In this document: in pieces, positions 1 to 64,000 of the stretch | Numbering within the stretch: the stretch's first letter is position 1 | Layout: each line of letters begins with the position of its first letter | Assembly (NCBI GenBank): GCA_021781555.1 | Contig: JAJXWQ010000007.1 | Location: 529 to 64,528 of the forward strand | Origin: a bacterium | GTDB taxonomy: Bacteria; Cyanobacteriota; Sericytochromatia; S15B-MN24; VGJW01 | Length of the DNA: 64,000 nt | Reading direction: 5' to 3' | Program-made: the position numbers and the translations under genes | Notes under the pieces: model-generated | The model's input: the letters and a program-made list of their open reading frames with translations, nothing else | The model's database searches: none | Told to the model about the DNA's origin: nothing

Positions 1-202
1 ACGTCAGGGACCCTCTGGGAGCTGCCAGACAGCAGCATGCGTCCGGATCCTCTGGGAGTCGAAAGCGCGGACGTGACGCCGGTCGAGGCCGTCGGGTCTG
101 AGGGCTGCGCGAGGGTGGGAGCTAGGGATCGGGTGAAGGCATCTCGAGCCTTGGACGGGGCGCGAGACAGTCAGTAGATAGCTCCAGCTGCACCTGAACC
201 GT

Positions 203-1075
203 TTGGACCGATTGGCCGAGGAATATCGAGCCATGCACGACCCTCGCCGGATCGCTCTCGACCCGCATGGCTTGCCATGCGCGGTACGAGCGGGTATGAA
301 TTACCATCCCATGATCCTTCCAGCCCACGACAACGCCAGGCTCACCCAGATCCTCGAGCGGATCGAGCGCGACGGGCAGATCGAGCGGCTATGGGGCGTG
401 TCGGTGACGAACTCGGTCAGGGCAGGGGTCAACGATCACGGCCCCACGCACGTCAAGATCGTCGCCCACAACGCCCTCAAGATCTTCCGACTGCTGGTCG
501 CCGCCGGCGTGGTGCCGGGCGTCGTCCAGGACCACGGCCTGACCCTCAACGACGCCGAGGTCGTCGTGACCCTCGCCGGGCTGCTGCACGACGTGGGGAT
601 GACGACTCACCGCGACGGGCACGAAACCCACTCCCTCTTCCTCGTCAACGCCGCCCTGCCCGAATTCCTCGAGGGGATCTACGAGCCGGTCCAGCGGATC
701 ATCATCGTGAGCGAGGTCCTCCATGCCATCATCGGGCACAACCACTCGCAGAAGTGCCTCACTCCCGAGGCCGGGGTGGTCAAGATCGCCGATGCCCTGG
801 ATATGAGCAAGTGGCGATCGCGCAACATCATCAAGCACGGCCGGGTGTCCATCCATGCCCTCTCCGCGGCGGCCATCGACAAGGTGGCGATCGGACCGGG
901 CAAGACGGCCCCCGTCGGGGTCGAGATCACGATGAACAACAGCGCCGGCATCTTCCAGATCGACAGTCTGCTCCGCAACAAGATCCACAGCAGCGGGCTG
1001 GCAAATCACTTCGAGATCACGACCGTCGTGGCTGGCGACTCCGAGCGCCAGCACATCCAGACATTCCGGATCTGA
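203..1075 (+). CDS. HD-domain metal-dependent phosphohydrolase
   Basis: His...HD motif (AHNALKIF ... LLHDVGM) typical of the HD superfamily; 290 aa. No other family signature recognised. Confidence 0.55.
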   Translation: MDRLAEEYRAMHDPRRIALDPHGLPCAVRAGMNYHPMILPAHDNARLTQILERIERDGQIERLWGVSVTNSVRAGVNDHGPTHVKIVAHNALKIFRLLVAAGVVPGVVQDHGLTLNDAEVVVTLAGLLHDVGMTTHRDGHETHSLFLVNAALPEFLEGIYEPVQRIIIVSEVLHAIIGHNHSQKCLTPEAGVVKIADALDMSKWRSRNIIKHGRVSIHALSAAAIDKVAIGPGKTAPVGVEITMNNSAGIFQIDSLLRNKIHSSGLANHFEITTVVAGDSERQHIQTFRI

Positions 1076-1486
1076 TCACCCCCGATCTGGCAGGATCTGG
1101 CGCAGGACCTCTGCGACCAGCTCCGGCTGCCCGGCCCGCGGGAGATCATCGAGCGACAGGATCCCGAGGATCCGCCCGTCCTGCGTGACGCACAGACGCC
1201 GGATCTTGTACTCGACCATGGCCCGGGCGGCCTCTTCCACGGTCGCGTCCGGCGAGACGCACACCGCCTCGCCGTGCAACACCTCGGCCACCGGGCGATC
1301 GATGTTTCCCGAGGCCACGCACCGGGTGGTGATGTCCCGATCCGTGACCACCCCGAGCAACCGGTCGCCCTCGATCACCGGAATCATCCCGATGTTGCGG
1401 ACCTTCATGGTCCGCGCCACCTCGGCGATCCCGGTGGACGGGGGACACGTGATCACGTCGGGGTTCATCAGATCGCGGACTCTCAT
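1076..1486 (-). CDS. CBS-domain protein (tandem CBS pair)
   Basis: ORF trimmed to the internal ATG (MRVRDLMNPDV...), which is preceded by GGAGCTACCG. Two CBS-like repeats (DLM..V.T...T.I.EVA..M / RRLCVTQDGRILGILSLDDL). Confidence 0.7.
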   Translation of the reverse strand: MRVRDLMNPDVITCPPSTGIAEVARTMKVRNIGMIPVIEGDRLLGVVTDRDITTRCVASGNIDRPVAEVLHGEAVCVSPDATVEEAARAMVEYKIRRLCVTQDGRILGILSLDDLPRAGQPELVAEVLRQILPDRG

Positions 1487-1600
1487 CGGTAGCTCCCTCG
1501 AAAAATCACGGCTCGGACGGCTGCGCCCCGGCCACAACATGGTAACATATGTTTATCATGCTATATTAAGTACGCTTTCGCGATCTGTTAGAATGCCTGT

Positions 1601-3100
1601 ATGCTGAGGGTTTTCAATGACCTGACACGGCGCGTCGAGCCGTTTTTGCCGCAAACGCCTGGTGCGGTCAGCTTGTATGTATGCGGCGTGACCGTTTATG
1701 ACCTGTGCCATCTCGGTCATGCCAGATGTTATATAACCTGGGATGTCGTGCGGCGGTACCTCGAGTTCTCGGGCTACCGCGTCCATCACGTCCAGAACTT
1801 CACCGATGTCGACGACAAGATCCTGAACCGAGCCCGGGAGCAGGGCGAGGATCCCGTCCACCTGGCGCGCCGCTTCGAGGCGGAGTACTTCGCGGACATG
1901 GACCGCCTCGGCATCCTGCGCGCCCATTCGTATCCCCGGGCGACCGAGCACATCGGCCAGATGCTCTCCCTCGTCGATTGCCTCGTCCAGTCCGCCAACG
2001 CCTATCCCACCAGCGACGGTACGGTCTACTTCGACGTGGCCTCCTTCCCCCGGTACGGCAAGCTGTCGGGCCGGGACCTGGACGACCTGTCGCAGCGCAC
2101 GCGCCTCGACGAGCCGGACCCGTCCAAGCACAACCCGGCAGATTTTGCGCTCTGGAAGGGGGCCAAGCCGGGGGAATCCAGCTGGGACAGCCCGTGGGGC
2201 GCGGGCAGGCCCGGATGGCACCTCGAATGCTCGGCCATGGCCCTGGACCAGCTGGGCAAGACGATCGACATCCATGCGGGGGGGATGGACCTGATCTTCC
2301 CGCACCACGAGAACGAGATCGCCCAGTCCGAGGCCTGCACGCACGAGCCCTTCGTGCGCTACTGGGTCCACAACGGCTTCGTCAACGTGGACGCCGAGAA
2401 GATGAGCAAGTCGCTGGGCAACTTCTCGACCATCCGCCAGCTTCTCGATCGCTACGATCCCCAGGCCGTGCGCTATTTCCTCCTCCAGACCCATTACCGG
2501 CAAGACTGCGATTTCTCGAGCGAACCGCTCGAGGCTGCCGGCAACGCGCTCAAGCGCCTCCAGCGCTCCCTGGCGGACCGCCAGGCAGCCCTCGCGGCTC
2601 CCACGGTCGCCATCACCGAGCAGATCGAGCAGCTGGCCCGGGCTTTCACGGAGGCCATGGACGACGACTTCAACACCCCGCGGGCTGTGGCCTCGCTCTG
2701 GGAAGCCCGGGCTCGCCTCGGAGATCTCGAAGGCGCCGATCGCGCTGCAGCAGGACACGTGGTGGCGCGGATCCGCGAGTTCGGCGCGGTGCTGGGACTG
2801 GACCTCGCGGCCAAGGCGGCGGCTGAAGGCGATCGTCTGGCGGCGGTTCTCGACATCGCAGATCAGCTTCGCGAGATCGCAGCCCGGTACGAGGACGACG
2901 ACCTCGCAGAGGCCCGCCAAGCCAGTGCCTCGCAGCTGATCGAGGCCCTGTTGACTCGTCGCACGCGCGCCAAGAAGGCCCGAGATTTTGCGACGGCCGA
3001 CGGCATCCGTGCCATGCTCTCCGAGCTGGGCATCACCCTGGCGGACCAGCCGGGCGGCGTGACGCGGTGGGAGCTCGCGGGCGGAGCCGCGCCTCGTTGA
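1601..3100 (+). CDS. cysS: cysteine--tRNA ligase
   Basis: Class I aaRS with HIGH-like motif (CHLGHARCY), KMSKS and a Zn-binding Cys. Clear global similarity to CysS. Confidence 0.95.
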   Translation: MLRVFNDLTRRVEPFLPQTPGAVSLYVCGVTVYDLCHLGHARCYITWDVVRRYLEFSGYRVHHVQNFTDVDDKILNRAREQGEDPVHLARRFEAEYFADMDRLGILRAHSYPRATEHIGQMLSLVDCLVQSANAYPTSDGTVYFDVASFPRYGKLSGRDLDDLSQRTRLDEPDPSKHNPADFALWKGAKPGESSWDSPWGAGRPGWHLECSAMALDQLGKTIDIHAGGMDLIFPHHENEIAQSEACTHEPFVRYWVHNGFVNVDAEKMSKSLGNFSTIRQLLDRYDPQAVRYFLLQTHYRQDCDFSSEPLEAAGNALKRLQRSLADRQAALAAPTVAITEQIEQLARAFTEAMDDDFNTPRAVASLWEARARLGDLEGADRAAAGHVVARIREFGAVLGLDLAAKAAAEGDRLAAVLDIADQLREIAARYEDDDLAEARQASASQLIEALLTRRTRAKKARDFATADGIRAMLSELGITLADQPGGVTRWELAGGAAPR

Positions 3101-3558
3101 GCACGGACCTCGATCCCGATCGCCTTCACCCCCGGGAGCTGGCCTACCTCGGCGATGCCGTCTTCGAGCTGCATGTCCGAGAGCAGCTCTTGGGCACCAA
3201 GCTGAGACCCAGCGATCGCCATCGTATGGCGGTGGCCCGGGTTAGGGCCGAGGCGCAGGCCGCCGCCCTGGCTGCGGTGGAACCCGCCTTGAGCGAATCC
3301 GAGCGCGACCTCGTGCGAAGGGCGCGCAATCTCAAGGTTTCCACGCCCAGGTCGGTCGACCAGGATACCTACCGCCTGGCCACGGCCCTGGAGGCCCTCG
3401 TCGGCTATCTGCACGCCTCCGGGCGCACCGAACGCCTGGCTCAGATCTTCGCGCTCGCAGACTGCGCCGCGCCAGCCGGCCCCGACCCGGGCCAGCAGCC
3501 AGATCGCCAGGCAGGCCGCCAGCCGGAGCCCGGAATCGACGGAGCACAGCGGACATGA
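3097..3558 (+). CDS. mrnC: Mini-ribonuclease 3 (Mini-III)
   Basis: RNase III signature LAYLGDAVFEL. Order cysS-mrnC-rlmB is the same as in Bacillus. Likely TTG start at 3097 overlapping the cysS stop; the ORF track frame opens at 3067. Confidence 0.75.
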   Translation: MSTDLDPDRLHPRELAYLGDAVFELHVREQLLGTKLRPSDRHRMAVARVRAEAQAAALAAVEPALSESERDLVRRARNLKVSTPRSVDQDTYRLATALEALVGYLHASGRTERLAQIFALADCAAPAGPDPGQQPDRQAGRQPEPGIDGAQRT

Positions 3559-3592
3559 ACGAGCCTCGGAAGCACGGGAGCGAACAGCAACA

Positions 3593-4657
3593 ATGAAGAA
3601 CTCAGGCAGCGGACGACCCTCACGGGATGGTCAAGGCAAGCGCAAGCGCCAGACCGGACCCGAATCTTCCAAGCGAGCTTCCTGGCCTGGCGAGGGGCCT
3701 GCCCGGCGGACATCCCGACCCGGTGACGGGCCAGCCCGAAGGACGTCGCGGCCTGGCGAGGGGCGCAAAGAGGGGCCCGGCCAAGAGAAAGCCTTCGATC
3801 GCGCCCCGGCGCGGCGGCCCGGCCGGCCGGAGCGTCCGGCAGAGCCGGCGCCCCGGCCGCGGCACGCTCCATCCGTCCCACCAGCGCCCGCGGCCGCAGC
3901 CGTGGAGCCCGAAGGCGAGCGGGAACTCCTGTGGGGCCGGCACGCGGTGGTGGAGGCCCTCAAGGGCGATCGCCCCGTCAACAAGATCTGGATGCTGAGG
4001 GGCCTGGAAGAAGCGCGCACGGTCGCCACGGTACGACGGCTGGCCCGCGAGAAAGGTGCCGTCGTACAGGAGGTGGATCGGGCGAAGCTCGATGCGCTGG
4101 CCGCTGGCCCTCATCAGGGCCTGGTCGCCGCCATGGCGGCTGCGACCTATGCGGACTTCGACCAGGTGCTCGTCGCGAGCCGGGCCGCCGAACGCCCGCT
4201 CTTGCTCGTGCTCGACGGCATCGAGGATCCCCACAACCTCGGAGCCCTGGTGCGAACGGCCGGCGCGTCCGGCGCCCAGGGTGTCGTCATTCCGCTGCGA
4301 CGTGCCGTCGGATTGACCGGCGTCGTGGCCAAGGCAGCGGCAGGCGCACTCGAGCACGTTCCCGTTACCCGGGTAGCCAATCTGGTCCGGGCGATCGGGC
4401 AGCTCAAGGAAGCCGGAATCTGGGTGGTCGGGGCGGACGAGCACGCCGAGGGCGTGGCCTACGATGCCGATCTCACCGGCCCGGTCGCCCTGGTGATCGG
4501 TGCCGAGGGCCAGGGTCTTTCCCGGCTGGTACGCGAATCATGCGACCTCCTGGTGCGCTTTCCGATGCAGGGCCAGGTCCCGAGCCTGAATGCCTCGGTC
4601 GCCGGCGGCTTGCTGCTGTTCGAGGCGGTCCGCCAGCGCCAGGTTTCCCGCTCCTGA
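3593..4657 (+). CDS. rlmB: 23S rRNA (guanosine-2'-O)-methyltransferase, SpoU/TrmH family RlmB-like, with a low-complexity N-terminal extension
   Basis: SPOUT motifs (LVLDGIEDPHNLGALVRTA, IGAEGQGLS, PSLNASVAGGLLLFE). About 110 aa of Arg/Pro/Gly-rich N-terminal extension containing the peptide repeat PARRTSRPG(D/E)G twice. True start may be internal. Confidence 0.8.
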   Translation: MKNSGSGRPSRDGQGKRKRQTGPESSKRASWPGEGPARRTSRPGDGPARRTSRPGEGRKEGPGQEKAFDRAPARRPGRPERPAEPAPRPRHAPSVPPAPAAAAVEPEGERELLWGRHAVVEALKGDRPVNKIWMLRGLEEARTVATVRRLAREKGAVVQEVDRAKLDALAAGPHQGLVAAMAAATYADFDQVLVASRAAERPLLLVLDGIEDPHNLGALVRTAGASGAQGVVIPLRRAVGLTGVVAKAAAGALEHVPVTRVANLVRAIGQLKEAGIWVVGADEHAEGVAYDADLTGPVALVIGAEGQGLSRLVRESCDLLVRFPMQGQVPSLNASVAGGLLLFEAVRQRQVSRS

Positions 4658-4852
4658 TCTGCGTCCACGCGGCCGGGTTGGAGCGTGAAACCGTGTCGTC
4701 GTGGTAACGGCTTGTTACGGAATCGCGCAAACCGGGCATCATGTATTATTCCCGCTTGCATGGGCTCCCCGTGCATCACGGAACCCCAGCAGGATCGCGG
4801 CAGTCTTCCCGATACATAGTTACAGGAGACGTTCAGGCAAGGTCGGCTCGAT

Positions 4853-6193
4853 ATGTCCATCACGGTCAACATAGCGAAGGACAAGCTCAGCGCGACAGTG
4901 CTCCTGACGGACGCCGAGGGGGTCACGGCTCTGGCGATCCGGCAGGCTCTCCAGGCGCGCGGCGTCACCTACGGCTACCTCGAGGACATCATCGAGCGGG
5001 TCGCAACCGCCTCGGCTGCTGGCGAATACGAGGTCGCAGTCGGGGATGCGCCCGTCCAGGGCTCGGACGCTTCGATCGAGTACTTCTTCCGCACCGGCAA
5101 GCCCAATCTGTCCCCGCAGATCCTCGACGACGGGCGCACCGACTACTTCAACCTCGGAGTGGTGCAGAACGTACAACCCGGCGACGTCCTGGCCCGCAAG
5201 ACCCCCGCCGTCCCGGGGATACCAGGCAAGTCGGTTACGGGGGACGACCTGCCGCCCCGGGTGGTCAAGGAGATCAACTTCCGGATCGGGCGCGGGGTCG
5301 AGCTTTCCCCCGACGCTCTCGAGGTGCGCGCCACCGACACCGGCCAGCCGCTCATGACCCGCGGGATCCTCTCGGTCTCGTCGACCTTCGTCGTGTCGGG
5401 AGACGTCGATTTCTCCGTGGGTAATGTCTTTTTCGAGGGCAATGTCGAGGTCCAGGGTACGGTCAGGACCCACTTCAACGTCCGCGCCAAGGGCAATATC
5501 ACCGTGCACGGGGCGGTCGAAGGCGGCATCCTCGAGGCCACGGGCTTCATCATGGTGGTCGGGGGCGTCCGTCAGCGCGCGGCCTTGCGAGCCGAGGGCG
5601 ACATCCAGGTTCGGTTCATGGAGAATTCGATCGCTCGCACGCCTGGCAACCTCTTCGTAAAGGACGACCTCTTGTTCAGCGAGGTCGACGTGGGGGGCAA
5701 GGTCGAGGTCACCGGATCGCTCGTCGGGGGGACCTGCAAGGCGGATGTAGAGGTGAAGGCCGACTGCATCGGCAGCAAGATGGGTACCCCCACACGGGTC
5801 GAACTCAACCCCCTCGAGAAGTGGCTGGAGGTGCTGCACGGCTTCCAGACCCGTCAGGCCGAGGTCAAGGGCAACGTCACGCGAATCGAAGAGGGGCTGA
5901 GCACCCTCGGCACGGCGAGAGAACGTTTCCACGGCCTGCACCCGGACAAGGACGCGCTCTACGATCGTTTGAGCCAGGCCTTGCAGGGATTGCAGCAGGA
6001 ATCCATCGAGCTTGCCGCCAAGGTCATGCAGGCCAAGGCCAAGGTCGAGTCGCTGCCCGAGCCCAAGATCATCGTGCGCGACCGGATCCACCCCGGGGTG
6101 CAGATTCGCCTCAACGAGGCTCGCCTCAACAACGAAGGCGAGCTCCTGGCCCGGGAGCTTTCCGAGAGCTCCGGCAAGATCAGGTTGCAGTAG
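4853..6193 (+). CDS. DUF342/FapA-family protein (flagellar assembly protein A-like, beta-helix)
   Basis: AGGAG 8 nt upstream. Central run of GNV/GDV beta-helix repeats (GDVDFSVGNVFFEGNVEVQGTVRTHFNVRAKGNITVHGAVEGG) and a C-terminal coiled coil, as in FapA/DUF342. Confidence 0.55.
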   Translation: MSITVNIAKDKLSATVLLTDAEGVTALAIRQALQARGVTYGYLEDIIERVATASAAGEYEVAVGDAPVQGSDASIEYFFRTGKPNLSPQILDDGRTDYFNLGVVQNVQPGDVLARKTPAVPGIPGKSVTGDDLPPRVVKEINFRIGRGVELSPDALEVRATDTGQPLMTRGILSVSSTFVVSGDVDFSVGNVFFEGNVEVQGTVRTHFNVRAKGNITVHGAVEGGILEATGFIMVVGGVRQRAALRAEGDIQVRFMENSIARTPGNLFVKDDLLFSEVDVGGKVEVTGSLVGGTCKADVEVKADCIGSKMGTPTRVELNPLEKWLEVLHGFQTRQAEVKGNVTRIEEGLSTLGTARERFHGLHPDKDALYDRLSQALQGLQQESIELAAKVMQAKAKVESLPEPKIIVRDRIHPGVQIRLNEARLNNEGELLARELSESSGKIRLQ

Positions 6194-6199
6194 GGTAGC

Positions 6200-6299
6200 T
6201 TCTGCAGTTTGCACGCGTCCCTCTGGGCGGGCGCCGCCCTGCACAACCGGGCCCCTTTCACTCTTCAAGCCCGATCGTTTCGAGTCGAAACCGCTCTAG
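6200..6299 (-). repeat. diverged inverted copy of the MITE/REP-like element
   Basis: ctgcagtttgcacgcgtccctctg...caaccgggcccctttcactc...cgaaaccgctctagc aligns with the reverse complement of the 55927 unit. Lies immediately after the FapA stop. Confidence 0.6.
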
Positions 6300-6345
6300 C
6301 TGCGCGTCTCCGTGGTAGGATTCCCGCAGAAAGGGAACCTCGACC

Positions 6346-8976
6346 ATGTGGAAGGACCGCCGCCTGCTCCTGGCTGGCACCGTTACCGTTGTAGCCATCG
6401 CCGGAGCTGCCTTTGCCGTCGCCCGCCCCCAGTTCTCGAAGCCCCTCCGGTCGACCGCAGGCAATGTCGCCCCCGTCACCGCGGGCGAATCAACCGGAGG
6501 CCCGGCACTCCACCTCGTCGCATACTCTGGCCCCGAGGCCCCGAACGAACTCGGAATGGTGCCGGTCCTCGAATACCACGACGTAGGCCCCACCGAGGGG
6601 CGCTGGCAGCGGAGCATCGCCAACTTCAAGGGCGACCTCCAGTGGCTCTATGACAACGACTACGTCCCGACGACCACCGCCGACATGATCGCAGGGTTCC
6701 CCGACGTCCCGGCGGGCAAGAAGCCCGTGGTCATAACTTTCGACGACGCTCGCAAGAGCCAGTTCGTCGCGGCAGGCATCGGGCCCGATGGCGAGGCGAT
6801 TCCCACTCCCGACTGTGCGGTCGGGATCATGATGAATTTCGCCAAGACGCACCCGGGCTTCGGTCCCCACGCCAGCTTCTACCTGCTGCCCTCCTTCTTC
6901 GAACAGGACCAGTACGCCGCGGCCAAGCTCAAGTTCCTCGAGCACCACGGCTTTGAACTGGGCAACCACACCTGGTCCCACATGCAGATCGGAAAGGCCT
7001 CTCCCCTGCGCATCCGCAGCGAACTGTCGCGTTTGCAGGCCGCCGTGCAAAAGGAACTGGGCCAGCCTGATTTCCGCACCCTCACCCTGGCTCTGCCTGA
7101 CGGCATCACGCCCAAGTCGCCGGCGCAGATTGCCGCGGCGGTCGGCGGCGGCAAGGCGCCGTATCACATCGAAGCCATGCTGCTGGTGGGCGCCAATCCA
7201 GCCCTTTCCCCCTTCGACAAGCACTTCGCCCCCCTCAAGGTCGCGCGCATCCAGGCGATCGACTCGCAGTGGAAGCTGTGGTTCGGCCGTACGCCCGGGC
7301 ACGTGGGGATCGACCACGAGTCCTTCCACCCGTACGTGAGCGACGGGAACCCGGCGACGATCACCTTCCCCGAGAAGTACGCCGACCGCCTGAACCCGGC
7401 ACTCTCTGGCAAGTACAAGATCCAGGCTTACAAGCCCGGCCAAGCGCCGCTGGTCGCCGTCGCCGGCACGGCCAGCTTGAGCCCCGCCCAGCAACAAGCC
7501 GCAGCCAGCCCCCCGAGCGCCGCCCCGGCCGTCCAGGCAACGGCCAGCGCGAAGCCTGCCGACGCGCAGGCGTCGGGCTCCACCAGCGCCTCCGCGTCTG
7601 TGGCCGCGGCCGGAGTCACGACGATCCCGGGTTTCAGCGCACCGCTGCCGCCGGGTGGCATCTACAAGAACGGCCACATCTACCACAAGGTCAAACCGGG
7701 CCAGGATCTCGACGCCCTGCTTGACCGCTACTTGCCCTTCACGATGGCCTACACCACGCACGACCTGCGCCTGGCCGTGATGAAGGTCAACCACCTCAAG
7801 CATCCGTGGGTCAACCCCGGTCAGACCATCGAGATTCCCGAAGCCCTGTCGGCCCCGCTCCATGCCACGCCGGACGGGTGGCCGGCCACGAAGCCGGTCA
7901 TGGGCATCTACTGCACCTCCACGACCGCCGGGATGGATCGGATCTTCGAGCTGGCGCGCCAGATCCAGGCGGTCGGAGGCAACTCGGTGGTCTTTGACGC
8001 CAAGGACGGTCCCGTCTCGTTCCTGCCTTCCGATCCCAAGGTGCGCGCCATGAGCGAGTGGGATCACACCATCGTCGACCTGCCCAAGCTGGTCTACCTC
8101 CTGCACAAGATGGGAATCCACGTCATCGCCCGCCAGGTACTCTTTCACGATCCGGTTCTGGCCACGCGGCGCCATGACCTCGACGTCCACCGCAAGAGCG
8201 ACCCGAGCGCCGTCTGGCTCGAGCACGGCAAGCTCGACTGGGTCGATGCCAACCAGCCCGAGGTTCAGGAGTACAACCTGCGCCTGGCCAAGGAACTCGC
8301 CGAGAGCGGAGTCGACGAGATCCAGTTCGATTACGTCCGGTTCCCGGCACAGGGCGACACCAAGGACTGCAAGTTCAGCTTCAATCCCAACGTCGAGCCC
8401 AAGTGGCAGGTCCTCGCGAGCTTCCTCAAGCGCGCACACGACGAACTCAAGCCCTACCACGTGCTTCTGGGGATCGACGTCTACGGCGTGATGGCCTGGA
8501 ACAAGATGGTCGACCAGGATGTCACCGGCCAGCGCATCCAGGCTCTGGCAAAGTACGTGGACGTCATCAGCCCGATGCTCTACCCCTCGCACTTCTACGG
8601 CCCGTTCGACGGCTACTCCCATCCGGGCGATCATCCGTACTACTTCGTGAGCCAGGGCGTCGCCCGGGTCCTGTTCGACACCAATCCTTTGCCGGTGGTG
8701 GTCAGACCCTGGGTCCAGGCCTTCGAGTACCTTTCGCCCAACTTCTCTCCCCGGTACGTCGAGCGGGAGTTGCAAGCGGCTCGCGATGCCCACGGAGTCG
8801 GCTGGCTCCTGTGGAACGCAGGCAACAAGTACGACATCGCCACGTCGGGTGTCGCCCGCTGGAACCGGGACCAGTCCCGCATTCCGCCGGTCGCGGTCCG
8901 TATCAAGGGCCTGGAGCCGCCCGCCAAGCACGTTGCGGCCAAGCCTCCAACCAAGACGGCGAGCGCTCGCCGCTGA
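6346..8976 (+). CDS. membrane-anchored polysaccharide deacetylase (CE4/NodB) fused to LysM-like and putative glycoside-hydrolase (DUF4015-like) domains
   Basis: N-terminal TM anchor. NodB motifs (VVITFDDA, GNHTWSH). Ala/Ser/Pro linker. LysM-like segment (YHKVKPGQDLDALLDRYLPF...VNPGQTIEIP). C-terminal TIM-barrel-like GH region with DEIQFDYVRFP. Confidence 0.7.
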   Translation: MWKDRRLLLAGTVTVVAIAGAAFAVARPQFSKPLRSTAGNVAPVTAGESTGGPALHLVAYSGPEAPNELGMVPVLEYHDVGPTEGRWQRSIANFKGDLQWLYDNDYVPTTTADMIAGFPDVPAGKKPVVITFDDARKSQFVAAGIGPDGEAIPTPDCAVGIMMNFAKTHPGFGPHASFYLLPSFFEQDQYAAAKLKFLEHHGFELGNHTWSHMQIGKASPLRIRSELSRLQAAVQKELGQPDFRTLTLALPDGITPKSPAQIAAAVGGGKAPYHIEAMLLVGANPALSPFDKHFAPLKVARIQAIDSQWKLWFGRTPGHVGIDHESFHPYVSDGNPATITFPEKYADRLNPALSGKYKIQAYKPGQAPLVAVAGTASLSPAQQQAAASPPSAAPAVQATASAKPADAQASGSTSASASVAAAGVTTIPGFSAPLPPGGIYKNGHIYHKVKPGQDLDALLDRYLPFTMAYTTHDLRLAVMKVNHLKHPWVNPGQTIEIPEALSAPLHATPDGWPATKPVMGIYCTSTTAGMDRIFELARQIQAVGGNSVVFDAKDGPVSFLPSDPKVRAMSEWDHTIVDLPKLVYLLHKMGIHVIARQVLFHDPVLATRRHDLDVHRKSDPSAVWLEHGKLDWVDANQPEVQEYNLRLAKELAESGVDEIQFDYVRFPAQGDTKDCKFSFNPNVEPKWQVLASFLKRAHDELKPYHVLLGIDVYGVMAWNKMVDQDVTGQRIQALAKYVDVISPMLYPSHFYGPFDGYSHPGDHPYYFVSQGVARVLFDTNPLPVVVRPWVQAFEYLSPNFSPRYVERELQAARDAHGVGWLLWNAGNKYDIATSGVARWNRDQSRIPPVAVRIKGLEPPAKHVAAKPPTKTASARR

Positions 8977-8981
8977 CCCGT

Positions 8982-9016
8982 ACGTGGATGCGCCCGGCCA
9001 GCCGGGCGCTTCCACG
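8982..9016 (+). terminator. GC-rich hairpin downstream of the CE4 gene (no U-tract)
   Basis: acgtggaTgcgcccggc cag ccgggcgcTtccacgt: a 7+8 bp inverted repeat immediately after the stop at 8976. Confidence 0.35.
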
Positions 9017-9055
9017 TAAACCTCACGCCAGGACTTGCCGCGGGCTGGCCACCGG

Positions 9056-10438
9056 ATGAACGGTCGCTCGGTCTGCGGGTATGATTCCGGGCAGGAGGAA
9101 GGCACGCTGTCACCCGACGTACTGGTCAAGCGTGAGGTTCGCTGCCCGCTATGCGGCAAGGACTTCCGCCACTGGTCGCCCAGGAGCGGCACCTATAGCC
9201 TGATCCGGCGTGACAGCGATTTCTGCCCTCACTACCATGGCACCAATCCCACGCTCTACCAGGTCTACGTCTGCCCCGGCTGCAACTTCGCAGCCTATCG
9301 CCCGGATTTCAGCAACCTCGAGGAGAGCTCGCGCGCTGCCATTGTCTCGGCGCTGGGTCGGGTCAGGCACGAAGGAGCGGTCGATTTCTCGCAGCCAGAG
9401 CGCTCGCTCTTCGCGGCCTTGCGGAGCTTCGAACTCGCGCGGATCTCGGCCGAGGCGCGCAGGTCTCCGCCCGAGGTCCAGGCCAGTCTGATCCACCGTG
9501 CCGCCTGGATTTGCCGTTACGCCGAGGAGTTGGGGCGCGAGGTGCGCTACCTGGGTAGGGCCCGCGATCTTTACCAGGCTGCCTTCGATCGCGGCGTGGC
9601 CAGAGAGCGCCAAACCAACGATCTCGCGGTCGCATATCTGGTGGGCGAGCTCATGCTAAGGACCGGCAGAATTCCGGAGGCGCAGCCCTATCTCCTCCTG
9701 GTAGCCAACGCGAGCGACGCCAAGGCGTCGCTGGTGCGCTCGGCCAAAGACCGGTTGTACGATTCCAAGCAGGCGGCTCAGATCCAGCGCCTCCTGGAGA
9801 CCATCACCCTCTTCCACCCGATCGCCCACCTGGTCGGTCTGATCGCCGCGCACAGCGAGCGTAGATCGATCGGCCCGGGGGGAATCTTGTGTCGCAAGGG
9901 CGAACCCGGGCTCTCGATGTTCGTCGTGGCGGCCGGCGAGGCGGAGGTCTATCTCGGCGATCCGGCCGACTCGGATCCGGTCGCCATCGTGGGCCCAGGC
10001 GAGACCCTGGGCGAGATGAGCTTGTTCCTCGCGGCACCGCGGTCGGCGACGATTTTGGCTCGACCTGCCCGCACGGGACCCATGGCGGTAGCCCTCGAGA
10101 TCATCGAGATTCCCAGGACCGCCTTCCGCAATCTACTCAAGCTCGACGCCGGGGTCGTGGCGGCGATCTCCGAGACGATCGCCCGGCGCCAGCGCGAGAA
10201 CGCCCACTGGCTCGAGGAGCTCGAAATGGCGGCCGACACCCACGGCCAGCTGGAGATCCCGCTGCCCGTCTCGCAGTCTCCCGGCGGCTTGCAGTCGCTC
10301 ATCTTGCCCAAGGTCCGGCGATTCTTCGGCTTGGGCGCGGATCACGAGGCTGCCGAGGCCGTGGCCGACCAGGGGTTGGATGGGGCGGATCCACCATCGC
10401 TCGCGCCCGGCCCGGACGCCGAGGAGCTCGCAACCTGA
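9056..10438 (+). CDS. DUF2225 zinc-ribbon domain fused to a cyclic-nucleotide-binding (CAP-family) domain
   Basis: N-terminus CPLCGKDF...CPHYHGTNP..YVCPGCNFAAY matches the DUF2225 pattern. C-terminus GPGETLGEMSLF...RSATILAR is a cNMP-binding signature. The ORF-track frame opens at TTG 9035; I chose ATG 9056. Start uncertain. Confidence 0.6.
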   Translation: MNGRSVCGYDSGQEEGTLSPDVLVKREVRCPLCGKDFRHWSPRSGTYSLIRRDSDFCPHYHGTNPTLYQVYVCPGCNFAAYRPDFSNLEESSRAAIVSALGRVRHEGAVDFSQPERSLFAALRSFELARISAEARRSPPEVQASLIHRAAWICRYAEELGREVRYLGRARDLYQAAFDRGVARERQTNDLAVAYLVGELMLRTGRIPEAQPYLLLVANASDAKASLVRSAKDRLYDSKQAAQIQRLLETITLFHPIAHLVGLIAAHSERRSIGPGGILCRKGEPGLSMFVVAAGEAEVYLGDPADSDPVAIVGPGETLGEMSLFLAAPRSATILARPARTGPMAVALEIIEIPRTAFRNLLKLDAGVVAAISETIARRQRENAHWLEELEMAADTHGQLEIPLPVSQSPGGLQSLILPKVRRFFGLGADHEAAEAVADQGLDGADPPSLAPGPDAEELAT

Positions 10439-10525
10439 GCCCTCGGGCTCCGAGGTCGAGAGGGCTCTTGACCTTCTCCTCTCTCAACGGATTCGACGGG
10501 CCTCACCTCTGATACGCTCAGCGCC

Positions 10526-12154
10526 ATGGACGCGGCCGGAGAACGAAACGCGATTCGTTCACTCAGGATATTTTCGGATGTCGCCGCTTCGATCGCGCTG
10601 ATCTGTGGCGGCCTCGAGATCGCCGCCTGGATCCTGGACCTCCGGGGCCTCGAAGCCTCGGCCATGGCGCCCCTGGCGCAGGGCCCCGAGGCCGCCACAG
10701 GCCTGCTCCTCGTGGGAGCCGCCCTCATCGTGGCGGGCAGGAACTTCCCGGGCGCCCGGATCGCCTGGCAGCTTTTGGCACTGATGGCGATGACCTTCGG
10801 CACCGCGCTGTCCGTCCGCGGGCTCGGAAGGATCGACGTCGGGCTGGGGCACTTGTTCTCTCCCCATGCGGCCGCCGCGAACTTCACCTCGGCCCGGATG
10901 GCCCTGCCCACGGCCCTGGTGATCACGCTCCTCGGACTGGCCCTGCTGCTCAAGGGCCGGTCGCTGAGCCGAGCGGGGGACGCCCTGGGCACCATGGCCT
11001 TCCTGTTCCTTTACTTCGGGTTCCTCCACCAGGTCCTCAGGATCGAGTTCATGCGGGTGGAACCGCCGTTCAGGCAGGTGCCGCAGGCCTGGCTCCTCTG
11101 GATGCTGCTGAGCCTGGGGGTCACGGCGGTCCGATCGTCGCAATGGCTGGTCGACACCGCCCTGGGGCGAACGCTGACTGGCCTGATGGGGCGCCGCTTC
11201 CTGGCCGCCGTCCTCGTCACCCCGGCACTGTTGGGTTTGCTGTGGATCGTGGCGGTCAGGGCCAACGGCGTGACGCCGATCGAGCGGCTCATGACGGTCG
11301 CCCTCGGCTTCACCGCGCTCATCGTCGGCGTGATCGCCCTTGATGCCCGCCGCCTCGAACAGATCGAGACCGAGCGCGGTCGAGCCGAGGAAGCCTTGGC
11401 CATGAGCCAGGCCGAACTCAAGAAGGCAGCCGAGCTGGCCCAGCTCAAGGATTCCTTCCTCTCGACGGTATCCCACGAGATGCGCACTCCACTCTCGCTC
11501 ATCATGGGCTACGCCGAGCTTCTCGAGGACGTCTATCCCGGCGAAGAGCTCATCGCCGGGATTCAAGAAGGCACCCGAAGGCTCGCCGAGCACATCGAGC
11601 GGATCGTCGAGTACTCCGCCTTGCTCGGCGGTACCTTGCCCCTCTACCAGACGCCAGTAGACATGGCCGAACTGGCCCGCAACGTCGCCGAGGTCGAGCG
11701 GGCGCGGTTCAAGGGCAAGGATCTGACACTCACCGTCGAGGTGAGCGTCAAAACCCCCATCGTGCAGGGAGACTCGCGCCGGCTGACCGAGGTGCTCAAG
11801 GAGCTCCTCGACAACGCGATCAAGGTCACACCGCCCGGGCGCAAGGCCGGGATCCGGGTCGGACCCGAGGGCGACAAGCTGCGAATCGACGTCTGGGACA
11901 GCGGGCCCGGGATCGGCGAGTCCGAGATCGCGCGTCTCTGGGAGGCCTTCGGGCAGCTCGAGGCGGGAGATTCCGCCCGGCGCGGCGGCCTGGGGCTCGG
12001 GCTCCCGATCTCCAGAAAGCTGATCGAACTCCACGGCGGCACGCTCGCCGTGGCGAGCCAGCCCGGCGAGGGGAGCACGTTCACGGTGCTGCTGCCGGCC
12101 TTCGGAACCGAGACTACGGACGCCGGTCCGGAACTCCCGGGTTCGCCTACGTGA
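10526..12154 (+). CDS. membrane sensor histidine kinase
   Basis: Several TM helices, HisKA H-box (SHEMRTPLSLIMGYAELL) and HATPase_c G-boxes (DSGPGIGE, GLGLGLPISRKL). Confidence 0.85.
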   Translation: MDAAGERNAIRSLRIFSDVAASIALICGGLEIAAWILDLRGLEASAMAPLAQGPEAATGLLLVGAALIVAGRNFPGARIAWQLLALMAMTFGTALSVRGLGRIDVGLGHLFSPHAAAANFTSARMALPTALVITLLGLALLLKGRSLSRAGDALGTMAFLFLYFGFLHQVLRIEFMRVEPPFRQVPQAWLLWMLLSLGVTAVRSSQWLVDTALGRTLTGLMGRRFLAAVLVTPALLGLLWIVAVRANGVTPIERLMTVALGFTALIVGVIALDARRLEQIETERGRAEEALAMSQAELKKAAELAQLKDSFLSTVSHEMRTPLSLIMGYAELLEDVYPGEELIAGIQEGTRRLAEHIERIVEYSALLGGTLPLYQTPVDMAELARNVAEVERARFKGKDLTLTVEVSVKTPIVQGDSRRLTEVLKELLDNAIKVTPPGRKAGIRVGPEGDKLRIDVWDSGPGIGESEIARLWEAFGQLEAGDSARRGGLGLGLPISRKLIELHGGTLAVASQPGEGSTFTVLLPAFGTETTDAGPELPGSPT

Positions 12155-13484
12155 ACATGGCCGCAGCGCTCGTCGTCGACCCGAGCATCCGCAACTGGCG
12201 GACGGTCTCGTCGAAGGGCGTGTTGTCCCGGACGTCCTGCTTGAGATAGCCCTTGATCTGGTCCCACATCGAGATGGCACGGTCAAAGGCGGGGTTGCTC
12301 CCCCTGACGTAAGCCCCGACGTTGAGCAGATCCTGGACCTCCTTGTAATCGGCGATCATCTGGAAGACGGCCTGGCGTGCCTGCTTGTGTTCCTTGGTAG
12401 CCAGGATATCCAGCAGACGGGAAACGCTCTGTAGCACGTCGATCGCCGGGAAGATGCCCTGCGCCGCGATCGATCGCAGCATGACGATGTGGCCGTCGAG
12501 GATGCCGCGGACGGTGTCGGCGATCGGCTCGTCCATGTCGCCGCCATCGACCAGCACCGTGTAGATCCCGGTGATCGAACCTTTGTCACTGGTACCCGCC
12601 CGCTCGAGGAGCTTGGGGATGAGCGAGAAAACCGACGGCGTGTACCCCTTCTGCGCGGGCGGTTCGCCGATCGCCAGGCCGATCTCGCGCATCGCCATCG
12701 CAAAACGCGTCATCGAGTCCATCATCAAGAAGACCTTGTTGCCCTGATCGCGGAAGTACTCGGCGATGGAGGTAGCTACCAGCGGCGCCTTGAACCGCAT
12801 CAAGCTGGAGGTATCGCTCGTCGCAACCACCACGACCGAACGTCTCAAGCCTTCCTCGCCCAGGGAGTACTCGAGAAATTCCCGGACCTCGCGCCCGCGC
12901 TCTCCGACCAGGCAGAGCACGGATAGATCCGCCTTGGCCTGGCGGGCGATCTGGCCGAGCAAGGTGCTCTTGCCCACTCCCGATCCGGCGAAGATCCCGA
13001 TACGCTGGCCCTCGCCCAGGGTCAAAAAGCCGTCCATCACGCGCACGCCGGTCGGGAGAACCGTGTCGATGAGCCGCCGTGTCATCGAGTTGGGGGGAGC
13101 GTTCATCTGCGGCGTCGTCGTCTCGTACAGGAGCGGACCCTTGCCGTCGATGGGGTTGCCGAGACCGTCCAGCACGCGGCCGAGGAGCTTGGGCCCGACC
13201 TTGACGCTGACCATCCGCCCGGTCGCCACGACCTCGCAGCCCGCCCCGATGCCCTCCATCTCGGAAAGAGGCATCAGCATGACGCGCCGCGGCTTGAAGC
13301 CGACGACCTCGCACGGAAAGACCAGCTTGCGATCCTGCGAGTAGATGTGGCAAAGCTCTCCGTAACGCACGCCTTGCAACTGCGCCTCGATGACCAGGCC
13401 CACGAGCTGCACGACGATTCCCCGGGCTCGCACCGGCTCGGTATCCCGCAACGCGAGGGCGTAGGGCTCGAGAGAGATGTTCAC
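12147..13484 (-). CDS. fliI: FliI/YscN-family type III secretion ATPase
   Basis: Walker A GSGVGKST and a T3SS-ATPase N-domain. GTG start with AAGAGG upstream. Stop overlaps the convergent HK stop (CTACGTGA). Confidence 0.9.
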   Translation of the reverse strand: MNISLEPYALALRDTEPVRARGIVVQLVGLVIEAQLQGVRYGELCHIYSQDRKLVFPCEVVGFKPRRVMLMPLSEMEGIGAGCEVVATGRMVSVKVGPKLLGRVLDGLGNPIDGKGPLLYETTTPQMNAPPNSMTRRLIDTVLPTGVRVMDGFLTLGEGQRIGIFAGSGVGKSTLLGQIARQAKADLSVLCLVGERGREVREFLEYSLGEEGLRRSVVVVATSDTSSLMRFKAPLVATSIAEYFRDQGNKVFLMMDSMTRFAMAMREIGLAIGEPPAQKGYTPSVFSLIPKLLERAGTSDKGSITGIYTVLVDGGDMDEPIADTVRGILDGHIVMLRSIAAQGIFPAIDVLQSVSRLLDILATKEHKQARQAVFQMIADYKEVQDLLNVGAYVRGSNPAFDRAISMWDQIKGYLKQDVRDNTPFDETVRQLRMLGSTTSAAAMFT

Positions 13485-13514
13485 GGAAGCAAGCCTCTTG
13501 ACGTCGGCACCCGG

Positions 13515-14900
13515 CTACTGGTTGAGGTCCTCGAAGGCCTGCGACTCGGCATCGTCGACCTCGGAGAGCTCCCGCTGCACGTTCTGGAAGACCTCCTGCA
13601 AGACCGAGAGCTGGGTCTTGATGGTCGCATCCACCGTGCCCGATCCGGTCTCGATGAAGACGCCGCCCCGCTGGATCTTGTTGGACGCCTGGAACTCGAG
13701 ATGCTTGACCTGAGCCAGCATGTCCCGGAATCGATCCTCCTGGGCCTGAACCTGGGGCAGATCCTCGGTATTGACCCGCACCACGACGCGCTCCAGGTCC
13801 GTGACCCGGGTCAGCGCCTCGTCGAGGACCGACAGCACGATCTCGGGCTTGGCCGAGATCTCGTCGCAGACGATCTTTTCGGCCACGCTCATGGCGAGCT
13901 GGATGAGTTTCCTCGAGTTCTCCCGCGCTGCCTGTGGATAAGCTAGCCGAGCGCGATTGAGGGTCTCGATCGCCTCTTCGATGATCTTGGCGCCTTCCTC
14001 GTCGGCCTGCGCCCGGCCCTCGGTGTAGCCAGCCGCTCGGGCCGCCTCCACCATCTGTTCGTAGCGCTCGGACCGGGAGCGCTCGAAGTCCTCGAAGGCC
14101 TGGGCGATCTGGTTCTGCGCATCGGCCCGGGCCTCGGCTGCCGCGATCTGGGCCTCGCCGACGATCCGCTCCGCCTCGAGACGAGCCTCGGCGAGCAGCC
14201 GCTCGCGTTCGGCCAGCAGCCGCTTGCCGGCATTCTCCTTGAGCTCGAAGCCGTCGAGCAGCGCGGCGATCTGCTCCTCGGCGCTGGCGAGCTCGCGCCA
14301 ACGCGCCCGCGAGGCGGCCCGCGCCGCCTCGAACTCGGCCGCCGCCGCCGCCTGCTGCTCCAGAGTCGGCACCAGCGCATCGACCGCACTGCCGAGCTGC
14401 TGGGGATCCGCGCCGAGAGCCTCGGACAGACGTTGGGTCGCAGCCTCGAGCAGAGCCGAGAAGGTACCCTCGGGATCGGGGGCCTGATTGGCGGCCTCCT
14501 CGGCTCCGGCCTGGGCAGCGGCTTCGGCGGCGGTCAGGATCTCCTGCCTGGCGCCCTCGAACCCCGCCAACCAATCCCCATCCGCCTCGAGGGCCGCGTC
14601 GAGTCCGGCCGCGGCTCCCCCCGGCGCCGGCTCTGCAACGCCAGCCCCGGCGCTCGCTACGGGATCGACGGGACGAGCCGGGGCCTCGGGTCCTGGCGAC
14701 TCCGGCTGCAGCGGCACGATGTCGAGGTCCGATTCGGCCATCGGCACGACCCGCTCGGCCCTGCGCAGCCCGCTCTCGGGGGCGTCGACTCGCCGGCGCA
14801 CACGGCCCGGACGGCCTTCGCCCTCGTCGGCGATAACCTGGTCGCCGGCGACCACGACCGACCCGCCCTGGTCGACCTTGCTACCCTTTATCAGCGCCAC
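13515..14900 (-). CDS. fliH: FliH/YscL-family ATPase regulator with a ~200-aa Ala/Glu/Pro-rich N-terminal extension
   Basis: C-terminal 260 aa match FliH (coiled coil, then ...RGGVFIETGSGTVDATIKTQL). 30-bp gap to fliI. Annotated start is a GTG without a clear SD. Start uncertain. Confidence 0.65.
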   Translation of the reverse strand: MALIKGSKVDQGGSVVVAGDQVIADEGEGRPGRVRRRVDAPESGLRRAERVVPMAESDLDIVPLQPESPGPEAPARPVDPVASAGAGVAEPAPGGAAAGLDAALEADGDWLAGFEGARQEILTAAEAAAQAGAEEAANQAPDPEGTFSALLEAATQRLSEALGADPQQLGSAVDALVPTLEQQAAAAAEFEAARAASRARWRELASAEEQIAALLDGFELKENAGKRLLAERERLLAEARLEAERIVGEAQIAAAEARADAQNQIAQAFEDFERSRSERYEQMVEAARAAGYTEGRAQADEEGAKIIEEAIETLNRARLAYPQAARENSRKLIQLAMSVAEKIVCDEISAKPEIVLSVLDEALTRVTDLERVVVRVNTEDLPQVQAQEDRFRDMLAQVKHLEFQASNKIQRGGVFIETGSGTVDATIKTQLSVLQEVFQNVQRELSEVDDAESQAFEDLNQ

Positions 14901-15038
14901 GATCGAACTATACCCGTCAAAGAGCGGCCATGCGAGGTGCTGGATGTCGAAGTCGGCGCCAGGCGCGGCCTGTCGTCGCGATCCTCGGGGCAGCGCCCCC
15001 TCTCGAGCTCCTGCCAGCTAACCCAGAGCAGCCAAGCC

Positions 15039-15278
15039 TCAGGCCAGGTCCTCGATCTGGCTCAGCAGATCCTCGAACGAGGCGAAACCCTCACAGTCGC
15101 CGCAACGCAGCAGGATCACGCGCAGCTTTTCGGTGTGGCCATGGCGGAACTCGACCTCGCGCTCTCCGCGCTCGAGGACCAGCTTTTCCCGGCTCACCGG
15201 AAAATGGACTCCCTCCGTGGCCTGCATCAGCGCCGCAACTCCGAAGCGCCGGGGATGTTCACCTGTAGCGTCTGCCAT
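15039..15278 (-). CDS. DUF2795-like small protein
   Basis: GVHFPVSREKLV ... FASFEDLLSQI resembles the DUF2795 pattern (VDYPASK.DLV ... P..Y.SP.DV). 79 aa. Confidence 0.45.
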   Translation of the reverse strand: MADATGEHPRRFGVAALMQATEGVHFPVSREKLVLERGEREVEFRHGHTEKLRVILLRCGDCEGFASFEDLLSQIEDLA

Positions 15279-15354
15279 GGCTTTACCCTCCCGAGCTGAG
15301 CCTATCTCAGTCGGCCTTCCGTGTCTGGCCCGGCGCCAGCTCGCACGGGCTGCT

Positions 15355-17253
15355 TCAGTCCAGGCCCACCGAGTAGCCGAAGTTCACGCTGGCGTTGAAG
15401 GGGAAGAGCGTCATCGTGGACGTCAGCGACCAGGAGAGGCAAGCGGCGCGGTAGGTCAGCCGCAGCGTGGCATCGTTGAAGTTTAGCCGGAGGGCGCCCT
15501 GCGGACGGTAGAAGTTGGCGCCCACGTCGGTGTACCAGTGGCGAGTCCACGCGTAAGAGGCGCTGCCGAAGACCCGATCCCCGCTTGGCGCCTGATCGAA
15601 GTAGAACGGCGAGCGGCCCAGCAGCTGGTCGGTCTCCGCCCCGAAATCCGTGGACCATCGTGCCGCCCAGCGCTGTATGTTGTTGAGCCCGACGACGCCG
15701 CTCACCTGGTACGCGGGCTTCCACGACCTCGCGCCCAAAGCTGGCGGCTCCAGGTATTCCGTCGCCGTACCCCAGGCGTAACCGTCGGTCTCCCAGAAGG
15801 GCTCGGGTCGCCAGGCGGGGGCCGCCACTGCGACGTGAACGGATCCAGCAACGGCACTGGCATGCGGCGGCTCGTCGAACGGCAACCACTCGAGCTGCGG
15901 CAAGGGCGAGAGTTCCTGGAAGTAGCCCACCCGCGCCGTCGGGTTGATCATCAAGGGCCCAAGGCCCAGATTACCGAGATTGAGGTCCAGATCGCCCAGT
16001 CGGTTGACGTTCTGGCCGTTGATATCCGATCGGTAGCCGGCGCCGAGCGAAAGACTCCTGCCGCCTGCCAGAGCCAGCAGGGCGCCACCATTGGCGCGCG
16101 GGCCGTAGGTTCCGCCCTGAAACGGCGTCTGGTAGGTCGCGTCACCCGATAGCGAGATGTTCCCGACCTTGGCGGTCCCCTGGGTGCCGAAGAGGATGCC
16201 CCGCCCCTGCGTGACACGGAAGGGAATCGTGCCCTGGATGTACTTGCCCAGAGCGAAAGCGCCGGCACCGGCCGCGAAGGCCCCCTCGTACGGGTCGTAC
16301 CCGGCCTGGGCACCGAGGGTGTGCGACCCGCGCCGATGGGAGATCTGGTCCTTGAGGCTCGTATTGATCTCGGGAATCGAAGCCAGGGTCCAGCCCGAGA
16401 CGTGCAGGGCCACGTCGTGGGCTTCAAAGATCTGCCGATCGCCGAACGGGTGCCACTTCAGCTTCTTGCTGGAAAGGAAGTATCCGGGGTCGTCAGCCAT
16501 GCACGGACTGAAAACCGTGTTCCGGGCCAAAGCATAGGAAGGCGAGAGATACAGGAAGCTGCCGCTGGCGCGCCCGCGGTGGGCCGCTCGGCCCGACCAG
16601 TGCCAGGCCTGGGCCTCCTGGTGGAGGAGGTCGAAATCGAAGCGGTCGGCGCGGAGGCGGTAACCTTTGATCGTGAACCGCACGTGGTTGTCCGCGTGGC
16701 CCCGCCGGGCCGCCGCATCGAAGTAGAGCCGCCCGGCCGACAGGGAGTAGGATCCGTACCACGCCTGCACGTGGCCCGTGGCGATGAGGATGGACGCATC
16801 GGTTCTTGCCTCGATATGGTCGGCCCAGATCACCAGGGTCTGGCCTCCCGGCTCGTTCACGGTCACCGAGGCCGAGGCTTTTCCGGGCCGGGCGGGTGAG
16901 GACTCCGCCTGTGCCGGTCCGAACTCGTCGGGCAGCAGCGTCGGCGGCAAATAGGGATTGGGCGAGGGGCCGACCTGGGGTTCGGGCAGGGCATCGGGAT
17001 CCGGCAGCGCCGGCCCGGCGAGAGGATCCCCGATGCCCATAGGGGCGAGGACCGGGCTCTCGAAACAGCACGCCGCGGGAGCGAGCGCAGGAGACGGCGA
17101 GGGCGACGGCGAAGGCAAGGGGGACGGCGAGGGCGAGGGAAAAGGCTCGGCCGAAGCCAGTAGATCGGGGATCGGGTTGCCCAGATGATCGCCCGTGATG
17201 GGCAGGTAAGCGGCGGCAAGATGGATCGCCGCGGCGCAAAGCAGGGCGATCAT
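15355..17253 (-). CDS. OstA-domain (LptD-like) outer-membrane beta-barrel protein with an (SP)n linker
   Basis: Signal peptide, SPSPSPLPSPSPSPSP linker, OstA-like N-domain (TLVIWADHIEARTDASILIATGHVQAWYGSYSLSAGRLYFD) and a Gly/aromatic-rich C-terminal half consistent with a beta-barrel. Start overlaps the DUF58 stop (ATGA). Confidence 0.5.
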   Translation of the reverse strand: MIALLCAAAIHLAAAYLPITGDHLGNPIPDLLASAEPFPSPSPSPLPSPSPSPSPALAPAACCFESPVLAPMGIGDPLAGPALPDPDALPEPQVGPSPNPYLPPTLLPDEFGPAQAESSPARPGKASASVTVNEPGGQTLVIWADHIEARTDASILIATGHVQAWYGSYSLSAGRLYFDAAARRGHADNHVRFTIKGYRLRADRFDFDLLHQEAQAWHWSGRAAHRGRASGSFLYLSPSYALARNTVFSPCMADDPGYFLSSKKLKWHPFGDRQIFEAHDVALHVSGWTLASIPEINTSLKDQISHRRGSHTLGAQAGYDPYEGAFAAGAGAFALGKYIQGTIPFRVTQGRGILFGTQGTAKVGNISLSGDATYQTPFQGGTYGPRANGGALLALAGGRSLSLGAGYRSDINGQNVNRLGDLDLNLGNLGLGPLMINPTARVGYFQELSPLPQLEWLPFDEPPHASAVAGSVHVAVAAPAWRPEPFWETDGYAWGTATEYLEPPALGARSWKPAYQVSGVVGLNNIQRWAARWSTDFGAETDQLLGRSPFYFDQAPSGDRVFGSASYAWTRHWYTDVGANFYRPQGALRLNFNDATLRLTYRAACLSWSLTSTMTLFPFNASVNFGYSVGLD

Positions 17254-18395
17254 CGCACTTCGGGCCGGTGGGCCCGGAGCCTGCGCTTGCCCCTGCGCTT
17301 GAAGAAGGCGAAAACCGGACGCCAGAAGGACTCGCCCGTCCGCAGCTCGATCTCGTCGATCCCCATGGCGGCAAAGGCCTGCTGACGCGTGCGGCGGCGG
17401 GTCTCGGCGATCTGGCGGTAGCGTTGCTGCACGTCGGGATCCGAGGTGTCGACGACGGCGCTGACACCCGTCTCGGGGTCCATGAAACTAACCCGTCCCA
17501 GCGCAGGCAAGACCTCCTCCATGCGATCCGTCAGCGTCACCGCGATCACGTCGTGCCGCGCCAGTCGCCGGAGCGATTCGAGATCGGCCGCCAGGAAGTC
17601 CGAGCAGACGAAGATCGTGGCAGGCCGGCGCACCAGGCGCGCCAGCGCGATCACGGCACCCTGGAACGCAGCCGGGAAGGGTCCGGTTGCCGCGGACGTG
17701 CCGACCTCCAGGTCGAGGGCTCCCACGGTCGGGCTCGTGGGTCCGACGTCGAGGAGATCGTGGACCAGGCGCAGGACATGTGCGCGCCCTTTGCGCGGCG
17801 GGACGAAACGGACGGTCTTCGAACCGAACAGGAAAAGCCCGACGCGATCGTGGTTGGCCATGGCCGAAAGCGCGATGGCCATCGCGAAGCGACCGGCGAG
17901 ATCCCGCTTGAGCTCGGTGCCGGCCGTCGCAAAATCCAGGCTGCGCGAGCCATCCACGGCGAGGATGACGGTCAGCTCGCGCTCCTCGACGAATTTCTTG
18001 ACGAAGAGCCGATCCATCCGCGCCGTCACGTTCCAGTCGATCGTGCGCGGATCATCGCCCTCTTGATACTCCCGGACCTCGTCGAAGATCATCCCCCGTC
18101 CCTTGAACACACTCTGGTATTCTCCGGCCAGGATGCTGCGAACCAGGCGATCGCTCTGGATCTCGAGCCGGCGGATCTTCCTGGCCATCCGGCTCGTCGC
18201 CTCGGGGACCGGAGCGGGCCTCGCGATCGCCCGACGCCAGCGGTTCCATCCGAGCACCAGGAAGCCCGTGGATGGCCACGGGATGCGCAGCGGCCGAAAC
18301 GACCTCCCGGTCGCTGCCAGGCGCTCCCGGGGCGATCGCCTGAAACCGTCTCGATGGCCCGAAGAGGGCCCGCGCTTGAGCGAACGGCCAGACAA
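17250..18395 (-). CDS. DUF58 protein (MoxR partner, vWA-like fold)
   Basis: Conserved DUF58 core (YQEGDDPRTIDWNVTARMDRLFVKKF...ILAVDGSRSL). Start lies 3 nt after the MoxR stop. Confidence 0.75.
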   Translation of the reverse strand: MSGRSLKRGPSSGHRDGFRRSPRERLAATGRSFRPLRIPWPSTGFLVLGWNRWRRAIARPAPVPEATSRMARKIRRLEIQSDRLVRSILAGEYQSVFKGRGMIFDEVREYQEGDDPRTIDWNVTARMDRLFVKKFVEERELTVILAVDGSRSLDFATAGTELKRDLAGRFAMAIALSAMANHDRVGLFLFGSKTVRFVPPRKGRAHVLRLVHDLLDVGPTSPTVGALDLEVGTSAATGPFPAAFQGAVIALARLVRRPATIFVCSDFLAADLESLRRLARHDVIAVTLTDRMEEVLPALGRVSFMDPETGVSAVVDTSDPDVQQRYRQIAETRRRTRQQAFAAMGIDEIELRTGESFWRPVFAFFKRRGKRRLRAHRPEVR

Positions 18396-18397
18396 GC

Positions 18398-19387
18398 CTA
18401 CGGCACCCGTAGTGACAGCAAACGCCTCACCACGAAATCCACGGACACCTCCTCGGCCTCGGCCTCGTACGTCAGCAGGACGCGGTGCCGCAAGACGTCC
18501 AGGGCGATGGCCTTGACGTCGTCAGGGAGCACGTACGCTCGCTTGCGCAAGAAGGCATGGGCCTTGGCGGCCTGGATGAGGTAGATGCTCGCCCGCGGCG
18601 AGGCCCCGTACGCGATGAGGGGGGCAAGATCCTCCATGCCGGCTTCCTTGGGCTGCCGCGTCGCGGCAACAAGATCCACCACGTAGCGCTTGATCTTGTC
18701 TGATACCAGGATGTCGGCCGCGAGGTTACGGGCCTCGAGAACCAGCTCCAGGGTACCGAGCTTGGCGAGCTGCACCTCCCGACGCACCGTCATACGATCG
18801 AGGATCTCGAGCTCCTCGCTCTTGCTGGGATAGGTCACCTTGACCTTGAACATGAAGCGATCGAGCTGGGCTTCGGGCAAAGAGTAGACCCCTTCGTTAT
18901 CCATGGGGTTCATCGTGGCCATCACCAGGAAGGGCTCGGGCAAGGCGAGGGTCTCGCCGCCGATGGTGACCTGCCGCTCCTGCATGGCCTCGAGGAGAGC
19001 GCTCTGGACCTTTGCCGGGGCACGGTTGACCTCGTCCGCCAGGACCAAATTGCCGAAGATCGGCCCCCTCTTGGTCTGGAAACGGCCCTTCTTCGCATCG
19101 AAGATGGAGGTGCCGAGGATGTCTGCCGGCAAGAGGTCGGGGGTGAACTGGATGCGGCTGAACTCGGCCTGCAGCACCTGGGCCAAGGTGCTGATCGAGA
19201 GGGTCTTGGCCAGGCCCGGGACGCCCTCGAGCAGGATATGGCCGTCCGCCAGCAAACCGATGAGCAGGCGATCGATCAGCGCCCCCTGGCCGACGATCAC
19301 GCGCTTGATCTCGGCGGTGATCTGACCGAAGCGCTCGGCAGCGGCCCGCACGCGTTCATTGGCCTCGAGGATGGTGTTGTCGATCAC
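18398..19387 (-). CDS. MoxR-family AAA+ ATPase
   Basis: Walker A GVPGLAKT, Walker B LLADEVNRA and the MoxR-specific C-terminus. Confidence 0.9.
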   Translation of the reverse strand: MIDNTILEANERVRAAAERFGQITAEIKRVIVGQGALIDRLLIGLLADGHILLEGVPGLAKTLSISTLAQVLQAEFSRIQFTPDLLPADILGTSIFDAKKGRFQTKRGPIFGNLVLADEVNRAPAKVQSALLEAMQERQVTIGGETLALPEPFLVMATMNPMDNEGVYSLPEAQLDRFMFKVKVTYPSKSEELEILDRMTVRREVQLAKLGTLELVLEARNLAADILVSDKIKRYVVDLVAATRQPKEAGMEDLAPLIAYGASPRASIYLIQAAKAHAFLRKRAYVLPDDVKAIALDVLRHRVLLTYEAEAEEVSVDFVVRRLLSLRVP

Positions 19388-19766
19388 GATCCGGAATCTT
19401 TCCTTGTTCGGCGCAGAACCGAGCGCGACTTGCGGGGCAAGGCCGGGGACCGCGCCATTTTACTAGAGATCGGCCCCTGCCAGCGTGTTACGCGCGGGGT
19501 CCCCTTGGCGAGCACCCGGCGATCCGTACCACGAACCTACGGAGTTTCCCCGCATGGCCAGGCGCTCGTACATGCTACGATCTCTTCATCGTCCTCCTGG
19601 TGAACCTCCAGCTGATCTTCGCAGTTTCATCGCAGCATCGGTCCTAGCAACGTCCCGCGCATTGTCTCCGATTCCACCAGGACGGTATCGGAAGGGCTCC
19701 GTCAGGGGCCCTTTCGCGTTAGGGGCCCGGATCGGTCCGGACGGCTCGTGCCGGCCCTGGTAACAT

Positions 19767-20567
19767 GTGCGGGTGCTCGACATCCTGAAGCCCGCGCTCC
19801 AAAACCTCCACGCCATGGCGACTGGTGCCATCGCCGCCCTGCCTCAGGTCCTGCTGGGTCTGCTGGTTTTCGGGATCTCCCTGCGGATCGCGCGCTGGGG
19901 TCGCCAGTGGACGCACCGGGCGATAGGACAGGCAGGCAAGCGCGAGGACGCCGCCCTGGTCGTAGGGCAGCTCGCCTACGGCGCGCTGATCGTCGGAGGG
20001 ACGGCCGCTGCCGCCGCCGTCATGGGCGTTGGCCTCGGCAGCGTCCTGGCAGGCATCGGCGTGTCGGGCATGGTCGTCGGGTTCGCCTTCAAGGACATTC
20101 TCGAGAATTATCTCGCCGGCATCCTGTTGATGCTGGCCCGGCCCTTCGTTACCGGTGACGACATCAAGACGGGCGACTACGAAGGCCGGGTTCTGGCAGT
20201 ATCCACGCGCAGCACGACCATCGATACCGGAGACGGTCAGCTGGTGGTCATCCCCAACGCCAGGATCTACTCGCAGGCCCTGATCAACCTCTCGGCACTT
20301 GGAATCCGCAGATCCATCCTGCCCCTCCACGTCGAGATCAGCCAGGATCTCGATGCGACGCGCAGTGCGATCGAGGCCATCGCGGGAGCGAACCCCCTGG
20401 TCCTTCACGATCCGGGTCCCGAGCTCCTGGCGACCGCCCTGGATGCCACCGGGGTCAATGTCGAACTGCGCTTCTGGTCCCGGGCGCAGGACGCCCAGGC
20501 CGCCAGGGGCCAGCTCGTGGAGGCGATCCGCCGGCAGCTCTTCGCGCCGGTCACGCCGCCGCGCTGA
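19767..20567 (+). CDS. MscS-family mechanosensitive channel
   Basis: GTG start. TM helices followed by the MscS beta domain (GDYEGRVLAVSTRSTTIDTGDGQLVVIPNARI). Confidence 0.8.
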   Translation: MRVLDILKPALQNLHAMATGAIAALPQVLLGLLVFGISLRIARWGRQWTHRAIGQAGKREDAALVVGQLAYGALIVGGTAAAAAVMGVGLGSVLAGIGVSGMVVGFAFKDILENYLAGILLMLARPFVTGDDIKTGDYEGRVLAVSTRSTTIDTGDGQLVVIPNARIYSQALINLSALGIRRSILPLHVEISQDLDATRSAIEAIAGANPLVLHDPGPELLATALDATGVNVELRFWSRAQDAQAARGQLVEAIRRQLFAPVTPPR

Positions 20568-20648
20568 GCGGCACGCCCCCCGGCCGGCCCGTAGCTTTTG
20601 CAGCGGGAACGAGTTCCTCTGCGCTGCGCAACCGGGACCCGTTTGGCA

Positions 20649-21419
20649 TCAGGACGGCAACAGCCGTTTGACCATTCCGTGCAGCGCCTCGTACTGCCTC
20701 AGCCCATCCTCGAGATGCTGCATGGCCCGGTCGGGTCGGAAGGCCTGGTTGGCCGAGAACAGCGGATCCGTCGCTGGATAACCGCCCTCGGTCCGACGCA
20801 TGCTGTAGACGTAGCGGCCGTGGTGCACGAGATGCAGATCGAAATCGCAATAGGTCTCGATCCCGCGGGACCTTGCCCGCTCCCCGAACGCCCAATCCTC
20901 CCCGAGGTGGATGGGCGTGCCCTCCGAGTCCTTGATGAGAATCGGGTTGAAAAATCCCATGTAAGTCTTCAAGAACTCGATGTAACGAAGGGACTCATCG
21001 GCGATATTCTCGAAAACCTCGCGCCGGATCAGCAAGAAACCGGTCGGCAGGTACCGAACCTTGGCCAGTCCGCGGGCCAGTGGCGGCTGATCCTTCTCGG
21101 CTGCGACAAGAAGCTCGAGGGGGAACATCTTGCGTGGATATGTCGCCCCGACGATCGCTTTGTCATGGCGATACAGACGATCGACGCCATCCGGCGGGAA
21201 AGAGAGGTCCGAATCGATCATCATGAGGCTGTCGCAGTCCGACTCTGCAAACAACGCCGCGAGCTTGTTCCGGGCTCGCGAAATCAGCGACTCCCCGGTC
21301 AAGATCTGCACGTCGAAGCGATGCCCCCCCGGATTCCGGCTCAGCATCGCGACGAGGCTCTCCACCGCAGGTACGTGGAAGCCCCCCCCGACGGGCAGAC
21401 CCAGCATGATCCTGGCCAT
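20649..21419 (-). CDS. GT-A fold (family-2-like) glycosyltransferase, paralog A (DxD intact: DSD)
   Basis: ISRARN...MIDSDLSF and GEDWAFGERARSRG motifs. Confidence 0.55.
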   Translation of the reverse strand: MARIMLGLPVGGGFHVPAVESLVAMLSRNPGGHRFDVQILTGESLISRARNKLAALFAESDCDSLMMIDSDLSFPPDGVDRLYRHDKAIVGATYPRKMFPLELLVAAEKDQPPLARGLAKVRYLPTGFLLIRREVFENIADESLRYIEFLKTYMGFFNPILIKDSEGTPIHLGEDWAFGERARSRGIETYCDFDLHLVHHGRYVYSMRRTEGGYPATDPLFSANQAFRPDRAMQHLEDGLRQYEALHGMVKRLLPS

Positions 21420-21421
21420 CG

Positions 21422-22258
21422 TCAGCGCACCCTCCGTTCGAGGTACTCCGCCATCGACCTGGCCGCGGCCTCCTTGAGGCTGACCTCGAGCATCTCCAGT
21501 TGATCCACGAAGGCGGCTACCGGAGGCGGAAGCTCGACGCCAGGGGGCCGCAGCGCGGCGGAGGGAAGCGCCATCAGTCGCTCGACGACCGGAAAGTACT
21601 CGTGGATCGGCACGGCGCCATCGGCAAGCGGATCCACCTGGTAGGCATACGACCCCGCGCGACCGATCGCCAGGTCGAAGTCGCAGGATACGGACAGGCC
21701 GCGATCGCGAGCCCGCTGACAGAAAGCCCGATCCTCACCGAGATGAACGGCCACGCCGTCCGTCACCACGACGGGGTCGAAGAAACCGGCGATCCGGCGC
21801 CCGAAATCCTCGCGGATGATCGCACTGCCGGCCATCGCCTCCAGGGCTTCACGACGGATCAGGATGAAACCAGCTGGAGCGAACTCGACCTGCAGCAGGC
21901 CCGCGAGCGTAGCTGGAGCATCGCCGGAAAGCCGCAGTCCCCTCTCGAAGGCATCCTCCCACGTGGGATAAGGCCCCACGACGATGGGGACCTCGTGCGC
22001 CAGGAGGCGATCGATCGCATCCGGATCGAAGGTCAACCCCGACTCGAGGATCATCAAGCCGGCGGCATCGGACCTGAGCAAGGCGTCGGCGAGAAAGTCG
22101 CGAGCCCGGCCCGGCGAAAGCCCGGGTGGGATCCGCTCGATCTCGAACTCATGTTTACCGGGATTGGCCTGGATGGCGGCGAGCAGGCTCGCCACCGTGC
22201 CGGGAAAGAGCGTGGCGTCCCCGCCGGACGCAAGAAGACCCAACAAGATTCGTGCCAC
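21422..22258 (-). CDS. GT-A fold glycosyltransferase paralog B (DxD replaced by ESG)
   Basis: Collinear with paralog A (GEDRAFCQRARDRG retained) but the DxD position reads LMILESGLTF. 3-bp gap to paralog A. Confidence 0.55.
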   Translation of the reverse strand: MARILLGLLASGGDATLFPGTVASLLAAIQANPGKHEFEIERIPPGLSPGRARDFLADALLRSDAAGLMILESGLTFDPDAIDRLLAHEVPIVVGPYPTWEDAFERGLRLSGDAPATLAGLLQVEFAPAGFILIRREALEAMAGSAIIREDFGRRIAGFFDPVVVTDGVAVHLGEDRAFCQRARDRGLSVSCDFDLAIGRAGSYAYQVDPLADGAVPIHEYFPVVERLMALPSAALRPPGVELPPPVAAFVDQLEMLEVSLKEAAARSMAEYLERRVR

Positions 22259-22423
22259 GCCCCATGCTATACCTGTTTCGCTCCGAACGGGCCCCTGTGC
22301 GCGTCCGCCTCGCCGCGCCAGCGGGCCCGCGCGATGAAGGCCGCGGCGACGAAGCGCTGCGGCCTTTGCGGTGATTCGGGAGCTTTCCCGAAAGGTGGAC
22401 CGATCGCTCGGACCGGTCGAAAC

Positions 22424-22648
22424 CTACTCCTTGTGGAAGGAGCGGACCGCCTGCGAGACGTCGTCCATCAACTTCTTGAGCATGTCGAGACGAGTCTCCA
22501 TGTCGAGCATGTAGGCCTGGAATTCATCCGGCGTGTAGCCGCCACTGCCGACGTTCGCGGCCTTGGTCTGGATGTCCTTCAGCAGGTTCTGCACACCCTG
22601 GGAGATGGTCTCCATCGTGCTTACGCCTTGGACATGAATCGAACCCAT
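22424..22648 (-). CDS. small helical hypothetical protein (74 aa)
   Basis: ATG preceded by AAAGGAAAGAACG. Helical, acidic. Sits between the regulator and the GT pair. Confidence 0.4.
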   Translation of the reverse strand: MGSIHVQGVSTMETISQGVQNLLKDIQTKAANVGSGGYTPDEFQAYMLDMETRLDMLKKLMDDVSQAVRSFHKE

Positions 22649-22696
22649 CGTTCTTTCCTTTCTTGACTGAACGCTCCCGACCCACCGCGGTCGCAC

Positions 22697-22811
22697 GTTC
22701 TCAACCTTCTGACACCGAACTTATCCACCAGGGAGGGGAGGTCTTGCAGGACTTAACCTAGAATAAAAGCTCCTCCGCAATGATTTAACTGCATCTCGAC
22801 AGCTAGCCAAC
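22697..22811 (-). promoter_or_regulatory. AT-rich intergenic segment (probable promoter of the small-protein/GT genes)
   Basis: Sharp local GC drop (..ctagaataaaagctcctccgcaatgatttaactgcatctcg..) in an otherwise GC-rich region. Confidence 0.3.
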
Positions 22812-25800
22812 TCACTTAAGCGACCCTCTAAGGATCTGCAGATGCAGCTCGATCGTCTCGGAATCCGGGCCGATGCCTATCTCCTGCTTCATGATACGCT
22901 CGACGAGCTTGAAGTGTTTGAGTGCGTCCTCCCGACGCCCCATCCGGCCCAGTGCCCGCATCTTGGCGCGATGCGCCTCCTGGGCGGTGCGATCGAGCTG
23001 GATCTGGCGATCGGCGAGGTCCAGGACGGCACCGTGCTGCCCGGCCGCTTCGAGCGCCTGGGAGAGCTCGAGGAAGACCCAGCTGGCGTCCCGCCGGAAC
23101 CGCTCCCGCTCGGCCTCCACCCAGGGTTCCTCGAACTCGACCAGGAACGGTCCGCCGTACAGATCCAGCGCCTGCCGCAGGTGGAGCTGACGCTCGGCGC
23201 CTTCGGATTGTCTGGCCTGTCCGACCTGGAAGGAGAAATCTGCGGTGTCGATCCGGTGCCGGAGAGCAAAGTTGAACCGATAGCGTCCGTCCTGGAAGAG
23301 GATGAATCGACTCGAGGCGTTGCGCTCGAGGCCCGGCTCGAGCGCGGCCCGGAGGCGGGCGATCAAGACATGGAGGGCGCTCGCCTTGGTATCGCCCGCA
23401 AAGAAGATCTCCACGAGTTCTTCCTTGCCCGAGCCATGGCGGCTGGTCAACAGATGCGCCAACAGGAGCTTGGCCTTGGCCGCACGCCAGGCGCTCTGAG
23501 CGACCTGCTTGCCGTCGACCTTGACGCGCATGCGCCCAAACAGCGAGCCCTCCAGGGCCAGGTCCGGAGCGCGAGCGGCGGCGATCCGGCCATCCTCGGA
23601 AGTCTCCAGCCAGCTGAACTGGTACTGGCGGGCCAGTTTGCGAGCGCTTTCCGCGGCTTCGCGGGCTCGCTCCGCCTTGCCCTGAGCGGACAGCAGGCGG
23701 GCCTGCAGGAAGCGTGCGCGGGTGAGGTCATAGCGAAGATCACGCCGATCGAGAACCGGAATGAGCTCGCCCAGCGCGGCGTCTGCGCCCTCGAGCGCCC
23801 CCTCCGACAGCGCGACGGCGATCTCCGCCAGGCTCTCGGCGGGTGGCGTGTCGGACAGGCGCCTGCCCCCCGCTGCAGCTGCCGCCCCCACGGCGCCGCC
23901 GGCCAGAGAGCTCGTCTGCGAGCGGCGGCGATCGCCCTCGTGATGCACGCGGAGGGATTGCCGGAAGCTGCGGGCCTCGTCGAGAAAGCCCCGCGCCTCC
24001 GCGGAATGCGCCTGGGCCAGGGCGAGCTCGGCGCGATCGATCTGGGCCATGGAGAAAAGAACCGGATCCGCGAGCTGGCCGGCCAGGGCCGCCGCCTCCG
24101 CCAGGAGCGTCTGGGCTTGCTGGAACTGGCCGGTGATACGGCCGATATGCCCGAGCGCTGCCAGCGCCTCGGTCTCGGCCAGGCCATCGCCGACCTGGCG
24201 AGCCTCGGCAACCGCCTGCTCGGCCAGTTCCCAGGCCGCGGTGGTCTCGCCGCGAGTCGCGCGGACCCTGGCCGCAGCGGCCCCCGCCTCCGCAGGGGGT
24301 ATGCGCCCGGCTCCACGCGCGGCCGCCCGGGCCTCGTCGAGGGCTGCCAGAGCCCGTTCGAACTGACCTCCCGTGGCCAGAACCCGGCCGAGGTGCGTAC
24401 TTACCCGCGCCAGCCCACCGGCATCGCCCACGCGCCGATACAGGCTCGCGGACTCGCCAAGGTACGTCGCGGCGGGGCCGAGATCGCCCTCGCGCAGATG
24501 ATGCAGGCCCAGCTGATCGTAGGCGAAGGCCTTGAGGCCGAGATCGTCCGCAGGAGCCATGTCGAGAGCCGCCTGCGCGGCCATTGCCCCCTTGCCCGCG
24601 GCCGCAGACAATGCGAGGGCCCACACGGCCGATCGCGCGTCCCCCACGGCCTTGGCGAGGATGCCGGCCCGGTCATAGCAGGCCTGCGCCTCGGCCATCT
24701 TCCCTGCGTGGCGGGCGATCTCTCCCTCGAGCAGCGCGACCCGGCAGGATCCCTCGCGCCACGAACCGGGGATCCGATCGAGCCAGCGCTGGACGCCCGC
24801 ACTGCGGCCCTGCCCGAGCATTCCGTCGGCCAGCTGGACGATCCGGGCCTCCGCCTCCGCCCAGGCGCCCGCCGCCAGCCAGTGGTCGACGGCGGCTTCG
24901 GGATCGTCCTTGACGATCGCCGACGCCACTCCCAGATGGAAGGCGCGCAAGCGCTCCGCTGGCCACGTACGAGCTGCGGCATCCTGGAGAGCGGCCTTGA
25001 ACAGCGGATGGAAGACATAGCCGTCCGGCCCCTTGGACAGCAAGAACCCCTGGGCGGCCAGGGCGTCGAGCTGCCCCAGGGCCTCGGGTGCCGTGAGCAA
25101 GGGAATGAGCGCCGCGGCCCCCCCGGGCAGGAGCGCGCAGGCCAGCAGGTCCTCCCTGGCATCGGCAGGAAGGTCATAGAGCACCTGATGGCTGATGTAC
25201 TCGTGGAGCGGCTCGTCGGCGTGGAGTGCGGCAACGTCCGCTCGCGCCCCCATGGAGACACCGGCGGGCCAGCCTGCGGTACGCTCGTGCAGCGCCGTGC
25301 CGATCGCCGGATCTCCGCCAGCCAACCGGACCAGACCGGCGGTCTGGTCCACCGAAAACCGCAACTGCTCGGGGCCGATCTCGAGGTCGGCCACCAGGTC
25401 GGGCCGGCCTCGGGCCGAGATCCACAACCGGCCGGGCCAGTACTCGACCAGGCGCTCGACCACCTCGGACGGCAAAACATCCGCTCCGTCGAGCACGACC
25501 AGAAGGTTCGCGCACAGCTCCGCGACCTCCTCGGTGAGCCGCGCCAGGACGGGCTCGGCGGCGAACTCTGGATCGGCGGAGGCGAGTTGCTCACCAGGCA
25601 GGGCCGAGAGGGACGGCAGCGCCTGTTCCACGCCGGCGACCAGGTGCGAGAGGAAAACGAAGGGAGAGGAGTCGGCGGACTCCAGCGACAACCAGACGCC
25701 TGCCGGCCCGCCCCGAAGCCCTGCAGCTGAAACCGATCGGGCAAACGCGTCGGCCAGCAGCAGGCTCTTGCCGTAGCCGGGCCCGCCCCACACCGTCGCG

Positions 25801-25916
25801 ATCCGAGCGTTCTCCAGCGCACCGACGGCGTCTTCCCGCCGCAGGTACGCCGCCGGGAGAGCCGGCGGCACGAACTTGCGCGAGAGGATCGGGACCAGGG
25901 CCACGCCCGATTTCAT
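22812..25916 (-). CDS. large STAND/AAA ATPase - TPR - C-terminal OmpR-type wHTH + BTAD (SARP-like) transcriptional regulator
   Basis: Walker A VWGGPGYGKSLL near the N-terminus, a long TPR-like helical middle and a C-terminal trans_reg_C-like segment (LLAHLLTSRHG...LHVLIARLRAAL...RYRFNF) followed by BTAD. Confidence 0.75.
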   Translation of the reverse strand: MKSGVALVPILSRKFVPPALPAAYLRREDAVGALENARIATVWGGPGYGKSLLLADAFARSVSAAGLRGGPAGVWLSLESADSSPFVFLSHLVAGVEQALPSLSALPGEQLASADPEFAAEPVLARLTEEVAELCANLLVVLDGADVLPSEVVERLVEYWPGRLWISARGRPDLVADLEIGPEQLRFSVDQTAGLVRLAGGDPAIGTALHERTAGWPAGVSMGARADVAALHADEPLHEYISHQVLYDLPADAREDLLACALLPGGAAALIPLLTAPEALGQLDALAAQGFLLSKGPDGYVFHPLFKAALQDAAARTWPAERLRAFHLGVASAIVKDDPEAAVDHWLAAGAWAEAEARIVQLADGMLGQGRSAGVQRWLDRIPGSWREGSCRVALLEGEIARHAGKMAEAQACYDRAGILAKAVGDARSAVWALALSAAAGKGAMAAQAALDMAPADDLGLKAFAYDQLGLHHLREGDLGPAATYLGESASLYRRVGDAGGLARVSTHLGRVLATGGQFERALAALDEARAAARGAGRIPPAEAGAAAARVRATRGETTAAWELAEQAVAEARQVGDGLAETEALAALGHIGRITGQFQQAQTLLAEAAALAGQLADPVLFSMAQIDRAELALAQAHSAEARGFLDEARSFRQSLRVHHEGDRRRSQTSSLAGGAVGAAAAAGGRRLSDTPPAESLAEIAVALSEGALEGADAALGELIPVLDRRDLRYDLTRARFLQARLLSAQGKAERAREAAESARKLARQYQFSWLETSEDGRIAAARAPDLALEGSLFGRMRVKVDGKQVAQSAWRAAKAKLLLAHLLTSRHGSGKEELVEIFFAGDTKASALHVLIARLRAALEPGLERNASSRFILFQDGRYRFNFALRHRIDTADFSFQVGQARQSEGAERQLHLRQALDLYGGPFLVEFEEPWVEAERERFRRDASWVFLELSQALEAAGQHGAVLDLADRQIQLDRTAQEAHRAKMRALGRMGRREDALKHFKLVERIMKQEIGIGPDSETIELHLQILRGSLK

Positions 25917-26246
25917 ACCCGGCGAAGAGCCTTTACTTCCTCTTAACAGCTTTTGAAAGCCCGATCATCCATCTATAGCGTGTGAGGTCGAGGAGCGCAG
26001 GCGGTTCAGCCGGCACCCTGAACCACCTGCGACCGACACCTCCTTCAACACGGTAAGAAACCAGCCGCGGGGCCAGCCGGCACCCTGACCCCGCGGCCGG
26101 TCCTCTTCCCGAAGACCCACCGGACGTAAAGTTTCCAGCGACCAGGTCCTGCTCTGTCGGCACCCAGAGAAGAGCCTGGCAACTGGGTGAGGGACCGAAC
26201 CGCGGCTTGGCCGGCACCCCAAGCCGAGGCTCGGAACCAGCAGAAG

Positions 26247-26272
26247 GGCCCCGGAGCGCAAACTCCGGGGCC
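26247..26272 (-). terminator. perfect 10-bp stem hairpin downstream of gltX
   Basis: ggccccggag cgcaaa ctccggggcc followed by ttgttg on the + strand and cuucug on the - strand. Lies between the gltX stop (26328) and the regulator start. Confidence 0.45.
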
Positions 26273-26327
26273 TTGTTGCACGGCAAAGCGACCGGCCCCC
26301 CCCCGCGGCGGGTCGGCGCGACGGCTC

Positions 26328-27782
26328 CTACGTCCGGGCGGGATCGGCCAGCGCCAGGATCGCCTCATCGAGCCGCGCCAGCGCTCGCTCCCGGCCCAGC
26401 CACTGCACCACCTCGAACATACCCGGCGAGACCGTAGAACCGGTGAGCGCCACGCGGACCGGCTGGATGACCGCCCCGAGCTTCACCCCGAACTCTGTCG
26501 CCAGCTGCCGGAATTGCGCCTCGATGGCATCGTGGCTCCAGTCTTCGAGCGCTCCGATGCGCACGGAGAGCGCAACCAGGATCGGCCGCTGGGCATCCGT
26601 GAGGAACTTGGCCCGGGCCTCGCCGTCCCACACGAGCGGGACGTCGAAATAAAAGCGCGCCTTGTCGGCCAGCTCGACCAGGGTGCGTGCCCGTTCGACC
26701 AGCGTGGACGCGATCCCTTCGAGTCGCTCCCCTGATTCGTCTGGACCGATCCAGCCCCGCTCCTCCCAGAGGGGGCGCACTCGCCGTGCCATCTCGGCGG
26801 GTCCGAGCCGGCGGATCCACTCCCCGTTCAGCCATTCGAGCTTGGCATAGTCGAAAACGCACGCGCTCTTGCCCACGCCGTCGAGGTCGAAAGCAGCCAC
26901 CAGCTCCTGGCGGCCAAAGATCTCCTCGTCGCCGTGAGCCCAACCCAGGCGGGCGATGTAGTTGACGAGAGCCTCGGGCAGGTAGCCGTCCGCGCGGAAT
27001 TGCTGGATGGAAACGGCCCCGTGGCGCTTGGACAGACGCTTCTTGTCGGGACCGAGGATCATGGGGATGTGTCCGAAGCGGGGAAGGCCAAGTCCGAGCG
27101 CCTCGTAGAGCAGGACCTGCTTGGGCGTGTTCGAGAGGTGATCGTCCCCGCGGATCACATGCGTGATGCCCATGGCCGCATCGTCGACGACGCATGCGAA
27201 GTTGTATGTCGGCACCCCATCGGCCTTGAGAATGATGAAATCGCCGATCTCCTTCCGCTCGAACCTGACCGAGCCGTGGATCAGGTCCTCGAGGTCGATC
27301 TCCCCGTCCTTCGGCGTGGCGAAGCGGATGGCATGGGGGCCCCCGGCCACCCGACGCTGGCGCTCGGCCGGGTCCAGCTCGGCGCAGCGGCAGTCGGTCC
27401 GGGCCGGTGTCTCGGGCTCGAGATCCTCGGTCGCCTCGACCTCGGCTCGCGGCGGGCAGAAGCACGGGTAGGCACGGCCGCTTGCAAGCAAGCGGTCCGC
27501 GGACTCGTGGTAGCTATCGAGGCGTTCCATCTGGTAATACGGGCCGTGAGGCCCCTCGATCCCCGGCCCTTCGTCCCACTCGAGCCCCAGCCAGGTCATC
27601 GCGTCGAGGATCGCATCGGTGTATGCCTGTGTGGACCGCTGGCGATCGGTGTCCTCGATGCGCAAGAGAAAGGCACCGCCGTGATGGCGCGCCAGGAGCC
27701 AGTTGAAGAGGGCGGTCCGGGCCCCGCCTACGTGCAAGAAACCGGTGGGAGAGGGCGCAAAGCGCAGGCGTACGGCGTTCAT
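26328..27782 (-). CDS. gltX: glutamate--tRNA ligase
   Basis: MNAVRLRFAPSPTGFLHVGGARTALFNWL (HIGH) and KLSKR (KMSKS). ORF trimmed to the ATG at 27782. Confidence 0.9.
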   Translation of the reverse strand: MNAVRLRFAPSPTGFLHVGGARTALFNWLLARHHGGAFLLRIEDTDRQRSTQAYTDAILDAMTWLGLEWDEGPGIEGPHGPYYQMERLDSYHESADRLLASGRAYPCFCPPRAEVEATEDLEPETPARTDCRCAELDPAERQRRVAGGPHAIRFATPKDGEIDLEDLIHGSVRFERKEIGDFIILKADGVPTYNFACVVDDAAMGITHVIRGDDHLSNTPKQVLLYEALGLGLPRFGHIPMILGPDKKRLSKRHGAVSIQQFRADGYLPEALVNYIARLGWAHGDEEIFGRQELVAAFDLDGVGKSACVFDYAKLEWLNGEWIRRLGPAEMARRVRPLWEERGWIGPDESGERLEGIASTLVERARTLVELADKARFYFDVPLVWDGEARAKFLTDAQRPILVALSVRIGALEDWSHDAIEAQFRQLATEFGVKLGAVIQPVRVALTGSTVSPGMFEVVQWLGRERALARLDEAILALADPART

Positions 27783-27867
27783 TTCCAGAATTCTACCAGC
27801 CTGGACGAACGCCGTTGGCCGGCATTGACGAGGCCAGACGGCCCATCGAGCGCTACGCTCGGCCGGT

Positions 27868-28545
27868 ATGTTGATCTCGACGACGGTTCGATGCGGCGTG
27901 GCGAGGCTGATCCTGGCCGCGGGCAGCCTCCTGCTTTCCGCGCCGCCCGCCGTTGCGGCAGGACCTCCCCCAGGGGTGCCGCAGGTCGGCGACACGCTCT
28001 CCTACGTCGTTTCGACGGGCGAGCGCGTCGTGGTCACGACCACCCGCGTGCGGCCGCGCGGGCGGGAATGGGTCGCGACGGAGCAGGAAACCGTGCGATC
28101 TCCCGGCGAAGAACCCAGGACCACGGCCATCTCGGTCATCCGGACCGCTGATGCCCTGGCCTTCGAGTTCGCGCCGCATGGCAGCGAGAGCCTCTCCCCG
28201 CTCGTGTACTTCTTTGCGCCCGCGCTGGTGCACGACTCGTGGCTGGCCCAGCGCGTCAGCTACGTGGACTCGCAGGGACAAAAAGTCGCCTACCAGGTGA
28301 TCGCCCGGGTAGCAGCGATCGAGACGGTGTCTTCACCTGCCGGCATTTTCGCGGGTTGCTGGCGCGTCGACTTTTCCAGTACGGCGAACCCGCGCGACCG
28401 CCTCGAGGCCTGGCTGAAGCCAGACCTCGGCATCGTGCGCACGCAGTCCGACGACCACGGGCGAGCGATCGTCACCGAGCTGACGGGCTTCCACCTGGTC
28501 AAGGATGCCGGTCGCCCCGGAAACTCCGGCCGCCCCTCCCACTGA
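27868..28545 (+). CDS. secreted hypothetical protein
   Basis: N-terminal signal peptide (LILAAGSLLLSAPPAVAA). No recognised domain. Competing antisense ORFs nearby. Confidence 0.4.
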   Translation: MLISTTVRCGVARLILAAGSLLLSAPPAVAAGPPPGVPQVGDTLSYVVSTGERVVVTTTRVRPRGREWVATEQETVRSPGEEPRTTAISVIRTADALAFEFAPHGSESLSPLVYFFAPALVHDSWLAQRVSYVDSQGQKVAYQVIARVAAIETVSSPAGIFAGCWRVDFSSTANPRDRLEAWLKPDLGIVRTQSDDHGRAIVTELTGFHLVKDAGRPGNSGRPSH

Positions 28546-28647
28546 CACGATCTTCGGTCGAACTGGACCAAGCGTCCGACCGATCGCCAATCCTAAGCTT
28601 GGGATGCGACCGTTCCAGCAAGAAACGCAGTCCGCCATGGAGGAGAT

Positions 28648-29475
28648 ATGCGGATCCTCATCATCGAATCCGATGCCCCGTGCGCCGAAGCGCTTGCCTT
28701 CACCCTCACGAACGCCGGCTACGAGGTCGAGCATGCCCTGACCGGGCGACAAGGCCTCCAGGTCATCGCGGACCAGGGGCCTCCCGACGGCGTGCTGGTG
28801 GGCCACCCCCTGGCCGATCAATCGGGCCTCGACGTCTGCCGCGCCATCCACGCGGAGAGCGATGCCGGACTCATCCTCGTGAGTTCTTGCACCCGCGAAG
28901 AGACGATACTCCGGGCCTTTGCAGCCGGTGTCGACGATGCCGTCGTGAAGCCCGTCCGCGTCGCGGAATTGACTGCGCGGCTCGGAGCCGTGCTGCGGCG
29001 CCGGCAGCTCAAGGGGGCCGGTGCCCCCTGCGGGATCGTGGAGCGCGGCCCGTTCCGGCTCAATTCCAATCGACTCGAGGCCACGGTTACCGGACGCCTT
29101 GCTCCGGTGCGCCTGACGCCCCTCGAGGCCAAGCTGCTGGGGCTCTTGATGCTCAACACCAACCAGGTGATGACAAAGGCGCGTCTCCAGGAGCTGATCT
29201 GGGGATACCAGAACGACTCGAGCGGCGATCTGCTCAAGACCCACGTTCGACACCTGCGCGTGAAGCTCGAGGCCACGCCATCGTCGCCCCGGTTCATCCA
29301 GACGATCAACGGCGTGGGCTATACCTTCGTGAGCCCGCGCCCCGCCGAGAGGGTCGAACTCGATGCGCCGGCGACGCCCGGGACCCTCCTGGCCGGCGTG
29401 CCAGCCGCGGCGGCACCAGGCCACCTGTCCGGCCTGCAGTCAGAGCCTCGCTCCCCGCTTCCGGCACCGGCTTGA
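28648..29475 (+). CDS. OmpR-family response regulator with Asp-less receiver (atypical)
   Basis: Receiver plus wHTH (LTPLEAKLLGLL...VGYTFV). The phospho-acceptor position aligns to Gly (PDGVLVGHPLAD vs canonical PDLVLLDLMLP). No adjacent kinase. Confidence 0.7.
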   Translation: MRILIIESDAPCAEALAFTLTNAGYEVEHALTGRQGLQVIADQGPPDGVLVGHPLADQSGLDVCRAIHAESDAGLILVSSCTREETILRAFAAGVDDAVVKPVRVAELTARLGAVLRRRQLKGAGAPCGIVERGPFRLNSNRLEATVTGRLAPVRLTPLEAKLLGLLMLNTNQVMTKARLQELIWGYQNDSSGDLLKTHVRHLRVKLEATPSSPRFIQTINGVGYTFVSPRPAERVELDAPATPGTLLAGVPAAAAPGHLSGLQSEPRSPLPAPA

Positions 29476-29581
29476 TCGGGCCAACCGGTCCGCAGGGCCC
29501 GCCCGGCCAGGGAAGCGCGAGGCCGCAGCGGGCAGGGTATTTGACCGTCGTTCAGCGCCGTGATAACGTGTTCCTGTTCGC

Positions 29582-29655
<74 letters not shown>

Positions 29656-29727
29656 CTCCGCCAGGGGCCTCGAGAGATCGAGGCCCCTGCGCTCGTCTGG
29701 GCGGGCAGGCGTGGGCCCGTGCGGCTC

Positions 29728-29892
29728 CTACGGCTTCAGCGTGGGGCCCGAGCCGGCCTGCGGGTTCACCAGCCCGTCGAGGACCGAAACCGTGGCCCCG
29801 ACGAAGATCGCCGAGGCAGCAACGCTTACGAACAGGAGAATGACGGGAACGAGCCACCCGATGATGCTGGTCGCGATGAAGAGGGCGAGCAT
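29728..29892 (-). CDS. small hydrophobic membrane protein (54 aa), absent from the ORF track
   Basis: GGAGGGAAAT then ATG. MLALFIATSIIGWLVPVILLFVSVAASAIFVGATVSVLDGLVNPQAGSGPTLKP: a single or double TM helix. Confidence 0.4.
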   Translation of the reverse strand: MLALFIATSIIGWLVPVILLFVSVAASAIFVGATVSVLDGLVNPQAGSGPTLKP

Positions 29893-29917
29893 CTGGATTT
29901 CCCTCCTTCACTTCGAT

Positions 29918-30125
29918 CTAGAGTGCTCCCGGTTTGAACAGGATCGAGCCCGATGAGTCAAACGGGGCCCGGTTGCGCAGCGAAGCGACCGCGCAGAGGG
30001 ACCCGTTCGAGCTCAACAAGGCCTAGGGTTCCCGGTTTGAACAGGATCGAGCCCGATGAGTCAAACGGGGCCCGGTTGCGCAGCGAAGCGACCGCGCAGA
30101 GGGACCCGTTCGAGCTCAACAAGGC
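29918..30125 (+). repeat. tandem dimer of a CTAG-bounded ~105-bp MITE/REP-like element
   Basis: Unit ctagagtgctcccggtttgaac..gcccgatgagtcaaacggggcccggttgcgcagcgaagcgaccgcgcagagggacccgttc.. occurs twice head-to-tail. Confidence 0.85.
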
Positions 30126-30241
30126 ATAACACCCGGCACTCGCGGCGACCACGGGAACCCGGACATGGTTTCCCGGCGCCAGCCGGGATCCTGTCGCCAG
30201 GTCGGCTCCCCGGGGTACACCAGGCCGGGGCGGATGCCCAG

Positions 30242-31138
30242 CTACCGGGACGATTCCATATCGAGGCTGATGTCCAGGAACCCCGCCAGGCGCGTGATGG
30301 CCGACGTGGAGAGGTAGTCGACTCCCGTACGGGCGATGGCCCCGGCTCGCTCGAGCGTGATCCCGCCCGAGGCCTCCACCGGAATGCGTCCGGCCACCAG
30401 TGCGACCGCTTGCTCGATCTCCTCGTTCGTCATGTTGTCGAGGAGGATGTGGTCGGCTCCGGCGGCCAGGGCTTCCTGCACCTGGAAAAGGGTGTCGGCC
30501 TCCACCAAGACCTTGGCCGTGACCGGGATACCAAGCCTGGCGCGCCTCACGGCCTCGGCGATGGATCCCGCCAGCGCGATGTGGTTGTCCTTGATCATGA
30601 CGGCGTCCGAAAGGCCAAAGCGGTGGTTGCGACCGCCCCCTGTCCGCACCGCGTACCGCTCGAGGATGCGCAAACCCGGCGTGGTCTTGCGCGTGTCCAG
30701 AAGCCGGGTCTTGCTCCCGGCGAGGCGCTCGACGAATCGGTGGCTCGTCGTGGCCACGGCGCACATCCGCTGCAGGAGGTTGAGGGCGACACGTTCGGCC
30801 ATGAGCATGCCGCGGGCCGGGCCGCTCACCCGCGCCACCACCGCTCCGGCCTCGGCCAGCGCGCCCTCGGGGACGAGCACCTCGGTGGCGATCGCCGGGT
30901 CGGCGAGGTAGAACACCCGCGCCAGGACCCCTGCGCCTGCAATCACCCCGGGCTCACGCAAGGTCACGTTACCGACTGCGCGATCGCTCTCGCCGAGGAC
31001 CAGCTGCGACGTGAGATCCCCGGAGCCGAGATCCTCCCGCAGGGCTGCGGTGAGGATGGGGTCGAGAAGGAGGGGGTGCAGGGCATCGACCGAGACGCCG
31101 CCGGCAGCTGACCTTTCAAGCATTGGCGAAGTATACAC
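30242..31138 (-). CDS. nadC: nicotinate-nucleotide pyrophosphorylase (quinolinate PRTase)
   Basis: Global NadC similarity (TRKTTPGLR, DNHIA, LLDNM). Start may be the second ATG (MLERS). Confidence 0.9.
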   Translation of the reverse strand: MYTSPMLERSAAGGVSVDALHPLLLDPILTAALREDLGSGDLTSQLVLGESDRAVGNVTLREPGVIAGAGVLARVFYLADPAIATEVLVPEGALAEAGAVVARVSGPARGMLMAERVALNLLQRMCAVATTSHRFVERLAGSKTRLLDTRKTTPGLRILERYAVRTGGGRNHRFGLSDAVMIKDNHIALAGSIAEAVRRARLGIPVTAKVLVEADTLFQVQEALAAGADHILLDNMTNEEIEQAVALVAGRIPVEASGGITLERAGAIARTGVDYLSTSAITRLAGFLDISLDMESSR

Positions 31139-31189
31139 TGCGTCAGGCGCCCAGTGTCGTCAGCAACGGTTGGTGCTACGATCGCTGCG

Positions 31190-31396
31190 ATGACCGTCGA
31201 CAAGCTTCTGGAATTCGAGCCCATCGAGTGCCAGCGCCTGGACAAGGAGAACGCGGCCTGGGCGCTCCAGTACGTCGCGCGCTGGCGCCAGCGCCTGGAG
31301 ACCGACGGCGACGACCCCGACCTGGTTGCTTACGGCAACCGCGAGATCGCCGCCTACGAGGAGCTGCTGGCCCGGTTCGGCCAGGCTCCAAGCTGA
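31190..31396 (+). CDS. small acidic hypothetical protein
   Basis: ORF-track frame 31154..31396; I chose the internal ATG (MTVDKLL). No homology recognised. May be the front half of a frameshifted gene continuing in 31326..31913. Confidence 0.25.
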   Translation: MTVDKLLEFEPIECQRLDKENAAWALQYVARWRQRLETDGDDPDLVAYGNREIAAYEELLARFGQAPS

Positions 31397-31931
31397 GGAC
31401 GGCGAGGTGCCTGATTGGTCCGTCCCCCTGTTGCTAGCGGCCACGGTCGCGCTGGAAGGTGCCCTGGCCTCCCCTGCCCTCGCGCTGGTGCAGTACGGCG
31501 AGCATGCAGCCAGCCAGCCAGCCCTCCTCGCCGATCGCCTGATCGTGGCTTCCGGGGACATCCTGCACGCCAGGTCCTTCGACCAGTGCCTCGGCGGCCG
31601 TCCGACGCACCTGATGCCAGACATCCCGCGCTGGACGCGCCAGGCGCTCGCCGCGGCAGACCAGGAGCTCTATGCCGCGGGTTTCGACACCATCGATCCC
31701 GCCGAGCAGGGCAAGATAGCCGACCTCCGCTCTTGCATCCACGTCCTCTCTGCCCGCCTTGACAGGCGTCGCCGAGGTCTCGGCCGTGCCCTCCTACGCC
31801 TGTATCTGGCAGTCCACGCCATGGCATCCGAGGTCGCGGGCAGGGTCGCCAACCGGGTCGAGTCGAGCGCGCCCTTGACCCGACCGCCCCTCGGAGCCAC
31901 ACCCGCTACCTGACGAGCCGCAGCCCGTCTC

Positions 31932-33191
31932 CTATTCCAGGAACTCGGCGAAGACCCCGTTGGCCACGGGGAGGGCCGCAGGAGTCAAGCGCAGGGAATC
32001 CCCGCGCAGCTCGAGCATGCCCAGCTCCACCATCCTCGAGATGGCCGTCCCGAACACCTCGTCCAGCTCTTTGCCGAAGCGCCGCCGGAACGCGGCGAAG
32101 GACACTCCTTCCTGGACCAGCCGCAAGCCCATCAAGACCGCGTCTTCCATCGCCTCTCGAATCGGCTGTGGCCGCGCGGGAATGGCGGGAAGAGGCTGGT
32201 CGAGGTACCCATCGATCGTCCGGTCGTGCGCGAAGCGACGCCGGGCGAGGTACGAATGCGCTCCGGAGCCAAACCCGAGATAGGGCCGCCCCAGCCAGTA
32301 GATGCGGTTGTGGGCCGATTCGTGCCCCGGGCGTGCCCAGCTCGAGATCTCGTAGCGCCGATATCCAGCCTCCGCCATCTTCGCGACCAGGAGGTCGAGC
32401 ATCTGGCGCTCGGCATCCTCGCCGGGAAGCTGCAACAGGCCACGCTCGGCACGGACACCGAAAGCGGTGCCGGGCTCGACCTGCAGGCCATAAACCGAGA
32501 AATGCTCGGGTCCCAGGGCAAGCGCCCGATCTAGCGTAGCGTCCCATGAGGCCTGGTCCTGCCCGGGCAGGCCGAACATGAGATCCAGGGAGATATCCGT
32601 GAACCCCGCATCCCGAAGCTCGCCGACGGTGCGCGACACATCCACCACGCCGTGATCCCGGCCGAGAATTCCGAGCAGGGTATCGTCGAAGACCTGGGCC
32701 CCCACCGAGACGCGGTTGACGCCGCACTCCCGCGCCATTCGCCAGAGAGCGGTCGAACCCGTCTTCGGGTTGACCTCCAGCGTGACCTCGGCGTCCTTGG
32801 CGAGGCGAAAATGCCGGTGGGCCGCCGACAGAACCCTCTCGAGCAGTCCAGGCTCCAGGAGGGAGGGCGTGCCGCCGCCCAGGTACAGCGTTGCGGCATC
32901 GAGCACGCCACCCCGCGGCATCGCGCAGCCCGAGTAGGACGAGATCTCGCGCTCGAGGGCCGCGACGTAGGCCTCCATCTGGCGCTCGCGACCGGCATGG
33001 CACGCGAAGTCGCAGTAGTGGCACTTGATCCGGCAAAACGGGATGTGGATGTACAGGCCGAGCCCACGCCCTATCGGGCGAGCGACGTCCCCCGCGAGTT
33101 CGTCACGTTCCGACGTCCCGGATATCCTCGAACTTGATGACGTGGACACGCTTCTGGCCCTTTTCCTGGCCCGTAAGATATCCGCCCTCAT
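31932..33191 (-). CDS. hemW: radical-SAM heme chaperone HemW (HemN-like)
   Basis: LYIHIPFCRIKCHYCDF radical-SAM motif and the HemN C-domain. The only in-frame start gives a 45-aa leader and overlaps the upstream small ORF. Start uncertain. Confidence 0.8.
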   Translation of the reverse strand: MRADILRARKRARSVSTSSSSRISGTSERDELAGDVARPIGRGLGLYIHIPFCRIKCHYCDFACHAGRERQMEAYVAALEREISSYSGCAMPRGGVLDAATLYLGGGTPSLLEPGLLERVLSAAHRHFRLAKDAEVTLEVNPKTGSTALWRMARECGVNRVSVGAQVFDDTLLGILGRDHGVVDVSRTVGELRDAGFTDISLDLMFGLPGQDQASWDATLDRALALGPEHFSVYGLQVEPGTAFGVRAERGLLQLPGEDAERQMLDLLVAKMAEAGYRRYEISSWARPGHESAHNRIYWLGRPYLGFGSGAHSYLARRRFAHDRTIDGYLDQPLPAIPARPQPIREAMEDAVLMGLRLVQEGVSFAAFRRRFGKELDEVFGTAISRMVELGMLELRGDSLRLTPAALPVANGVFAEFLE

Positions 33192-33345
33192 CCTCCGATA
33201 TCGACTTGACCAGGAAGTCGCGCATCGGCCTGCGGTTGTCGAAGAGCAGCTTGATCGGACGGGTCCCCCCCTTGGACATGTCGTCCACCATCTTAGCGAT
33301 TTCGTCCGGTGTCTTCTTGAGTGCCATCCAAACCTCGCGTGACAT
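33103..33345 (-). CDS. small charged hypothetical protein
   Basis: A coupled start candidate (TAAGATGG at 33291) lies 1 nt after the GNAT stop. The longer frame overlaps both neighbours. Protein-like composition (..GGYLTGQEKGQKRVHVIKFEDIRDV). Confidence 0.4.
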   Translation of the reverse strand: MSREVWMALKKTPDEIAKMVDDMSKGGTRPIKLLFDNRRPMRDFLVKSISEDEGGYLTGQEKGQKRVHVIKFEDIRDVGT

Positions 33346-33871
33346 GCTCGGAAGCCAGCATGCCCATTGCCATGAAATCGTGATGCGTACCGGCGAAGAA
33401 GCGATGGTGTCTCAGCATCCCCTCGTGCTGAAATCCCAGGCGCTCATAGCACCGAACCGCCCGGTCATGGTCCGAGCGGACCAGTAACCGGACCTTGTGG
33501 ACTCCCAGATCCTCGAACAGGTAGGACAAGAGGAGCCCCATGGTCTCTGTACCCAACCCTCGGCCGCGGTCCTCCTCCTGACCCAGGTAGAGTCCAACCT
33601 CGACATTGCGATCCTGGGCATCGAAGGAGCCGTACCAGGCAGTTCCCAGCAAGCGGCCGTCGACGGTGGCACAGACCGCATAGGTACGGCCCTCGTGGGG
33701 CTCGACCCGGGCCAGGATCGCGTCGTACCAGGCCTCGGTCTCGTCGGGCGCGGACAGGTGCCGGCGGGTCCCCAGCAGGGCCGAGAGGGCCGGGTCGTTC
33801 CACCAGGAGTTGAGCGCATCGAGATCCTGCCGCTCGATGGCCCGGAGCATCACCCGCTTTGCCAGTAGCAT
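33293..33871 (-). CDS. GNAT-family N-acetyltransferase (RimJ/RimL-like)
   Basis: GNAT motif A region (VGLYLGQEEDRGRGLGTETMGLLLSYLFEDLGVHKVRLLV). Confidence 0.75.
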   Translation of the reverse strand: MLLAKRVMLRAIERQDLDALNSWWNDPALSALLGTRRHLSAPDETEAWYDAILARVEPHEGRTYAVCATVDGRLLGTAWYGSFDAQDRNVEVGLYLGQEEDRGRGLGTETMGLLLSYLFEDLGVHKVRLLVRSDHDRAVRCYERLGFQHEGMLRHHRFFAGTHHDFMAMGMLASEHVTRGLDGTQEDTGRNR

Positions 33872-34040
33872 TCGCTTGATTATAAGGGTTCAACCGGCGT
33901 ACGATTCCTGGCGGCTTCCTCAGATGGACGGGCCCTGCCAGGCAAGCGCCAGGGGGGCGGATCGTGATCCCGCCCGGCTTCGCGATCCACGCGATCGGGT
34001 CCCGTCCGACGCTATCCCAAGATCGGCCCGGAGCTTCGCA

Positions 34041-34820
34041 ATGCTTCGAATCGGCGAGCCCCACTACCTGAGCACGCTGCCGCTATACCACTCCCTGCGC
34101 AAGCGGCAGGATCCTGACCTGGAGCTGTTTCCAGGCGGTTTGACCGAGCTATCCACCAGGCTTGCCAACAAAGAGCTCGATGCCGGTCCGGTCTCGGTCG
34201 TCGAGTACCTGGCCCACCCGGATCGGTTCAGGATGCTCCCCAACGTGGCGCTCTCGAGCGTCGGCCGCTCCCTGTGCGTCACGCTCTTCAGCCGGCGGCC
34301 AGCCTACGAACTGGCCGATGCGCGGATCGCGGTTCCGGCCACGGCCCCGGGTCCCGTGGCCCTCCTGCGCTGGCTCATGCGCGAGATGTACCGACTCGAA
34401 CCCACGCTCGTGGCCCGGACGGGCGGCCTGCGTGAGAGCCTGGCCGAACACGACGCGGTGCTCCTGTTCCAGGATGCCGCGCTCGAGGCACACGCCGGCA
34501 CGGCCGATCTCTTCCAGATCTGGGATCTGGGCGAGGCCTGGTGGCAGATCACCAATACCCCGTTCATCTACATGCTCTGGGCGGCCCGGAGCGATCTTCT
34601 TGAGGACGACGTTGCGGCGATCACCCTCGCTTTCGACGCAGCCAAGGCCAACGCGCCGGCGCTCGGTGGCGAGATCCTGGCCGAGGCCCAACGCCGCAGC
34701 GCCATCCCCCGTACCCTCTTGGAGGGCTACTTCAACCGCTTCCGGTACGATTTCACGACGTCCCAGCAAGAGGGCCTCGAGGCCTATCGCCAGGCGCTGG
34801 CCACCCTCGTCACGGTCTAG
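34041..34820 (+). CDS. MqnA/MqnD-family menaquinone (futalosine pathway) protein
   Basis: N-terminus MLRIGEPHYLSTLPLYHSL resembles the MqnA start (IGRISYLN.LPLFY). Periplasmic-binding-like fold family. ORF trimmed to the internal ATG. Confidence 0.55.
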   Translation: MLRIGEPHYLSTLPLYHSLRKRQDPDLELFPGGLTELSTRLANKELDAGPVSVVEYLAHPDRFRMLPNVALSSVGRSLCVTLFSRRPAYELADARIAVPATAPGPVALLRWLMREMYRLEPTLVARTGGLRESLAEHDAVLLFQDAALEAHAGTADLFQIWDLGEAWWQITNTPFIYMLWAARSDLLEDDVAAITLAFDAAKANAPALGGEILAEAQRRSAIPRTLLEGYFNRFRYDFTTSQQEGLEAYRQALATLVTV

Positions 34821-34915
34821 AGTGCTCCCGGTTTGAATGGATCGGGCCCGATGAGTCAAACGGGGCCCGGTTGTGCAGCGAAGCGACCGCGCAGAGTGAC
34901 CGTTCAAGCCGAAAG
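34817..34915 (+). repeat. MITE/REP-like element copy (long form, single)
   Basis: Begins at the CTAG that includes the mqnA-like stop. Same family as 29918 and 55927. Confidence 0.85.
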
Positions 34916-34999
34916 GATCGCTCGGGAAGGGCCCCCGTGCCGGCCGAGGCCGGCACGGGAGCCCCTGAGCGGAAGCGCGCACCGCCTCGCGCTTCGAGC

Positions 35000-36271
35000 C
35001 TACGGAAGTCCGATCGAACCGTCGACGGGGACCGGCGGGACCGACGGCGCGCCGTCGAAAGGCAGTGGCGGAACCGCAGCGCCGAGTGATGGCACGAAGC
35101 CGGAATAAGGCAACAGCGATCCAGCTCCGAGGTAGAACGGCGGGAAGAACGGGTGCCACAGACCCGAGGCCAGGGAGTACGGCACCATGTAGACGTAGGA
35201 GTCGTAGAGGTACGGATAGAAGGAGAACGGGAACGTCCCGCCCGCGTATGGCAGCATCCCCCCGAAGATCCCGAAGGGATAGAAGCCACATTCACCGCAC
35301 CAGTTGAGGCCGCCGAAGAACAGCCCGTCGAAGTCGCCCATCGGCGCGAATCCCCCTCCATCGGGCCCCCACCAGTGGCTACCGTGATCCCGGTGCCCGC
35401 GGCCCCGGCCAGGCCCGGCGTGGTCGCCGCCGTTGCCGCCGTGGTTCCACTGCTCGCCGCCGGCGCCATTGCCACCGTTCGCATGGCCGCTGCCACCCGG
35501 GTTCGAGTACCCGCTCCCGGCCGCCCCCCCATTTCCCCCAGGAGCGGGATCCCCATGCCCCCCGCTGGAAGCGCCGCTCGAGCCGCCGGCAGCTGGCATT
35601 CCGGAAGCCAGCGCAGGATCGACCTTGTAGGCCCCGGTCGGACGCCCACGCTGCTCTGGCGTCGAGCGGCCGCTGCCGCCTTCGTGGCTCTGCGGTCCGG
35701 TATACGCTCCGCTGCCCCGTCCACCTGGAACCGGCGATCCGCCATTCCAGCGTGACGCCTGCAGGTCCGAAGCGGAAAGATCGGAGCTCGTGACGCCTGA
35801 CGACAACGAGGACACGCTATACCCGGGCCCACCCGGGGACTCGCCGTCCGCCGTCCCCCCGGAGGACGGGAACTGCACCGCCGAAGCCGGGACCTGCAGG
35901 AGCTCCGTGCTGGCCTGCTCGGGTGTGAGCTGGCCGGGCACGAACTGCTGGAGCTGGCCGAGGGTGGGCCTCATCGTATCCGGCGCCTCGCCGGCATCCG
36001 TACGGGCCAAAAGATCGGACAGGCTCGAGATGTGAATGTAACCCTCGGTTGCCAGGGCCTGGGAATTACCCGGAGACGCATTGCCGGAAAGACCGCCAGC
36101 GGCAGGATCCGTGACGGGGCTCGCGCTCATGCCGGGCACGGCCACGGGATCGGCAGGACTCGGGGCATAAGGGTTCAAGGCAGGCACGTCTGGCTTCCAG
36201 GCACTGCAGCCGACGACGCCGGTTGCGACGGCCATCGAGGCCGCCCAAAGAATCTTCCACCGGATCAGCAT
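35000..36271 (-). CDS. Gly-rich secreted lipoprotein with an aromatic/Pro-rich C-terminal domain
   Basis: ATG preceded by CAGGAGGTG. Lipobox-like ATGVVGC|S. Long G/S/N/H-rich tracts then an F/Y/P-rich C-terminus (FGGLNWCGECGFYPFGIFGG...). Confidence 0.45.
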   Translation of the reverse strand: MLIRWKILWAASMAVATGVVGCSAWKPDVPALNPYAPSPADPVAVPGMSASPVTDPAAGGLSGNASPGNSQALATEGYIHISSLSDLLARTDAGEAPDTMRPTLGQLQQFVPGQLTPEQASTELLQVPASAVQFPSSGGTADGESPGGPGYSVSSLSSGVTSSDLSASDLQASRWNGGSPVPGGRGSGAYTGPQSHEGGSGRSTPEQRGRPTGAYKVDPALASGMPAAGGSSGASSGGHGDPAPGGNGGAAGSGYSNPGGSGHANGGNGAGGEQWNHGGNGGDHAGPGRGRGHRDHGSHWWGPDGGGFAPMGDFDGLFFGGLNWCGECGFYPFGIFGGMLPYAGGTFPFSFYPYLYDSYVYMVPYSLASGLWHPFFPPFYLGAGSLLPYSGFVPSLGAAVPPLPFDGAPSVPPVPVDGSIGLP

Positions 36272-36675
36272 CCGACACCTCCTGCAGCAGCGCTCGTGAC
36301 GGGCCTCAGAGCGATCCACATGGATCCCGGGGCCAGCGCCGGCCAGACGGACCCCGCCGGCCAGCGCCAAGAGCACGCTGCGACTACCCCACCTGCAGGT
36401 CAGCTTAAGCGAGGCCCTGAACTCGCACAACGCGCGCAGGGCCGCTCGGGGTCCTGCTCTTGGATACCGAGGGTTGCGGCCGGCGCCCGAGGTCCCGAGG
36501 GCCAGGGAGTCCCTGCCGCCAGCCACTCGTTTTCGGCTTGCGACGACCTTTTTTGTTCGCAGCCGGGCAAAGGTCGCCTTTCACCCGTGCGCAGGCCAGG
36601 AAAGCCTTCTCTAACGCCTCGAGCCTACGGTATGATGAAGTTTGAGCAACCGAGGAAAGGGGGCGTGGGCGGACG

Positions 36676-38046
36676 ATGTCGATCGTGCCCTTCACACCCG
36701 GCCCCAAAGGGGAAGCGGTCAAGCATAACGATCGAGGCGTCGCCCTCCACGAGCAGGGGGATCTCGACGGTGCGGTGGCGGCATACCGCGAGGCGGTCGC
36801 GATCGATCCTTCGTACGCCAACGCGCATTTCAACCTGGCACTCGCCCTCCACGACCAGGGCAAGATCGACCAGGCGATCGGGTCGTACCGGGATGCCACG
36901 CGCCTCGACCCCGAGGACCCCGAGGCCCTTCTCAACCTCGGCGTCGCTCTGCAGACCCGGGGCGACATCGAGGAGGCACGCGCATGTTTCAAGGCCTGCG
37001 TCACGCTCGATCCCGACTATGCTTGCGCGCACTGCAAGCTCGGCGCCCTGCTTTACGATACCGGCGACCTGGATCAGGCCTCATGGGAACTCAAGAAGGC
37101 CCTACGCCTCGATCCCCACTGCCCGGACGGCCATCACACCCTCGGGCTCGTCCTGTTCGATCGCGGCAGGGCGGATGCCGCCCAGGGCGAGTTCCGCCGC
37201 GCCATCGACCTCGATCCGTCACACCTGGACGCAACCCGGGATCTCGGTCGGGTCCTCCAGCAGACCGGCCACCTGGACGCCGCGGTCTCGGAATACCGCA
37301 AGGCGCTCCTGCTCGAGCGCGACGACCTGCATGCCCGCGTCGGCCTCGCGTCGGTCCTGACCCAGCGGGGCGATTACAACGGTGCCATCGAGGCCTTCGG
37401 CCAGATCCTCGCCGAGGCTCCTGATTTCGCCCCCGCCCACCTCGGGCTGGGCGAGGTTCACCAGGCCCTGGGCGATCTGCCGGCAGCCATCGCCTGCTTT
37501 CGCCAGGCAACGGCTCACCTGCCCACCTCGGCGGGCGCCTGGCTGGCGCTCGGCGAGGCCCTCCACGCCGTTCACGATACGCGGGCGGCCCTCGCTGCTT
37601 ACGAGACCGGCCGCCGCCTCGCACCCCAAGATCCGGCGGCCCACGAGGGCTGCGGCTGGGCTCTCCTCCAGAACAAGGAGCCCGGCGAGGCGGTTCGCTC
37701 CTTCACAGAAGCCGTCCGGCTGAGTCCAGATTCCGTCGGTGCCCGCTTCGGGCTGGCTTCCGCCCTGGCAGCTCAGGGCGCCGCCGAGGACGCGGTGGCG
37801 GCTTTCGAGGAGGTCATCCGACGCCAGCCGAATCATGCTGCGGCCCACGTCCAGCTGGGCGCCCTGCTGCTGGCGAGAGGGCGTCTCACCGAAGCCGGCC
37901 GAATACTGCAGGCTGCGATCGATCTAGACCCGAGCCTATCCGGCGCCTACCTGCAGCTTGGACTGGCACGTCTGCTGCAAGGCCGCGTGCGCCTGGCCGT
38001 CTCGACCTGGCTGGCGGGCCTGCAGTACCTGAGATCCCGCTCGTAG
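36676..38046 (+). CDS. TPR-repeat protein
   Basis: About 12 canonical 34-aa TPR units (AxxxYxxAxxxdP pattern throughout). Confidence 0.85.
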   Translation: MSIVPFTPGPKGEAVKHNDRGVALHEQGDLDGAVAAYREAVAIDPSYANAHFNLALALHDQGKIDQAIGSYRDATRLDPEDPEALLNLGVALQTRGDIEEARACFKACVTLDPDYACAHCKLGALLYDTGDLDQASWELKKALRLDPHCPDGHHTLGLVLFDRGRADAAQGEFRRAIDLDPSHLDATRDLGRVLQQTGHLDAAVSEYRKALLLERDDLHARVGLASVLTQRGDYNGAIEAFGQILAEAPDFAPAHLGLGEVHQALGDLPAAIACFRQATAHLPTSAGAWLALGEALHAVHDTRAALAAYETGRRLAPQDPAAHEGCGWALLQNKEPGEAVRSFTEAVRLSPDSVGARFGLASALAAQGAAEDAVAAFEEVIRRQPNHAAAHVQLGALLLARGRLTEAGRILQAAIDLDPSLSGAYLQLGLARLLQGRVRLAVSTWLAGLQYLRSRS

Positions 38047-38077
38047 CTGCAAAGCCGCAGGCGAAGGAGTGCGCGGT

Positions 38078-38153
38078 GGCTAGGCCTTTTGCAGTTTGAA
38101 CGGGGCCCGTTTGACTCATCGGGCCCGATCCATTCAAACCGGGAGCACTCTAG
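38078..38153 (-). repeat. MITE/REP-like element, short (76 bp) inverted-orientation form
   Basis: ctaggccttttgcagtttgaacggggcccgtttgactcatcgggcccgatccattcaaaccgggagcactctag. It lacks the internal 32-bp ggttgcgcagcgaagcgaccgcgcagagggac segment. Confidence 0.85.
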
Positions 38154-38893
38154 GCCTTGCGCCGATCGGATCCTTCCATCGACATGACCCACTCGGTGTA
38201 CCTGGGGGTGTCGGTGGGATCGTCCCGCAGCGCCATCCGGAACGTGATGCGATCCTTGATGGGCCGGAAGGACACGACCTCCACGATCTCCTGGCAGTAA
38301 CCCTCGCGGCGGAGATCCTCGACGGCCTTCTGGGGGCTGACCATGACGACCTTGTCGCCCGAGAGCGGATCGAAGGCGACCAGCGTCCCACCCTCGGCAT
38401 CGCCGCGGGGTCCCTCGATGGCGAGCAGCCGGCCATCCGGCGACCAGCCGACGCGCTTCCAGACCAGATCGGGGCCATCCGACGGGACGGCGATCCGCTT
38501 GCCGCTCTTGCGTTCGAACACGGTGAGCGTGTTGGGCGCGCCCTTGATGGAGCTGTCCAGGACACCGACATAGCGGCGATCGGCGCTCATCCGGACTTCC
38601 CCATGCTGCGCGGTGCGCTGGGCCAGGCCCTGGGCGGGCTCGCCCGCCGAGGCCGGCAGGAGATCGGGCACCCAGATGCGCTCGGTCGGGCGCAGAAAAT
38701 TTGGATTCATCGCGGGGTTGCGACGCATGAGCTCAGCCACGGGCACACCCGAAGCTCGGGCGATCGCACCAAGGGTATCGCCCGGTCGCACCAGGTAAGC
38801 GAAGGCCGGACCACGACCGGGGCGGTCGTTGGGAGATGGGCCCGCCGGGATGGGCAGCCTTGCAGGACGCGCAACGCCCGGCTGGCGCAACAT
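38150..38893 (-). CDS. LysM-domain protein
   Basis: LysM (YLVRPGDTLGAIARASGVPVAELMRRNP). ORF trimmed to an internal ATG. C-terminal half possibly beta-propeller-like. No clear signal peptide. Confidence 0.5.
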   Translation of the reverse strand: MLRQPGVARPARLPIPAGPSPNDRPGRGPAFAYLVRPGDTLGAIARASGVPVAELMRRNPAMNPNFLRPTERIWVPDLLPASAGEPAQGLAQRTAQHGEVRMSADRRYVGVLDSSIKGAPNTLTVFERKSGKRIAVPSDGPDLVWKRVGWSPDGRLLAIEGPRGDAEGGTLVAFDPLSGDKVVMVSPQKAVEDLRREGYCQEIVEVVSFRPIKDRITFRMALRDDPTDTPRYTEWVMSMEGSDRRKA

Positions 38894-39097
38894 TGCAGTG
38901 GACACGAGACCTTCCTCCTCCGTGGGCTCGAGGCAACCTTCGCGGCCGTTCGCCTCGCCCGACGAGCCATGACGGCTCTCCAGTTCTATCGTGCTCGGGC
39001 GCCGAAGACTGACGCGCTCGCACGTTAAGCTTGGAGGAAGAAACGCCCCAAAGGGCTTAACCGAGCCTTCCCGCTCCCGGTGCGCTACACTGTCGTC

Positions 39098-39352
39098 ATG
39101 ACCACAGAGAATGGCCTGATGCGCCTGTACCAGTTCGAGTCCTGCCCGTACTGCCACCAGGTGCGGCAGAAGCTAAGCGAGCTCCTGCTCACCTACGTCG
39201 CGATCAACGTTCCGCAGGATCGCTCCAGGCGGCAGGAGGTCATCGCGGTATCCGGACAGCCGACCGTTCCGGTACTGGTCGACGGAGACGTCGTGATCGC
39301 GGACGAGAACGACATCATCGCGCATCTCGAGAAGAAGTACAGCAAGAAATAG
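39098..39352 (+). CDS. glutaredoxin-like protein (CPYC)
   Basis: YQFESCPYCHQVRQKL...GQPTVPVLVDGD thioredoxin-fold pattern. Start ambiguous (39080, 39098 or 39119). Confidence 0.7.
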   Translation: MTTENGLMRLYQFESCPYCHQVRQKLSELLLTYVAINVPQDRSRRQEVIAVSGQPTVPVLVDGDVVIADENDIIAHLEKKYSKK

Positions 39353-39360
39353 GTGGCGGG

Positions 39361-40260
39361 GTGTCGGACAACCCGAGCGTGCGGCTCGACGGCCTGGTCA
39401 AGGCGACGGCGGCCGGCGGACGCATCCGCGCACTGGCCGCCTACACGACCGGCATCGCCGAGACCGCCCGCCAGAACCACCAGACGGCGCCGCTGGCGAC
39501 CGCGGCCCTTGGCAAGGCCCTGACCGGCGGCCTGCTCCTGGCGAATTCGCTGATGAAGGAGGAGGGCCGCCTCACCATCCGCATCGTCGGCGGCGGGCCG
39601 ATTGGCGGGATCATCGTGGATGCGGGCGCGGATGGCTCCGTTCGCGGCTACGTGGGGCGGCCCGATCTCTATCTCTCCCAGGGCGACAAGGATATCGTCG
39701 ACATCGGCCTCGCCGTCGGGCACGAGGGCTTCCTGTACGTGACGCACGACCGCGGAACGGGCCACCCCTACACGGGCGTCGTCCAGCTGGTCAGCGGAGA
39801 GCTCGGCGAGGATTTCACCCATTACCTGGCGACCTCCGAGCAGATCCCTGCCGCGGTTTCGCTGGGCATCTTCATCAACCGGGATGGCACGGTAGCCAGT
39901 GCAGGCGGCTTGCTGGTCCAGCTCCTACCCGATGCCGGCGACGAGATCGCCTGGCGGCTGGAGCAGACCATCAAGGCCCTGCCGGGCTTCTCGGAGCTGA
40001 TGAACCGCTGTCCGGATCCTGCCGACGTGGTGCACCAGGCCCTGGCGGGATTCCAGGTCGATACGATCACCCATCACCAGGTGGGATTCCGGTGCCGCTG
40101 CTCGCAAGAGAAGGTGATGGCGGCGATCGCCAGCCTGGGCGAACAGGAGATCCGCTCGATGATCGACGAGGACGGCCAGGCCGAGGTCCGCTGCCACTTC
40201 TGCGGACACCAGTACCACATCAGCCGCGCCCAGCTCAGCGCGCTCATCGAGGCCAGTTGA
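39361..40260 (+). CDS. hslO: redox-regulated chaperone Hsp33
   Basis: Hsp33 N-domain and the C-terminal Zn centre CRCS...CHFCG. Confidence 0.9.
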   Translation: MSDNPSVRLDGLVKATAAGGRIRALAAYTTGIAETARQNHQTAPLATAALGKALTGGLLLANSLMKEEGRLTIRIVGGGPIGGIIVDAGADGSVRGYVGRPDLYLSQGDKDIVDIGLAVGHEGFLYVTHDRGTGHPYTGVVQLVSGELGEDFTHYLATSEQIPAAVSLGIFINRDGTVASAGGLLVQLLPDAGDEIAWRLEQTIKALPGFSELMNRCPDPADVVHQALAGFQVDTITHHQVGFRCRCSQEKVMAAIASLGEQEIRSMIDEDGQAEVRCHFCGHQYHISRAQLSALIEAS

Positions 40261-40355
40261 AACCTGCCAGCGCGGAGCGCCCCTGGGCTCCTGCTGGGTG
40301 TCCTCCGGAAGCGCACGTGCCGGGCACGTGCCAGCTCCGGCCGTCCGCCGGACGG

Positions 40356-40550
40356 CTAGACCGCGCGCTTGACCTTTCCAGCCTTCAGGCACGAGGTGCA
40401 GACCCGGACCTTGCGAATCGTGCCGTTGCCGATATCGGCGCGGACGCTCTGCAGGTTGGGCAACCAGCGGCGCTTGGTGTGGACGTTGGAATGGCTGACG
40501 TTGAACCCGGTGGCGGGTCCCTTGCCGCAAACTTGGCACTTCCAGGCCAC
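40356..40550 (-). CDS. rpmB: 50S ribosomal protein L28
   Basis: [37 protein letters not shown] start with GGAGGA upstream. Confidence 0.9.
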
Positions 40551-40662
40551 GATCAGATCCTCCAGGCAGTGGCCCGTCCCCTGGGGGCTGGACCGAGAAC
40601 AGAAAGGTCACAGACGGAGCCCGCTCACACGCGGCGACGCCCGCTCCGATAAAAGAAGTCGA

Positions 40663-41400
40663 ATGAAGAACCTACCACACCTTTCGCCCTCCGGCAAGCG
40701 CCCTGTCGAGGTCCTGGTGGTCGGCAACACCCACACCACGCTCACCGCCTTCTCTCCGAACCCGACCCTGGCCAAGGCGGTGCGGACGGACGAACTCGCG
40801 GCCTGCGCCGAGGACCTTCTCCGGGCGCGGCCCGACCCGTCGGCGGACCTGGTGGTCGTGAGCGTGGTCCCGCCCATCGAGCCGACGATCGCCTCGATCT
40901 TTCCCGGCGCCACTTTCCTGGCGGCCGAAGCAGCGCCGATCGATATCGCCTATCTTGATCCCTCGACGCTCGGGCCCGATCGAATCGCCAACGCGCTTGC
41001 CGCCCGAGCCCTGTTCGGGGCGCCGGTCCTGACGGTCGACTGCGGGACCGCGACAACCTTCACCGCGGTGGATTCCGACGGTCGACTCGCGGGAGGGGCG
41101 ATCGCCGTGGGCCTCGGGACCGCCCGCGACGCCCTGGCGGCCAGGGGTGCGCGATTACCTACCGTCGATCTTGCCGTTTTACCTCCCGGCCCCGCCACGG
41201 ACACGCGTTCCGCCCTGCAGATCGGCCTCGTCCACGGCCACGCGGGATTGATCCAGCATCTCTGCAAGTTGCTGGCGCCAGCCACCCCGATCCTGCTCAC
41301 GGGGGGCTGGAGCGCGCTCCTGGCCCCCTTGATCCCGCGCTCGCGGCGCGTGGAGCACCTCACCGCCCTGGGCGGAAAGGTCTACCATGACGCCCGGTGA
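40663..41400 (+). CDS. coaX: type III pantothenate kinase
   Basis: VVGNTHT phosphate-1 motif and DCGTATTFTAVD...GGAIAVGLG (ASKHA fold), as in CoaX. Confidence 0.85.
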   Translation: MKNLPHLSPSGKRPVEVLVVGNTHTTLTAFSPNPTLAKAVRTDELAACAEDLLRARPDPSADLVVVSVVPPIEPTIASIFPGATFLAAEAAPIDIAYLDPSTLGPDRIANALAARALFGAPVLTVDCGTATTFTAVDSDGRLAGGAIAVGLGTARDALAARGARLPTVDLAVLPPGPATDTRSALQIGLVHGHAGLIQHLCKLLAPATPILLTGGWSALLAPLIPRSRRVEHLTALGGKVYHDAR

Positions 41401-41851
41401 CGATGGGATCTCCGCGCTACGCGCCCACCACTTCCTGTGCCTCACGACCTTCGCCGGCAAGGGATATTCGCCGGACTTCGCGGCAAACCTGAGCCGGGTC
41501 TTCGGGGCCGCCCAGCGCGGCGAGCTCTCCCGGCTGCGCGCCACGTCGAAGGCCGATTTGATCTGCGGGGCCTGTCCGCACCTCGAGGATGGCTCGGCCG
41601 CCGACGGCTGTGCCTTCAGCGCGTCCATCGCGGCACGAGATCGCCGGATGCTCCGAGCCCTGGGCTGGCGGGAGAATCAAGAGGTCGACTTCGCTGCGGC
41701 CATGGACATCATCCATGAGCGCCATCGCGAGCTCATGCGTCAGGTTTGCCGTGGCTGCGACTGGGAGGCCCTGTGCGCAGAGGAACGCTTTACGCTCCGT
41801 CCCGCAAAGAGCCCGCCGCGCGAAGGCAAACCCGAACCGGGCCCCGTTTGA
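41387..41851 (+). CDS. DUF1284-family Cys-rich protein
   Basis: HHFLCLTTFAGKGYSPDFAANL with CxxC pairs. Overlaps the coaX end by 14 nt. Confidence 0.55.
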   Translation: MTPGDDGISALRAHHFLCLTTFAGKGYSPDFAANLSRVFGAAQRGELSRLRATSKADLICGACPHLEDGSAADGCAFSASIAARDRRMLRALGWRENQEVDFAAAMDIIHERHRELMRQVCRGCDWEALCAEERFTLRPAKSPPREGKPEPGPV

Positions 41852-41983
41852 CTACGCGGACCCGACCCTTGCCAACAGGGACCACCCGGAAGGCTGCCCG
41901 CTCAAGCCGCGCGAACACGGATCCTTGGCGCGCCGGGCCGCGATTCTGGCAGCCAACCAGCGCGTCTCCTGAGCGGCCGGGCG

Positions 41984-43342
41984 CTATGACCTGGGGATCG
42001 CCAGGACCTGGCCCGGGTGGATCCAGTGGGGATTCGAGATCACGTGCCGGTTAATGCCGTAGATGCGCGGCCAGAGCGCTCCGTTCCCGAGGTGAGTGGC
42101 CGCCAGGCTCCAGAGGCTATCCCCCGGATGAACCGTGACCGTCACCGAGCGGGACGGAAACTCGGCCCGTGCCAGCTGCGTCGCGGGGATGTGAAGGATC
42201 AAACCCGGGTGAATCAACCCCGGATCGGATCCGATCAGCTCGCGATTGGCGCGGTACAGCGCGCCCCAGAGCACCGGGTTGCCGAGGTACCGACCTGATA
42301 TCGCCCAGAGCGTATCCGCGGGACGAACCCGATAGGTGATGGCGGTGGCAGGCCTCGAGACGACGACCGTACGGGGGCTGCGCCGATGCCCCGGAGCGAC
42401 GCGAACCGCAGGGTGCTCCGCAGCCTTGACTCCTGGGTGCTCCACCCGGGCGCCGGGGCGCTTCACAACGGCCGGCTTCGCCCGTCCGGGCGCCAGGGGA
42501 GGTGAAGCGTGTTCCGACAGCCGAGCGGCATTCGGGGCGTGCGGGACCGCCGTGGCCTTGACCACGAGGGTCCTGGGCCGGGCGGGGCGGGCAGGAGCGG
42601 CGGGGTGCGCGTGCCCGTATGCAGGCGCCTTCGCCGCCGGCTTGTGGACCGCGATGGGCTTGCCTCCGGGTTGCAGTGGCATCGGAGCAGGCAGGGCTCT
42701 GGCCACCTGCTCGTGGCCTGCTGGCGAAAGTCCCACGAAGAAGCTCGATCCAGGCTTGAGGCCGGTGAGGATCAACGGGAAGGATCGGTATCCCGGCTTG
42801 GCGACCTCGACCGGGCCGCGGCCCATGGTCGAGACCGAGATCCTCGCCTCGCCGTCCGCGCCGGTCCGGGCGACGATCCGCCCGTGGTCCGCGACGATCC
42901 GGGCGCCGGCCAGTGGCCTCCCGGTGGCGGCATCCACGACCCTCACGATGGCGACGGACTGCGCGGCCGGGGCGGCCATGACCGGGCTCTCGACCAGCAC
43001 GGCCTGCGGGACGAGCAGCGCCGCGGCCAAGATGGCAACGCCCGGAGCGGCCAGGCGTGGTCCTGGAGCCGATGCGCGGGCGATTCCGGGCACTTGCAGC
43101 TCTCGCCAGGCCTCTGCCCAGAAAAAGGAAGTGCGCGGTAGCCGAACACCGGACAAACTACCACCCGCGATCGCCGCATCGAGCCAGGCAAGCTCCGCGA
43201 GAATCGAATCCTCGCGCTCGGCTGGTTCGCGACGGGTCGACTCGGGTCCCATGCACATTCTGGGCTTTCCTCGCTTGCTACGCTCGCGTGCCCGGCTACA
43301 GGCCTCCTGGTCAGAGACCAGGCCTGCTTCGAGACGCGCCAA
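41984..43342 (-). CDS. membrane-anchored protein with two C-terminal LysM domains
   Basis: Two LysM-like repeats (YRVRPADTLWAISGRYLGNPVLW... and VTVHPGDSLWSLAATHLGNGALW...). Pro/Ala-rich linker. Start uncertain. Confidence 0.55.
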   Translation of the reverse strand: MARLEAGLVSDQEACSRARERSKRGKPRMCMGPESTRREPAEREDSILAELAWLDAAIAGGSLSGVRLPRTSFFWAEAWRELQVPGIARASAPGPRLAAPGVAILAAALLVPQAVLVESPVMAAPAAQSVAIVRVVDAATGRPLAGARIVADHGRIVARTGADGEARISVSTMGRGPVEVAKPGYRSFPLILTGLKPGSSFFVGLSPAGHEQVARALPAPMPLQPGGKPIAVHKPAAKAPAYGHAHPAAPARPARPRTLVVKATAVPHAPNAARLSEHASPPLAPGRAKPAVVKRPGARVEHPGVKAAEHPAVRVAPGHRRSPRTVVVSRPATAITYRVRPADTLWAISGRYLGNPVLWGALYRANRELIGSDPGLIHPGLILHIPATQLARAEFPSRSVTVTVHPGDSLWSLAATHLGNGALWPRIYGINRHVISNPHWIHPGQVLAIPRS

Positions 43343-43462
43343 CTACGTCCGGGTCCCGCCCGGCAAGAGGGCTGTCAGGTCAGACCTTTGCCTGCGGGCG
43401 GTGCCGGAGTATAGCGCCAGGCGCTCGCCCCTCGCAACCGGAGCGAACGCCGCCCCGATCCG

Positions 43463-44407
43463 TCAGAACAGCTTGCCGTACGTGTGCAGGCCCGTCGCCA
43501 GATAATTCACGCCGAGATAAGTGACCAGCAGCGAAGCGAAACAGAGCACCGCGAACCAGGCCGCTTTGGTCCCCCGCCACTCGCGCTGCAGCCTCACGTG
43601 CAGGTACGCGGCATAGAACAGCCAGGTGATGAGCGACCAGGTTTCCTTGGGATCCCAGCTCCAGTAGGTTCCCCACGCGTGGTTGGCCCACATTCCGCCC
43701 AGGATGATGCCAAAGGCGAGCAGGGGAAAGCCCAGCAAGACCAGGCGGTAGGTGAGCTCGTCGAGCATGTCGAGGGTCGCAACCGACGCCTTGGCTCCCT
43801 TCGCGGCCATCGCGCCCGCGGCACGAGGCGCGAACAGACGATCCCGGTAGTGGAAGAACAGGTAGAGGATCGCGCCCACGAAGGAAAGGAAGAAGGCCGC
43901 GTAGCTGATGAGCATCAGCGACACGTGGACCTTGAGCCAGTAGCTCTGCAAGCTCGGCACCAGCGGATGGGCGTCCTTCAGGCGCGGCGGCAAGAGCGAG
44001 GCCAGGCCGATGATGATGGCTACCAGGAAGCTCGACACCAGACCGAAACCGGGCGCCTTGAACATCCGGTCCACGACCAGATAGATGGCGAAGATCGCCA
44101 CGACGATGTACATCACCGACTCGAAGAGGTTGGATAACGGCCAGTAGTCCGGCGAGATCTTGACCATGTACGAGTAGCGCGTGGCGAGTTCGCCGAAGTT
44201 GGCAAGGGCAGCCACGACCATCAGTCCGTAACCGAACTTGCCGAACATCGGCTTCTTGAGCACGATCTCGAGCAGGAAGGCCACGGCCGCCAGGCCGGCC
44301 AGGATCAGCACGGCGCTCGTGAGGACCTGGTCGATCGCCATCATCTGGTGCATCGACGCGGCGACGGCACCGGTGGACTGGTCGAGGGTCCCGAAATCAC
44401 TGCCCAT
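43463..44407 (-). CDS. ccsA: cytochrome c biogenesis protein CcsA (system II)
   Basis: WWD domain WGTYWSWDPKETWSLITWL with flanking His residues. ATG with AAGGAGAA upstream. Its start overlaps the resB stop. Confidence 0.9.
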   Translation of the reverse strand: MGSDFGTLDQSTGAVAASMHQMMAIDQVLTSAVLILAGLAAVAFLLEIVLKKPMFGKFGYGLMVVAALANFGELATRYSYMVKISPDYWPLSNLFESVMYIVVAIFAIYLVVDRMFKAPGFGLVSSFLVAIIIGLASLLPPRLKDAHPLVPSLQSYWLKVHVSLMLISYAAFFLSFVGAILYLFFHYRDRLFAPRAAGAMAAKGAKASVATLDMLDELTYRLVLLGFPLLAFGIILGGMWANHAWGTYWSWDPKETWSLITWLFYAAYLHVRLQREWRGTKAAWFAVLCFASLLVTYLGVNYLATGLHTYGKLF

Positions 44408-46511
44408 GAAGTTCTCCTTGAGGAATCGCACCTGGAACTCGAGAGGACTGGCCCGGGCCCGGATCCTCGCCGTCGGCGTGGGCCGCTGCCGGGTCCGGAT
44501 CCACCGCGTCGAGCGCAGCGGCTGCGAACGCATCCTCGGCATTGACGCCGAGCTCCCGCGCCATCTGCGCAAGTTCCTGGTGGAAGAGATACTGGCCGCG
44601 GTTGGCCTTGCCCGCGACCTTGCAACCATCGGCGGTGCTGGCCACGTAGAGCTGCCGGTGGCTGAACATGCCGAGGAAGGCGCCCAGGATGACGGTGATG
44701 AATCCGGTGTAGATCACCGGAATCGCCGGATCGCTCTTGGTCTGCAACCCCGAGAACCAGACCGGGCCCCGGTAGTTCACGATGTCATGGCCGAGCTGCA
44801 CCGTATCGTGAGGATCCAGGATGGCTGCAGCCGTCTGATCCCGGGTATTGATCAGCCAGAGCGGGGAACCGGCCGGATCGGCGTTCTGAACGGCGACCAC
44901 GGTCTTACCGCCGATCTCGAACGGATCGGAGGCCGGCCCGGACACCTGGAACCCCGTCATCGACACGTCGACGAGCCGGAGCGGCACGGGCTTGCCGTCC
45001 TCGAGAATCGTCGCGCTCGCCAGCCCCCCGGCCGTTGCGGTGGTCTTCCGGGCCACGTAGCCCACCGTCACGTCGTCGGCAACGGCCGACTGGTGCATGG
45101 CGATCTTGCAGATCGGAGCCAGGGTCCGCAGGTCCATGATCTGCACCGGCCCCTCGGGATCGGGCATGTACAGGAACACCTGGTGCTGGCCCACCACGAA
45201 CTCTCGCGAGATGTACCCCGCCAGGTTGAACCTCCCGGCCGATTCGACCGCAAGGGTCCGGCGCTGCCCGCCGACATCCAGAACCACCGCCGCGATGCCG
45301 GGAGCCGTCGTGACGGAGCCGAGGGCGTAGGTGTGGCCGTCGAGCGCGAGTGGCTTGCCCGGCGCGATGCTTCCGAGGCAGTTCAGGTTCGCCAGGTCCA
45401 GGAGAAAGAAGGGCCGGTGCGGCCCGGCGCTGTAGAAGAACGCCTCCTGCCGCCGGTGGCCCTTCGTCGCGCTGCTGGCCGCGGGTGCGGGAAGCTTGAA
45501 CTGGGTCGAGATGAAGCCAGCCAGCTTGATCGACACGCCGTCTTGACGGGTGAGGAGGATCCGCGTCCGGATGCCGCGGTCGACGACGAACCGCTCGGCT
45601 CCGATGCCGTAGAACGACTGGTAGAACCAGACGCCCTTGTAACGCAACGGGTCGTTGACGTGAATGGTCCGGGTCAAGACGGTCTTGCCCCCGTCCAGGA
45701 CGGACAGGGTCGAGTAGTACTGCTTGACGGCCCCCCCCGGGTAGTGGGTCATCCAGAACTTGTCGAGGTGGATCTTCCAGGAACCCGGATCAGGAGTCAG
45801 CGGCCCGCGTTGGCTCGCGGCCCGCATCGCCTGCTGCACCGGCATCGTGTCGCCGGGCAAGAGGGGGAAGCTATCCTTGAAGCCGGCCAGGCCGGCCGTG
45901 ATGGCCCCGATGAGGATCAAGAACAGCCCCACGTGCACGACCATGGGGGCGAATCGGAACCAGCGGTTGCGATCGGCCACGAGCCCGCCGTCGTTCGTCT
46001 TGAACGTGCGGAAGAAGCGTCGGGAAAGCAACGCCTGCACGCGATCGACCGTTACCCCGGCGAGCTTGAGTTGCTCGGGCAGCCGAGCTTGAACCGCCTC
46101 GGGCAGCTCGCGCGGACGGCCCAGCGCGAACTGGAGGTGAGGCCAGACGCGCACGTAGGTGCAGACGGCCAGGTTGAAGAAGAACAGAGCCAGCAGACCA
46201 AGATACCAGGGCGAGCCGAAGACGTCGTACGCCCGGATCCAGATCAGAAATTGCTTGGCGCCCTCGCTCATACCCGCGATGCCGAGCACGCCGCTCGGCT
46301 CGCCCTGGGGAATCAGGGTCCCGACAATGGATCCGAGGGCGATCAGGACGATCAGAACGACGGCAAGCTTGACGCTGCTCCAGACACGGACGAAGGACGA
46401 CCGCATCGATTCGTAGACCGAAGGCCCCTCGATCTCGGCCTCGGAATCGCGGGGATCTTGAGAAAGGTCGACCGCCTCGGCGGGGGGGTCTTTTTGCGAA
46501 TGTGTCGGCAT
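44397..46511 (-). CDS. resB: cytochrome c biogenesis protein ResB/Ccs1
   Basis: ResB-family architecture (N-terminal TM, large periplasmic domain, C-terminal TM). ORF trimmed to the internal ATG. Confidence 0.8.
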   Translation of the reverse strand: MPTHSQKDPPAEAVDLSQDPRDSEAEIEGPSVYESMRSSFVRVWSSVKLAVVLIVLIALGSIVGTLIPQGEPSGVLGIAGMSEGAKQFLIWIRAYDVFGSPWYLGLLALFFFNLAVCTYVRVWPHLQFALGRPRELPEAVQARLPEQLKLAGVTVDRVQALLSRRFFRTFKTNDGGLVADRNRWFRFAPMVVHVGLFLILIGAITAGLAGFKDSFPLLPGDTMPVQQAMRAASQRGPLTPDPGSWKIHLDKFWMTHYPGGAVKQYYSTLSVLDGGKTVLTRTIHVNDPLRYKGVWFYQSFYGIGAERFVVDRGIRTRILLTRQDGVSIKLAGFISTQFKLPAPAASSATKGHRRQEAFFYSAGPHRPFFLLDLANLNCLGSIAPGKPLALDGHTYALGSVTTAPGIAAVVLDVGGQRRTLAVESAGRFNLAGYISREFVVGQHQVFLYMPDPEGPVQIMDLRTLAPICKIAMHQSAVADDVTVGYVARKTTATAGGLASATILEDGKPVPLRLVDVSMTGFQVSGPASDPFEIGGKTVVAVQNADPAGSPLWLINTRDQTAAAILDPHDTVQLGHDIVNYRGPVWFSGLQTKSDPAIPVIYTGFITVILGAFLGMFSHRQLYVASTADGCKVAGKANRGQYLFHQELAQMARELGVNAEDAFAAAALDAVDPDPAAAHADGEDPGPGQSSRVPGAIPQGELHGQ

Positions 46512-46746
46512 GAGTCTGGAGACCTTTCGAGGCCTGGCTGACGTGCTACGATCGAGTGGTCCGAGGCAGTCTGCGCGAGGCCTCCGATCAGTATAGCTCA
46601 CGGTCTCGATTCGTCCTCGACCGCTTATAATGGAGGCCTTCGCGCCTGAATTTACAAGCAAGACGCTCCGCGCGACCGTTTCGGTCACCGGGATCGAGCA
46701 AGGTTGTATCCTTGATCTTGGGCCGGCCGACACCAGCTGCTAGACG

Positions 46747-48054
46747 ATGACGATTTTTCGCTACGGAATTAGCCACGACGAGGCAAGCGTCTCGCTCCGC
46801 GAGCAGGTGGCGTTCTCGGGGAGCCAGATCCCCGAGGCCCTGGCCAGCCTGGCGGAGATTCCGGAGCTCCTCGAGGCGGCCCTACTCTCCACCTGCAACC
46901 GCACGGAATTCTACGCCGTTGCCGAGAGCGCAGAGGTGGCCCAGGAGTCCCTGGCGCGGTTCCTGGCCCGCCATCGCGGGCTGGAAGAGCGCTTCGTCGC
47001 CTCGCAATTCCACGGCCTGGCGGATCGCGACGCCGTGATCCATCTTCTGCGCGTGGCCGCCGGCCTCGAGTCGCAGATCCTGGGCGAGGGCCAGATCCTG
47101 GGGCAAGTCCGCGACGCGGCGGCCACAGCCAGGACCGCCGGCACGCTCGGTCCGGTCCTCGACGCGCTTTTTCGCCAGGCGGTCACCACGGGCAAGCGCG
47201 TCCGCACGGAAACCCCGATCAGCCAAGGTGCGGTGAGCGTCGGTGCGGCGGCGGTCGAGCTGGCGCGCCGCGAGCTCGACACCCTGACGGATCGCACGGT
47301 CCTGGTCCTCGGAACGGGCAAGATCGGCGAGGCGACGATCAAGCACCTGGTCGGGCAGGGCGTGCGCAAGTTGCTGGTCTCCAACCGCACGCTGGAGCTG
47401 GCCCAGTCATTGGCGCGTGATATCTCCTGCGAGGCGGTGCCGTTCCACGCAGTGGCGAGCGCCTTGGGCGAAGCCGATGTCGTGCTCTGCTGCACCGCGG
47501 CGCCCCACTACGTCCTCGAGGATTCGGACCTCGGCCCGGTGCTGACGGCCCGCGCCGGCAGGCCGCTGGTCATGGTCGACATCTCCGTGCCAAGGAACAT
47601 CGATCCCAGGATCGGGGGCCACGCCGGGGTGACCCTGTTCGATATCGACGCGCTATCCTCTCTGGCTGACCAGGCCCGCATCGAGCGCTTGAAGCAGGCC
47701 CCGGCCGCAGAGGCCATCGTTGCCGACGAGACCGAGAACTTCGATGGCTGGCAGCGCTCGTATCAGGCGGCGCCCACGATCGCCAGTCTTCGCGGCAAGC
47801 TCGATGCCATCCGGCAAGGGGAGCTCGACCGCTTCTTCGCGCGTCACGGCGACGGGCTGAGTCCCGAGCAGCAAGAGGCCGTCGCGCGCCTCACCCTTGC
47901 CATCACCAACAAGTTCCTGCACGAGCCGACGGTCGGCCTCAAGGCCCAGACCGGCGCCAAGCGCGAGGCTCACGCGCTGGCCATCCGCGACCTCTTTCAG
48001 CTCCAGGTGCCCGTCCGCCCGGCAGGTGGAGCGCCAGCTCCGGCGGGCACCTGA
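46747..48054 (+). CDS. hemA: glutamyl-tRNA reductase
   Basis: LSTCNRTEFY catalytic Cys motif and NADP-binding LGTGKIGE. Divergent from resB. Confidence 0.9.
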   Translation: MTIFRYGISHDEASVSLREQVAFSGSQIPEALASLAEIPELLEAALLSTCNRTEFYAVAESAEVAQESLARFLARHRGLEERFVASQFHGLADRDAVIHLLRVAAGLESQILGEGQILGQVRDAAATARTAGTLGPVLDALFRQAVTTGKRVRTETPISQGAVSVGAAAVELARRELDTLTDRTVLVLGTGKIGEATIKHLVGQGVRKLLVSNRTLELAQSLARDISCEAVPFHAVASALGEADVVLCCTAAPHYVLEDSDLGPVLTARAGRPLVMVDISVPRNIDPRIGGHAGVTLFDIDALSSLADQARIERLKQAPAAEAIVADETENFDGWQRSYQAAPTIASLRGKLDAIRQGELDRFFARHGDGLSPEQQEAVARLTLAITNKFLHEPTVGLKAQTGAKREAHALAIRDLFQLQVPVRPAGGAPAPAGT

Positions 48055-48115
48055 TCTCGCTCCCGAGCCGCCCCGTCTCGGCCTGATCGCTGCCAGGCCC
48101 CGGGCGCTCTGTTCT

Positions 48116-49303
48116 TCAGTAGTGGATGCCTGCCTGGCGGAGGCGATCCAGCGCCTCCTGGAGGACGGGCTCGTCGGCCACCAGACTGACCCGGAAGTAG
48201 CCCTCGCCGCCGTCGCCGAAGCCCGTTCCCGGGGTGAAGACGACCCCGGTGCGATCGATGGTATCCGCGACGAAGTCGTAAGCCTTCTGGCCGGGCGGGA
48301 CCGGGCACCAGACATACATCGTGGCCTTGGGCCGGATGACCGGGAACCCGAGCTGCGTCAGGCCGTCGACCACGACATCGCGGCGGCGTTGGTACAGCGC
48401 GACGAGCGCGTCCACATGGCTCTGGGGCAACGACAGCGCGAACTCGGCGGCATCCTGGATGGCGCCGAAAAGGCCGTAGTCCATGTTGGTCTTGACCCGG
48501 TAAAGCTGCTCGATGATCCGGGCGTTGCCGACGACGAAGCCCGTGCGCCAGCCGGCCATGTTGTAGGTCTTGGACATCGTATGGAACTCGACGCCGACGT
48601 CCTTCGCCCCGGGGATCTCGAGGAGGCTGGTGGGGCGGTAGCCATCGAAGGCAAGCTCCGCGTAGGCGAGGTCGTGGACGAGGATGAGGTCGCGCTTGCG
48701 GGCAAACGCAACCGTGTCCTCGTGGAACTCGCGCGGGGCGACCGCGGCCGTGGGGTTGTTGGGGAAGTTGTAGAACAGCATCCGGGCCCGCGCCAGCTGG
48801 CTGGCCGGCACCTCGGACCAGTCGGGCAAGAATTCCCGCGCCGGGCGCATCGGCACCAGCGCCAGCTCGCCTCCGGCGAGCAGCGTCCCGCGGTGGTGCA
48901 CCGGATAGCTGGGGTCGGGCGCGATGGTGACGTCGCCCGGATTGATGAACGCCAGGGCCAGCTTGGCCAGGCCTTCCTTGGAGCCGATGAGGGGCAGGAC
49001 CTCGCTGCGGGGGTCGAGATCGACGCCATAGCGTCGGCCGTACCAGTCGGCGATCGCCTTGCGGAAGCTCTCCTTGCCCTTGAAGCCGGGGTAGCGATGG
49101 TTGGAAGGGTCGCGCAGGGCGGCGATCATCCGCTCCACGACTTCCGGGGGGGTGGGCTGGTCGGGCGATCCGATGCCCAGATCGATGCACTTGAGGCCCT
49201 TTTTCTCGGCTGCCGCGCGGAGTACCTCGAGCTGTGCGGTTGCGTATGGCGGAATACCCGCCAGGCGGTTCGCGATGGCGAAGCGATCGATGGTGGAGGT
49301 CAT
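48116..49303 (-). CDS. PLP-dependent class I aminotransferase (LL-DAP/aspartate aminotransferase-like)
   Basis: PLP Lys motif (FHTMSKTYNMAGWR). ATG with AAGGAGA upstream. Confidence 0.8.
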   Translation of the reverse strand: MTSTIDRFAIANRLAGIPPYATAQLEVLRAAAEKKGLKCIDLGIGSPDQPTPPEVVERMIAALRDPSNHRYPGFKGKESFRKAIADWYGRRYGVDLDPRSEVLPLIGSKEGLAKLALAFINPGDVTIAPDPSYPVHHRGTLLAGGELALVPMRPAREFLPDWSEVPASQLARARMLFYNFPNNPTAAVAPREFHEDTVAFARKRDLILVHDLAYAELAFDGYRPTSLLEIPGAKDVGVEFHTMSKTYNMAGWRTGFVVGNARIIEQLYRVKTNMDYGLFGAIQDAAEFALSLPQSHVDALVALYQRRRDVVVDGLTQLGFPVIRPKATMYVWCPVPPGQKAYDFVADTIDRTGVVFTPGTGFGDGGEGYFRVSLVADEPVLQEALDRLRQAGIHY

Positions 49304-49386
49304 GGAGGTCTCCTTGTGAGCGCCTGGCAATTCGGCGCCGGGAATGCGAGGGGTTTACAAACTCGAATCCAAGGCTGGCAGGTGCG

Positions 49387-50499
49387 CTAGCGAAGCGCTT
49401 CCTGGCGATGTTCTGCCAGGGTGCGCCGCGCGAGGGCGTCAGCCTCCAGGATGGCGCGACCCAGGGTATGGGCATCGACGGCCACGGGAAGGCGGTGAAG
49501 GGTGGAATCAGGGGCCATCGCGACCGCGACGGCGCGATCCAGGGCGGCCCGGGTGTCGGGCAGGCCCAGGGACTCCAGCGTGAGCGGGAGTCGGAGGTCC
49601 GCCAGGAAGGCGATGAACTCCTCGATCTCGGAAAGGTCGCGGTCCTGCAGGACGAACTGAACCAGCAGGCCGAACGCGACCTTCTCGCCGTGGAGGCTGC
49701 AAGAGGCACCCGGAAGATGGGTCAGACCGTTGGCCACGGCGTGGGCTGCCACGCTGCGGCACATCGAACCGCCCAGGCCGCTGACGGCGCCGGTGAGGAT
49801 CACATTCAGATCGGCGACGCGGACCCCTGCGGCGCGGTCTCCCGACAGCGCGGCCTTGGCGTGCCGGACCAGCTGCTTGTGGAGGTGATGGCTGAGCTCG
49901 ACCGCCCCGGTCGACGTGGCGTCGGCGGATCCGAGGTCCACCGCCGAATCCGATTCATACCATTTGGCCATGGCATCGGCGACACCGGCCGCCAGCAGCC
50001 GCACGGGCGCGTCGAGAACCAGGCCGTGATCCAGGAAAACCGCCCGGGGACCCTGCTCCAGCGGAACTCCATAGAGCCACCCGCCCTCGTCGCTGTAGAC
50101 GTTGGAGAGCGCGGTCCACGCCGCGCAGGTGGCGGCACTGGTCGGAACCATGTAAGCCGGGACCTCGAGACGATGGGCCGCGAGCTTGGCCGCGTCGAGG
50201 GCCTTGCCGCCCCCTACGCCCACGATGGCATCGACCCCGCGGGCTTCGAAGCACAGGCTCTCCAGCGTGCTCTCGGATACCTGCTTCCCGTAGAAGAGCA
50301 CCTCAGTCGCGACCCCGGCGGTCGACAAGGTCGACTCCACGGCCGTCGCAGCCGCTCTCCAGGCCGTCGCTCCGGTTACGATCGCCACGCGCGAAGCCGT
50401 TCGACTGACAGCGGGCCCGAGATCCGCCAGCACGCCGTTTCCGCCGTAAACGCGCGCGGGGCCGACGGTCAGCAGCCGCGGATCAGGATCCTGTCGCAT
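49387..50499 (-). CDS. iron-containing alcohol dehydrogenase / glycerol dehydrogenase-family protein
   Basis: GGGKALDAAK NAD-binding motif and conserved His cluster (HAVANGLTHL). Confidence 0.75.
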   Translation of the reverse strand: MRQDPDPRLLTVGPARVYGGNGVLADLGPAVSRTASRVAIVTGATAWRAAATAVESTLSTAGVATEVLFYGKQVSESTLESLCFEARGVDAIVGVGGGKALDAAKLAAHRLEVPAYMVPTSAATCAAWTALSNVYSDEGGWLYGVPLEQGPRAVFLDHGLVLDAPVRLLAAGVADAMAKWYESDSAVDLGSADATSTGAVELSHHLHKQLVRHAKAALSGDRAAGVRVADLNVILTGAVSGLGGSMCRSVAAHAVANGLTHLPGASCSLHGEKVAFGLLVQFVLQDRDLSEIEEFIAFLADLRLPLTLESLGLPDTRAALDRAVAVAMAPDSTLHRLPVAVDAHTLGRAILEADALARRTLAEHRQEALR

Positions 50500-50713
50500 G
50501 CAATGCCCCCGGACGTCGTCGCAGTCCAAACGCTGTCATTGTAACACTTGCCCGGCGCCCGACGCGCGTTCTGGAGGGCGCCGCGGCGGGCCCCTTCCGC
50601 GACGCGACACGCCCCGCACGGCGGGGATGCGCCGAAAGTTCCCGGAGCGACGAGGCCGTAAATCCGACACCGCCAGCGGCTGGCAGCAGGCGCAGGTAGT
50701 CCTTTCCTGGTAA

Positions 50714-52726
<2,013 letters not shown>

Positions 52727-52875
52727 CGCGGTTTCGCCGCGCAGGGACGGGCTGAAGGAGTCAAACCGGGACCGGTTGCGCAGCGCAGGGACGGGCTGAA
52801 GGAGTCAAACCGGGACCGGTTGCGCAGCGCAGGGACCGCGCAGTGGGATCCGTTCGGGCGGCAAAAAATCTAAAA
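52727..52875 (+). repeat. variant repeat related to the MITE/REP family, with an internal 47-bp tandem duplication
   Basis: gcgcagggacgggctgaaggagtcaaaccgggaccggttgcgcagc x2; shares the gagtcaaacSggg.ccggttgcgcagcg core. Lies between the convergent gyrB and MTase stops. Confidence 0.7.
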
Positions 52876-53964
52876 AACGGGCCGACGGATCGTCTCGGCC
52901 AGCTCGCCGTCCCCGGCCCGGGCGACGTCGTCGCGAGACAGGCGCCGAGCCGCGGTCTCGATGGCCGCCGGGCTCCGGTCGATCCCGATCCAGCGGCGGC
53001 CCAGGCGCTCGGCTGCCAGCAACGTCGTGCCGGATCCGCAAAAGGGATCGATGACCAGGTCGCCCGGGTGGGTCGTCATCGTGACGATCCGCTCGAGGAG
53101 AGCCAGCGGCTTCTGGGTGGGGTAACCGGTGGCTTCCGCGTAGCGAGGGCTGTTCCGGATCTCGGGGATGTCCGCCCAGACCGAGCGCAGCAGCGATCCC
53201 TGCATCACGAAGGCGATCTCGTCGTCCTGCGGGGGCCGCTGATGCTGCCGGATGAAGCGCCGCTGCAGCCGCGCGTGGGTCTGGCCCTCGCGCCGGATGC
53301 GGCCGAAGGGCACGCGGCCCTCGGCGTCGGCGTAGTGGCCCCACCTGCGGATCATGGGGTCCGAGACCTTGGCGCCACGAGGCGGGTTGAAGACATGATC
53401 CGGGCCATTCGCGTACCAGAGCAGGACATCGTGCTTGCGGGGCAGATGGCGCCGGACGCTCGTGAGGGCACCGCCTTGATAGAACCAGACGATCTCGTTG
53501 AGAAAGCGTCCGAAGACCTCGTCCATGACCAGCTTGACCGCGTGGGATGCGTGGTGATCGAGGTGGACGATGACGGTGCCATCGGCAGCGAGCACGCGTC
53601 GCACCAGGACCAGGCGCTCGTAGAGCATCTGGATATAGGCATCCGGCGCCAGATCGTCACGATAGGCGTCCACCCCGCCCATCTTGAAGGCGTCCCCCGT
53701 CATGAAGGGCGGATCGAGATAGACGAGGCGAGCCTTGCGCCCGGTCAGGCCTGCCAGGGCTGCGAGGTTGTCCCCGTGAACCAGCAGCGGTTCGCCCGCC
53801 GGAAGGGCCAGCGGCTCGACTGCCGGCTCGCGCCTACCTTCCCACGCGAGGCGCATGCCCGACCTCTTGGCTCCTGCCGGAAGATTCGATCCGCATGCCA
53901 GCATCGTAATCAGGAGAAGGATCCGGTCAAGCGGGCTCCCGGGTAGGGCAGGCGCAACGCGCAC
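52870..53964 (-). CDS. beta-class N6-adenine/N4-cytosine DNA methyltransferase (orphan)
   Basis: Motif IV VYLDPPF comes before motif I VIDPFCGSGTT, the circular permutation typical of the beta class (CcrM/M.RsrI-like). No restriction-enzyme-like neighbour. Confidence 0.85.
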   Translation of the reverse strand: MRVAPALPGSPLDRILLLITMLACGSNLPAGAKRSGMRLAWEGRREPAVEPLALPAGEPLLVHGDNLAALAGLTGRKARLVYLDPPFMTGDAFKMGGVDAYRDDLAPDAYIQMLYERLVLVRRVLAADGTVIVHLDHHASHAVKLVMDEVFGRFLNEIVWFYQGGALTSVRRHLPRKHDVLLWYANGPDHVFNPPRGAKVSDPMIRRWGHYADAEGRVPFGRIRREGQTHARLQRRFIRQHQRPPQDDEIAFVMQGSLLRSVWADIPEIRNSPRYAEATGYPTQKPLALLERIVTMTTHPGDLVIDPFCGSGTTLLAAERLGRRWIGIDRSPAAIETAARRLSRDDVARAGDGELAETIRRPVF

Positions 53965-53968
53965 CAGG

Positions 53969-54514
53969 CTAGGACGGCTCGGGCGGATGCTCCCGGCTCC
54001 CGGCGTCGTCCGGTTGCGACCCGCCCCCGGGGCGATCCGGCGCCGGGCTGCCGCTGGCGAATTCCGGGTGCCCGGCCCAGCTAAGGGGCGGGACCTCGAA
54101 GATGGGGCCGCTCCTCGCGATGGCGCTGACGATGCTGCTGACCAGGAGCAGGCCGCCGGCAGCGATGGTCAGACTCTGGTAGAGGCCTGCCGAGAACAGC
54201 ACCCCCACGATGACGGTCGCGGCACCCATGGCGCCGGTCAGCCAGGAGAAAATGGCGGGCTGGTGGTTCCACGCGCGCGCGGCGCACAGCAACTGGGCGA
54301 CGAATCCCACCGCGACGTCGACGATGAGGACGGGCCAGTACGGAAAGCTGACGCCGAGGCCCGGGGTGCCGAAGAGGGTCCAGCATGGCATCCAGAGCCC
54401 CATGAGGAAGAGCCACGTTGCCGCCAAGACCCCGACCTCGGCTGCCCGCAACGCCCAGAGCCTCCGGCGGTCCAGCCGCGCCCTGCCGCCGGTTTGCGAA
54501 TCCACCTGCGCCAT
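53969..54514 (-). CDS. hypothetical 4-TM membrane protein
   Basis: Hydrophobic helices. ORF trimmed to an internal ATG (MAQVDSQ). Confidence 0.35.
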   Translation of the reverse strand: MAQVDSQTGGRARLDRRRLWALRAAEVGVLAATWLFLMGLWMPCWTLFGTPGLGVSFPYWPVLIVDVAVGFVAQLLCAARAWNHQPAIFSWLTGAMGAATVIVGVLFSAGLYQSLTIAAGGLLLVSSIVSAIARSGPIFEVPPLSWAGHPEFASGSPAPDRPGGGSQPDDAGSREHPPEPS

Positions 54515-54552
54515 CGTTCCCGCCCCTTCGAAAAAGGCCTGCCGGGCCGCCC

Positions 54553-54978
54553 TCAACGCTCGATCGGATCGAAGAATCTTTCGTGCTCGATGCGTCCCGG
54601 TGCGCCGAGCGCCGTCCACGTGCCGACGAAGACCAGCGCCAGCCCGACCCCGATCTCGGCCCAGCAGATACCGAGCGGGACTTGCGTGAACACGCTGGGA
54701 TCAACCCCGAAGGCACGGGGCGCAAACCAGGAGTAAACCCCCAGCCCGAGCACCACCAGGCTCGCCCAGTTCGCCAGTCCGATCCACAGTCGACCTGCCA
54801 TCAACACGACCGTCAGGGCGCCGACGCCGAGGGTCGACCAGGCCAGACCCGTGGCTGGCCCGATCAAGAAGACGCCCAGGGCGATCGCGCCCAACCCGGC
54901 CAGGATGCCGAACCCAGCTGCGAAGTTGCTCCGGTAGGTCCCCGGTTCCTCGACGATGTCCTGGTGCTGGAAAGTCAC
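54553..54978 (-). CDS. hypothetical 4-TM membrane protein (paralogous in style to the upstream gene)
   Basis: GTG start with GGGAGGA upstream (MTFQHQDIV...). The Arg-rich translation upstream of it in the ORF-track frame is non-coding-like. Confidence 0.4.
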   Translation of the reverse strand: MTFQHQDIVEEPGTYRSNFAAGFGILAGLGAIALGVFLIGPATGLAWSTLGVGALTVVLMAGRLWIGLANWASLVVLGLGVYSWFAPRAFGVDPSVFTQVPLGICWAEIGVGLALVFVGTWTALGAPGRIEHERFFDPIER

Positions 54979-55303
54979 GAGCGTCCTCCCTGCCGAACCC
55001 CGCGCAGGTCCGCTTGGCCGGATCGCCGCTACCGGTAGCGGCCCCAGCTCGAGCCGTCGTCCTCTTTGGAGTCTCCCTCGATTCAAAGCCTGGCCCCGAG
55101 TTCGCCCGATTTGAAGGGAGGATCGGCCCCCATGTTTCGAATTGTAACACACCAAGCTGACCCGGAGACGATGGTGGATCCGGCGGTAGCGCGCCGGTCG
55201 TCGGCCCGCGGACGATTCATCGACGCCTCGATCGCCGGACGAGTCCCGGGCGACGGGCAAGGCTGCCACACGAAACCGCCCAGAACCGGTAAAATCACCG
55301 AAA

Positions 55304-55930
55304 GTGAGCTCCAAGCCCAGTCCCAAGCACCGACCGACGCGCCGCCGTAGTTCATTGCCCGGCGCGCTTTATTGGCTGGTGTTCATCGCGTGTGCGGGGG
55401 CCTCTTTCGGGCTGGGCTTCTGGTTCACCTATCGCTACACCAGCGACGTCGATGTCCGCGGCCCCCAGGAGGCCGCCGCGCCTCCGCTGGTGCCCCTGGC
55501 GACGCCAGTGCCCCTGGTGACGCCGCAACCGGTCGCGACGCCGCAGGATCTCTTCGCGGTCGGCCCCGACAGCACCCCTACCCCCTTCCCGGCGTCGACG
55601 CCCGAGCCGCTGCCGCCCACCCCGGTACCGGTCGCAGCTCAGCAGCTTCCGGTCCAGACCCCATATCCCGAGGCGACCGAGCAGGTCGACGAGCCCACCC
55701 CCGAGCCGACCGTCGAGGACGTCTACCGCGTGCAAGTGGGCTCCTACGACAACCGGGAGGATGCCGAGTCGATGGTGCAGGAGCTCCTCAACAACGGTAT
55801 CGAAGCTGTCGTGGTCTACGATCAGAGCCAGTACCATGCTCAGATCGGTGCGTACAACAGCAGGGAACGGGCCCTGGCCGTTGCCGACGAGGTCAATGCC
55901 AAGGGTTACGAGGTCACGATACGCCACTAG
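55304..55930 (+). CDS. SPOR-domain (septal peptidoglycan-binding) protein
   Basis: N-terminal TM anchor, Pro/Thr-rich linker and a C-terminal SPOR fold (YRVQVGSYDNREDAESMVQEL...AQIGAYNSRERALAV). Confidence 0.7.
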   Translation: MSSKPSPKHRPTRRRSSLPGALYWLVFIACAGASFGLGFWFTYRYTSDVDVRGPQEAAAPPLVPLATPVPLVTPQPVATPQDLFAVGPDSTPTPFPASTPEPLPPTPVPVAAQQLPVQTPYPEATEQVDEPTPEPTVEDVYRVQVGSYDNREDAESMVQELLNNGIEAVVVYDQSQYHAQIGAYNSRERALAVADEVNAKGYEVTIRH

Positions 55931-56138
55931 AGTGCTGCCGGTTTGAATGGATCGAGCCCGATGAGTCAAACGGGGCCCGGTTGCGCAGCGAAGCGACCGC
56001 GCAGAGGGACCCGTTCAAACTGCAAAAGGTCTAGAGTGCTGCCGGTTTGACTGGATCGAGCCCGATGAGTCAAACGGGGCCCGGTTGCGCAGCGAAGCGA
56101 CCGCGCAGAGGGACCCGTTCAAACTGCAAAAGGTCTAG
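55927..56138 (+). repeat. tandem dimer of the CTAG-bounded MITE/REP-like element
   Basis: Two 104-bp units sharing CTAG junctions. The first CTAG includes the SPOR gene stop codon. Confidence 0.85.
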
Positions 56139-56249
56139 AGCGGTTCCGCACCGCAAGAGTTCCAGGCGCCCTGGCGCTCCGGTCCTGGCAGCGCGTTTCG
56201 CGCTAGAATTAGAGATCCAACAACCCTACCCCGACAGGAGGACGACGCG

Positions 56250-57605
56250 ATGGCCCAGGCCGTGCAGACCGACGTGATGGACAAGGTGGTCTCGCTGTGC
56301 AAGCGCCGCGGGATCATCGTGCAGTCGAGCGAGATCTACGGCGGCCTGGCTTCGTGCTGGGACTACGGGCCGTACGGGGTGCTGCTGAAGAACAACGTCA
56401 AGCAGGCCTGGTGGCGATCGGTGGTCACAGAACGCGACGACATGGTCGGCCTCGACGCCGCGATCTTGATGCGCCCCGAGGTCTGGGTGGCCTCGGGACA
56501 CGTGGAGACCTTTCACGATCCCCTGGTCGATTGCAAGAGCTGCAAGAAGCGTTTTCGCGCCGACCACGTGGCCGGACCCAGGTGTCCCGAATGCGGTGGC
56601 GAGCTGACGGACGCCCGCAACTTCAACTTGATGTTCAAGACCTTCATGGGCCCCGTCGAGGAGTCGTCCGCGGCCATCTACCTGCGACCCGAGACGGCCC
56701 AGGGCATGTTCGTCAACTTCAAGAACGTGATGACGGCGACCCGACGCCGGCCACCCTTCGGGATCGCGCAGATCGGCAAGGCGTTCCGCAACGAGATCAC
56801 GCCCGGGAACTTCACCTTCCGCACCCGCGAGTTCGAGCAGATGGAGATCGAGTACTTTTGCCCGCCCGATGAGGCCGACGCCCTCTGGGAACGCTGGGTC
56901 GCCGATCGCTTCGACTGGTACATCAAGCTCGGCATCCATCCGGACAACCTCAAGAAGCGGCCGCAGAGCAAGGATGAGCTCGCTCACTATGCCCGGGCCA
57001 CGACCGACATCGAGTACCGCTTCCCGTTCGGCTGGGCCGAGCTCGAGGGGATCGCCAACCGCGTGGACTTCGACCTCAAGCAGCATAGCCAGCACAGCGG
57101 CCAGGATCTCTCCTTCTTCGACGAGGAGACCAAGGTCCACTATTTGCCGTACGTCGTCGAGCCATCCGCCGGGGCGGATCGCGCCACCCTGGCCTTCCTG
57201 GTCGACGCCTTCGAGGAGGAGGTCGACGACAAGGGCGAGGCCCGCACGGTGCTGCACCTGCATCCCAGCCTGGCGCCGATCAAGGTCGCCGTCTTGCCGC
57301 TCTCCAAGAAACCCGAGCTCGTCGGCCCGGCCCGCAAGATCTTCGACGCCCTGCGCGCGCGCTGGTCTGCCGAGATGGACGTGACGGGATCCATTGGCAA
57401 GCGTTACCGGCGGCAGGACGAGATCGGCACCCCGTTCTGCCTGACCCTGGACTTCGCCAGCCTGGAGGATCGCTCCGTGACGATCCGAGATCGCGACCGG
57501 ATGACCCAGGATCGCGTGAAGATCGAGGCTGTGATCGACTACCTGGCCGAACGCATCGAACCCCGGCGCCCGCAGCTCGAGAGTCACGACGTTTTCGGGG
57601 GATAG
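56250..57605 (+). CDS. glyQS: glycine--tRNA ligase, dimeric alpha2 type
   Basis: Class II aaRS motifs and the anticodon-binding C-terminus, like GlyQS of Actinobacteria and Deinococcus-Thermus. Confidence 0.95.
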   Translation: MAQAVQTDVMDKVVSLCKRRGIIVQSSEIYGGLASCWDYGPYGVLLKNNVKQAWWRSVVTERDDMVGLDAAILMRPEVWVASGHVETFHDPLVDCKSCKKRFRADHVAGPRCPECGGELTDARNFNLMFKTFMGPVEESSAAIYLRPETAQGMFVNFKNVMTATRRRPPFGIAQIGKAFRNEITPGNFTFRTREFEQMEIEYFCPPDEADALWERWVADRFDWYIKLGIHPDNLKKRPQSKDELAHYARATTDIEYRFPFGWAELEGIANRVDFDLKQHSQHSGQDLSFFDEETKVHYLPYVVEPSAGADRATLAFLVDAFEEEVDDKGEARTVLHLHPSLAPIKVAVLPLSKKPELVGPARKIFDALRARWSAEMDVTGSIGKRYRRQDEIGTPFCLTLDFASLEDRSVTIRDRDRMTQDRVKIEAVIDYLAERIEPRRPQLESHDVFGG

Positions 57606-57744
57606 AAGGCGGTCAGCCCCTCCCCCTGGCGTCGAGGGAGCCGTTCAAACCCAAGACGATACCGGGTTCGGCTCTGGCGACTCCGGTCCTCACGGTGGCC
57701 TGGCAGTTCGTTGGAGCACCCGGGCGGGTATAGCGTTCTCGACC

Positions 57745-58635
57745 ATGCGTCGTTTTGCCTCTTTGCTCTTCGTTACTTTCTGGGCGCTCCTGTTCGCGCT
57801 CGGGCAAAACGCGCTCGCCTATCGTCCGCCCATCTTGCGGATCGGCTTCATCCCATCCGAGAACTCCCAGGAGATCACGCGCCAGGTGAGGCCGCTGATC
57901 GCATACCTCCACCACGCGCTCGGCATCAGCGTGACGGCGTTCGTTCCTACCGACTATCCAGGCGTCATCGAGGCCATGCGAAGCCACATGGTCGATGCCG
58001 CCTTCCTCTCGCCCGGGGCGTTCGTCGTGACCGAGAACGAGTGCAAGAGGCTCAAGCGGCCGTTCTTCATCAAGCCCCTCCTCAAGGTCGTCCGCTACGG
58101 TCGCGACACCTACTACTCGGCGATCATCGTCAGGGCGGACTCCGGCATCCACACGCTCGCTCAGCTGCGAGGCAAGCGGTTCGCATTCGGCGATCCCGAG
58201 AGCATGGCCGGATCCCTGTTCGCCAAGGTCATGCTCAGGAAGGCCGGGATCGATCCCAAGCGGGACCTCAAGCTTTTGCCACCTGGCGGCCACGATGCGA
58301 CGGTCATGGCCGTGTTCAACCACCAAGCCGATGCCGGCGCGGTTTTTTCCGACGATCCCAAGGGCAAGGTGGGCGCCTGGACGCTCTTCCTCAAGACGCC
58401 CGCTGAAAGACGCCAGATCGTCCCCATCGCCTTCTCCCGCCCCATCCCCGACGACATGTTCTGCGTCCGCAACGACCTCGACCCCAGGATGAGCCAGGCC
58501 CTCGAGCACAGTCTCGAGCGCCTGTCCGCGACGGCCTGGGGTCGCAATCTCCTTCACCGGGTCTACGACATCGACGGGTTCACGCTCGCCCATTCGTCCG
58601 ACTACGATTCGGTGAGGGAGGCGCTGCGCCACTAG
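57745..58635 (+). CDS. phnD: phosphonate/phosphite ABC transporter substrate-binding protein
   Basis: Signal peptide and PhnD-family similarity. Confidence 0.8.
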   Translation: MRRFASLLFVTFWALLFALGQNALAYRPPILRIGFIPSENSQEITRQVRPLIAYLHHALGISVTAFVPTDYPGVIEAMRSHMVDAAFLSPGAFVVTENECKRLKRPFFIKPLLKVVRYGRDTYYSAIIVRADSGIHTLAQLRGKRFAFGDPESMAGSLFAKVMLRKAGIDPKRDLKLLPPGGHDATVMAVFNHQADAGAVFSDDPKGKVGAWTLFLKTPAERRQIVPIAFSRPIPDDMFCVRNDLDPRMSQALEHSLERLSATAWGRNLLHRVYDIDGFTLAHSSDYDSVREALRH

Positions 58636-58648
58636 AAACGAGAGTCCC

Positions 58649-59458
58649 TTGTCCGAACCCGTCCTCTCGGTCCGGCACCTTTCCAAGCGGTACGGCGACG
58701 GGGCGCCGGTGCTCCGCGACGTATCCCTGGATTTCGAGGCCGGGGAGTTCACGGCGATCCTCGGACTGTCCGGGGCGGGCAAGTCGACCTTCCTGCGCTG
58801 CCTCAACCGCCTGGTGGAGCCGAGCGGTGGCGAGATCCTGGTGCCGTCCGCCATTCTCGACCGCGAGGGTGGACAGATCGACGTCGGCAAGTTCGGAGCG
58901 CGGGATCTCCGGCGCTGGCGCCGAAAGGTCGGGATGATCTTCCAGCAATTCAATCTGGTCAAGCGCCTGACCGTCCTCGAGAATGTCCTGTCCGGTAGCC
59001 TCGGTTACACCCCTGGGCTGCCGAGCACGCTCAGGTTTTTTTCCTCTGCGGACAAGCGGCGAGCGCTCCTGGCACTCGATCGGGTGGGATTGCTGCCCTT
59101 CGCTTACCAGCGCGCCGACTCCGTCTCGGGAGGTCAGCAGCAGCGCGTCGCCATCGCCCGTGCCCTGATGCAGCGGCCGGCGGTCATCCTGGCCGACGAG
59201 CCCGTCGCCTCGCTCGATCCCAAGCTTTCCCTGGCCATTCTCGACCTCCTGCGGAAGGTCGGCCAGGAAGACGGCATCACGGTGCTGGTCAGCCTGCACG
59301 TCCTCGACCTCGCCAAGCGCTTCTCCGGGCGCTGCATCGGATTTGCCGGCGGCGAGGTGGTGTTCGACGATGCCCCCGAACGGCTCGACGAAACCGCCAT
59401 CCGGCGCGTCTATCAAGCCCGGACCGAGGAACTCAAGGCCTACCCGATTCCGACCTGA
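58649..59458 (+). CDS. phnC: phosphonate ABC transporter ATP-binding protein
   Basis: Walker A GLSGAGKST, ABC signature SGGQQQR and Walker B ILADEP. Confidence 0.9.
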   Translation: MSEPVLSVRHLSKRYGDGAPVLRDVSLDFEAGEFTAILGLSGAGKSTFLRCLNRLVEPSGGEILVPSAILDREGGQIDVGKFGARDLRRWRRKVGMIFQQFNLVKRLTVLENVLSGSLGYTPGLPSTLRFFSSADKRRALLALDRVGLLPFAYQRADSVSGGQQQRVAIARALMQRPAVILADEPVASLDPKLSLAILDLLRKVGQEDGITVLVSLHVLDLAKRFSGRCIGFAGGEVVFDDAPERLDETAIRRVYQARTEELKAYPIPT

Positions 59459-59513
59459 GGCCGTCTGGCCGAGCCCGCCGGACGCAACCTCTACCGCTAG
59501 CAAGGATCGCTTG

Positions 59514-60437
59514 ATGAGCACTCTGGACAGGACCGCGGAGCTCGTGCTTCCGCCTCCACCTCGACGCGCTGCCAAGGTCTGGGCATTGGTCGCCTTGCTG
59601 GGCTTGATCCTGGCCTGGGCGTTCGTCGGAACGGGGTTCGATCCGGTCGCCCTGGTGCAGGGCGTACCCAAGATGATCGACATGGCGAGCCGGAGCTGGC
59701 CGGCCTCGTATAGCCTGGTGGTCGATCCCTCGGCCTACGAGTTCCCGCACCGGCTGACGCTCGAGCAGCTCTTGCTGCCAGTGCCGCTGCATGGCGACCT
59801 GGCCTACGTCAAGACCGCCTGGTGGCAGAACACCTGGCCAAATACCTTGCTTGGCGGCACCCTCCAGACCATCCAGATGGCCGTCGCCGGCACCGTGCTC
59901 GCGGCGATCATCGCGTTCCCCATCAGCTTCCTGGCCGCCCGCAACACCTCGCCGGATCGCTCGGTCTACATGGCCGTGAAGTCGGTCAACAACTTCCTGC
60001 GCAGCATCCCGGACTTCGCCATCGGGCTGGTGCTGATCTCGGCGATCGGCCTGGGTGCGTTCACCGGGGTGATGGCATTGACCTTCGGAACGGCCACGGT
60101 GCTCATCAAGCTCTTCGCGGAGGCGATCGAGGGTGTCGATCCGGGAGTGGTCGAGGCGGTCCAGGCCACCGGGGCCAACCGGTTGCAGGTCTACTCCTTT
60201 GCCGTGGTCCCCCAGATCATGCCGAGCTTCCTCAGCTTCGTCATCTACCGGTTCGAGTCCAACATCCGCGCCGCCACCGTCCTGGGCTTGATCGGCGCGG
60301 GCGGGATCGGTGAACTGATGACCAGTTACTTCCGGATGTTCCAGTATCAGGAGGCGGCGATGACGGTGCTCGTCCTCATCGTCCTCGTGATGATCGTCGA
60401 CTTTACCAGCGCCCGGCTGCGCAAGCTCGTGATCTAG
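59514..60437 (+). CDS. phnE: phosphonate ABC transporter permease
   Basis: PhnE-type permease with about 6 TM helices. ORF trimmed to the ATG at MSTLDRT. Confidence 0.8.
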   Translation: MSTLDRTAELVLPPPPRRAAKVWALVALLGLILAWAFVGTGFDPVALVQGVPKMIDMASRSWPASYSLVVDPSAYEFPHRLTLEQLLLPVPLHGDLAYVKTAWWQNTWPNTLLGGTLQTIQMAVAGTVLAAIIAFPISFLAARNTSPDRSVYMAVKSVNNFLRSIPDFAIGLVLISAIGLGAFTGVMALTFGTATVLIKLFAEAIEGVDPGVVEAVQATGANRLQVYSFAVVPQIMPSFLSFVIYRFESNIRAATVLGLIGAGGIGELMTSYFRMFQYQEAAMTVLVLIVLVMIVDFTSARLRKLVI

Positions 60438-60440
60438 GCG

Positions 60441-61214
60441 ATGGATCCGGACTCGCGGCCCTCGCTGCCTCGGCTGGTGGCCTTCCTGCTCCTTCTCCTC
60501 ATCTTGCCCACGGCGGTGGGCGGCTGGTGGCTGCATGAGGTCGGGAGCCGGTCCCGCCTGCTCATCCAGGCCTTCTTCTTTCCGGTGGAGATCCTGGGCG
60601 TTCTGTTGCCCGCGTTCCTGTTGACGAGCGGGACCGAACGCCTGGCGGTGCTGCGCTGGCGGCCGGCGCGGTGGACCTGGATCGGTCTGGCGATGCTCGG
60701 CTCGCTGGGCCTGGGCGGGCTCCTGACCTACGCCCAGACCCTCTGGCAAGATGCATCACACCTGGCGCCTCCAGCCGGGCTGGACCGGCTCCTCGGCATC
60801 CATTCGTGGGTAAGTGGCGTCGTGCTCGTCCTGGGTGCGGCCCTCGTGCCGGCCATCTGCGAGGAGACGGCCTTTCGGGGGGTGGTGCTGTCAGGGCTCG
60901 AACGCTGGGGCGGACGGGTCGCCGTCATCGTCACGACGGTCCTGTTTGCGGGATACCACCTCGCGCCCTACGGCCTCCCTACTTACCTGGTGCTGGGTGG
61001 ATTCCTGGCCTGGCTGGCGTGGCGAAGTGGCAGCATCTTGCCAGGTGTGGCGGCCCATGCGACGAATAACCTCCTGGCCCTGGCGCAGGTCAACGGAATC
61101 GGCGAGGACTGGTGGTGGGCGCACGTCCGGGCGATCGCGCCGGCATCCGCCGTGCTGGCGATCGTGGCGATCGCCTGGCTACACCGGGAGCTACCCCGAA
61201 CCGAATCGCGTTGA
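60441..61214 (+). CDS. CPBP-family (CAAX/Abi) intramembrane metalloprotease
   Basis: EExxFRG (CEETAFRGVV), FAGYH and AHATNN motifs. Confidence 0.75.
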   Translation: MDPDSRPSLPRLVAFLLLLLILPTAVGGWWLHEVGSRSRLLIQAFFFPVEILGVLLPAFLLTSGTERLAVLRWRPARWTWIGLAMLGSLGLGGLLTYAQTLWQDASHLAPPAGLDRLLGIHSWVSGVVLVLGAALVPAICEETAFRGVVLSGLERWGGRVAVIVTTVLFAGYHLAPYGLPTYLVLGGFLAWLAWRSGSILPGVAAHATNNLLALAQVNGIGEDWWWAHVRAIAPASAVLAIVAIAWLHRELPRTESR

Positions 61215-61535
61215 TCCTCGGCCAGCGCGGCTTTTTCCTCGGCTCGTCAATGGCGAGATCTGCCGCCAACATCAAGAGCTGCCAACAGACCTTTCGGTCC
61301 ATCGGCAGCTCTCCCCTTCCATTCCGGATCGGAATGGGGTTGCCCGGGATTACCCGGGAGAGTCTTTACCTCCCGTCAGAGAGGAAAGGCTCTGGGCGCC
61401 ACACTAACTCCCCGCGATCAAGCTGCAACGGCCGACGGCACGCTGGAGCGACCGCGTTCGCCTGCCTTTGGCGGGTGCGACGAACCGAGGCGGGGATCTC
61501 GGCTACAATAGGGGATCGTTCAAGGAGGTTCGTCC
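61215..61535 (+). promoter_or_regulatory. long structured 5' leader of thrS (candidate translational control element)
   Basis: 320-nt untranslated gap. gacgaacc (61479-86) is perfectly complementary to ggttcgtc (61527-34), which sits between the SD AAGGAGG and the GTG start. T-box-like GGAGCGACCGCG at 61445-56. Confidence 0.35.
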
Positions 61536-63491
61536 GTGTCCGCTGTTCAGTCCGCCCCGATCGCCATCACGCTGCCCGACGGGTCCGTGCGCGAGGTCGC
61601 CGCGGGCACTCGTTGCATCGATCTCGCCGAGCAGATCTCTCATCAGCTGGCCAAGAAGGCCGTGGGAGCCCGCATCGAAGGCAAGCTGGCCGACCTTCGC
61701 ACGCCCCTGGAGCGCTCGGTCCGCGTCGAGATCGTCACCGCGGACGACCCCGACGGCCTGACCTTCCTGCGGCACTCCGCGGCGCACCTCCTGGCCGAGG
61801 CGGTCACCGAGCTGTGGCCCGAGACCAAGGTCGCCATCGGACCGGTGATCGCGGACGGCTTCTACTACGACTTCGATCGCCCCGAGCCCTTCTCGTCGGA
61901 GGATCTCGAGCAGATCGAGAAGGTCATGCGCAAGCACGCCGGAGCCGCCGAACCGATCGAACGGACCGAGGTCCCCCACGACGCGGCCATGGCCAAGGTC
62001 ACGGGGTTCCTCGGCCAGGGCGAGATCTACAAGGCCGAGATCCTCGAGGGCATCCTCGCGGAACCCGGGAGCGTCGTGAGCTTCTACCGCCAGGGGACGT
62101 TCACGGACCTGTGCGAGGGTCCCCACGTGGCGCATACGGGCCTCATCCGGCACTTCAAGCTCCTGTCGGTCGCCGGAGCGTACTGGCGGGGCGACGAGAA
62201 GAACAAGATGCTCCAGCGCATCTACGGCACGGCCTACTTCAAGGAAGACGATCTCAAGGCCCACCTCCACCGCATCGAGGAGGCAGCCAGGCGAGACCAC
62301 CGCAAGCTCGGCAAGGAGCTGGACCTCTTTGGCCAGTACGACGACATCGGCCCGGGCTTGATCCTCTGGCACCCAAAGGGTGCGCTGATTCGCAACGAGA
62401 TCGAGACTTTCTGGCGCAAGGCCCACTACGAGGGTGGATATGACCTCGTTTATACGCCGCACATCGCCAAGACCACGCTCTGGAACAAATCCGGCCACAC
62501 CGGCTTTTATCGCGAGAACATGTTCAGCGGCATGGACGTGGATGGCCAGGAGTATCTGGTCAAGCCGATGAACTGCCCGTACCACATCCAGATCTTCAAC
62601 AATCGGACGCGGAGCTACCGCGAGCTGCCGCTGCGGTGGGCTGAACTTGGCACCGTGTATCGCTACGAGCGCTCCGGAGTGCTCCATGGCCTCTTGCGGG
62701 TGCGCGGATTCACTCAGGACGACGCCCACCTGTTCGTCCGCCCCGATCAGCTCGAAAGCGAGCTCGATCGCGTCATCGACTTCGTGCTCTACATCCTCCG
62801 GACCTTCGGATTCGCCAAGTTCGAGGCGTACCTCGCCACGCGCCCGGAAAAATTCGTCGGAGAGCCGGCGATGTGGGAGCGCGCGACCAAGGCCCTGGCC
62901 GACGCCCTGGTCAAGAATGGCCTCGACTACGAGGTGGACGAAGGCGGCGGCGCCTTCTACGGTCCCAAGATCGACCTCAAGCTCAAGGACACGCTCGGCC
63001 GATCCTGGCAGTGCTCGACGATCCAGGTCGACTTCAACAATCCCGAGCGCTTCGACATGAAGTTCACCGGATCCGATGGCAAGGAGCACCGTCCCGTCAT
63101 GATCCACCGGGCGCTGATGGGCTCCATGGAGCGCTTCTTTGGATGCCTGGTCGAGCAGTATGCGGGTCATTTCCCGCTGTGGCTGGCGCCCGTGCAATGC
63201 AGCGTGTTCCCGATCTCCGAGGACGTCGACGAGGCGGCCCTCCAGGTTGCCGACAGGCTCCGCAAGGCCGGCTTGCGGATCGACTACCGGGACGCGAGCG
63301 ATCACCTGAACGCCCGGATCAAGGAGGCCCAGCTCGCCAAGGTCCCGTACATGGCGGTGATCGGCAAGCGCGAGGCCGAGGCCGGGACGGTCGCGCTCAG
63401 ACTCGCCTCCGGCAAGCAGGAGGTCATGGCTATCGCGGACCTCGTCGGCAGGCTTACCCGCGAGGTCCAGGACAAGTCCCTGCCCAGCTGA
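61536..63491 (+). CDS. thrS: threonine--tRNA ligase
   Basis: TGS/editing N-domains, class II core and anticodon-binding domain. GTG start after AAGGAGG. Confidence 0.95.
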   Translation: MSAVQSAPIAITLPDGSVREVAAGTRCIDLAEQISHQLAKKAVGARIEGKLADLRTPLERSVRVEIVTADDPDGLTFLRHSAAHLLAEAVTELWPETKVAIGPVIADGFYYDFDRPEPFSSEDLEQIEKVMRKHAGAAEPIERTEVPHDAAMAKVTGFLGQGEIYKAEILEGILAEPGSVVSFYRQGTFTDLCEGPHVAHTGLIRHFKLLSVAGAYWRGDEKNKMLQRIYGTAYFKEDDLKAHLHRIEEAARRDHRKLGKELDLFGQYDDIGPGLILWHPKGALIRNEIETFWRKAHYEGGYDLVYTPHIAKTTLWNKSGHTGFYRENMFSGMDVDGQEYLVKPMNCPYHIQIFNNRTRSYRELPLRWAELGTVYRYERSGVLHGLLRVRGFTQDDAHLFVRPDQLESELDRVIDFVLYILRTFGFAKFEAYLATRPEKFVGEPAMWERATKALADALVKNGLDYEVDEGGGAFYGPKIDLKLKDTLGRSWQCSTIQVDFNNPERFDMKFTGSDGKEHRPVMIHRALMGSMERFFGCLVEQYAGHFPLWLAPVQCSVFPISEDVDEAALQVADRLRKAGLRIDYRDASDHLNARIKEAQLAKVPYMAVIGKREAEAGTVALRLASGKQEVMAIADLVGRLTREVQDKSLPS

Positions 63492-63737
63492 CGATCCTCG
63501 CCTTCCGACTGCCGAGCGGCACCGTTTCAGGATCCAGAGGGATCGCTCGGCACCGATCCTTGCGGTCCTGCATTGGAATCGATCCGACCCGGGCCGGGAA
63601 CCTACCCAAGGGTCCGAGAGTCGATCCATCGGACGCCAGGTTGCGGCGCTCTGACCTCTGCCTGGCGTGTTTGGCGCCCCTAGGCGGGGGTAGAGACGGA
63701 TCAGATCCGCTTTTTGCCAAGACTGAAGGTCAGGAAG

Positions 63738-64000
63738 ATGGAAAGGCGAACCACTGTGCTGGTCGCCCAGGGAGAGGTCGCCCTGGCGAACGCCCTTGCC
63801 TCCGAGTTCAACGTCATCGTCCTCTCGGGGGCCACGCCCCTGGCAGACCTGGAGATGGCCGATCTCCTGGTGATCGATGGCAGCCTGCCCGAAGCCATGT
63901 TGCTCCTGGGAACCCTCAAGCGCCGTCTGGGCGGCCTGCCGACGATCTGGCTCGGCCGTTCCTGGCGCCAGGACGAGGTCGAGGCCGCCCTCGCGGCGGG
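63738..64000 (+). CDS. response-regulator receiver-domain protein (5' partial, runs off the window)
   Basis: AGGAAG SD then ATG. ...LLVIDGSLPEAM... is a receiver-like Asp pocket. Confidence 0.45.
   Translation, partial: MERRTTVLVAQGEVALANALASEFNVIVLSGATPLADLEMADLLVIDGSLPEAMLLLGTLKRRLGGLPTIWLGRSWRQDEVEAALAA

Follow-up and report, generated by a model that had tools for sequence, protein, structure and literature searches.

The window (the whole 64-kb stretch of DNA analysed here) contains, at positions 6346..8976 of the + strand, an open reading frame that starts with ATG, has 0 internal stops and, stop codon included, encodes an 876-aa protein. Its codon-position GC (0.65/0.46/0.86) is like that of the remaining window genes. 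Directly upstream lies a gene for a FapA (DUF342) protein (4853..6193, + strand), and downstream lies one for a cytoplasmic protein that combines DUF2225 (zinc-ribbon) and cNMP-binding domains (9056..10438, + strand); both partners are conserved. Starting 14 nt past the stop codon, a GC-rich hairpin that lacks a T-tract (GCGCCCGG-CCAG-CCGGGCGC, 8990..9009, + strand) can be read from the sequence. Placed between the gene and its downstream partner, this hairpin may serve as a stabiliser or an incomplete terminator; the terminator scan did not call it.

In a preliminary description, the gene was read as a CE4 deacetylase, a LysM-like module and a DUF4015 domain in one anchored protein. This reading agrees with a Pfam scan of the whole protein and with the full-length AlphaFold2 model (pLDDT 83), the LysM match being sub-threshold, and the product is predicted to be exported. 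The caution raised at the same time, that the protein could be a frameshift or fusion artefact, can be set aside because the identical protein is present on four contigs (two of them placed, one in an ENA and one in a Logan assembly) and the three-domain order of this intact frame recurs in 27 of the 120 closest clusters. In orthologs of 34-68% identity, the architecture is unchanged.

Domain structure of the window protein

A signal/anchor segment (aa 1-26, MWKDRRLLLAGTVTVVAIAGAAFAVA; 6346..6423, + strand) was assigned from ortholog N-termini and from a helix at aa 2-20 of the AlphaFold2 model, as expected for the N-terminal anchor proposed earlier. The segment has an RR motif, a possible signal-peptidase I site (AFA|VA) and no lipobox Cys; many orthologs have LAGC/SLGC lipoboxes and are predicted lipoproteins. 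The helix is followed by ~40 disordered residues, annotated as linker 1 (aa 27-61, 6424..6528, + strand; pLDDT <50 at aa 20-61). A second disordered linker, rich in Ala, Ser, Pro and Gln, follows the deacetylase domain (aa 366-435, 7441..7650, + strand; pLDDT <50 at aa 371-420), and the model and the sequence together delimit a basic, disordered C-terminal tail (aa 851-876, 8896..8973, + strand).

The CE4 domain (aa 62-365, 6529..7440, + strand) was delimited by Pfam, by motifs and by alignment to PplD, 6go1 and PgaB. Its assignment to the CE4/NodB family is based on a PF01522 (Polysacc_deac_1) match at aa 122-267 (E 3.4e-10, 40.4 bits versus a cutoff of 23.1) and on a complete set of catalytic and metal-binding motifs. 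On the + strand, these are MT5 (VPVLEYH) with H78 (6577-6579), MT1 (TFDD) with D133/D134 (6742-6747), MT2 (HTWSH) with H208 (6967-6969) and H212 (6979-6981), an MT3-like ALPDG (aa 249-253) and the remote Arg, R301 (7246-7248). The order MT5-MT1-MT2-MT3 matches that of the NodB2 class (PMC10967932). In an alignment of 90 homologs, H78, D133, D134, H208, H212 and R301 are invariant, and the domain aligns with PplD, in which the roles of the counterpart residues have been established by mutagenesis (PMC8807736), and with 6go1. An hhalign comparison with E. coli PgaB pairs H78 with H55 and D133/D134 with D114/D115. Based on the invariance of the six motif residues, the NodB2 order and these alignments, the CE4 domain looks catalytically complete. 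Global MAFFT alignments mixed both domain orders and aligned the CE4 domain only, so they were left out for the barrel; this misalignment of the barrel revealed the reversed DUF4015/CE4 fusions described below.

Between the two catalytic domains lies a divergent LysM module (aa 436-500, 7651..7845, + strand) with an insert between its two helices. Although the whole-protein Pfam scan returned no LysM match, aa 446-497 scanned alone align with the full PF01476 profile (1-43; E 0.0068), with a score of 16.8 bits that falls under the 20.9-bit cutoff. The LysM-like insert proposed from the sequence is consistent with its predicted fold, a small β-β-α-α-β domain at aa 438-497 of the AlphaFold2 model, and with the colinearity of this segment with the above-threshold Pfam LysM of LysM-DUF4015 homologs. 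A local HMM built from the segment matches 88 of 120 stand-alone DUF4015 homologs. By this measure, LysM-DUF4015 is the commonest architecture of the closest DUF4015 relatives, many of which have a Pfam PF01476 match.

The C-terminal DUF4015 domain (aa 515-850, 7888..8895, + strand) was defined by Pfam, AlphaFold2 and Foldseek. PF13200 matches over its full length (profile 1-313/313) at aa 520-829 with E 2.6e-78 and 263.7 bits versus a cutoff of 27. When this domain was modelled alone, it folded as a (β/α)8 barrel (pLDDT 92.9, pTM 0.92), so the glycosidase-like barrel anticipated for it was recovered by structure prediction. At the end of β4 (aa 658-662) lies an invariant pair, D662-Y663, within the motif DEIQFDYVRFP. 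D662 (8329-8331, + strand) is the putative catalytic Asp, proposed as the key carboxylate from its position and invariance only. The catalytic D474/D466 of GH153 (PMC5933820) and D196-Y197 of Cwp19 (PMC5765458) are likewise found at the end of β4. Further invariant barrel residues are D551, R596, D602, D634, R665, D711, H749, R787, W789, W823 and N824. The nearest solved neighbours in Foldseek are 4s1a, which belongs to the same family, the GH153 domains of PgaB and BpsB, and Cwp19. Almost nothing was found in the literature on DUF4015 (one paper mentions the family, and no measured activity was found for any member) or on the neighbouring DUF2225 family.

Fusions, operons and gene neighbours

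The combination of CE4 and DUF4015, thought uncommon in the preliminary description, turned out to be widespread: it occurs in >140 90%-identity clusters from several phyla and in both domain orders, DUF4015 preceding CE4 in 88 of the 120 closest clusters and following it in 32. In Burkholderia, Ralstonia, Cupriavidus and the Clostridium relative Peptoclostridium, two separate genes, side by side or overlapping, encode the two domains. Because they are fused in both orders and occur as adjacent separate genes, we infer that CE4 and DUF4015 are functionally coupled. DUF4015 comprises >3,000 50%-identity clusters, and the groups that carry it include Acidobacteriota, Spirochaetota (including Leptospira), Burkholderiaceae, Actinomycetota, CPR bacteria and non-photosynthetic Cyanobacteriota. 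Replicon matches in Streptomyces, Fusobacterium and Paenibacillus lie in records that are unannotated at these loci. DUF4015 also occurs fused to YkyA/PdcF, which peptidoglycan deacetylases use as a cofactor (PMC12700454), and actinobacterial versions occur with PBP1C-type BiPBP_C domains.

In Burkholderiaceae, the genes form an operon, located on chromids or plasmids, in the order CE4, DUF4015 and a protein with Beta-lactamase, NamZ_N and NamZ_C domains. An acidobacterial DUF4015 gene has a Beta-lactamase-NamZ protein as its divergent neighbour, together with a YkuD protein and a peptide-binding (peptide ABC-transporter) protein, and another homolog adjoins a bactofilin gene near a SPOR-NlpC/P60 gene. 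The separate-gene CE4/DUF4015/NamZ operons, in which NamZ is an exo-N-acetylmuramidase domain, suggest that wall glycan is trimmed and turned over in a common pathway. Among the window ORFs that were scanned, none has a NamZ domain. The degradative look of the Burkholderiaceae operon and the peptide transporter component at the acidobacterial locus could also indicate a catabolic enzyme that feeds the cell by scavenging exogenous chitin or peptidoglycan (from necromass or prey) and does not remodel the cell's own wall; combinations of LysM, CE4 and glycosidase domains occur in chitin-degrading systems. For the window protein, such a role is very unlikely, since a membrane or lipoprotein tether argues for a cell-bound function and the gene has a solitary, housekeeping-like placement, adjoining cysS, rlmB and FapA, where no transporter or sugar-catabolism genes were seen. 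Its paralogs in Sericytochromatia and its conserved synteny with cytoplasmic regulators speak against scavenging as well.

This synteny takes the form of a conserved module in Sericytochromatia, FapA - enzyme - DUF2225/cNMP-binding protein. FapA is directly upstream also in loci L003 (two copies), L005 and L015, and an ortholog of the DUF2225/cNMP-binding protein is directly downstream in six other loci. Several paralogs of the window enzyme occur in this class. The paralog P0018 shows a weak overlap with GHL10 (E 0.0048). In a census of 30 GTDB loci, made with crude ORF calling, ClpX-like AAA_2 and MlaE/F ABC genes were the commonest neighbours. The census showed no peptidoglycan enrichment and did not discriminate peptidoglycan from exopolysaccharide. 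When the DUF2225-cNMP neighbour was used to scan metagenomes, only generic cNMP-binding domains came back, so the scan is silent on linkage from the partner side.

One actinobacterial DUF4015-CE4 homolog lies between genes for an epimerase, a PMT_2-like GT-C glycosyltransferase, and LytR_C and Wzy_C proteins. This setting would fit PplD-like action on a secondary wall polymer attached to peptidoglycan or on the GlcNAc unit that links it: the polymer or its linker would be de-N-acetylated by the CE4 domain, and DUF4015 would release or trim the polymer. The same reading draws on PplD (6dq3) being the best match to the CE4 domain alone, both in structure and in profile searches, with the MT5-first order common to both (PMC8807736), and on the location of the Cwp19 gene in the PSII anionic-polymer locus (PMC5765458). 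It is nonetheless unlikely, as such a context was seen at one locus only, and the NamZ association and LysM fusion are more simply explained by peptidoglycan itself. In addition, Sericytochromatia are probably diderms in which no wall teichoic-like polymers are known.

Wall glycan or exopolysaccharide

The reading that we favour, at a probability of roughly one half, is that of an exported, envelope-tethered bifunctional enzyme acting on an N-acetylhexosamine wall glycan, most likely peptidoglycan. Peptidoglycan is favoured because of the recurring LysM-DUF4015 module, the NamZ operons and the structural similarity to Cwp19. The divergent LysM module would dock the protein on GlcNAc-containing glycan strands, from which the metal-dependent NodB2-class CE4 domain would strip N-acetyl groups. 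In this domain, H78 would serve as catalytic acid/base and the metal would be bound by D134, H208 and H212, with the water held by D133, itself positioned by R301. The DUF4015 (β/α)8 barrel would then cut the glycan backbone, with D662 supplying the key carboxylate and invariant Asp, Arg and aromatic residues lining the pocket around it. By analogy with PgaB, backbone cleavage may need de-N-acetylated sites made by the neighbouring domain.

Several observations weigh against peptidoglycan as the substrate. The best structural match, PgaB, is an exopolysaccharide enzyme, and the substrates of the NodB2 deacetylases characterised to date are PNAG or the linkage unit of a wall polysaccharide rather than peptidoglycan strands (PMC10967932, PMC8807736). 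The evidence for a NamZ link was obtained in phyla other than that of the source organism, the LysM call is below the Pfam threshold and the 30-locus census gave no sign of peptidoglycan enrichment. Most peptidoglycan hydrolase families are sampled by phage lysins, yet phages have essentially no DUF4015: it has no PHROG family, and phage genomes gave two weak unannotated matches and no DUF4015 lysin. Moreover, the LysM module may be a mere wall anchor while the enzyme acts on another glycan.

The preliminary description left the choice between an exopolysaccharide and a peptidoglycan-linked glycan open; the LysM fusion, the NamZ operons and the likeness to Cwp19 favour the latter, and the substrate is most likely peptidoglycan or a MurNAc/GlcNAc wall glycan rather than a secreted exopolysaccharide. 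As a doubtful alternative, the protein may process a secreted, partly de-N-acetylated exopolysaccharide (PNAG-, Pel- or GAG-like) in the manner of PgaB or PelA, with the CE4 domain making the polymer cationic, DUF4015 trimming it during export or dispersing the matrix, and the LysM module acting as a tether only. Full-length E. coli PgaB (4f9j, residues 42-655) is the top Foldseek match and covers both the CE4 domain and the barrel. For the isolated C-terminal domain, the GH153 domains of PgaB and BpsB are the nearest characterised folds (TM about 0.62, 12-13% identity). The NodB2 class is tied mainly to PNAG deacetylases (PMC10967932), the pairing of a deacetylase with a hydrolase is a hallmark of PgaB and PelA (PMC5933820, PMC12022489, PMC6307706), many orthologs are, like PgaB, predicted lipoproteins, and the FapA and cNMP-binding neighbours could fit a motility/matrix switch.

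The PgaB likeness noted earlier thus stands for fold, domain order and NodB2 motifs and does not extend to family membership. The PgaB equivalog model TIGR03938 gives 16.5 bits versus a cutoff of 321.9, with the match limited to aa 74-140. PF14883 (GH153/GHL13) has no match in the window protein at E ≤ 0.1, and neither hhalign nor BLASTP detected similarity between its C-terminal half and PgaB, which confines detectable homology to the N-terminal CE4 segment. The suggested search for pgaC/pgaD-like synthases gave nothing in the regions covered: a scan of most large ORFs of the 64-kb window detected no pgaA, pgaC or pgaD, no GT2 or other synthase, no porin and no other exopolysaccharide gene. 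In the related loci that were inspected one by one, no synthase, porin or other exopolysaccharide gene was seen beside the homolog, and the 25 families most often found as neighbours in the 30 further loci include no synthase. Together, the failed equivalog model, the absence of GH153 sequence and the lack of pgaACD neighbours in these searches led us to reject PgaB family membership. PgaB, IcaB, PelA and PssB all sit in synthase operons, and the NamZ operons point to MurNAc-containing substrates. We know of no LysM binding to β-1,6-GlcNAc or α-1,4-GalNAc polymers.

A bolder extension of the peptidoglycan reading, and a long shot, is that DUF4015 constitutes a new hydrolase family, widespread and active on the glycan strands of peptidoglycan, with an obligatory NodB2 partner, in which deacetylation licenses cleavage. 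In Sericytochromatia, the FapA - enzyme - DUF2225/cNMP-binding module would place the fused enzyme under cyclic-nucleotide control and let it remodel the wall locally, for instance where a flagellum or another polar machine is sited. Both fusion orders, the unfused operons, the LysM module and the NamZ linkage provide a testable functional hypothesis for DUF4015. If the peptidoglycan reading is true, a new glycan-cleaving family would be added to cell-wall turnover and the reach of NodB2 deacetylases would extend past PNAG; otherwise, the gene would mark an unknown HexNAc polymer.

Comparison with known systems

Within DUF4015, the closest solved structure is that of Cthe_0052 from Ruminiclostridium thermocellum (PDB 4s1a; E 3e-34, 33% identity), which superposes on the window barrel with a TM of 0.86 over its solved part (about 190-230 barrel residues). 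This protein is uncharacterised and has no CE4 or LysM domain. The second-best Foldseek match to the full model is Cwp19 of Clostridioides difficile (GHL10; E 1.2e-11, TM 0.65), a peptidoglycan lytic transglycosylase (PMC6016235). D662-Y663 and R596 of the window protein resemble an Asp-Tyr pair of Cwp19, likewise at the β4 end, and an Arg conserved on its β3 (PMC5765458). In contrast, Cwp19 belongs to another Pfam family, PF02638, which has no match in the window protein, so the likeness is at the level of fold only; it is anchored by CWB2 repeats instead of LysM and lacks a deacetylase domain. SleL, a spore-cortex N-acetylglucosaminidase that is also among the Foldseek matches, and other LysM-bearing autolysins resemble the window protein in placing LysM directly before a TIM-barrel glycosidase, but SleL has a GH18 catalytic motif, absent from the window protein, and no deacetylase domain.

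PplD of Streptococcus pyogenes, the de-N-acetylase of the linkage GlcNAc in a wall polysaccharide, shares with the window CE4 domain the leading MT5 and the His, Asp-Asp, HxxxH and remote Arg residues (PMC8807736). It is a membrane-anchored, extracellular, single-domain protein with neither a glycosidase nor a LysM module. The Burkholderiaceae operon has the same two catalytic domains as the window protein, including a NodB2-type CE4 ('LILVYH...'), in overlapping genes. It differs in being unfused, in lacking LysM (a CarboxypepD_reg domain is present in Cupriavidus) and in adding a protein with an exo-N-acetylmuramidase domain, of which the scanned window ORFs contain no example.

In E. coli PgaB and Bordetella BpsB, a deacetylase precedes a (β/α)8 barrel, as in the window protein, and the NodB2 motif order, including the MT5 His first, is shared. 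Like the catalytic D466/D474 of GH153 (PMC5933820), D662 is an Asp at the end of β4. The C-terminal domains nevertheless belong to separate sequence families (PF13200 versus GH153/GHL13), PgaB has no LysM between its domains, and the window gene is not part of a pgaACD operon in the scanned ORFs; its context points to MurNAc and peptidoglycan. Deacetylase-glycosidase enzymes such as PgaB and PelA play a central part in the biology of the biofilm matrix and are under development as anti-biofilm agents, and the window gene belongs to a parallel, uncharacterised lineage in which a PgaB-type NodB2 deacetylase is joined to a different barrel family, DUF4015.

Domain architecture and gene surroundings

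The enzyme gene at 6346-8976 (+) is an intact ORF with an ATG start, 876 codons, and a single stop codon, and its codon-position GC content (0.65/0.46/0.86) resembles that of other genes in the window, where GC content is 64-71%. In a Pfam scan of the whole protein, residues 520-829 match the full DUF4015 profile (positions 1-313 of 313, E = 2.6e-78), residues 122-267 match CE4/NodB above the gathering score (E = 3.4e-10), and no LysM domain is reported. When scanned alone, residues 446-497 match the LysM profile end to end (E = 0.0068, 16.8 bits, slightly below the cutoff of 20.9), and in an alignment this segment is colinear with the above-threshold LysM of LysM-DUF4015 relatives. An AlphaFold2 model of the full protein, built with 26 homologs (pLDDT of 83), contains an N-terminal helix (residues 2-20), a disordered linker (20-61), a compact CE4 domain (62-365), a second disordered linker rich in Ala, Ser, Pro, and Gln (371-420), a small β-β-α-α-β domain (438-497), and a (β/α)8 barrel (518-850) that reaches a pLDDT of 92.9 and a pTM of 0.92 when modelled by itself. 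The intact ORF, the Pfam CE4 and DUF4015 matches, and the modelled LysM-like fold bear out the preliminary description, which had placed all three domains in one protein. A fusion artefact is ruled out because the identical protein is found on four contigs of independent assemblies and orthologs at 34-68% identity share the same layout; the observation therefore stands. The N-terminus (6346-6423 (+)) carries a twin-arginine-like KDRRLLL motif, with RRLL[VI]AG in most close orthologs. The lipobox Cys present in many orthologs is absent from the window protein.

The closest named relatives (~55% identity) belong to Candidatus Sericytochromatia MAGs, Sericytochromatia being the non-photosynthetic sister group of Cyanobacteria. 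Upstream of the enzyme gene lie cysS, mini-RNase III, SpoU methyltransferase, and FapA (DUF342) genes; downstream lie a DUF2225 + cNMP-binding gene, a histidine kinase gene, and then an opposite-strand FliI/FliH-like pair. A module of FapA (4853-6193 (+)), the CE4/LysM/DUF4015 enzyme (6346-8976 (+)), and the DUF2225 + cNMP-binding protein (9056-10438 (+)) is kept across Sericytochromatia genomes with differing outer flanks. In six other loci at 44-56% identity (L003, L005, L007, L011, L015, and L016), a DUF2225 + cNMP-binding ortholog lies directly 3' of the enzyme gene; FapA lies directly 5' of it in half of these loci, one locus having two copies, and a Peptidase_C11 (clostripain) gene is frequently located downstream of the module. 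A cytoplasmic location is predicted for both partners, which are absent beside a paralog group and beside homologs in other phyla. One could speculate that the module serves locally regulated wall remodelling. Between the second and third genes, 14 nt past the enzyme stop codon, a perfect 8-bp GC hairpin without a T-tract is present at 8990-9009 (+) (GCGCCCGG CCAG CCGGGCGC), which a simple terminator scan did not pick up.

Several other features of the window were observed. The gene order cysS - mini-RNase III - SpoU/RlmB-type methyltransferase at 1601-4657 (+), here in a Cyanobacteriota-related genome, resembles the cysS-mrnC-rlmB arrangement of Bacillota. The genes for the FliI-like T3SS ATPase and the FliH-like protein lie outside a flagellar operon and adjoin those for a 632-aa protein without a Pfam match, a DUF58/VWA protein, and a MoxR-type AAA ATPase (12147-13484 (-), 13515-14900 (-), 15355-19387 (-)); this arrangement is seen again in L005, the locus of a 55%-identity relative, and the pair in the window may have a non-flagellar use. 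Other wall-binding proteins in the window are two canonical LysM proteins, one with CarboxypepD_reg, and one SPOR-domain protein (38150-39157 (-), 41984-43342 (-), 55304-55930 (+)). Finally, an N6/N4 DNA methyltransferase gene (PF01555) at 52870-54619 (-) is followed by a 216-aa ORF without a Pfam match, and the two could be a restriction-modification pair.

Putative active sites of the CE4 domain and the DUF4015 barrel

The CE4 motifs occur in the order VPVLEYH (residues 72-78), TFDD (131-134), HTWSH (208-212), and ALPDG (249-253); R301 is an invariant Arg remote from these motifs. Among 90 homologs, no variation is found at H78, D133, D134, H208, H212, or R301. In the NodB2 topology, reported in PgaB, IcaB, BpsB, and Bc0361/Ba0330, MT5 comes first (consensus VLMYH), MT3 is AYPYG, and the Arg comes from elsewhere (PMC10967932). 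Based on its motif order, the window CE4 domain has this NodB2 topology and falls in the PgaB/IcaB/PplD class. The motifs align with those of PplD (6dq3) and 6go1 in a profile search of the PDB, and an hhalign comparison with E. coli PgaB (MG1655) pairs H78 with H55 and D133/D134 with D114/D115 (probability of 86%, E = 5e-6). The activity of PplD depends on the corresponding His and Asp (PMC8807736). The domain is predicted to be a functional metal-dependent de-N-acetylase.

The only solved sequence relative of the barrel is 4s1a (E = 3e-34), a partial structure of Cthe_0052, which has no assigned function. In a Foldseek search of the PDB with the full model, the top match is PgaB 42-655, which spans both domains (E = 2.5e-14), followed by Cwp19 (E = 1.2e-11, TM of 0.65), 4s1a, and the PgaB C-terminal domain. 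With the isolated barrel, 4s1a ranks first and the GH153 domains of PgaB/BpsB second (E about 1e-10, TM of 0.61-0.64, 12-13% identity), with GH20, GH36, SleL, GH13, and GH31 among the lower matches. The C-terminal domain thus models as a glycoside hydrolase-like barrel, as had been proposed. No sequence similarity to PgaB was found in the C-terminal half of the protein; as modelled, this half is a glycosidase-like TIM barrel of a different family from that of PgaB and of similar fold. The catalytic Asp of GH153 (Bordetella D474, E. coli D466) is located where β4 ends (PMC5933820), and the proposed key residues of Cwp19 are D196-Y197, also at the β4 end, and R132 (PMC5765458). In the window protein, β4 comprises residues 658-662 within the invariant motif DEIQFD662Y663VRFP, and an invariant R596 is located on β3. 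Further invariant residues of the barrel include D551, D602, D634, D711, and aromatic residues.

In the proposed mechanism, the signal/anchor helix of the window protein, or the lipobox in orthologs, would allow export and tethering, with the domains joined by linkers modelled as flexible. The LysM domain would bind onto GlcNAc-containing strands, the CE4 domain, as its complete catalytic set supports, would strip N-acetyl groups, and DUF4015 would cut the glycan using D662 as the key carboxylate. By analogy with PgaB, which needs GlcN in its substrate (PMC5933820), this cutting may need de-N-acetylated sites.

Distribution and linkage of CE4 and DUF4015

A DUF4015-only query against 1.84 billion representatives retrieved 3,239 clusters (50% identity) at E ≤ 1e-3, of which 845 reach E ≤ 1e-30. 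Among the 120 clusters closest to the full protein, 88 have the reversed DUF4015→CE4 order, often with BiPBP_C/Ig domains (Gaiellaceae, Solirubrobacteraceae, and Armatimonadota), 27 are CE4-LysM-like-DUF4015, and 5 are CE4-DUF4015. The 120 clusters closest to the barrel alone comprise 88 with LysM(-like)-DUF4015 and no CE4, in many of which the LysM scores above the Pfam threshold, and 32 with DUF4015 only. Among the species genomes of GTDB, Sericytochromatia and Candidatus Peribacteria include carriers of the full fusion, and LysM-DUF4015 is present in Terriglobales, Spirochaetota (including Leptospira biflexa), Thermodesulfobacteriota, Fibrobacteraceae, and others. CE4 and DUF4015 genes also form operons, overlapping or closely spaced, in Burkholderia savannae, Ralstonia wenshanensis, and Cupriavidus metallidurans, and are same-strand neighbours in Peptoclostridium acidaminophilum. 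Fusion in both orders and operonic adjacency in unrelated phyla argue strongly that the two domains act jointly; for the same reason, the combination is not rare, and its earlier description as uncommon is not upheld.

The Candidatus Peribacteria carriers (L074, L086, and L088) are CPR bacteria with reduced genomes, and their full CE4-(LysM)-DUF4015 fusion shares 35-37% identity over residues 58-838. On Burkholderia, Ralstonia, and Cupriavidus replicons, an uncharacterised three-gene operon encodes a NodB2-type CE4, DUF4015, and a β-lactamase-fold + NamZ protein (L121 4743-9116, L122 4731-9122, and L123 4821-9259); the Cupriavidus operon adjoins flgB and an EAL-domain gene. In a census of 30 loci with DUF4015 genes, MlaE permease (6 ORFs) and ABC ATPase (5) are among the commonest neighbour families. 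Judged by ORF size, MlaE/ABC genes appear upstream of LysM-DUF4015 in the sampled spirochaete loci, which include L046, L067, L068, L071, L073, L075, and L081; this placement would suggest a lineage-specific tie to outer-membrane lipid maintenance.

Candidate substrate and comparison with PgaB

On the evidence, peptidoglycan or a MurNAc/GlcNAc wall glycan is the favoured substrate, with a probability of about 0.5 for peptidoglycan, because of the following associations. Immediately upstream of the barrel, the module found most often is LysM, which classically binds peptidoglycan or chitin. The last gene of the Burkholderiaceae operon encodes a 780-796-aa protein with a β-lactamase fold, NamZ_N, and NamZ_C, the latter two being exo-β-N-acetylmuramidase domains. 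An acidobacterial DUF4015 gene also has a β-lactamase-NamZ gene as its divergent neighbour, alongside genes for a YkuD L,D-transpeptidase and for a peptide-binding protein, and another DUF4015 homolog adjoins bactofilin near a SPOR-NlpC/P60 gene. Cwp19 has been shown experimentally to be a peptidoglycan lytic transglycosylase (PMC6016235), and DUF4015 also occurs in fusion with YkyA/PdcF, which serves peptidoglycan deacetylases as a tether and cofactor (PMC12700454). Counting against peptidoglycan, DUF4015 is absent from phage lysins, and in the crude 30-locus census the neighbours are ClpX-like and MlaE/F rather than peptidoglycan genes.

Also counting against peptidoglycan, the top structural match is an exopolysaccharide enzyme, which would agree with a PgaB-like role on an exopolysaccharide, and characterised NodB2 enzymes target PNAG or the wall-polymer linkage unit. 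This PgaB-like role is considered unlikely, as no synthase gene lies beside the enzyme gene or its homologs in any locus read; in the window, a Pfam search of most large ORFs found no GT2 or PgaC-like synthase, PgaA-like porin, or other exopolysaccharide gene. The linkage-unit activity would also accommodate a wall-polymer role, as would one actinobacterial locus in which epimerase, GT-C, LytR_C, and Wzy_C surround a homolog, yet such a role is distinctly improbable, and scavenging of exogenous glycans is slightly more so.

The window protein is a bona fide member of the CE4 (NodB2 class) and DUF4015 families and carries a divergent LysM. As such, the gene is not new, since databases already list its family under the annotations "polysaccharide deacetylase family protein" or "putative glycoside hydrolase"; what the analysis contributes is a functional hypothesis for DUF4015 that can be tested, together with the CE4-DUF4015(-NamZ) linkage. 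Membership of the PgaB family is rejected, as three of the four defining features tested are lacking. In architecture, and probably also in its logic of coupling a deacetylase to a glycosidase, the protein resembles PgaB.

Follow-up and report, generated by a model that had tools for sequence, protein, structure and literature searches.

Results

Organisation of the locus

The locus lies in a 64-kb stretch of cyanobacteriotal DNA (64,000 nucleotides, in the following called the window, meaning the whole stretch that was analysed) and is built around a gene encoding a DUF2225 domain fused to a cyclic-nucleotide-binding (CNB) domain, here referred to as the fusion gene. On the same strand it is preceded by fapA and by a gene for a polysaccharide deacetylase and followed by a gene for a membrane histidine kinase, while fliI and fliH approach from the opposite strand (Table 1). 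The ATG start of the fusion gene is the one annotated in public assemblies, which call an identical protein, and the protein itself is soluble and cytoplasmic, with no hydrophobic transmembrane segment found in a TM scan. The deacetylase carries a hydrophobic segment at its N-terminus and appears to be exported; both of its domains act on polysaccharide. The fliI product is 88–97% identical among relatives and all FliI equivalog models stay below their cut-offs, the best being FliI_clade2 (592 vs 629.8).

A search of the 64-kb window for a cyclase, for a second CNB protein and for a second kinase gave none, and an Rfam scan of the whole window returned one tRNA only. Further flagellar genes were found neither in the window nor within ±10 kb of the related loci searched.

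Table 1. Genes, domains and motifs of the locus (positions in the window)
Feature	Position	Strand	Description and support
fapA (DUF342)	4853..6193	+	Heads the conserved string fapA–deacetylase–fusion gene, all in the same direction
CE4 polysaccharide deacetylase + DUF4015 (glycosyl-hydrolase-like)	6346..8976	+	876 aa; directly upstream of the fusion gene
DUF2225-cNMP fusion gene	9056..10438	+	460 aa, soluble; Pfam PF09986 and PF00027 matches
DUF2225 domain, aa 23–232	9122..9751	+	Zinc-ribbon beta domain, then about three TPR-like helical hairpins; Pfam and AlphaFold
Predicted zinc ribbon, CPLC (aa 30–33) and CPGC (aa 73–76)	9143..9283	+	Invariant alignment columns; RRDSDFCPHY between
CNB beta-barrel, aa 270–362, then long C-helix, aa 365–395	9863..10141	+	Pfam, cassette alignment, predicted structure
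Phosphate-binding cassette GEMSLFLAAPRSA	10010..10048	+	Gly319, Glu320, Arg329, Ser330, Ala331; alignment with the PKG and PKA cassettes
Short conserved C-terminal motif QSLILPKVRRFFGLG	10292..10336	+	Alignment of relatives; tail around the motif otherwise disordered and variable
Orphan membrane histidine kinase	10526..12154	+	542 aa; HisKA + HATPase_c, ~8 TM helices; between fusion gene and fliI
fliI-type type III export ATPase	12147..13484	-	TIGR01026, 582 bits vs cut-off 379.5; convergent with the + strand genes
fliH	13515..14900	-	461 aa, long low-complexity N-terminal extension; PF02108 FliH, E 3e-18

Domains of the fusion protein

A reading made earlier from the sequence alone had proposed a DUF2225 zinc ribbon fused to a cNMP-binding domain, and both domain HMMs match above their cut-offs, PF09986 with 128.2 bits against 21 (E 4.8e-37, profile positions 1–209 of 214) and PF00027 with 49.3 bits against 27.5 (E 4.7e-13). 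The proposal stands because the DUF2225 match of the N-terminal region is full-length and the residues of the phosphate-binding cassette are retained.

The four cysteines C30, C33, C73 and C76 are invariant, with the spacing CxxC-39-CxxC conserved in 32 of 32 relatives of the same domain order, and the two pairs flank the likewise invariant motif RRDSDFCPHY (aa 51–60). In the predicted structure both CxxC pairs are located in beta-hairpin loops, and the N-terminus of DUF2225 is a predicted four-Cys zinc ribbon. The AlphaFold model of the N-domain (pLDDT 91.2) contains six to seven helices, its neighbours in the PDB according to Foldseek are TPR proteins only (E >= 0.07), for example Hop TPR2A and the T3SS chaperone IpgC, and TPR models of Pfam match within the DUF2225 domain of relatives. 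As modelled, the N-domain is thus a zinc ribbon followed by TPR-like repeats, a fold typical of peptide or protein binding. When searching for a solved structure of DUF2225 no sequence match appeared even at E <= 10, and the fold matches were at best generic TPR.

The predicted fold of the CNB domain resembles solved CNB domains (MloK1 CNBD, TMt 0.86, rmsd ~2.2 Å, Foldseek). Its cassette GEMSLFLAAPRSA aligns with GERALLYDEPRSA of PKG and also with the cassette of PKA, and a census of the family revealed that the residues Gly-Glu...Arg-Ser/Thr-Ala are conserved in the close clade, so that the domain looks ligand-competent. The Arg-Ser-Ala cassette is found in binders of cAMP and of cGMP, and the sequence hence does not decide between the two. 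Behind the CNB domain the structure model places a short helix (aa 416–423, low confidence) in the region of the conserved motif QSLILPKVRRFFGLG.

The histidine kinase and the junction with fliI

The kinase contains an H-box (SHEMRTPL) and all of the N, G1 and G2 boxes, and its transmembrane helices are arranged without a large periplasmic loop. Across the 64 kb a response regulator (receiver domain) is encoded only once, by an OmpR-type gene at 28597–29475, ~16 kb off, which makes the kinase an orphan by position, in agreement with the sequence-only reading. It is separated from the fusion gene on the same strand by 87 nt, in which no convincing terminator or structured RNA was detected (fold z-score -0.44).

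The convergence of kinase and fliI with overlapping stops, also pointed out in that reading, was confirmed as an 8-nt overlap at 12147–12154. As a meaningful feature it was rejected: the stop of the + strand gene is a TGA supplied by the complement of the conserved final Phe-Thr codons of fliI, and where the kinase is absent the fusion gene ends at the same TGA with the same 8-nt overlap, so the overlap carries no special meaning.

When comparing related loci, the kinase was seen only in the window and in its 72%-identical relative (L006, L015). It is missing from L004, L008 and L018–L021, and was consequently discarded as a conserved partner of the fusion. At 58% identity the slot holds no kinase and it is the fusion gene that overlaps fliI (L008), while at 37–47% identity the slot is occupied by a gene for a clostripain-like Peptidase_C11 (L004, L018). 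The junction between the fusion gene and fliI accepts insertions (kinase, peptidase, small ORF), and the kinase represents a recent, lineage-specific addition to the 3' end of the gene string, outside the conserved module. Of the idea that fusion protein and kinase together form an input to FliH/FliI, a part survives: the position of the fusion gene beside fliI-fliH is deeply conserved, but the two genes are not a unit, as beyond the closest relatives the kinase is missing.

Conservation of the gene order

The order fapA, CE4 deacetylase/DUF4015 and fusion gene, convergent on fliI-fliH, is conserved in the clade of the window and in four MAGs of Sericytochromatia/Tanganyikabacteria at 37–42% identity (L018–L021, L031). 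The carriers form two separate branches on a rough NJ tree, and the arrangement is therefore probably ancestral in the group. The gap between the deacetylase and fusion genes is 79 nt in the window and ~18–30 nt in L018–L021, and the co-directional linkage of the fusion gene to fapA is retained in three clades.

The fusion gene and fliI are convergent and not an operon. In close relatives the whole region is syntenic, housekeeping genes included; since, in addition, the junction tolerates insertions, the linkage to fliI-fliH may in part be inherited gene order. In one genome a single contig carries two paralogues, of which one lies beside fapA-deacetylase and the other beside fliI-fliH. The pairing of deacetylase and fusion gene is kept even in a paralogue without the fliI neighbourhood (L033, L032), and the paralogue clade with deacetylase linkage only has a degenerate cassette.

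DUF2225 in other proteins

Among 161 proteins retrieved, 25 have the domain order of the fusion protein and 57 the reverse order; the pairing thus recurs in both orders, also outside this locus. When the reverse-order proteins were used for a profile search, unrelated cNMP proteins dominated the matches, and no more than two usable members were gained. In a set of 35 longer DUF2225 proteins the domain was also paired with Response_reg (three), GGDEF (one) and PilZ (one), the last meaning that a fusion of DUF2225 to the PilZ domain exists.

The paralogues of Sericytochromatia occupy at least four contexts, namely fapA/deacetylase, fliI/fliH, a position between genes for a PfkB kinase and a GH1 glycosidase, and one directly upstream of a gene for a PAS-PAS-class III adenylate/guanylate cyclase, that is, a local cNMP source (L012). 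No flagellar context was present at the reverse-order loci of Chloroflexi and Clostridiales, nor for stand-alone DUF2225 in Clostridia and UBA8530, nor around the paralogue between PfkB and GH1.

That DUF2225 proteins are uncharacterised, as the sequence-only reading had it, is nearly true but no longer fully so: a knock-out of the DUF2225-family gene LEPBIa0550 (OG8135) impairs the motility of Leptospira biflexa in semisolid medium (2025 preprint, PMC12236494). This phenotype, together with the fusions to cNMP, receiver, PilZ and GGDEF domains, suggests that DUF2225 acts as a common output module for different second-messenger or phospho-receiver inputs.

Discussion

We tentatively favour, as an interpretation that has somewhat less than an even chance of being right, that the fusion protein is a cNMP-gated protein-interaction adaptor which probably feeds into flagellar or surface behaviour. 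As such it would sense cyclic nucleotides in the cytoplasm and pass the signal on through a module for protein-protein interaction, not through a DNA-binding or enzymatic domain. Binding of cAMP or cGMP to the C-terminal CNB domain, which the intact cassette makes plausible, would be signalled via the helices that in the model lead straight from the CNB barrel into the last TPR helix, and would change the binding capacity of the N-terminal zinc-ribbon/TPR module. The most likely target would be the apparatus for flagellar assembly and export or for surface behaviour, because the gene string abuts fliI-fliH and because a DUF2225 gene is required for normal motility in Leptospira. The protein might then serve as the cNMP counterpart of the PilZ proteins, which couple c-di-GMP to flagella. 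A stronger version, in which the cNMP-bound fusion of this lineage docks directly on FliH/FliI or on FapA and switches flagellar assembly on or off, DUF2225 being a widespread unrecognised second-messenger output, is in our view unlikely. If true, it would be the first post-translational control of the bacterial flagellum by cAMP or cGMP, would give the DUF2225 family a molecular function and would resemble the c-di-GMP/PilZ brake.

A generic cNMP-regulated TPR adaptor that is not specific to flagella, with paralogues each having a partner of its own and the position at fliI-fliH being inherited gene order, is a less probable alternative that nevertheless deserves to be taken seriously. The four or more contexts among the paralogues of Sericytochromatia, the reverse-order and stand-alone relatives that lack a flagellar context and the unrelated insertions accepted before fliI are what such an adaptor would lead one to expect; yet the adjacency to fliI-fliH persists where the fusion proteins are as little as 37% identical and through local rearrangements, the co-directional linkage to fapA is maintained in three clades, and the family has the motility evidence from Leptospira (PMC12236494). 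It is decidedly unlikely that the fusion instead regulates the secreted CE4 deacetylase/DUF4015 upstream of it, which would direct the cNMP input to matrix or biofilm (exopolysaccharide or cell wall) and not to the flagellum itself. The close spacing on the same strand and the pair retained where the fliI neighbourhood is lacking speak for such a relation, but direct control is improbable since the enzyme is apparently exported and the fusion protein is cytoplasmic, and the paralogue clade that keeps solely the deacetylase linkage is the one with the degenerate cassette.

The absence of a partner regulator near the kinase and the short gap on the same strand without a convincing terminator could point to a signalling pair, in which the cNMP-bound adaptor modulates the orphan kinase and through it flagellar genes. 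We consider this very unlikely: the kinase is missing in all relatives below ~72% identity, whereas the fusion gene is still there with its remaining neighbours, so that the pairing is largely refuted as a general mechanism but could still hold in this one lineage. Least probable of all, and in our opinion scarcely credible, are a Pycsar-like effector against phages and a transcription factor of the CRP type. The PycTIR/effector models of PADLOC do match the fusion protein (E 7.6e-8) and the cyclase beside one paralogue matches PycC; the matches to the fusion protein, however, are confined to model positions 4–144 of 288, which make up the CNB part, with no TIR or TM effector domain, the cyclase of L012 bears two PAS sensor domains, and the defence-system reading was rejected on the CNB-only matches together with the absence of a cyclase from the 64 kb and of a TM segment from the protein. 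One source labels a relative "CRP-like cAMP-binding protein", against which stand the lack of a helix-turn-helix (no HTH Pfam match) and an NCBIfam CRP match that covers only profile positions 19–140 of 214 and scores 26.6 against a cut-off of 266.

Little has been charted of bacterial cyclic-nucleotide receptors that act other than through transcription, and the locus offers a testable hypothesis in the form of a ligand-competent-looking CNB domain joined to a zinc-ribbon/TPR adaptor, with FapA, FliH and FliI as candidate partners. It also bears on the control of motility in Sericytochromatia, non-photosynthetic relatives of Cyanobacteria whose behaviour is little understood; a literature search on flagella in Sericytochromatia or Tanganyikabacteria gave nothing usable.

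Comparison with known systems

In Vibrio vulnificus FapA is reported to couple the assembly of flagella to nutrient (glucose) status (Park et al. 2019, Mol Microbiol 112:266, cited as reference 55 in PMC8789113). A gene of the FapA family (DUF342) heads the string that ends in the fusion gene, which makes FapA a neighbour and not a homologue of the fusion protein. With the DUF2225 proteins, to which LEPBIa0550 of Leptospira belongs, the fusion protein has in common the N-terminal domain, a predicted four-Cys zinc ribbon plus TPR-like helices with a full-length Pfam match; the fusion differs by its C-terminal CNB domain and conserved C-terminal motif, and the Leptospira protein is not reported as cNMP-regulated. 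The reverse-order cNMP_binding-DUF2225 proteins (e.g. P0010 of Clostridiales and P0034 of Chloroflexi) contain both domains in the opposite order, which suggests an independent fusion. Their cassette is canonical in 35 of 56, about a third being without the cassette Glu and/or Arg, and their genes, unlike the fusion gene, are solitary or located in unrelated contexts (FecR/NHL, S1/ClpB).

The ligand-binding fold and the cassette residues (Gly-Glu...Arg-Ser/Thr-Ala) are common to the fusion and to CRP, PKA-R, PKG and the MloK1/SthK channels, and in all of them the CNB domain is a modular ligand-controlled switch on an output. This output is a zinc-ribbon/TPR module N-terminal to the CNB domain in the fusion, in contrast to the HTH, kinase-inhibitor segment or channel found elsewhere. 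The PilZ flagellar regulators (YcgR, MotI/DgrA) are small soluble c-di-GMP receptors that act post-translationally on the flagellar machine and are encoded near flagellar genes. The logic proposed for the fusion protein is alike, whereas messenger and fold differ, and the resemblance is one of functional analogy only, not of homology.

Domain structure of the fusion protein

The gene had been read, from sequence alone, as a fusion of DUF2225 to a cyclic-nucleotide-binding (CNB) domain, and this was borne out by two Pfam matches above their gathering scores, PF09986 (DUF2225, E 4.8e-37) far above and over nearly the entire profile and PF00027 (cNMP_binding, E 4.7e-13) well over. The two CxxC pairs of the DUF2225 part, C30/C33 and C73/C76, are invariant with a spacing of exactly 39 residues in 32/32 same-order relatives examined (DUF2225 followed by CNB, as in the window), and the invariant motif RRDSDFCPHY sits between them. 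The AlphaFold model places both pairs in loops of beta-hairpins, as in a zinc ribbon, and six to seven helices form the remainder of the domain (pLDDT 91.2 for the N-domain modelled by itself). Sequence comparison gave no match to a solved structure for DUF2225, and Foldseek with the N-domain returned generic TPR proteins only (E at least 0.07; Hop TPR2A, the T3SS chaperone IpgC, the SMYD C-terminal lobe). Given the hairpin-loop CxxC pairs, the helices and these TPR-only neighbours, DUF2225 is predicted to consist of a short run of TPR-like repeats capped by a zinc ribbon, the kind of fold that typically binds proteins or peptides.

The CNB model superposes on solved CNB domains, including MloK1 (TMt 0.86) and those of PKA and PKG. 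Its phosphate-binding cassette, GEMSLFLAAPRSA, has the Gly, Glu, Arg, Ser and Ala all present and in alignment matches PKG ligand-binding cassettes residue for residue; cAMP and cGMP are not told apart by sequence as the putative ligand. Neither an N-terminus lacking DUF2225 nor a loss of cassette residues, both named beforehand as fatal to the fusion, was found, since the cassette is intact and the DUF2225 match full-length. The fusion protein showed no transmembrane segment. A long C-helix is followed by a disordered, variable tail with one short conserved motif, QSLILPKVRRFFGLG (consensus [QS]xxLxK[IV][RK]xFFG[LF] among fusion proteins, alignment A1), a candidate docking peptide that may bind the protein's own TPR groove, or else serve as an amphipathic anchor.

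An alternative TTG start at 9035 would lengthen the protein by seven residues; the N-terminal ~20 residues are unconserved in the alignment and predicted to be disordered. Codon-position G+C indicates one clear gene per stretch in this region. Long ORFs that lie antisense over genuine genes, fliH among them, and are G+C-rich at the third codon position (13947-15299(+), 22767-25730(+) and others) result from the overall G+C content of the window (~67%); they are artefacts and not genes.

Features of the region (positions in the window)
Feature	Position	Strand	Remarks
CE4 polysaccharide deacetylase/DUF4015 (glycosyl-hydrolase-like) gene	6346-8976	+	876 aa
Fusion gene (DUF2225-CNB)	9056-10438	+	460 aa; ATG at 9056, the start in public assemblies
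Tail motif	10292-10336	+	conserved among fusion proteins
Histidine kinase	10526-12154	+	542 aa
FliI-family gene	12147-13484	-	
FliH-family gene	13515-14900	-	461 aa
MoxR (AAA_3), DUF58, 632-aa unknown, DUF5789, FliH, FliI	12147-19459	-	co-directional; order kept in loci L004 and L018-L021
AAA/TPR/BTAD (STAND-like) regulator and adjoining 98-aa ORF	22424-25964	-	regulator 1050 aa; ORF with weak WXG100 similarity
gltX - DUF3108-like - OmpR-type regulator	26328-29475		16 kb from fusion gene

Distribution of the domain pair

A word-indexed search of 5.8 billion proteins gave ~15 same-order proteins, whose source MAGs bear the label Sericytochromatia or 'Cyanobacteria bacterium', and one reverse-order protein (CNB followed by DUF2225) from Clostridiales. 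Searching 1.84 billion cluster representatives exhaustively yielded 18 matches at E <= 1e-30. When all 161 retrieved proteins were classified with HMMs built from the two halves of the fusion protein, 25 had DUF2225 then CNB, 57 the reverse order and 69 DUF2225 alone or with other partners, and Pfam analysis of 35 longer DUF2225 proteins revealed Response_reg (3), PilZ (1), GGDEF (1) and DegT aminotransferase (4). The counts therefore show that the pairing arose in both orders, and DUF2225 recurs beside classic signal-receiver domains, as would be expected of a module for output or effector functions. Glu and Arg of the cassette are retained in 20 of 24 complete same-order and 35 of 56 reverse-order proteins, the remainder being degenerate. 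Three giant proteins from the cluster-representative search (P0023, P0027 and P0030; 1551-3779 aa) carry 9-16 tandem CNB domains.

Gene neighbourhood

About a dozen independent loci were collected by exact-protein look-ups and two collection scans, and the window's neighbours then served as queries against these loci. The order fapA - deacetylase/DUF4015 - fusion gene, converging on fliI - fliH and continuing with the 632-aa unknown, DUF58 and MoxR, was found in the window clade and in four Sericytochromatia/Tanganyikabacteria MAGs, where the fusion protein is only 37-42% identical to that of the window (loci L018-L021 and L031). Between the window and L018, identity is 90% for FliI, 56% for the deacetylase, 46% for FapA, 43% for FliH and 38% for the fusion protein, whose gene is the fastest-evolving of the block. 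No flagellar neighbours were seen outside Sericytochromatia at the reverse-order loci of Clostridiales and Chloroflexi, and none at the stand-alone DUF2225 loci of Paramaledivibacter and UBA8530. The association with fapA and fliI-fliH is deep, not universal. No flagellar genes other than fliH-fliI occur within the 64 kb or +/-10 kb of the relatives, and the flagellar role of this pair is putative.

The FliH is unusually long; its family match spans only residues ~219-442 and its N-terminal ~220 residues are of low complexity, rich in Ala/Glu/Pro. The deacetylase/DUF4015 gene always has fapA on one side and the fusion gene on the other, an order suggestive of a gene string for motility and matrix, and its product shows the same two-activity logic as PgaB, to which the match is weak and N-terminal only. 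A 75-aa, weakly WXG100-like ORF, similar to the 98-aa ORF of the window, precedes a fusion paralogue in L004 and L014.

The slot between the fusion gene and fliI holds the histidine kinase in the window, L006 and L015 (fusion protein identities 100% and 72%), is empty in L008 (58%), where the fusion gene itself overlaps fliI by 8 nt, and holds a Peptidase_C11 gene in L004 and L018 (47% and 38%), in L004 with a small ORF. Because the slot differs in content between lineages, the kinase was inserted recently and is no conserved partner of the fusion gene. Its ~eight transmembrane helices are linked by short loops, its H-box and ATP-binding boxes are intact, and Pfam recognised no sensor domain in it. 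The expectation that it has no regulator nearby held, the sole receiver domain of the window being that of the OmpR-type regulator at a distance of 16 kb. Between the fusion gene and the kinase lie 87 nt in which nothing resembles a terminator and whose predicted folding is not more stable than that of shuffled sequence. Co-transcription of the two genes in the window lineage is possible. The overlap of the kinase and fliI stops is real (8 nt), but as a regulatory device it is ruled out: fliI ends in conserved TTC-ACN codons, whose complement supplies a TGA, the fusion gene of L008 stops at the equivalent position, and the overlap reflects tight packing.

Several paralogues of the fusion gene are carried by Sericytochromatia genomes (loci L012, L033 and L035 among them). 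A 72.7-kb Lake Tanganyika contig has two, one after fapA-fapA-deacetylase and the other after gltX, facing fliI-fliH; others are tightly flanked by genes for a PfkB kinase and a GH1 glycosidase, and in MAG DBS2-1.bin124 one is located directly upstream of a PAS-PAS-class III cyclase (L012, 6679-9934). A rough NJ tree groups the window and L018 clades with the gltX/fliI clade and the cyclase-linked paralogue. The window and L018 clades are separate branches of this group, both with the full fapA-fusion gene/fliI arrangement, which is therefore probably ancestral. In a second clade (P0009, P0018, L032), linked to the deacetylase only, the cassette is degenerate and has lost Arg-Ser-Ala. The gltX - DUF3108-like - OmpR group lies immediately upstream of the fliI-facing paralogue in the lineage of protein P0007 (L004, 2000-6500), a difference in position that places a rearrangement breakpoint at the fusion gene.

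Possible function

The fusion product is soluble, and its CNB domain, which looks able to bind ligand, connects through helices to the zinc-ribbon/TPR module. The DUF2225 family has been coupled to signal receivers repeatedly, and one paralogue adjoins a cyclase. Binding of a cyclic nucleotide would alter the binding partners of the TPR module, and the partner may be the flagellar assembly/export or surface-behaviour machinery. Of the earlier proposal that fusion and kinase together form a signalling input to the FliH/FliI cluster, the flagellar-neighbourhood link stays plausible but the pairing with the kinase, a recent insertion, does not. DUF2225 is seldom mentioned in the literature searched. 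Phylogenetic profiling of Spirochaetes in a 2025 preprint picked out a gene of the DUF2225 family that spiral-shaped species have and non-spiral ones lack, and inactivation of LEPBIa0550 in Leptospira biflexa reduced spreading in semisolid medium with growth and morphology unchanged, complementation being partial (PMC12236494). FapA of Vibrio vulnificus is a flagellar assembly protein that is recruited to the cell pole when glucose is limiting (Park et al. 2019, as cited in PMC8789113).

The main rival, in which members of the family are cNMP-gated adaptors of a general kind with various partners and adjacency to fliI is inherited gene order, has real weight because the paralogues occur in many contexts and the junction with fliI tolerates insertions. 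Alternatively, the fusion protein may have a role connected with the polysaccharide-modifying enzyme encoded upstream. The fusion gene offers a clear experimental route to DUF2225 function.

The domain pair itself is not new, being in databases already in both orders. Motility of photosynthetic cyanobacteria is controlled by cAMP via a CRP-type factor. For the fusion protein a CRP-like reading and a Pycsar-like defence reading both fail on defining features; it is best read as a putative second-messenger receptor of the CNB-domain type whose uncharacterised output is neither enzymatic nor DNA-binding.

What the first reader, a model, noticed from the sequence alone, without database searches (positions are those of the whole stretch)
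12147..19387. Orphan FliH/FliI (T3SS-type ATPase pair) embedded in a MoxR-DUF58-OstA-like OMP-DUF2795 operon
Six minus-strand genes run with short gaps or overlaps. MoxR and DUF58 are 3 nt apart. DUF58 and the OstA-like OMP overlap with ATGA. Gaps of 77 and 139 bp flank the DUF2795 gene. FliH and FliI are 30 bp apart. No fliE/F/G/J, flhA/B, fliPQR or sct genes occur anywhere in the 64 kb, so this is not a flagellar or injectisome core locus. The FliH homolog carries an extra 200-aa Ala/Glu/Pro-rich N-terminal region. T3SS-type ATPase-stator pairs outside flagella or injectisomes are rare; the chlamydial orphan fliH/fliI are known examples. Coupling to a MoxR AAA+ chaperone system and an OstA-fold outer-membrane barrel suggests an envelope-spanning assembly, secretion or lipid-transport-like machine that has not been described.
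Basis: partly seen in the sequence, partly recalled or inferred. Interest (0 to 1): 0.8.

Follow-up and report, generated by a model that had tools for sequence, protein, structure and literature searches.

The report
Detached FliH-FliI pair in conserved cluster
An uncultured relative of cyanobacteria (class Sericytochromatia) keeps a working-looking flagellar-type export ATPase (FliI) and a double-length FliH outside any flagellar operon, next to a MoxR chaperone pair and an LptD-like outer-membrane protein; the arrangement recurs in many related species, but whether a flagellum is encoded elsewhere could not be tested.

Summary
Six minus-strand genes at 12147-19387 encode MoxR, DUF58/VWA, an LptD-like outer-membrane protein ("X"), a small DUF5789 protein (not DUF2795), a 461-aa FliH and FliI. 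No other flagellar or injectisome gene lies in the 64 kb.

The contig is from a Sericytochromatia-type MAG. MoxR-DUF58-X-(DUF5789)-FliH-FliI recurs in about 12 species-level genomes, although X has diverged to 26-40% identity. FliI stays 80-90% identical where GltX is 52-68%.

Three results cut against "one undescribed machine, no flagellum":
- fliH-fliI also occurs without the MoxR module in sister clades.
- A conserved GGGTA promoter-like box sits just upstream of fliH in most species.
- In five related contigs, canonical motA-motB, with the FliG-contact residues kept, are transcribed divergently from the DUF58-to-FliI genes.

The FliH N-terminus also resembles that of one normal flagellar FliH. 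Both points suggest a C-ring-type partner encoded elsewhere.

My estimates: ATPase complex of a flagellar-type apparatus whose core lies elsewhere, about 0.5; a re-used, non-flagellar envelope machine, about 0.3. Genome-wide flagellar gene content was not testable here. I rate it a new variant of a known kind.

The parts
18398..19387 (-). MoxR-type AAA+ ATPase (329 aa)
   Evidence: Pfam AAA_3 at 2.3e-63 and AAA_lid_2 at 4.3e-22. It is 73-81% identical in 12 related loci.
17250..18188 (-). DUF58/VWA protein. The likely start is the ATG at 18188 (312 aa). The longest ORF runs to a TTG at 18395.
   Evidence: Pfam DUF58 at 3.1e-60 and VWA_2 at 6.4e-07. Public gene calls give 312 aa. The stop overlaps the X start as ATGA.
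15355..17253 (-). X: LptD-like outer-membrane protein (632 aa). It has a hydrophobic N-terminus, a Pro/Ser-rich disordered linker (aa ~20-125), an Lpt-type beta-jellyroll (128-300) and a beta-barrel of about 18 strands (313-629).
15039..15278 (-). Small DUF5789-family protein (79 aa)
   Evidence: Pfam PF19102 at 2.1e-05, 24.8 bits, above cutoff. It is found immediately upstream of fliH in the window and in L015, L019-L022, L026, L039, L040, L009, L025 and L027, and one gene further upstream in L004. That includes loci that lack MoxR/DUF58/X.
14906..14915 (-). Conserved promoter-like box GGGTATAGTT, 15 nt before the fliH start codon
   Evidence: A GGGTA box lies upstream of fliH in 18 of 20 FliH loci with the MALIK-type N-terminus. 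It sits exactly 15 nt from the start in 9 of them. Only 3 of 44 window genes have GGGTA within 120 nt upstream.
13515..14900 (-). Long FliH (461 aa). Layout: conserved N-terminal peptide MALIKGSKV..VVVAGDQ, a disordered P/E/A/G linker (to ~aa 106), a lineage-specific three-helix domain (110-217), long coiled-coil helices (223-350), and the FliH C-terminal domain.
   Evidence: Pfam FliH at 3e-18, aa 323-432. NCBIfam FliH models align from aa ~219. Family alignment of 22 sequences is. Foldseek hits the 5b0o FliH-FliI complex and V-ATPase subunit E.
12147..13484 (-). FliI/YscN-family T3SS ATPase (445 aa)
   Evidence: TIGR01026 at 582 bits (cutoff 379.5). FliI_clade2 scores 592 (cutoff 630) and SctN scores 572 (cutoff 605). 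The GSGVGKS P-loop, the GERGREV motif and the MDS(M/L)TR Walker-B-type segment align with E. coli FliI, 45% identity overall. It is 80-97% identical across the clade.
10526..12154 (+). Membrane histidine kinase, convergent with fliI and overlapping its 3' end by 8 nt. It is a conserved neighbour, and membership in the system is uncertain.
   Evidence: Pfam HisKA and HATPase_c. A homologous HK follows fliI in L014, L020, L022, L039 and L040, and is a CHASE-HK in L022.

Best explanation
fliH-fliI here encode a functional T3SS-type ATPase complex, with FliI as the hexameric ATPase and a FliH dimer as its peripheral stalk or tether. In Sericytochromatia this pair has left the canonical fliE-F-G-H-I-J operon and acquired its own promoter. 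FliH has also gained an insertion of about 200 aa between its N-terminal docking peptide and its coiled coil.

In one large subclade, which includes this window, the pair sits directly downstream of a MoxR AAA+ / DUF58-VWA chaperone pair, an LptD-like outer-membrane beta-jellyroll/barrel protein and a small DUF5789 protein. In a sister subclade, canonical MotA/MotB stator genes are transcribed divergently from the same gene string.

The most likely reading is that FliH/FliI still serve a flagellar-type (type III) basal apparatus whose membrane and C-ring parts are encoded elsewhere in the genome. On this reading the MoxR-VWA-LptD-like genes are a lineage-specific envelope module that is co-located, and probably co-regulated, with these motor and export parts.

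Shown here: gene identities, intact catalytic motifs, strong purifying selection on FliI, conservation of the neighbourhood, the promoter-like box, and the presence of MotAB in relatives.

Inferred: docking to a C-ring-type partner, existence of the remaining apparatus, and any physical link between FliHI and the MoxR/VWA/LptD-like proteins.
For: 1. FliI is a bona fide family member with intact motifs. It is 58-61% identical to annotated flagellar FliI of Sporomusa and other Firmicutes.
2. FliI is the most conserved protein in the region. It is 80-90% identical where GltX is 52-68%, MoxR 73-81%, FliH 38-61% and X 26-40%. It is therefore functional.
3. MotA/MotB lie inside the cluster in L020, L021, L022 (CBMW_12), L039 and L040. 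L022 MotA scores 308.5 bits on TIGR03818, above the 303.8 cutoff. The FliG-contact residues R90 and E98, plus P173, P222 and MotB D32, are conserved.
4. The FliH extreme N-terminus is invariant across the family (A2 L3 I4 K5 ... G19 D20). MALIKGS resembles SRVIKAA of the 262-aa FliH in a canonical flgB-flgC-fliE-F-G-H-I-J operon (L054). From general knowledge, that peptide docks FliH to FliN/FliM in flagella.
5. Every genome sampled showed only one FliI type.
6. Sister lineages (Melainabacteria/Vampirovibrionia) include flagellated members (PMC6340189).
Against: - No other flagellar, chemotaxis-core or sct gene was found in the 64-kb window. None was found within +/-10 kb of fliHI in about 20 species-level loci either (Pfam; phmmer).
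- No fliJ follows fliI in any of them, unlike the canonical locus L054.
- fliHI sit in at least five different non-flagellar contexts.
- FliH is 428-584 aa rather than about 260 aa.
- FliI and FliH score below all NCBIfam equivalog cutoffs.
- MotAB were found only in one subclade. A pattern-based metagenome scan recovered no close MotA from other subclades, although that scan is not exhaustive.
- The papers that mention Sericytochromatia and that I opened do not describe flagellar genes for the class.
Confidence: 0.5

Rival explanations
1. Re-used machine. Sericytochromatia have lost the flagellum. They retain FliH/FliI, and in one subclade MotAB, as energy modules of a new envelope system. 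That system also contains the MoxR-VWA chaperone pair, DUF5789 and the LptD-like outer-membrane protein. The lineage-specific FliH insertion domain (aa 110-217) would provide the new docking surface.
For: - DUF58-X-(DUF5789)-FliH-FliI is conserved with short gaps or overlaps in about 12 species, although X has diverged to 26-40% identity.
- In group C, motAB share a highly conserved divergent control region with this gene string.
- The pair is completely detached from flagellar operons in every genome seen, and no fliJ is present.
- FliH length has doubled, with a confidently predicted new helical domain (pLDDT 90-97) that has no PDB match.
- FliI is more conserved than the tRNA synthetase GltX, which is unusual for a dispensable motility gene.
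- There is precedent for re-use of flagellar T3SS parts in non-flagellated Lysobacter (PMC7277350) and for orphan FliI/FlhA/FliF in Chlamydia (PMC2830194).
Against: - The MotA residues that contact FliG and the FliH N-terminal peptide are conserved. Both normally need a C ring.
- fliHI occur without MoxR/DUF58/X in several clades.
- fliH has its own promoter-like box.
- L004 has an opposite-strand gene between DUF5789 and fliH.
- The cluster encodes no inner-membrane component that could connect the cytoplasmic ATPases to an outer-membrane barrel.
- MoxR/VWA and FliHI are cytoplasmic whereas X is exported.
Confidence: 0.3
2. Adjacency without shared function. MoxR-DUF58-X is an independent envelope-biogenesis operon, for example for maturation or handling of a divergent LptD. 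fliH-fliI is a separate transcription unit that happens to lie downstream through inherited synteny.
For: - A conserved promoter-like box lies directly upstream of fliH.
- The wider neighbourhood is also syntenic: gltX, mscS, the M14 and C11 peptidases, DUF2225-cNMP, DUF4015 and FapA. Much of the conservation could therefore be general synteny.
- fliHI are found elsewhere without the module.
Against: - Adjacency survives to GltX identities of about 52% and X identities of 26-31%. At that divergence gene order is rarely kept without selection.
- Gaps are only 46-80 bp in L006/L007.
- DUF5789 travels with fliH both with and without the MoxR module.
- motAB inserted precisely into this cluster.
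Confidence: 0.15

Closest known systems
Flagellar export ATPase complex FliH2-FliI (for example the Salmonella FliH-FliI complex, PDB 5B0O) in canonical fliE-F-G-H-I-J operons, such as locus L054
   Same: The FliI domain architecture and catalytic motifs match. FliI is 58-61% identical to annotated flagellar FliI of Sporomusa and other Firmicutes and 45% identical to E. coli FliI. The FliH C-terminal domain and coiled coil match 5b0o. The N-terminal x-hydrophobic-I-K peptide is shared.
   Different: The pair is detached from all other flagellar genes in about 20 genomes, and there is no adjacent fliJ. FliH is 428-584 aa, with a disordered linker and a new three-helix domain. Scores fall below the equivalog cutoffs. 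The pair has its own GGGTA promoter-like box.
Orphan or re-used flagellar T3SS genes in non-flagellated bacteria: Chlamydia pneumoniae FliI/FlhA/FliF (PMC2830194) and the Lysobacter enzymogenes OH11 FT3SS-like genes that affect twitching (PMC7277350)
   Same: A FliI-type ATPase is retained outside a functional flagellar regulon, and a new role is proposed.
   Different: Those organisms also keep export-gate genes (FlhA, FlhB, FliR, FliF) or a separate injectisome. Here only FliH/FliI, plus MotAB in some relatives, are seen locally, and the rest of the genome is unknown. FliI here is far closer to flagellar FliI. By my recollection, chlamydial FliI is much more divergent.
MoxR-VWA (DUF58) chaperone operons, for example the Bacteroides/Leptospira bat operon type and RavA-ViaA (named from general knowledge)
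   Same: An AAA_3 MoxR gene is followed by a DUF58/VWA gene.
   Different: The third gene is an LptD-like outer-membrane protein, translationally coupled by an ATGA overlap, rather than BatA/BatB-type membrane VWA proteins. The operon is followed by DUF5789-FliH-FliI.
LptD (LPS-assembly outer-membrane protein; PDB 5iv9, 4q35, 8h1s)
   Different: There is no Pfam hit on X itself. The barrel has about 18 strands rather than 26, and global TM-scores are only 0.30-0.37. A long Pro/Ser-rich linker follows the N-terminal hydrophobic segment. The family is small, with 16 representatives below 1e-30.

Membership tests
FliI/YscN T3SS ATPase family (TIGR01026) | Whole-protein score above the curated cutoff; ATP-synt_ab plus T3SS_ATPase_C domains; Walker motifs | tested here: met
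   582.3 bits against a 379.5 cutoff. Pfam PF00006 at 5.6e-88 and PF18269 at 5.5e-24. Motifs align with E. coli FliI.
Flagellar FliI (equivalog models FliI_clade1/2/3) | Score above the equivalog trusted cutoff | tested here: not met
   Clade 2 scores 592.1 against 629.8, clade 1 scores 561.7 against 619.1, and clade 3 scores 535.1 against 587.45. These are near misses.
Flagellar export apparatus (fT3SS) | Genomic presence of the export gate (FlhA, FlhB, FliPQR), MS/C ring (FliF, FliG, FliM/N), FliJ, and rod, hook and filament genes | not testable with these tools
   These genes are absent from the 64-kb window and from +/-10 kb of fliHI in about 20 related loci. Whole genomes could not be queried because the protein and genome scans were capped.
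Flagellar export apparatus (fT3SS) | fliH-fliI embedded in a fliF-fliG-...-fliJ operon | tested here: not met
   No such arrangement appears in the window or in any Sericytochromatia locus. The canonical arrangement is seen only in the more distant L054.
FliH/SctL family | FliH C-terminal domain (PF02108) above the gathering score, preceded by a coiled coil | tested here: met
   66.4 bits against a 24.1 cutoff. The AF2 model matches 5b0o FliH with TMt 0.70. The equivalog FliH models are all below cutoff; the best scores 99.5 against 200.
Non-flagellar T3SS (injectisome) SctN/SctL | SctN equivalog cutoff, plus sctC/J/V/R/S/T/U genes | tested here: not met
   TIGR02546 scores 571.7 against 604.75. 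No sct genes or secretin occur in the window or in related loci.
MoxR AAA+ / VWA chaperone pair | AAA_3 MoxR ATPase with an adjacent VWA/DUF58 gene | tested here: met
   AAA_3 at 212 bits, DUF58 at 203 bits and VWA_2 at 30 bits. The pairing is conserved in 12 loci.
LptD | Sequence membership (Pfam LptD_N PF03968 or LptD PF04453) | tested here: not met
   X has no Pfam or NCBIfam hit. Only its remote homologs carry these domains.
LptD | Architecture: periplasmic Lpt beta-jellyroll plus outer-membrane barrel | tested here: met
LptD | 26-stranded barrel that houses the LptE plug | tested here: not met
   About 18 long strands are counted from DSSP of the model, and 18-strand porins match the barrel. 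The count comes from a model only. LptE was not searched for.
Flagellar stator MotA/MotB (relatives only, not in the window) | MotA1 equivalog cutoff; R90/E98/P173/P222; MotB D32 and an OmpA-like domain | tested here: met
   L022 MotA scores 308.5 against 303.8. MotB's best hits are MotB models, but all are below cutoff. The residues are conserved in 5 loci. No MotA or MotB was found in the window.
   Only DUF5789 (PF19102) is reported, even at E<=1.

The most novel reading that the evidence does not exclude
Sericytochromatia have no flagellum. The long FliH plus FliI, joined by MotAB in one subclade, would then be surviving energy modules rebuilt into an undescribed envelope machine. That machine would also include a MoxR/VWA chaperone pair, DUF5789 and a mini-LptD-like outer-membrane channel. 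It would be an evolutionary intermediate showing how flagellar parts are re-used on the branch leading to the non-flagellated photosynthetic cyanobacteria.
Probability: 0.3. Interest if true: 0.85.

Novelty: new variant of a known kind. Interest (0 to 1): 0.58.

Why it matters
Photosynthetic cyanobacteria have no flagella, while some of their non-photosynthetic relatives (Melainabacteria) do. Sericytochromatia branch between the two.

This class universally keeps a highly constrained FliI and a remodelled FliH outside any flagellar operon, tied to a MoxR-VWA-LptD-like module and sometimes to MotAB. There are two ways to read that:
- It marks an unusual, scattered flagellar system with new accessory envelope proteins.
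- It is a rare case of a T3SS ATPase and a stator being re-used after flagellar loss.

Both readings can be tested directly by whole-genome HMM surveys of existing MAGs. The result would bear on how complex machines are dismantled or repurposed.

Tried and rejected
1. An exact look-up of the window FliI returned nothing. I reached the contig through protein X instead.
2. I tested whether the FliH N-terminal half is a fused FliG or FliJ. Pfam gave no such hit, phmmer with E. coli FliG and FliJ gave none, and a profile search of PDB sequences gave nothing significant. Rejected.
3. I spliced FliH aa 1-30 to aa 222-461 and scanned NCBIfam to see whether the N-terminus aligns with model N-termini. 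Alignments still began at about aa 39-46, so the test was inconclusive. The comparison with one canonical FliH (L054) is the only support for N-terminal homology.
4. I looked for statements on Sericytochromatia flagella or T3SS in the literature and found none. Soo et al. 2017 is not held. One search was wasted on terms that were too general.
6. The terminator and sigma-70 promoter scan of 11900-19900 gave counts at chance level and found nothing in the X/DUF5789/fliH intergenic regions.
7. A -32 element matching the Synechocystis SigF promoter (TAGGC) is not conserved upstream of the GGGTA box. The SigF link is therefore only a lead.
8. The metagenome scan with CBMW_12 MotA found only two close relatives, both in the same cluster context. 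The other hits (37-46% identity) have no Sericytochromatia cluster genes around them and are probably from other taxa.

Full report
**What is at the locus**

The window is high-GC DNA (about 67%). Six minus-strand ORFs with coding-type GC3 occupy 12147-19387. Pfam and NCBIfam identify them as follows:
- MoxR, 18398-19387.
- DUF58/VWA, 17250-18188 or to 18395.
- An unassigned 632-aa protein "X", 15355-17253.
- A 79-aa DUF5789 protein, 15039-15278. It gave no DUF2795 hit even at E<=1.
- A 461-aa FliH, 13515-14900. The FliH domain covers only aa 323-432.
- FliI, 12147-13484. TIGR01026 scores 582 bits, above its cutoff. The FliI_clade2 score of 592 and the SctN score of 572 are both just below their equivalog cutoffs.

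- The ATGA overlap of DUF58 and X is real.
- The 30-nt FliH-FliI spacer is real.
- The other gaps are 76 and 138 nt.
- The claimed 3-nt MoxR-DUF58 spacing depends on a TTG start. Public gene calls use an ATG 209 nt downstream of the MoxR stop.

No other flagellar or sct gene was found in the window. This rests on Pfam scans of the called genes. It also rests on phmmer with 41 E. coli flagellar and chemotaxis proteins against all ORFs of at least 40 aa. The exceptions are a FapA/DUF342 protein at 4853-6193 and one marginal CheY match to a response-regulator gene.

**Source organism**

Protein X is 100% identical to a protein on a 66.9-kb metagenomic contig. Its few homologs are labelled Candidatus Sericytochromatia or "Cyanobacteria bacterium" MAGs. 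Scans with FliH and FliI recovered Sericytochromatia MAGs, including CBMW_12 and a "Tanganyikabacteria" MAG. PMC8245535 describes the latter lineage.

**Protein X**

A profile search of 1.84 billion representative proteins found only 16 relatives below 1e-30. A long tail of weak hits matched the N-terminal domain, and some of those carry Pfam LptD_N or LptD.

An AF2 model has mean pLDDT 78, and about 90 or higher through most of the folded region. It shows four parts:
- A hydrophobic N-terminus.
- A disordered Pro/Ser-rich linker of about 100 aa.
- A beta-jellyroll at aa 128-300.
- A barrel of about 18 strands at aa 313-629.

**FliH and FliI**

FliI retains the P-loop, catalytic and Walker-B-type motifs and is 45% identical to E. 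coli FliI.

The long FliH defines a family of about 40 clusters, nearly all 430-490 aa. Its alignment shows this layout:
- An invariant N-terminal peptide, M-A-L-I-K ... G ... V-V-x-G-D.
- A linker of variable length rich in Pro and Glu.
- A conserved region from about aa 115 onward.

AF2 predicts aa 1-106 as disordered. It predicts a confident three-helix domain at aa 110-217 (pLDDT 90-97), then the usual long helices and C-terminal domain. Foldseek matches only the C-terminal part, to the 5b0o FliH-FliI complex and V-ATPase subunit E.

The extension is best described as an insertion behind a retained N-terminal peptide. The 262-aa FliH of a canonical flgB-flgC-fliE-F-G-H-I-J operon (L054) starts SRVIKAAV, compared with MALIKGSKV here.

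**Conservation of the neighbourhood**

I used gene-context look-ups, a scan of GTDB species genomes with the FliH alignment and phmmer mapping. They show the following arrangements:
- MoxR-DUF58-X-DUF5789-FliH-FliI: the window, L004, L026 and probably L019. In L004 an opposite-strand PRC-domain gene lies between DUF5789 and fliH.
- MoxR-DUF58-X-FliH-FliI: L006, L007, L017, L018 and the Tanganyikabacteria locus L024.
- MoxR | motB-motA | DUF58-X-DUF5789-FliH-FliI: L020, L021, L022 (CBMW_12), L039 and L040.
- DUF5789-FliH-FliI without the MoxR module: L009 and L025.
- FliH(428-584 aa)-FliI alone between housekeeping genes: L011, L037, L038 and L055.
- FliI alone: L013.

Against the window proteins, FliI is 80-90% identical where GltX is 52-68%. 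MoxR is 73-81%, DUF58 49-66%, FliH 38-61% and X only 26-40%. Gene order that survives such divergence argues for selection on the arrangement. FliI is clearly under strong purifying selection.

**Evidence against a single obligatory operon**

A GGGTA[T/C/G] box lies upstream of fliH in 18 of 20 FliH loci that carry the MALIK-type N-terminus. It sits exactly 15 nt before the start codon in nine of them, including the window (14906-14915), and 36-45 nt before it in the others. Only 3 of 44 window genes have GGGTA within 120 nt upstream. A similar box, CGGGTATGCT, precedes DUF58 in the motAB-containing group.

fliH-fliI therefore very probably has its own promoter. The box resembles the -12 element (GGTAA / GGGTAAG) of promoters read by the group-3 sigma factor SigF in Synechocystis (PMC2532724). 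No matching -32 element is conserved, so this is only a lead. The consensus scan found no terminator-like site in the intergenic regions between X and fliH, so read-through remains possible.

**The motAB finding**

In five contigs, motA-motB are transcribed divergently from DUF58-X-DUF5789-FliH-FliI across a highly conserved intergenic region of roughly 60-160 bp, depending on the DUF58 start.
- L022 MotA passes the TIGR03818 "flagellar motor stator protein MotA" equivalog cutoff (308.5 against 303.8).
- MotA R90, E98, P173 and P222, and MotB D32 with its plug segment, are conserved.

From general knowledge, R90 and E98 contact FliG, and the FliH N-terminal peptide docks on FliN/FliM. That both interfaces are retained suggests a C-ring-type partner still exists somewhere in these genomes. 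Chance placement of motAB within 4 kb of fliHI in a multi-megabase genome is very unlikely. The cluster therefore gathers motor and export energy modules together.

**Weighing the explanations**

For a flagellar-type apparatus encoded elsewhere (about 0.5):
- The conserved interfaces just described.
- FliI identity of 58-61% to flagellar FliI.
- One FliI type in every genome sampled.
- Flagellated sister lineages (PMC6340189).

For re-use after flagellar loss (about 0.3):
- Complete detachment from flagellar operons in about 20 genomes.
- No fliJ.
- A remodelled FliH.
- Tight linkage to non-flagellar genes.
- Unusually strong conservation of FliI.
- Precedents in Lysobacter (PMC7277350) and Chlamydia (PMC2830194).

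Inherited adjacency without shared function is less likely (about 0.15), given the depth of conservation.

The decisive test is a whole-genome HMM census of flagellar core genes in these MAGs. I could not run it because the large protein and genome scans were capped and context look-ups reach only +/-10 kb.

**Verdict**

- The conserved coupling of FliH/FliI with a MoxR-VWA-LptD-like module is real, and I found no description of it in the literature searched.
- "Orphan, not flagellar" is unproven. The motAB result and the FliH N-terminus make it less likely.
- The six genes are not an indivisible unit.

I rate it a new variant of a known kind, of moderate to high interest.

Noticed in passing
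window 14906-14915 (minus strand); same position relative to fliH in L004, L006, L007, L014, L015, L017, L018, L024: A GGGTA[T/C]... box lies exactly 15 nt before the fliH start codon, which is often GTG. This implies a leaderless or near-leaderless transcript. A similar box precedes DUF58 in L020-L022, L039 and L040, and phnD in the window (57745). It resembles the -12 element of Synechocystis SigF promoters.
   Followed up: partly
L020 ~6384-6450, L021, L022 6460-6622, L039/L040 ~9811-10001: The intergenic region between motA and DUF58 is highly conserved. It contains TTGTAA-N18-TAAATT and a perfect palindrome, TAGTTCTGAAGAACTA, just upstream of motA. The palindrome is probably an operator.
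   Followed up: no
window 22424-22696 (-): A 90-aa protein with a weak WXG100 match (E 8e-4). It is conserved near gltX and this cluster in L004, L006, L007, L017 and L018, and is present in two copies in L024.
   Followed up: no
window 20649-21419 and 21422-22258 (-): Two adjacent proteins of 256 and 278 aa with similar N-termini (MARI(M/L)LGL...) and no Pfam hit. They are probably tandem paralogs. They lie between mscS and the WXG100-like gene, next to a 1034-aa AAA/TPR/BTAD regulator (22812-25916).
   Followed up: no
window 10526-12154 (+) versus 12147-13484 (-): The histidine kinase gene and fliI converge and overlap by 8 nt at their 3' ends. A homologous HK, which is a CHASE-HK in CBMW_12, follows fliI in L014, L020, L022, L039 and L040.
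   Followed up: partly
window 4853-10438: A block of FapA/DUF342, DUF4015 with a polysaccharide deacetylase domain, and DUF2225 with a cNMP-binding domain is syntenic with the cluster in L007, L017, L018 and L024. FapA is named for a role in flagellar assembly in Vibrio, but the family is broad.
   Followed up: no
window 17080-17160 (X aa ~35-60): The window's X carries a (Pro-Ser)n run, PSPSPSPLPSPSPSPSP, in its disordered linker. The run is absent from orthologs P0002-P0004.
   Followed up: no
window 1601-4657: The gene order cysS, mini-RNase III, rlmB matches the order I recall for Bacillus and other Firmicutes. That is unexpected for a cyanobacterial relative.
   Followed up: no
L013 (ENA ERZ21878443 contig_1, 5.18 Mb) 10001-11395: A 464-aa FliI, 64% identical to the window FliI, stands alone with no FliH. 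It is flanked by methyltransferases, a small TPR protein and a WecG glycosyltransferase in what appears to be a closed genome. This would be a good target for a genome-wide census of flagellar genes.
   Followed up: no
L055 8246-10000: In a 44%-GC 'Cyanobacteria JACYMC01' contig the FliH partner is 584 aa. It has an MGLLKAAD N-terminus and an acidic repeat-rich insertion, so the FliH insertion varies greatly in length across the wider clade.
   Followed up: no
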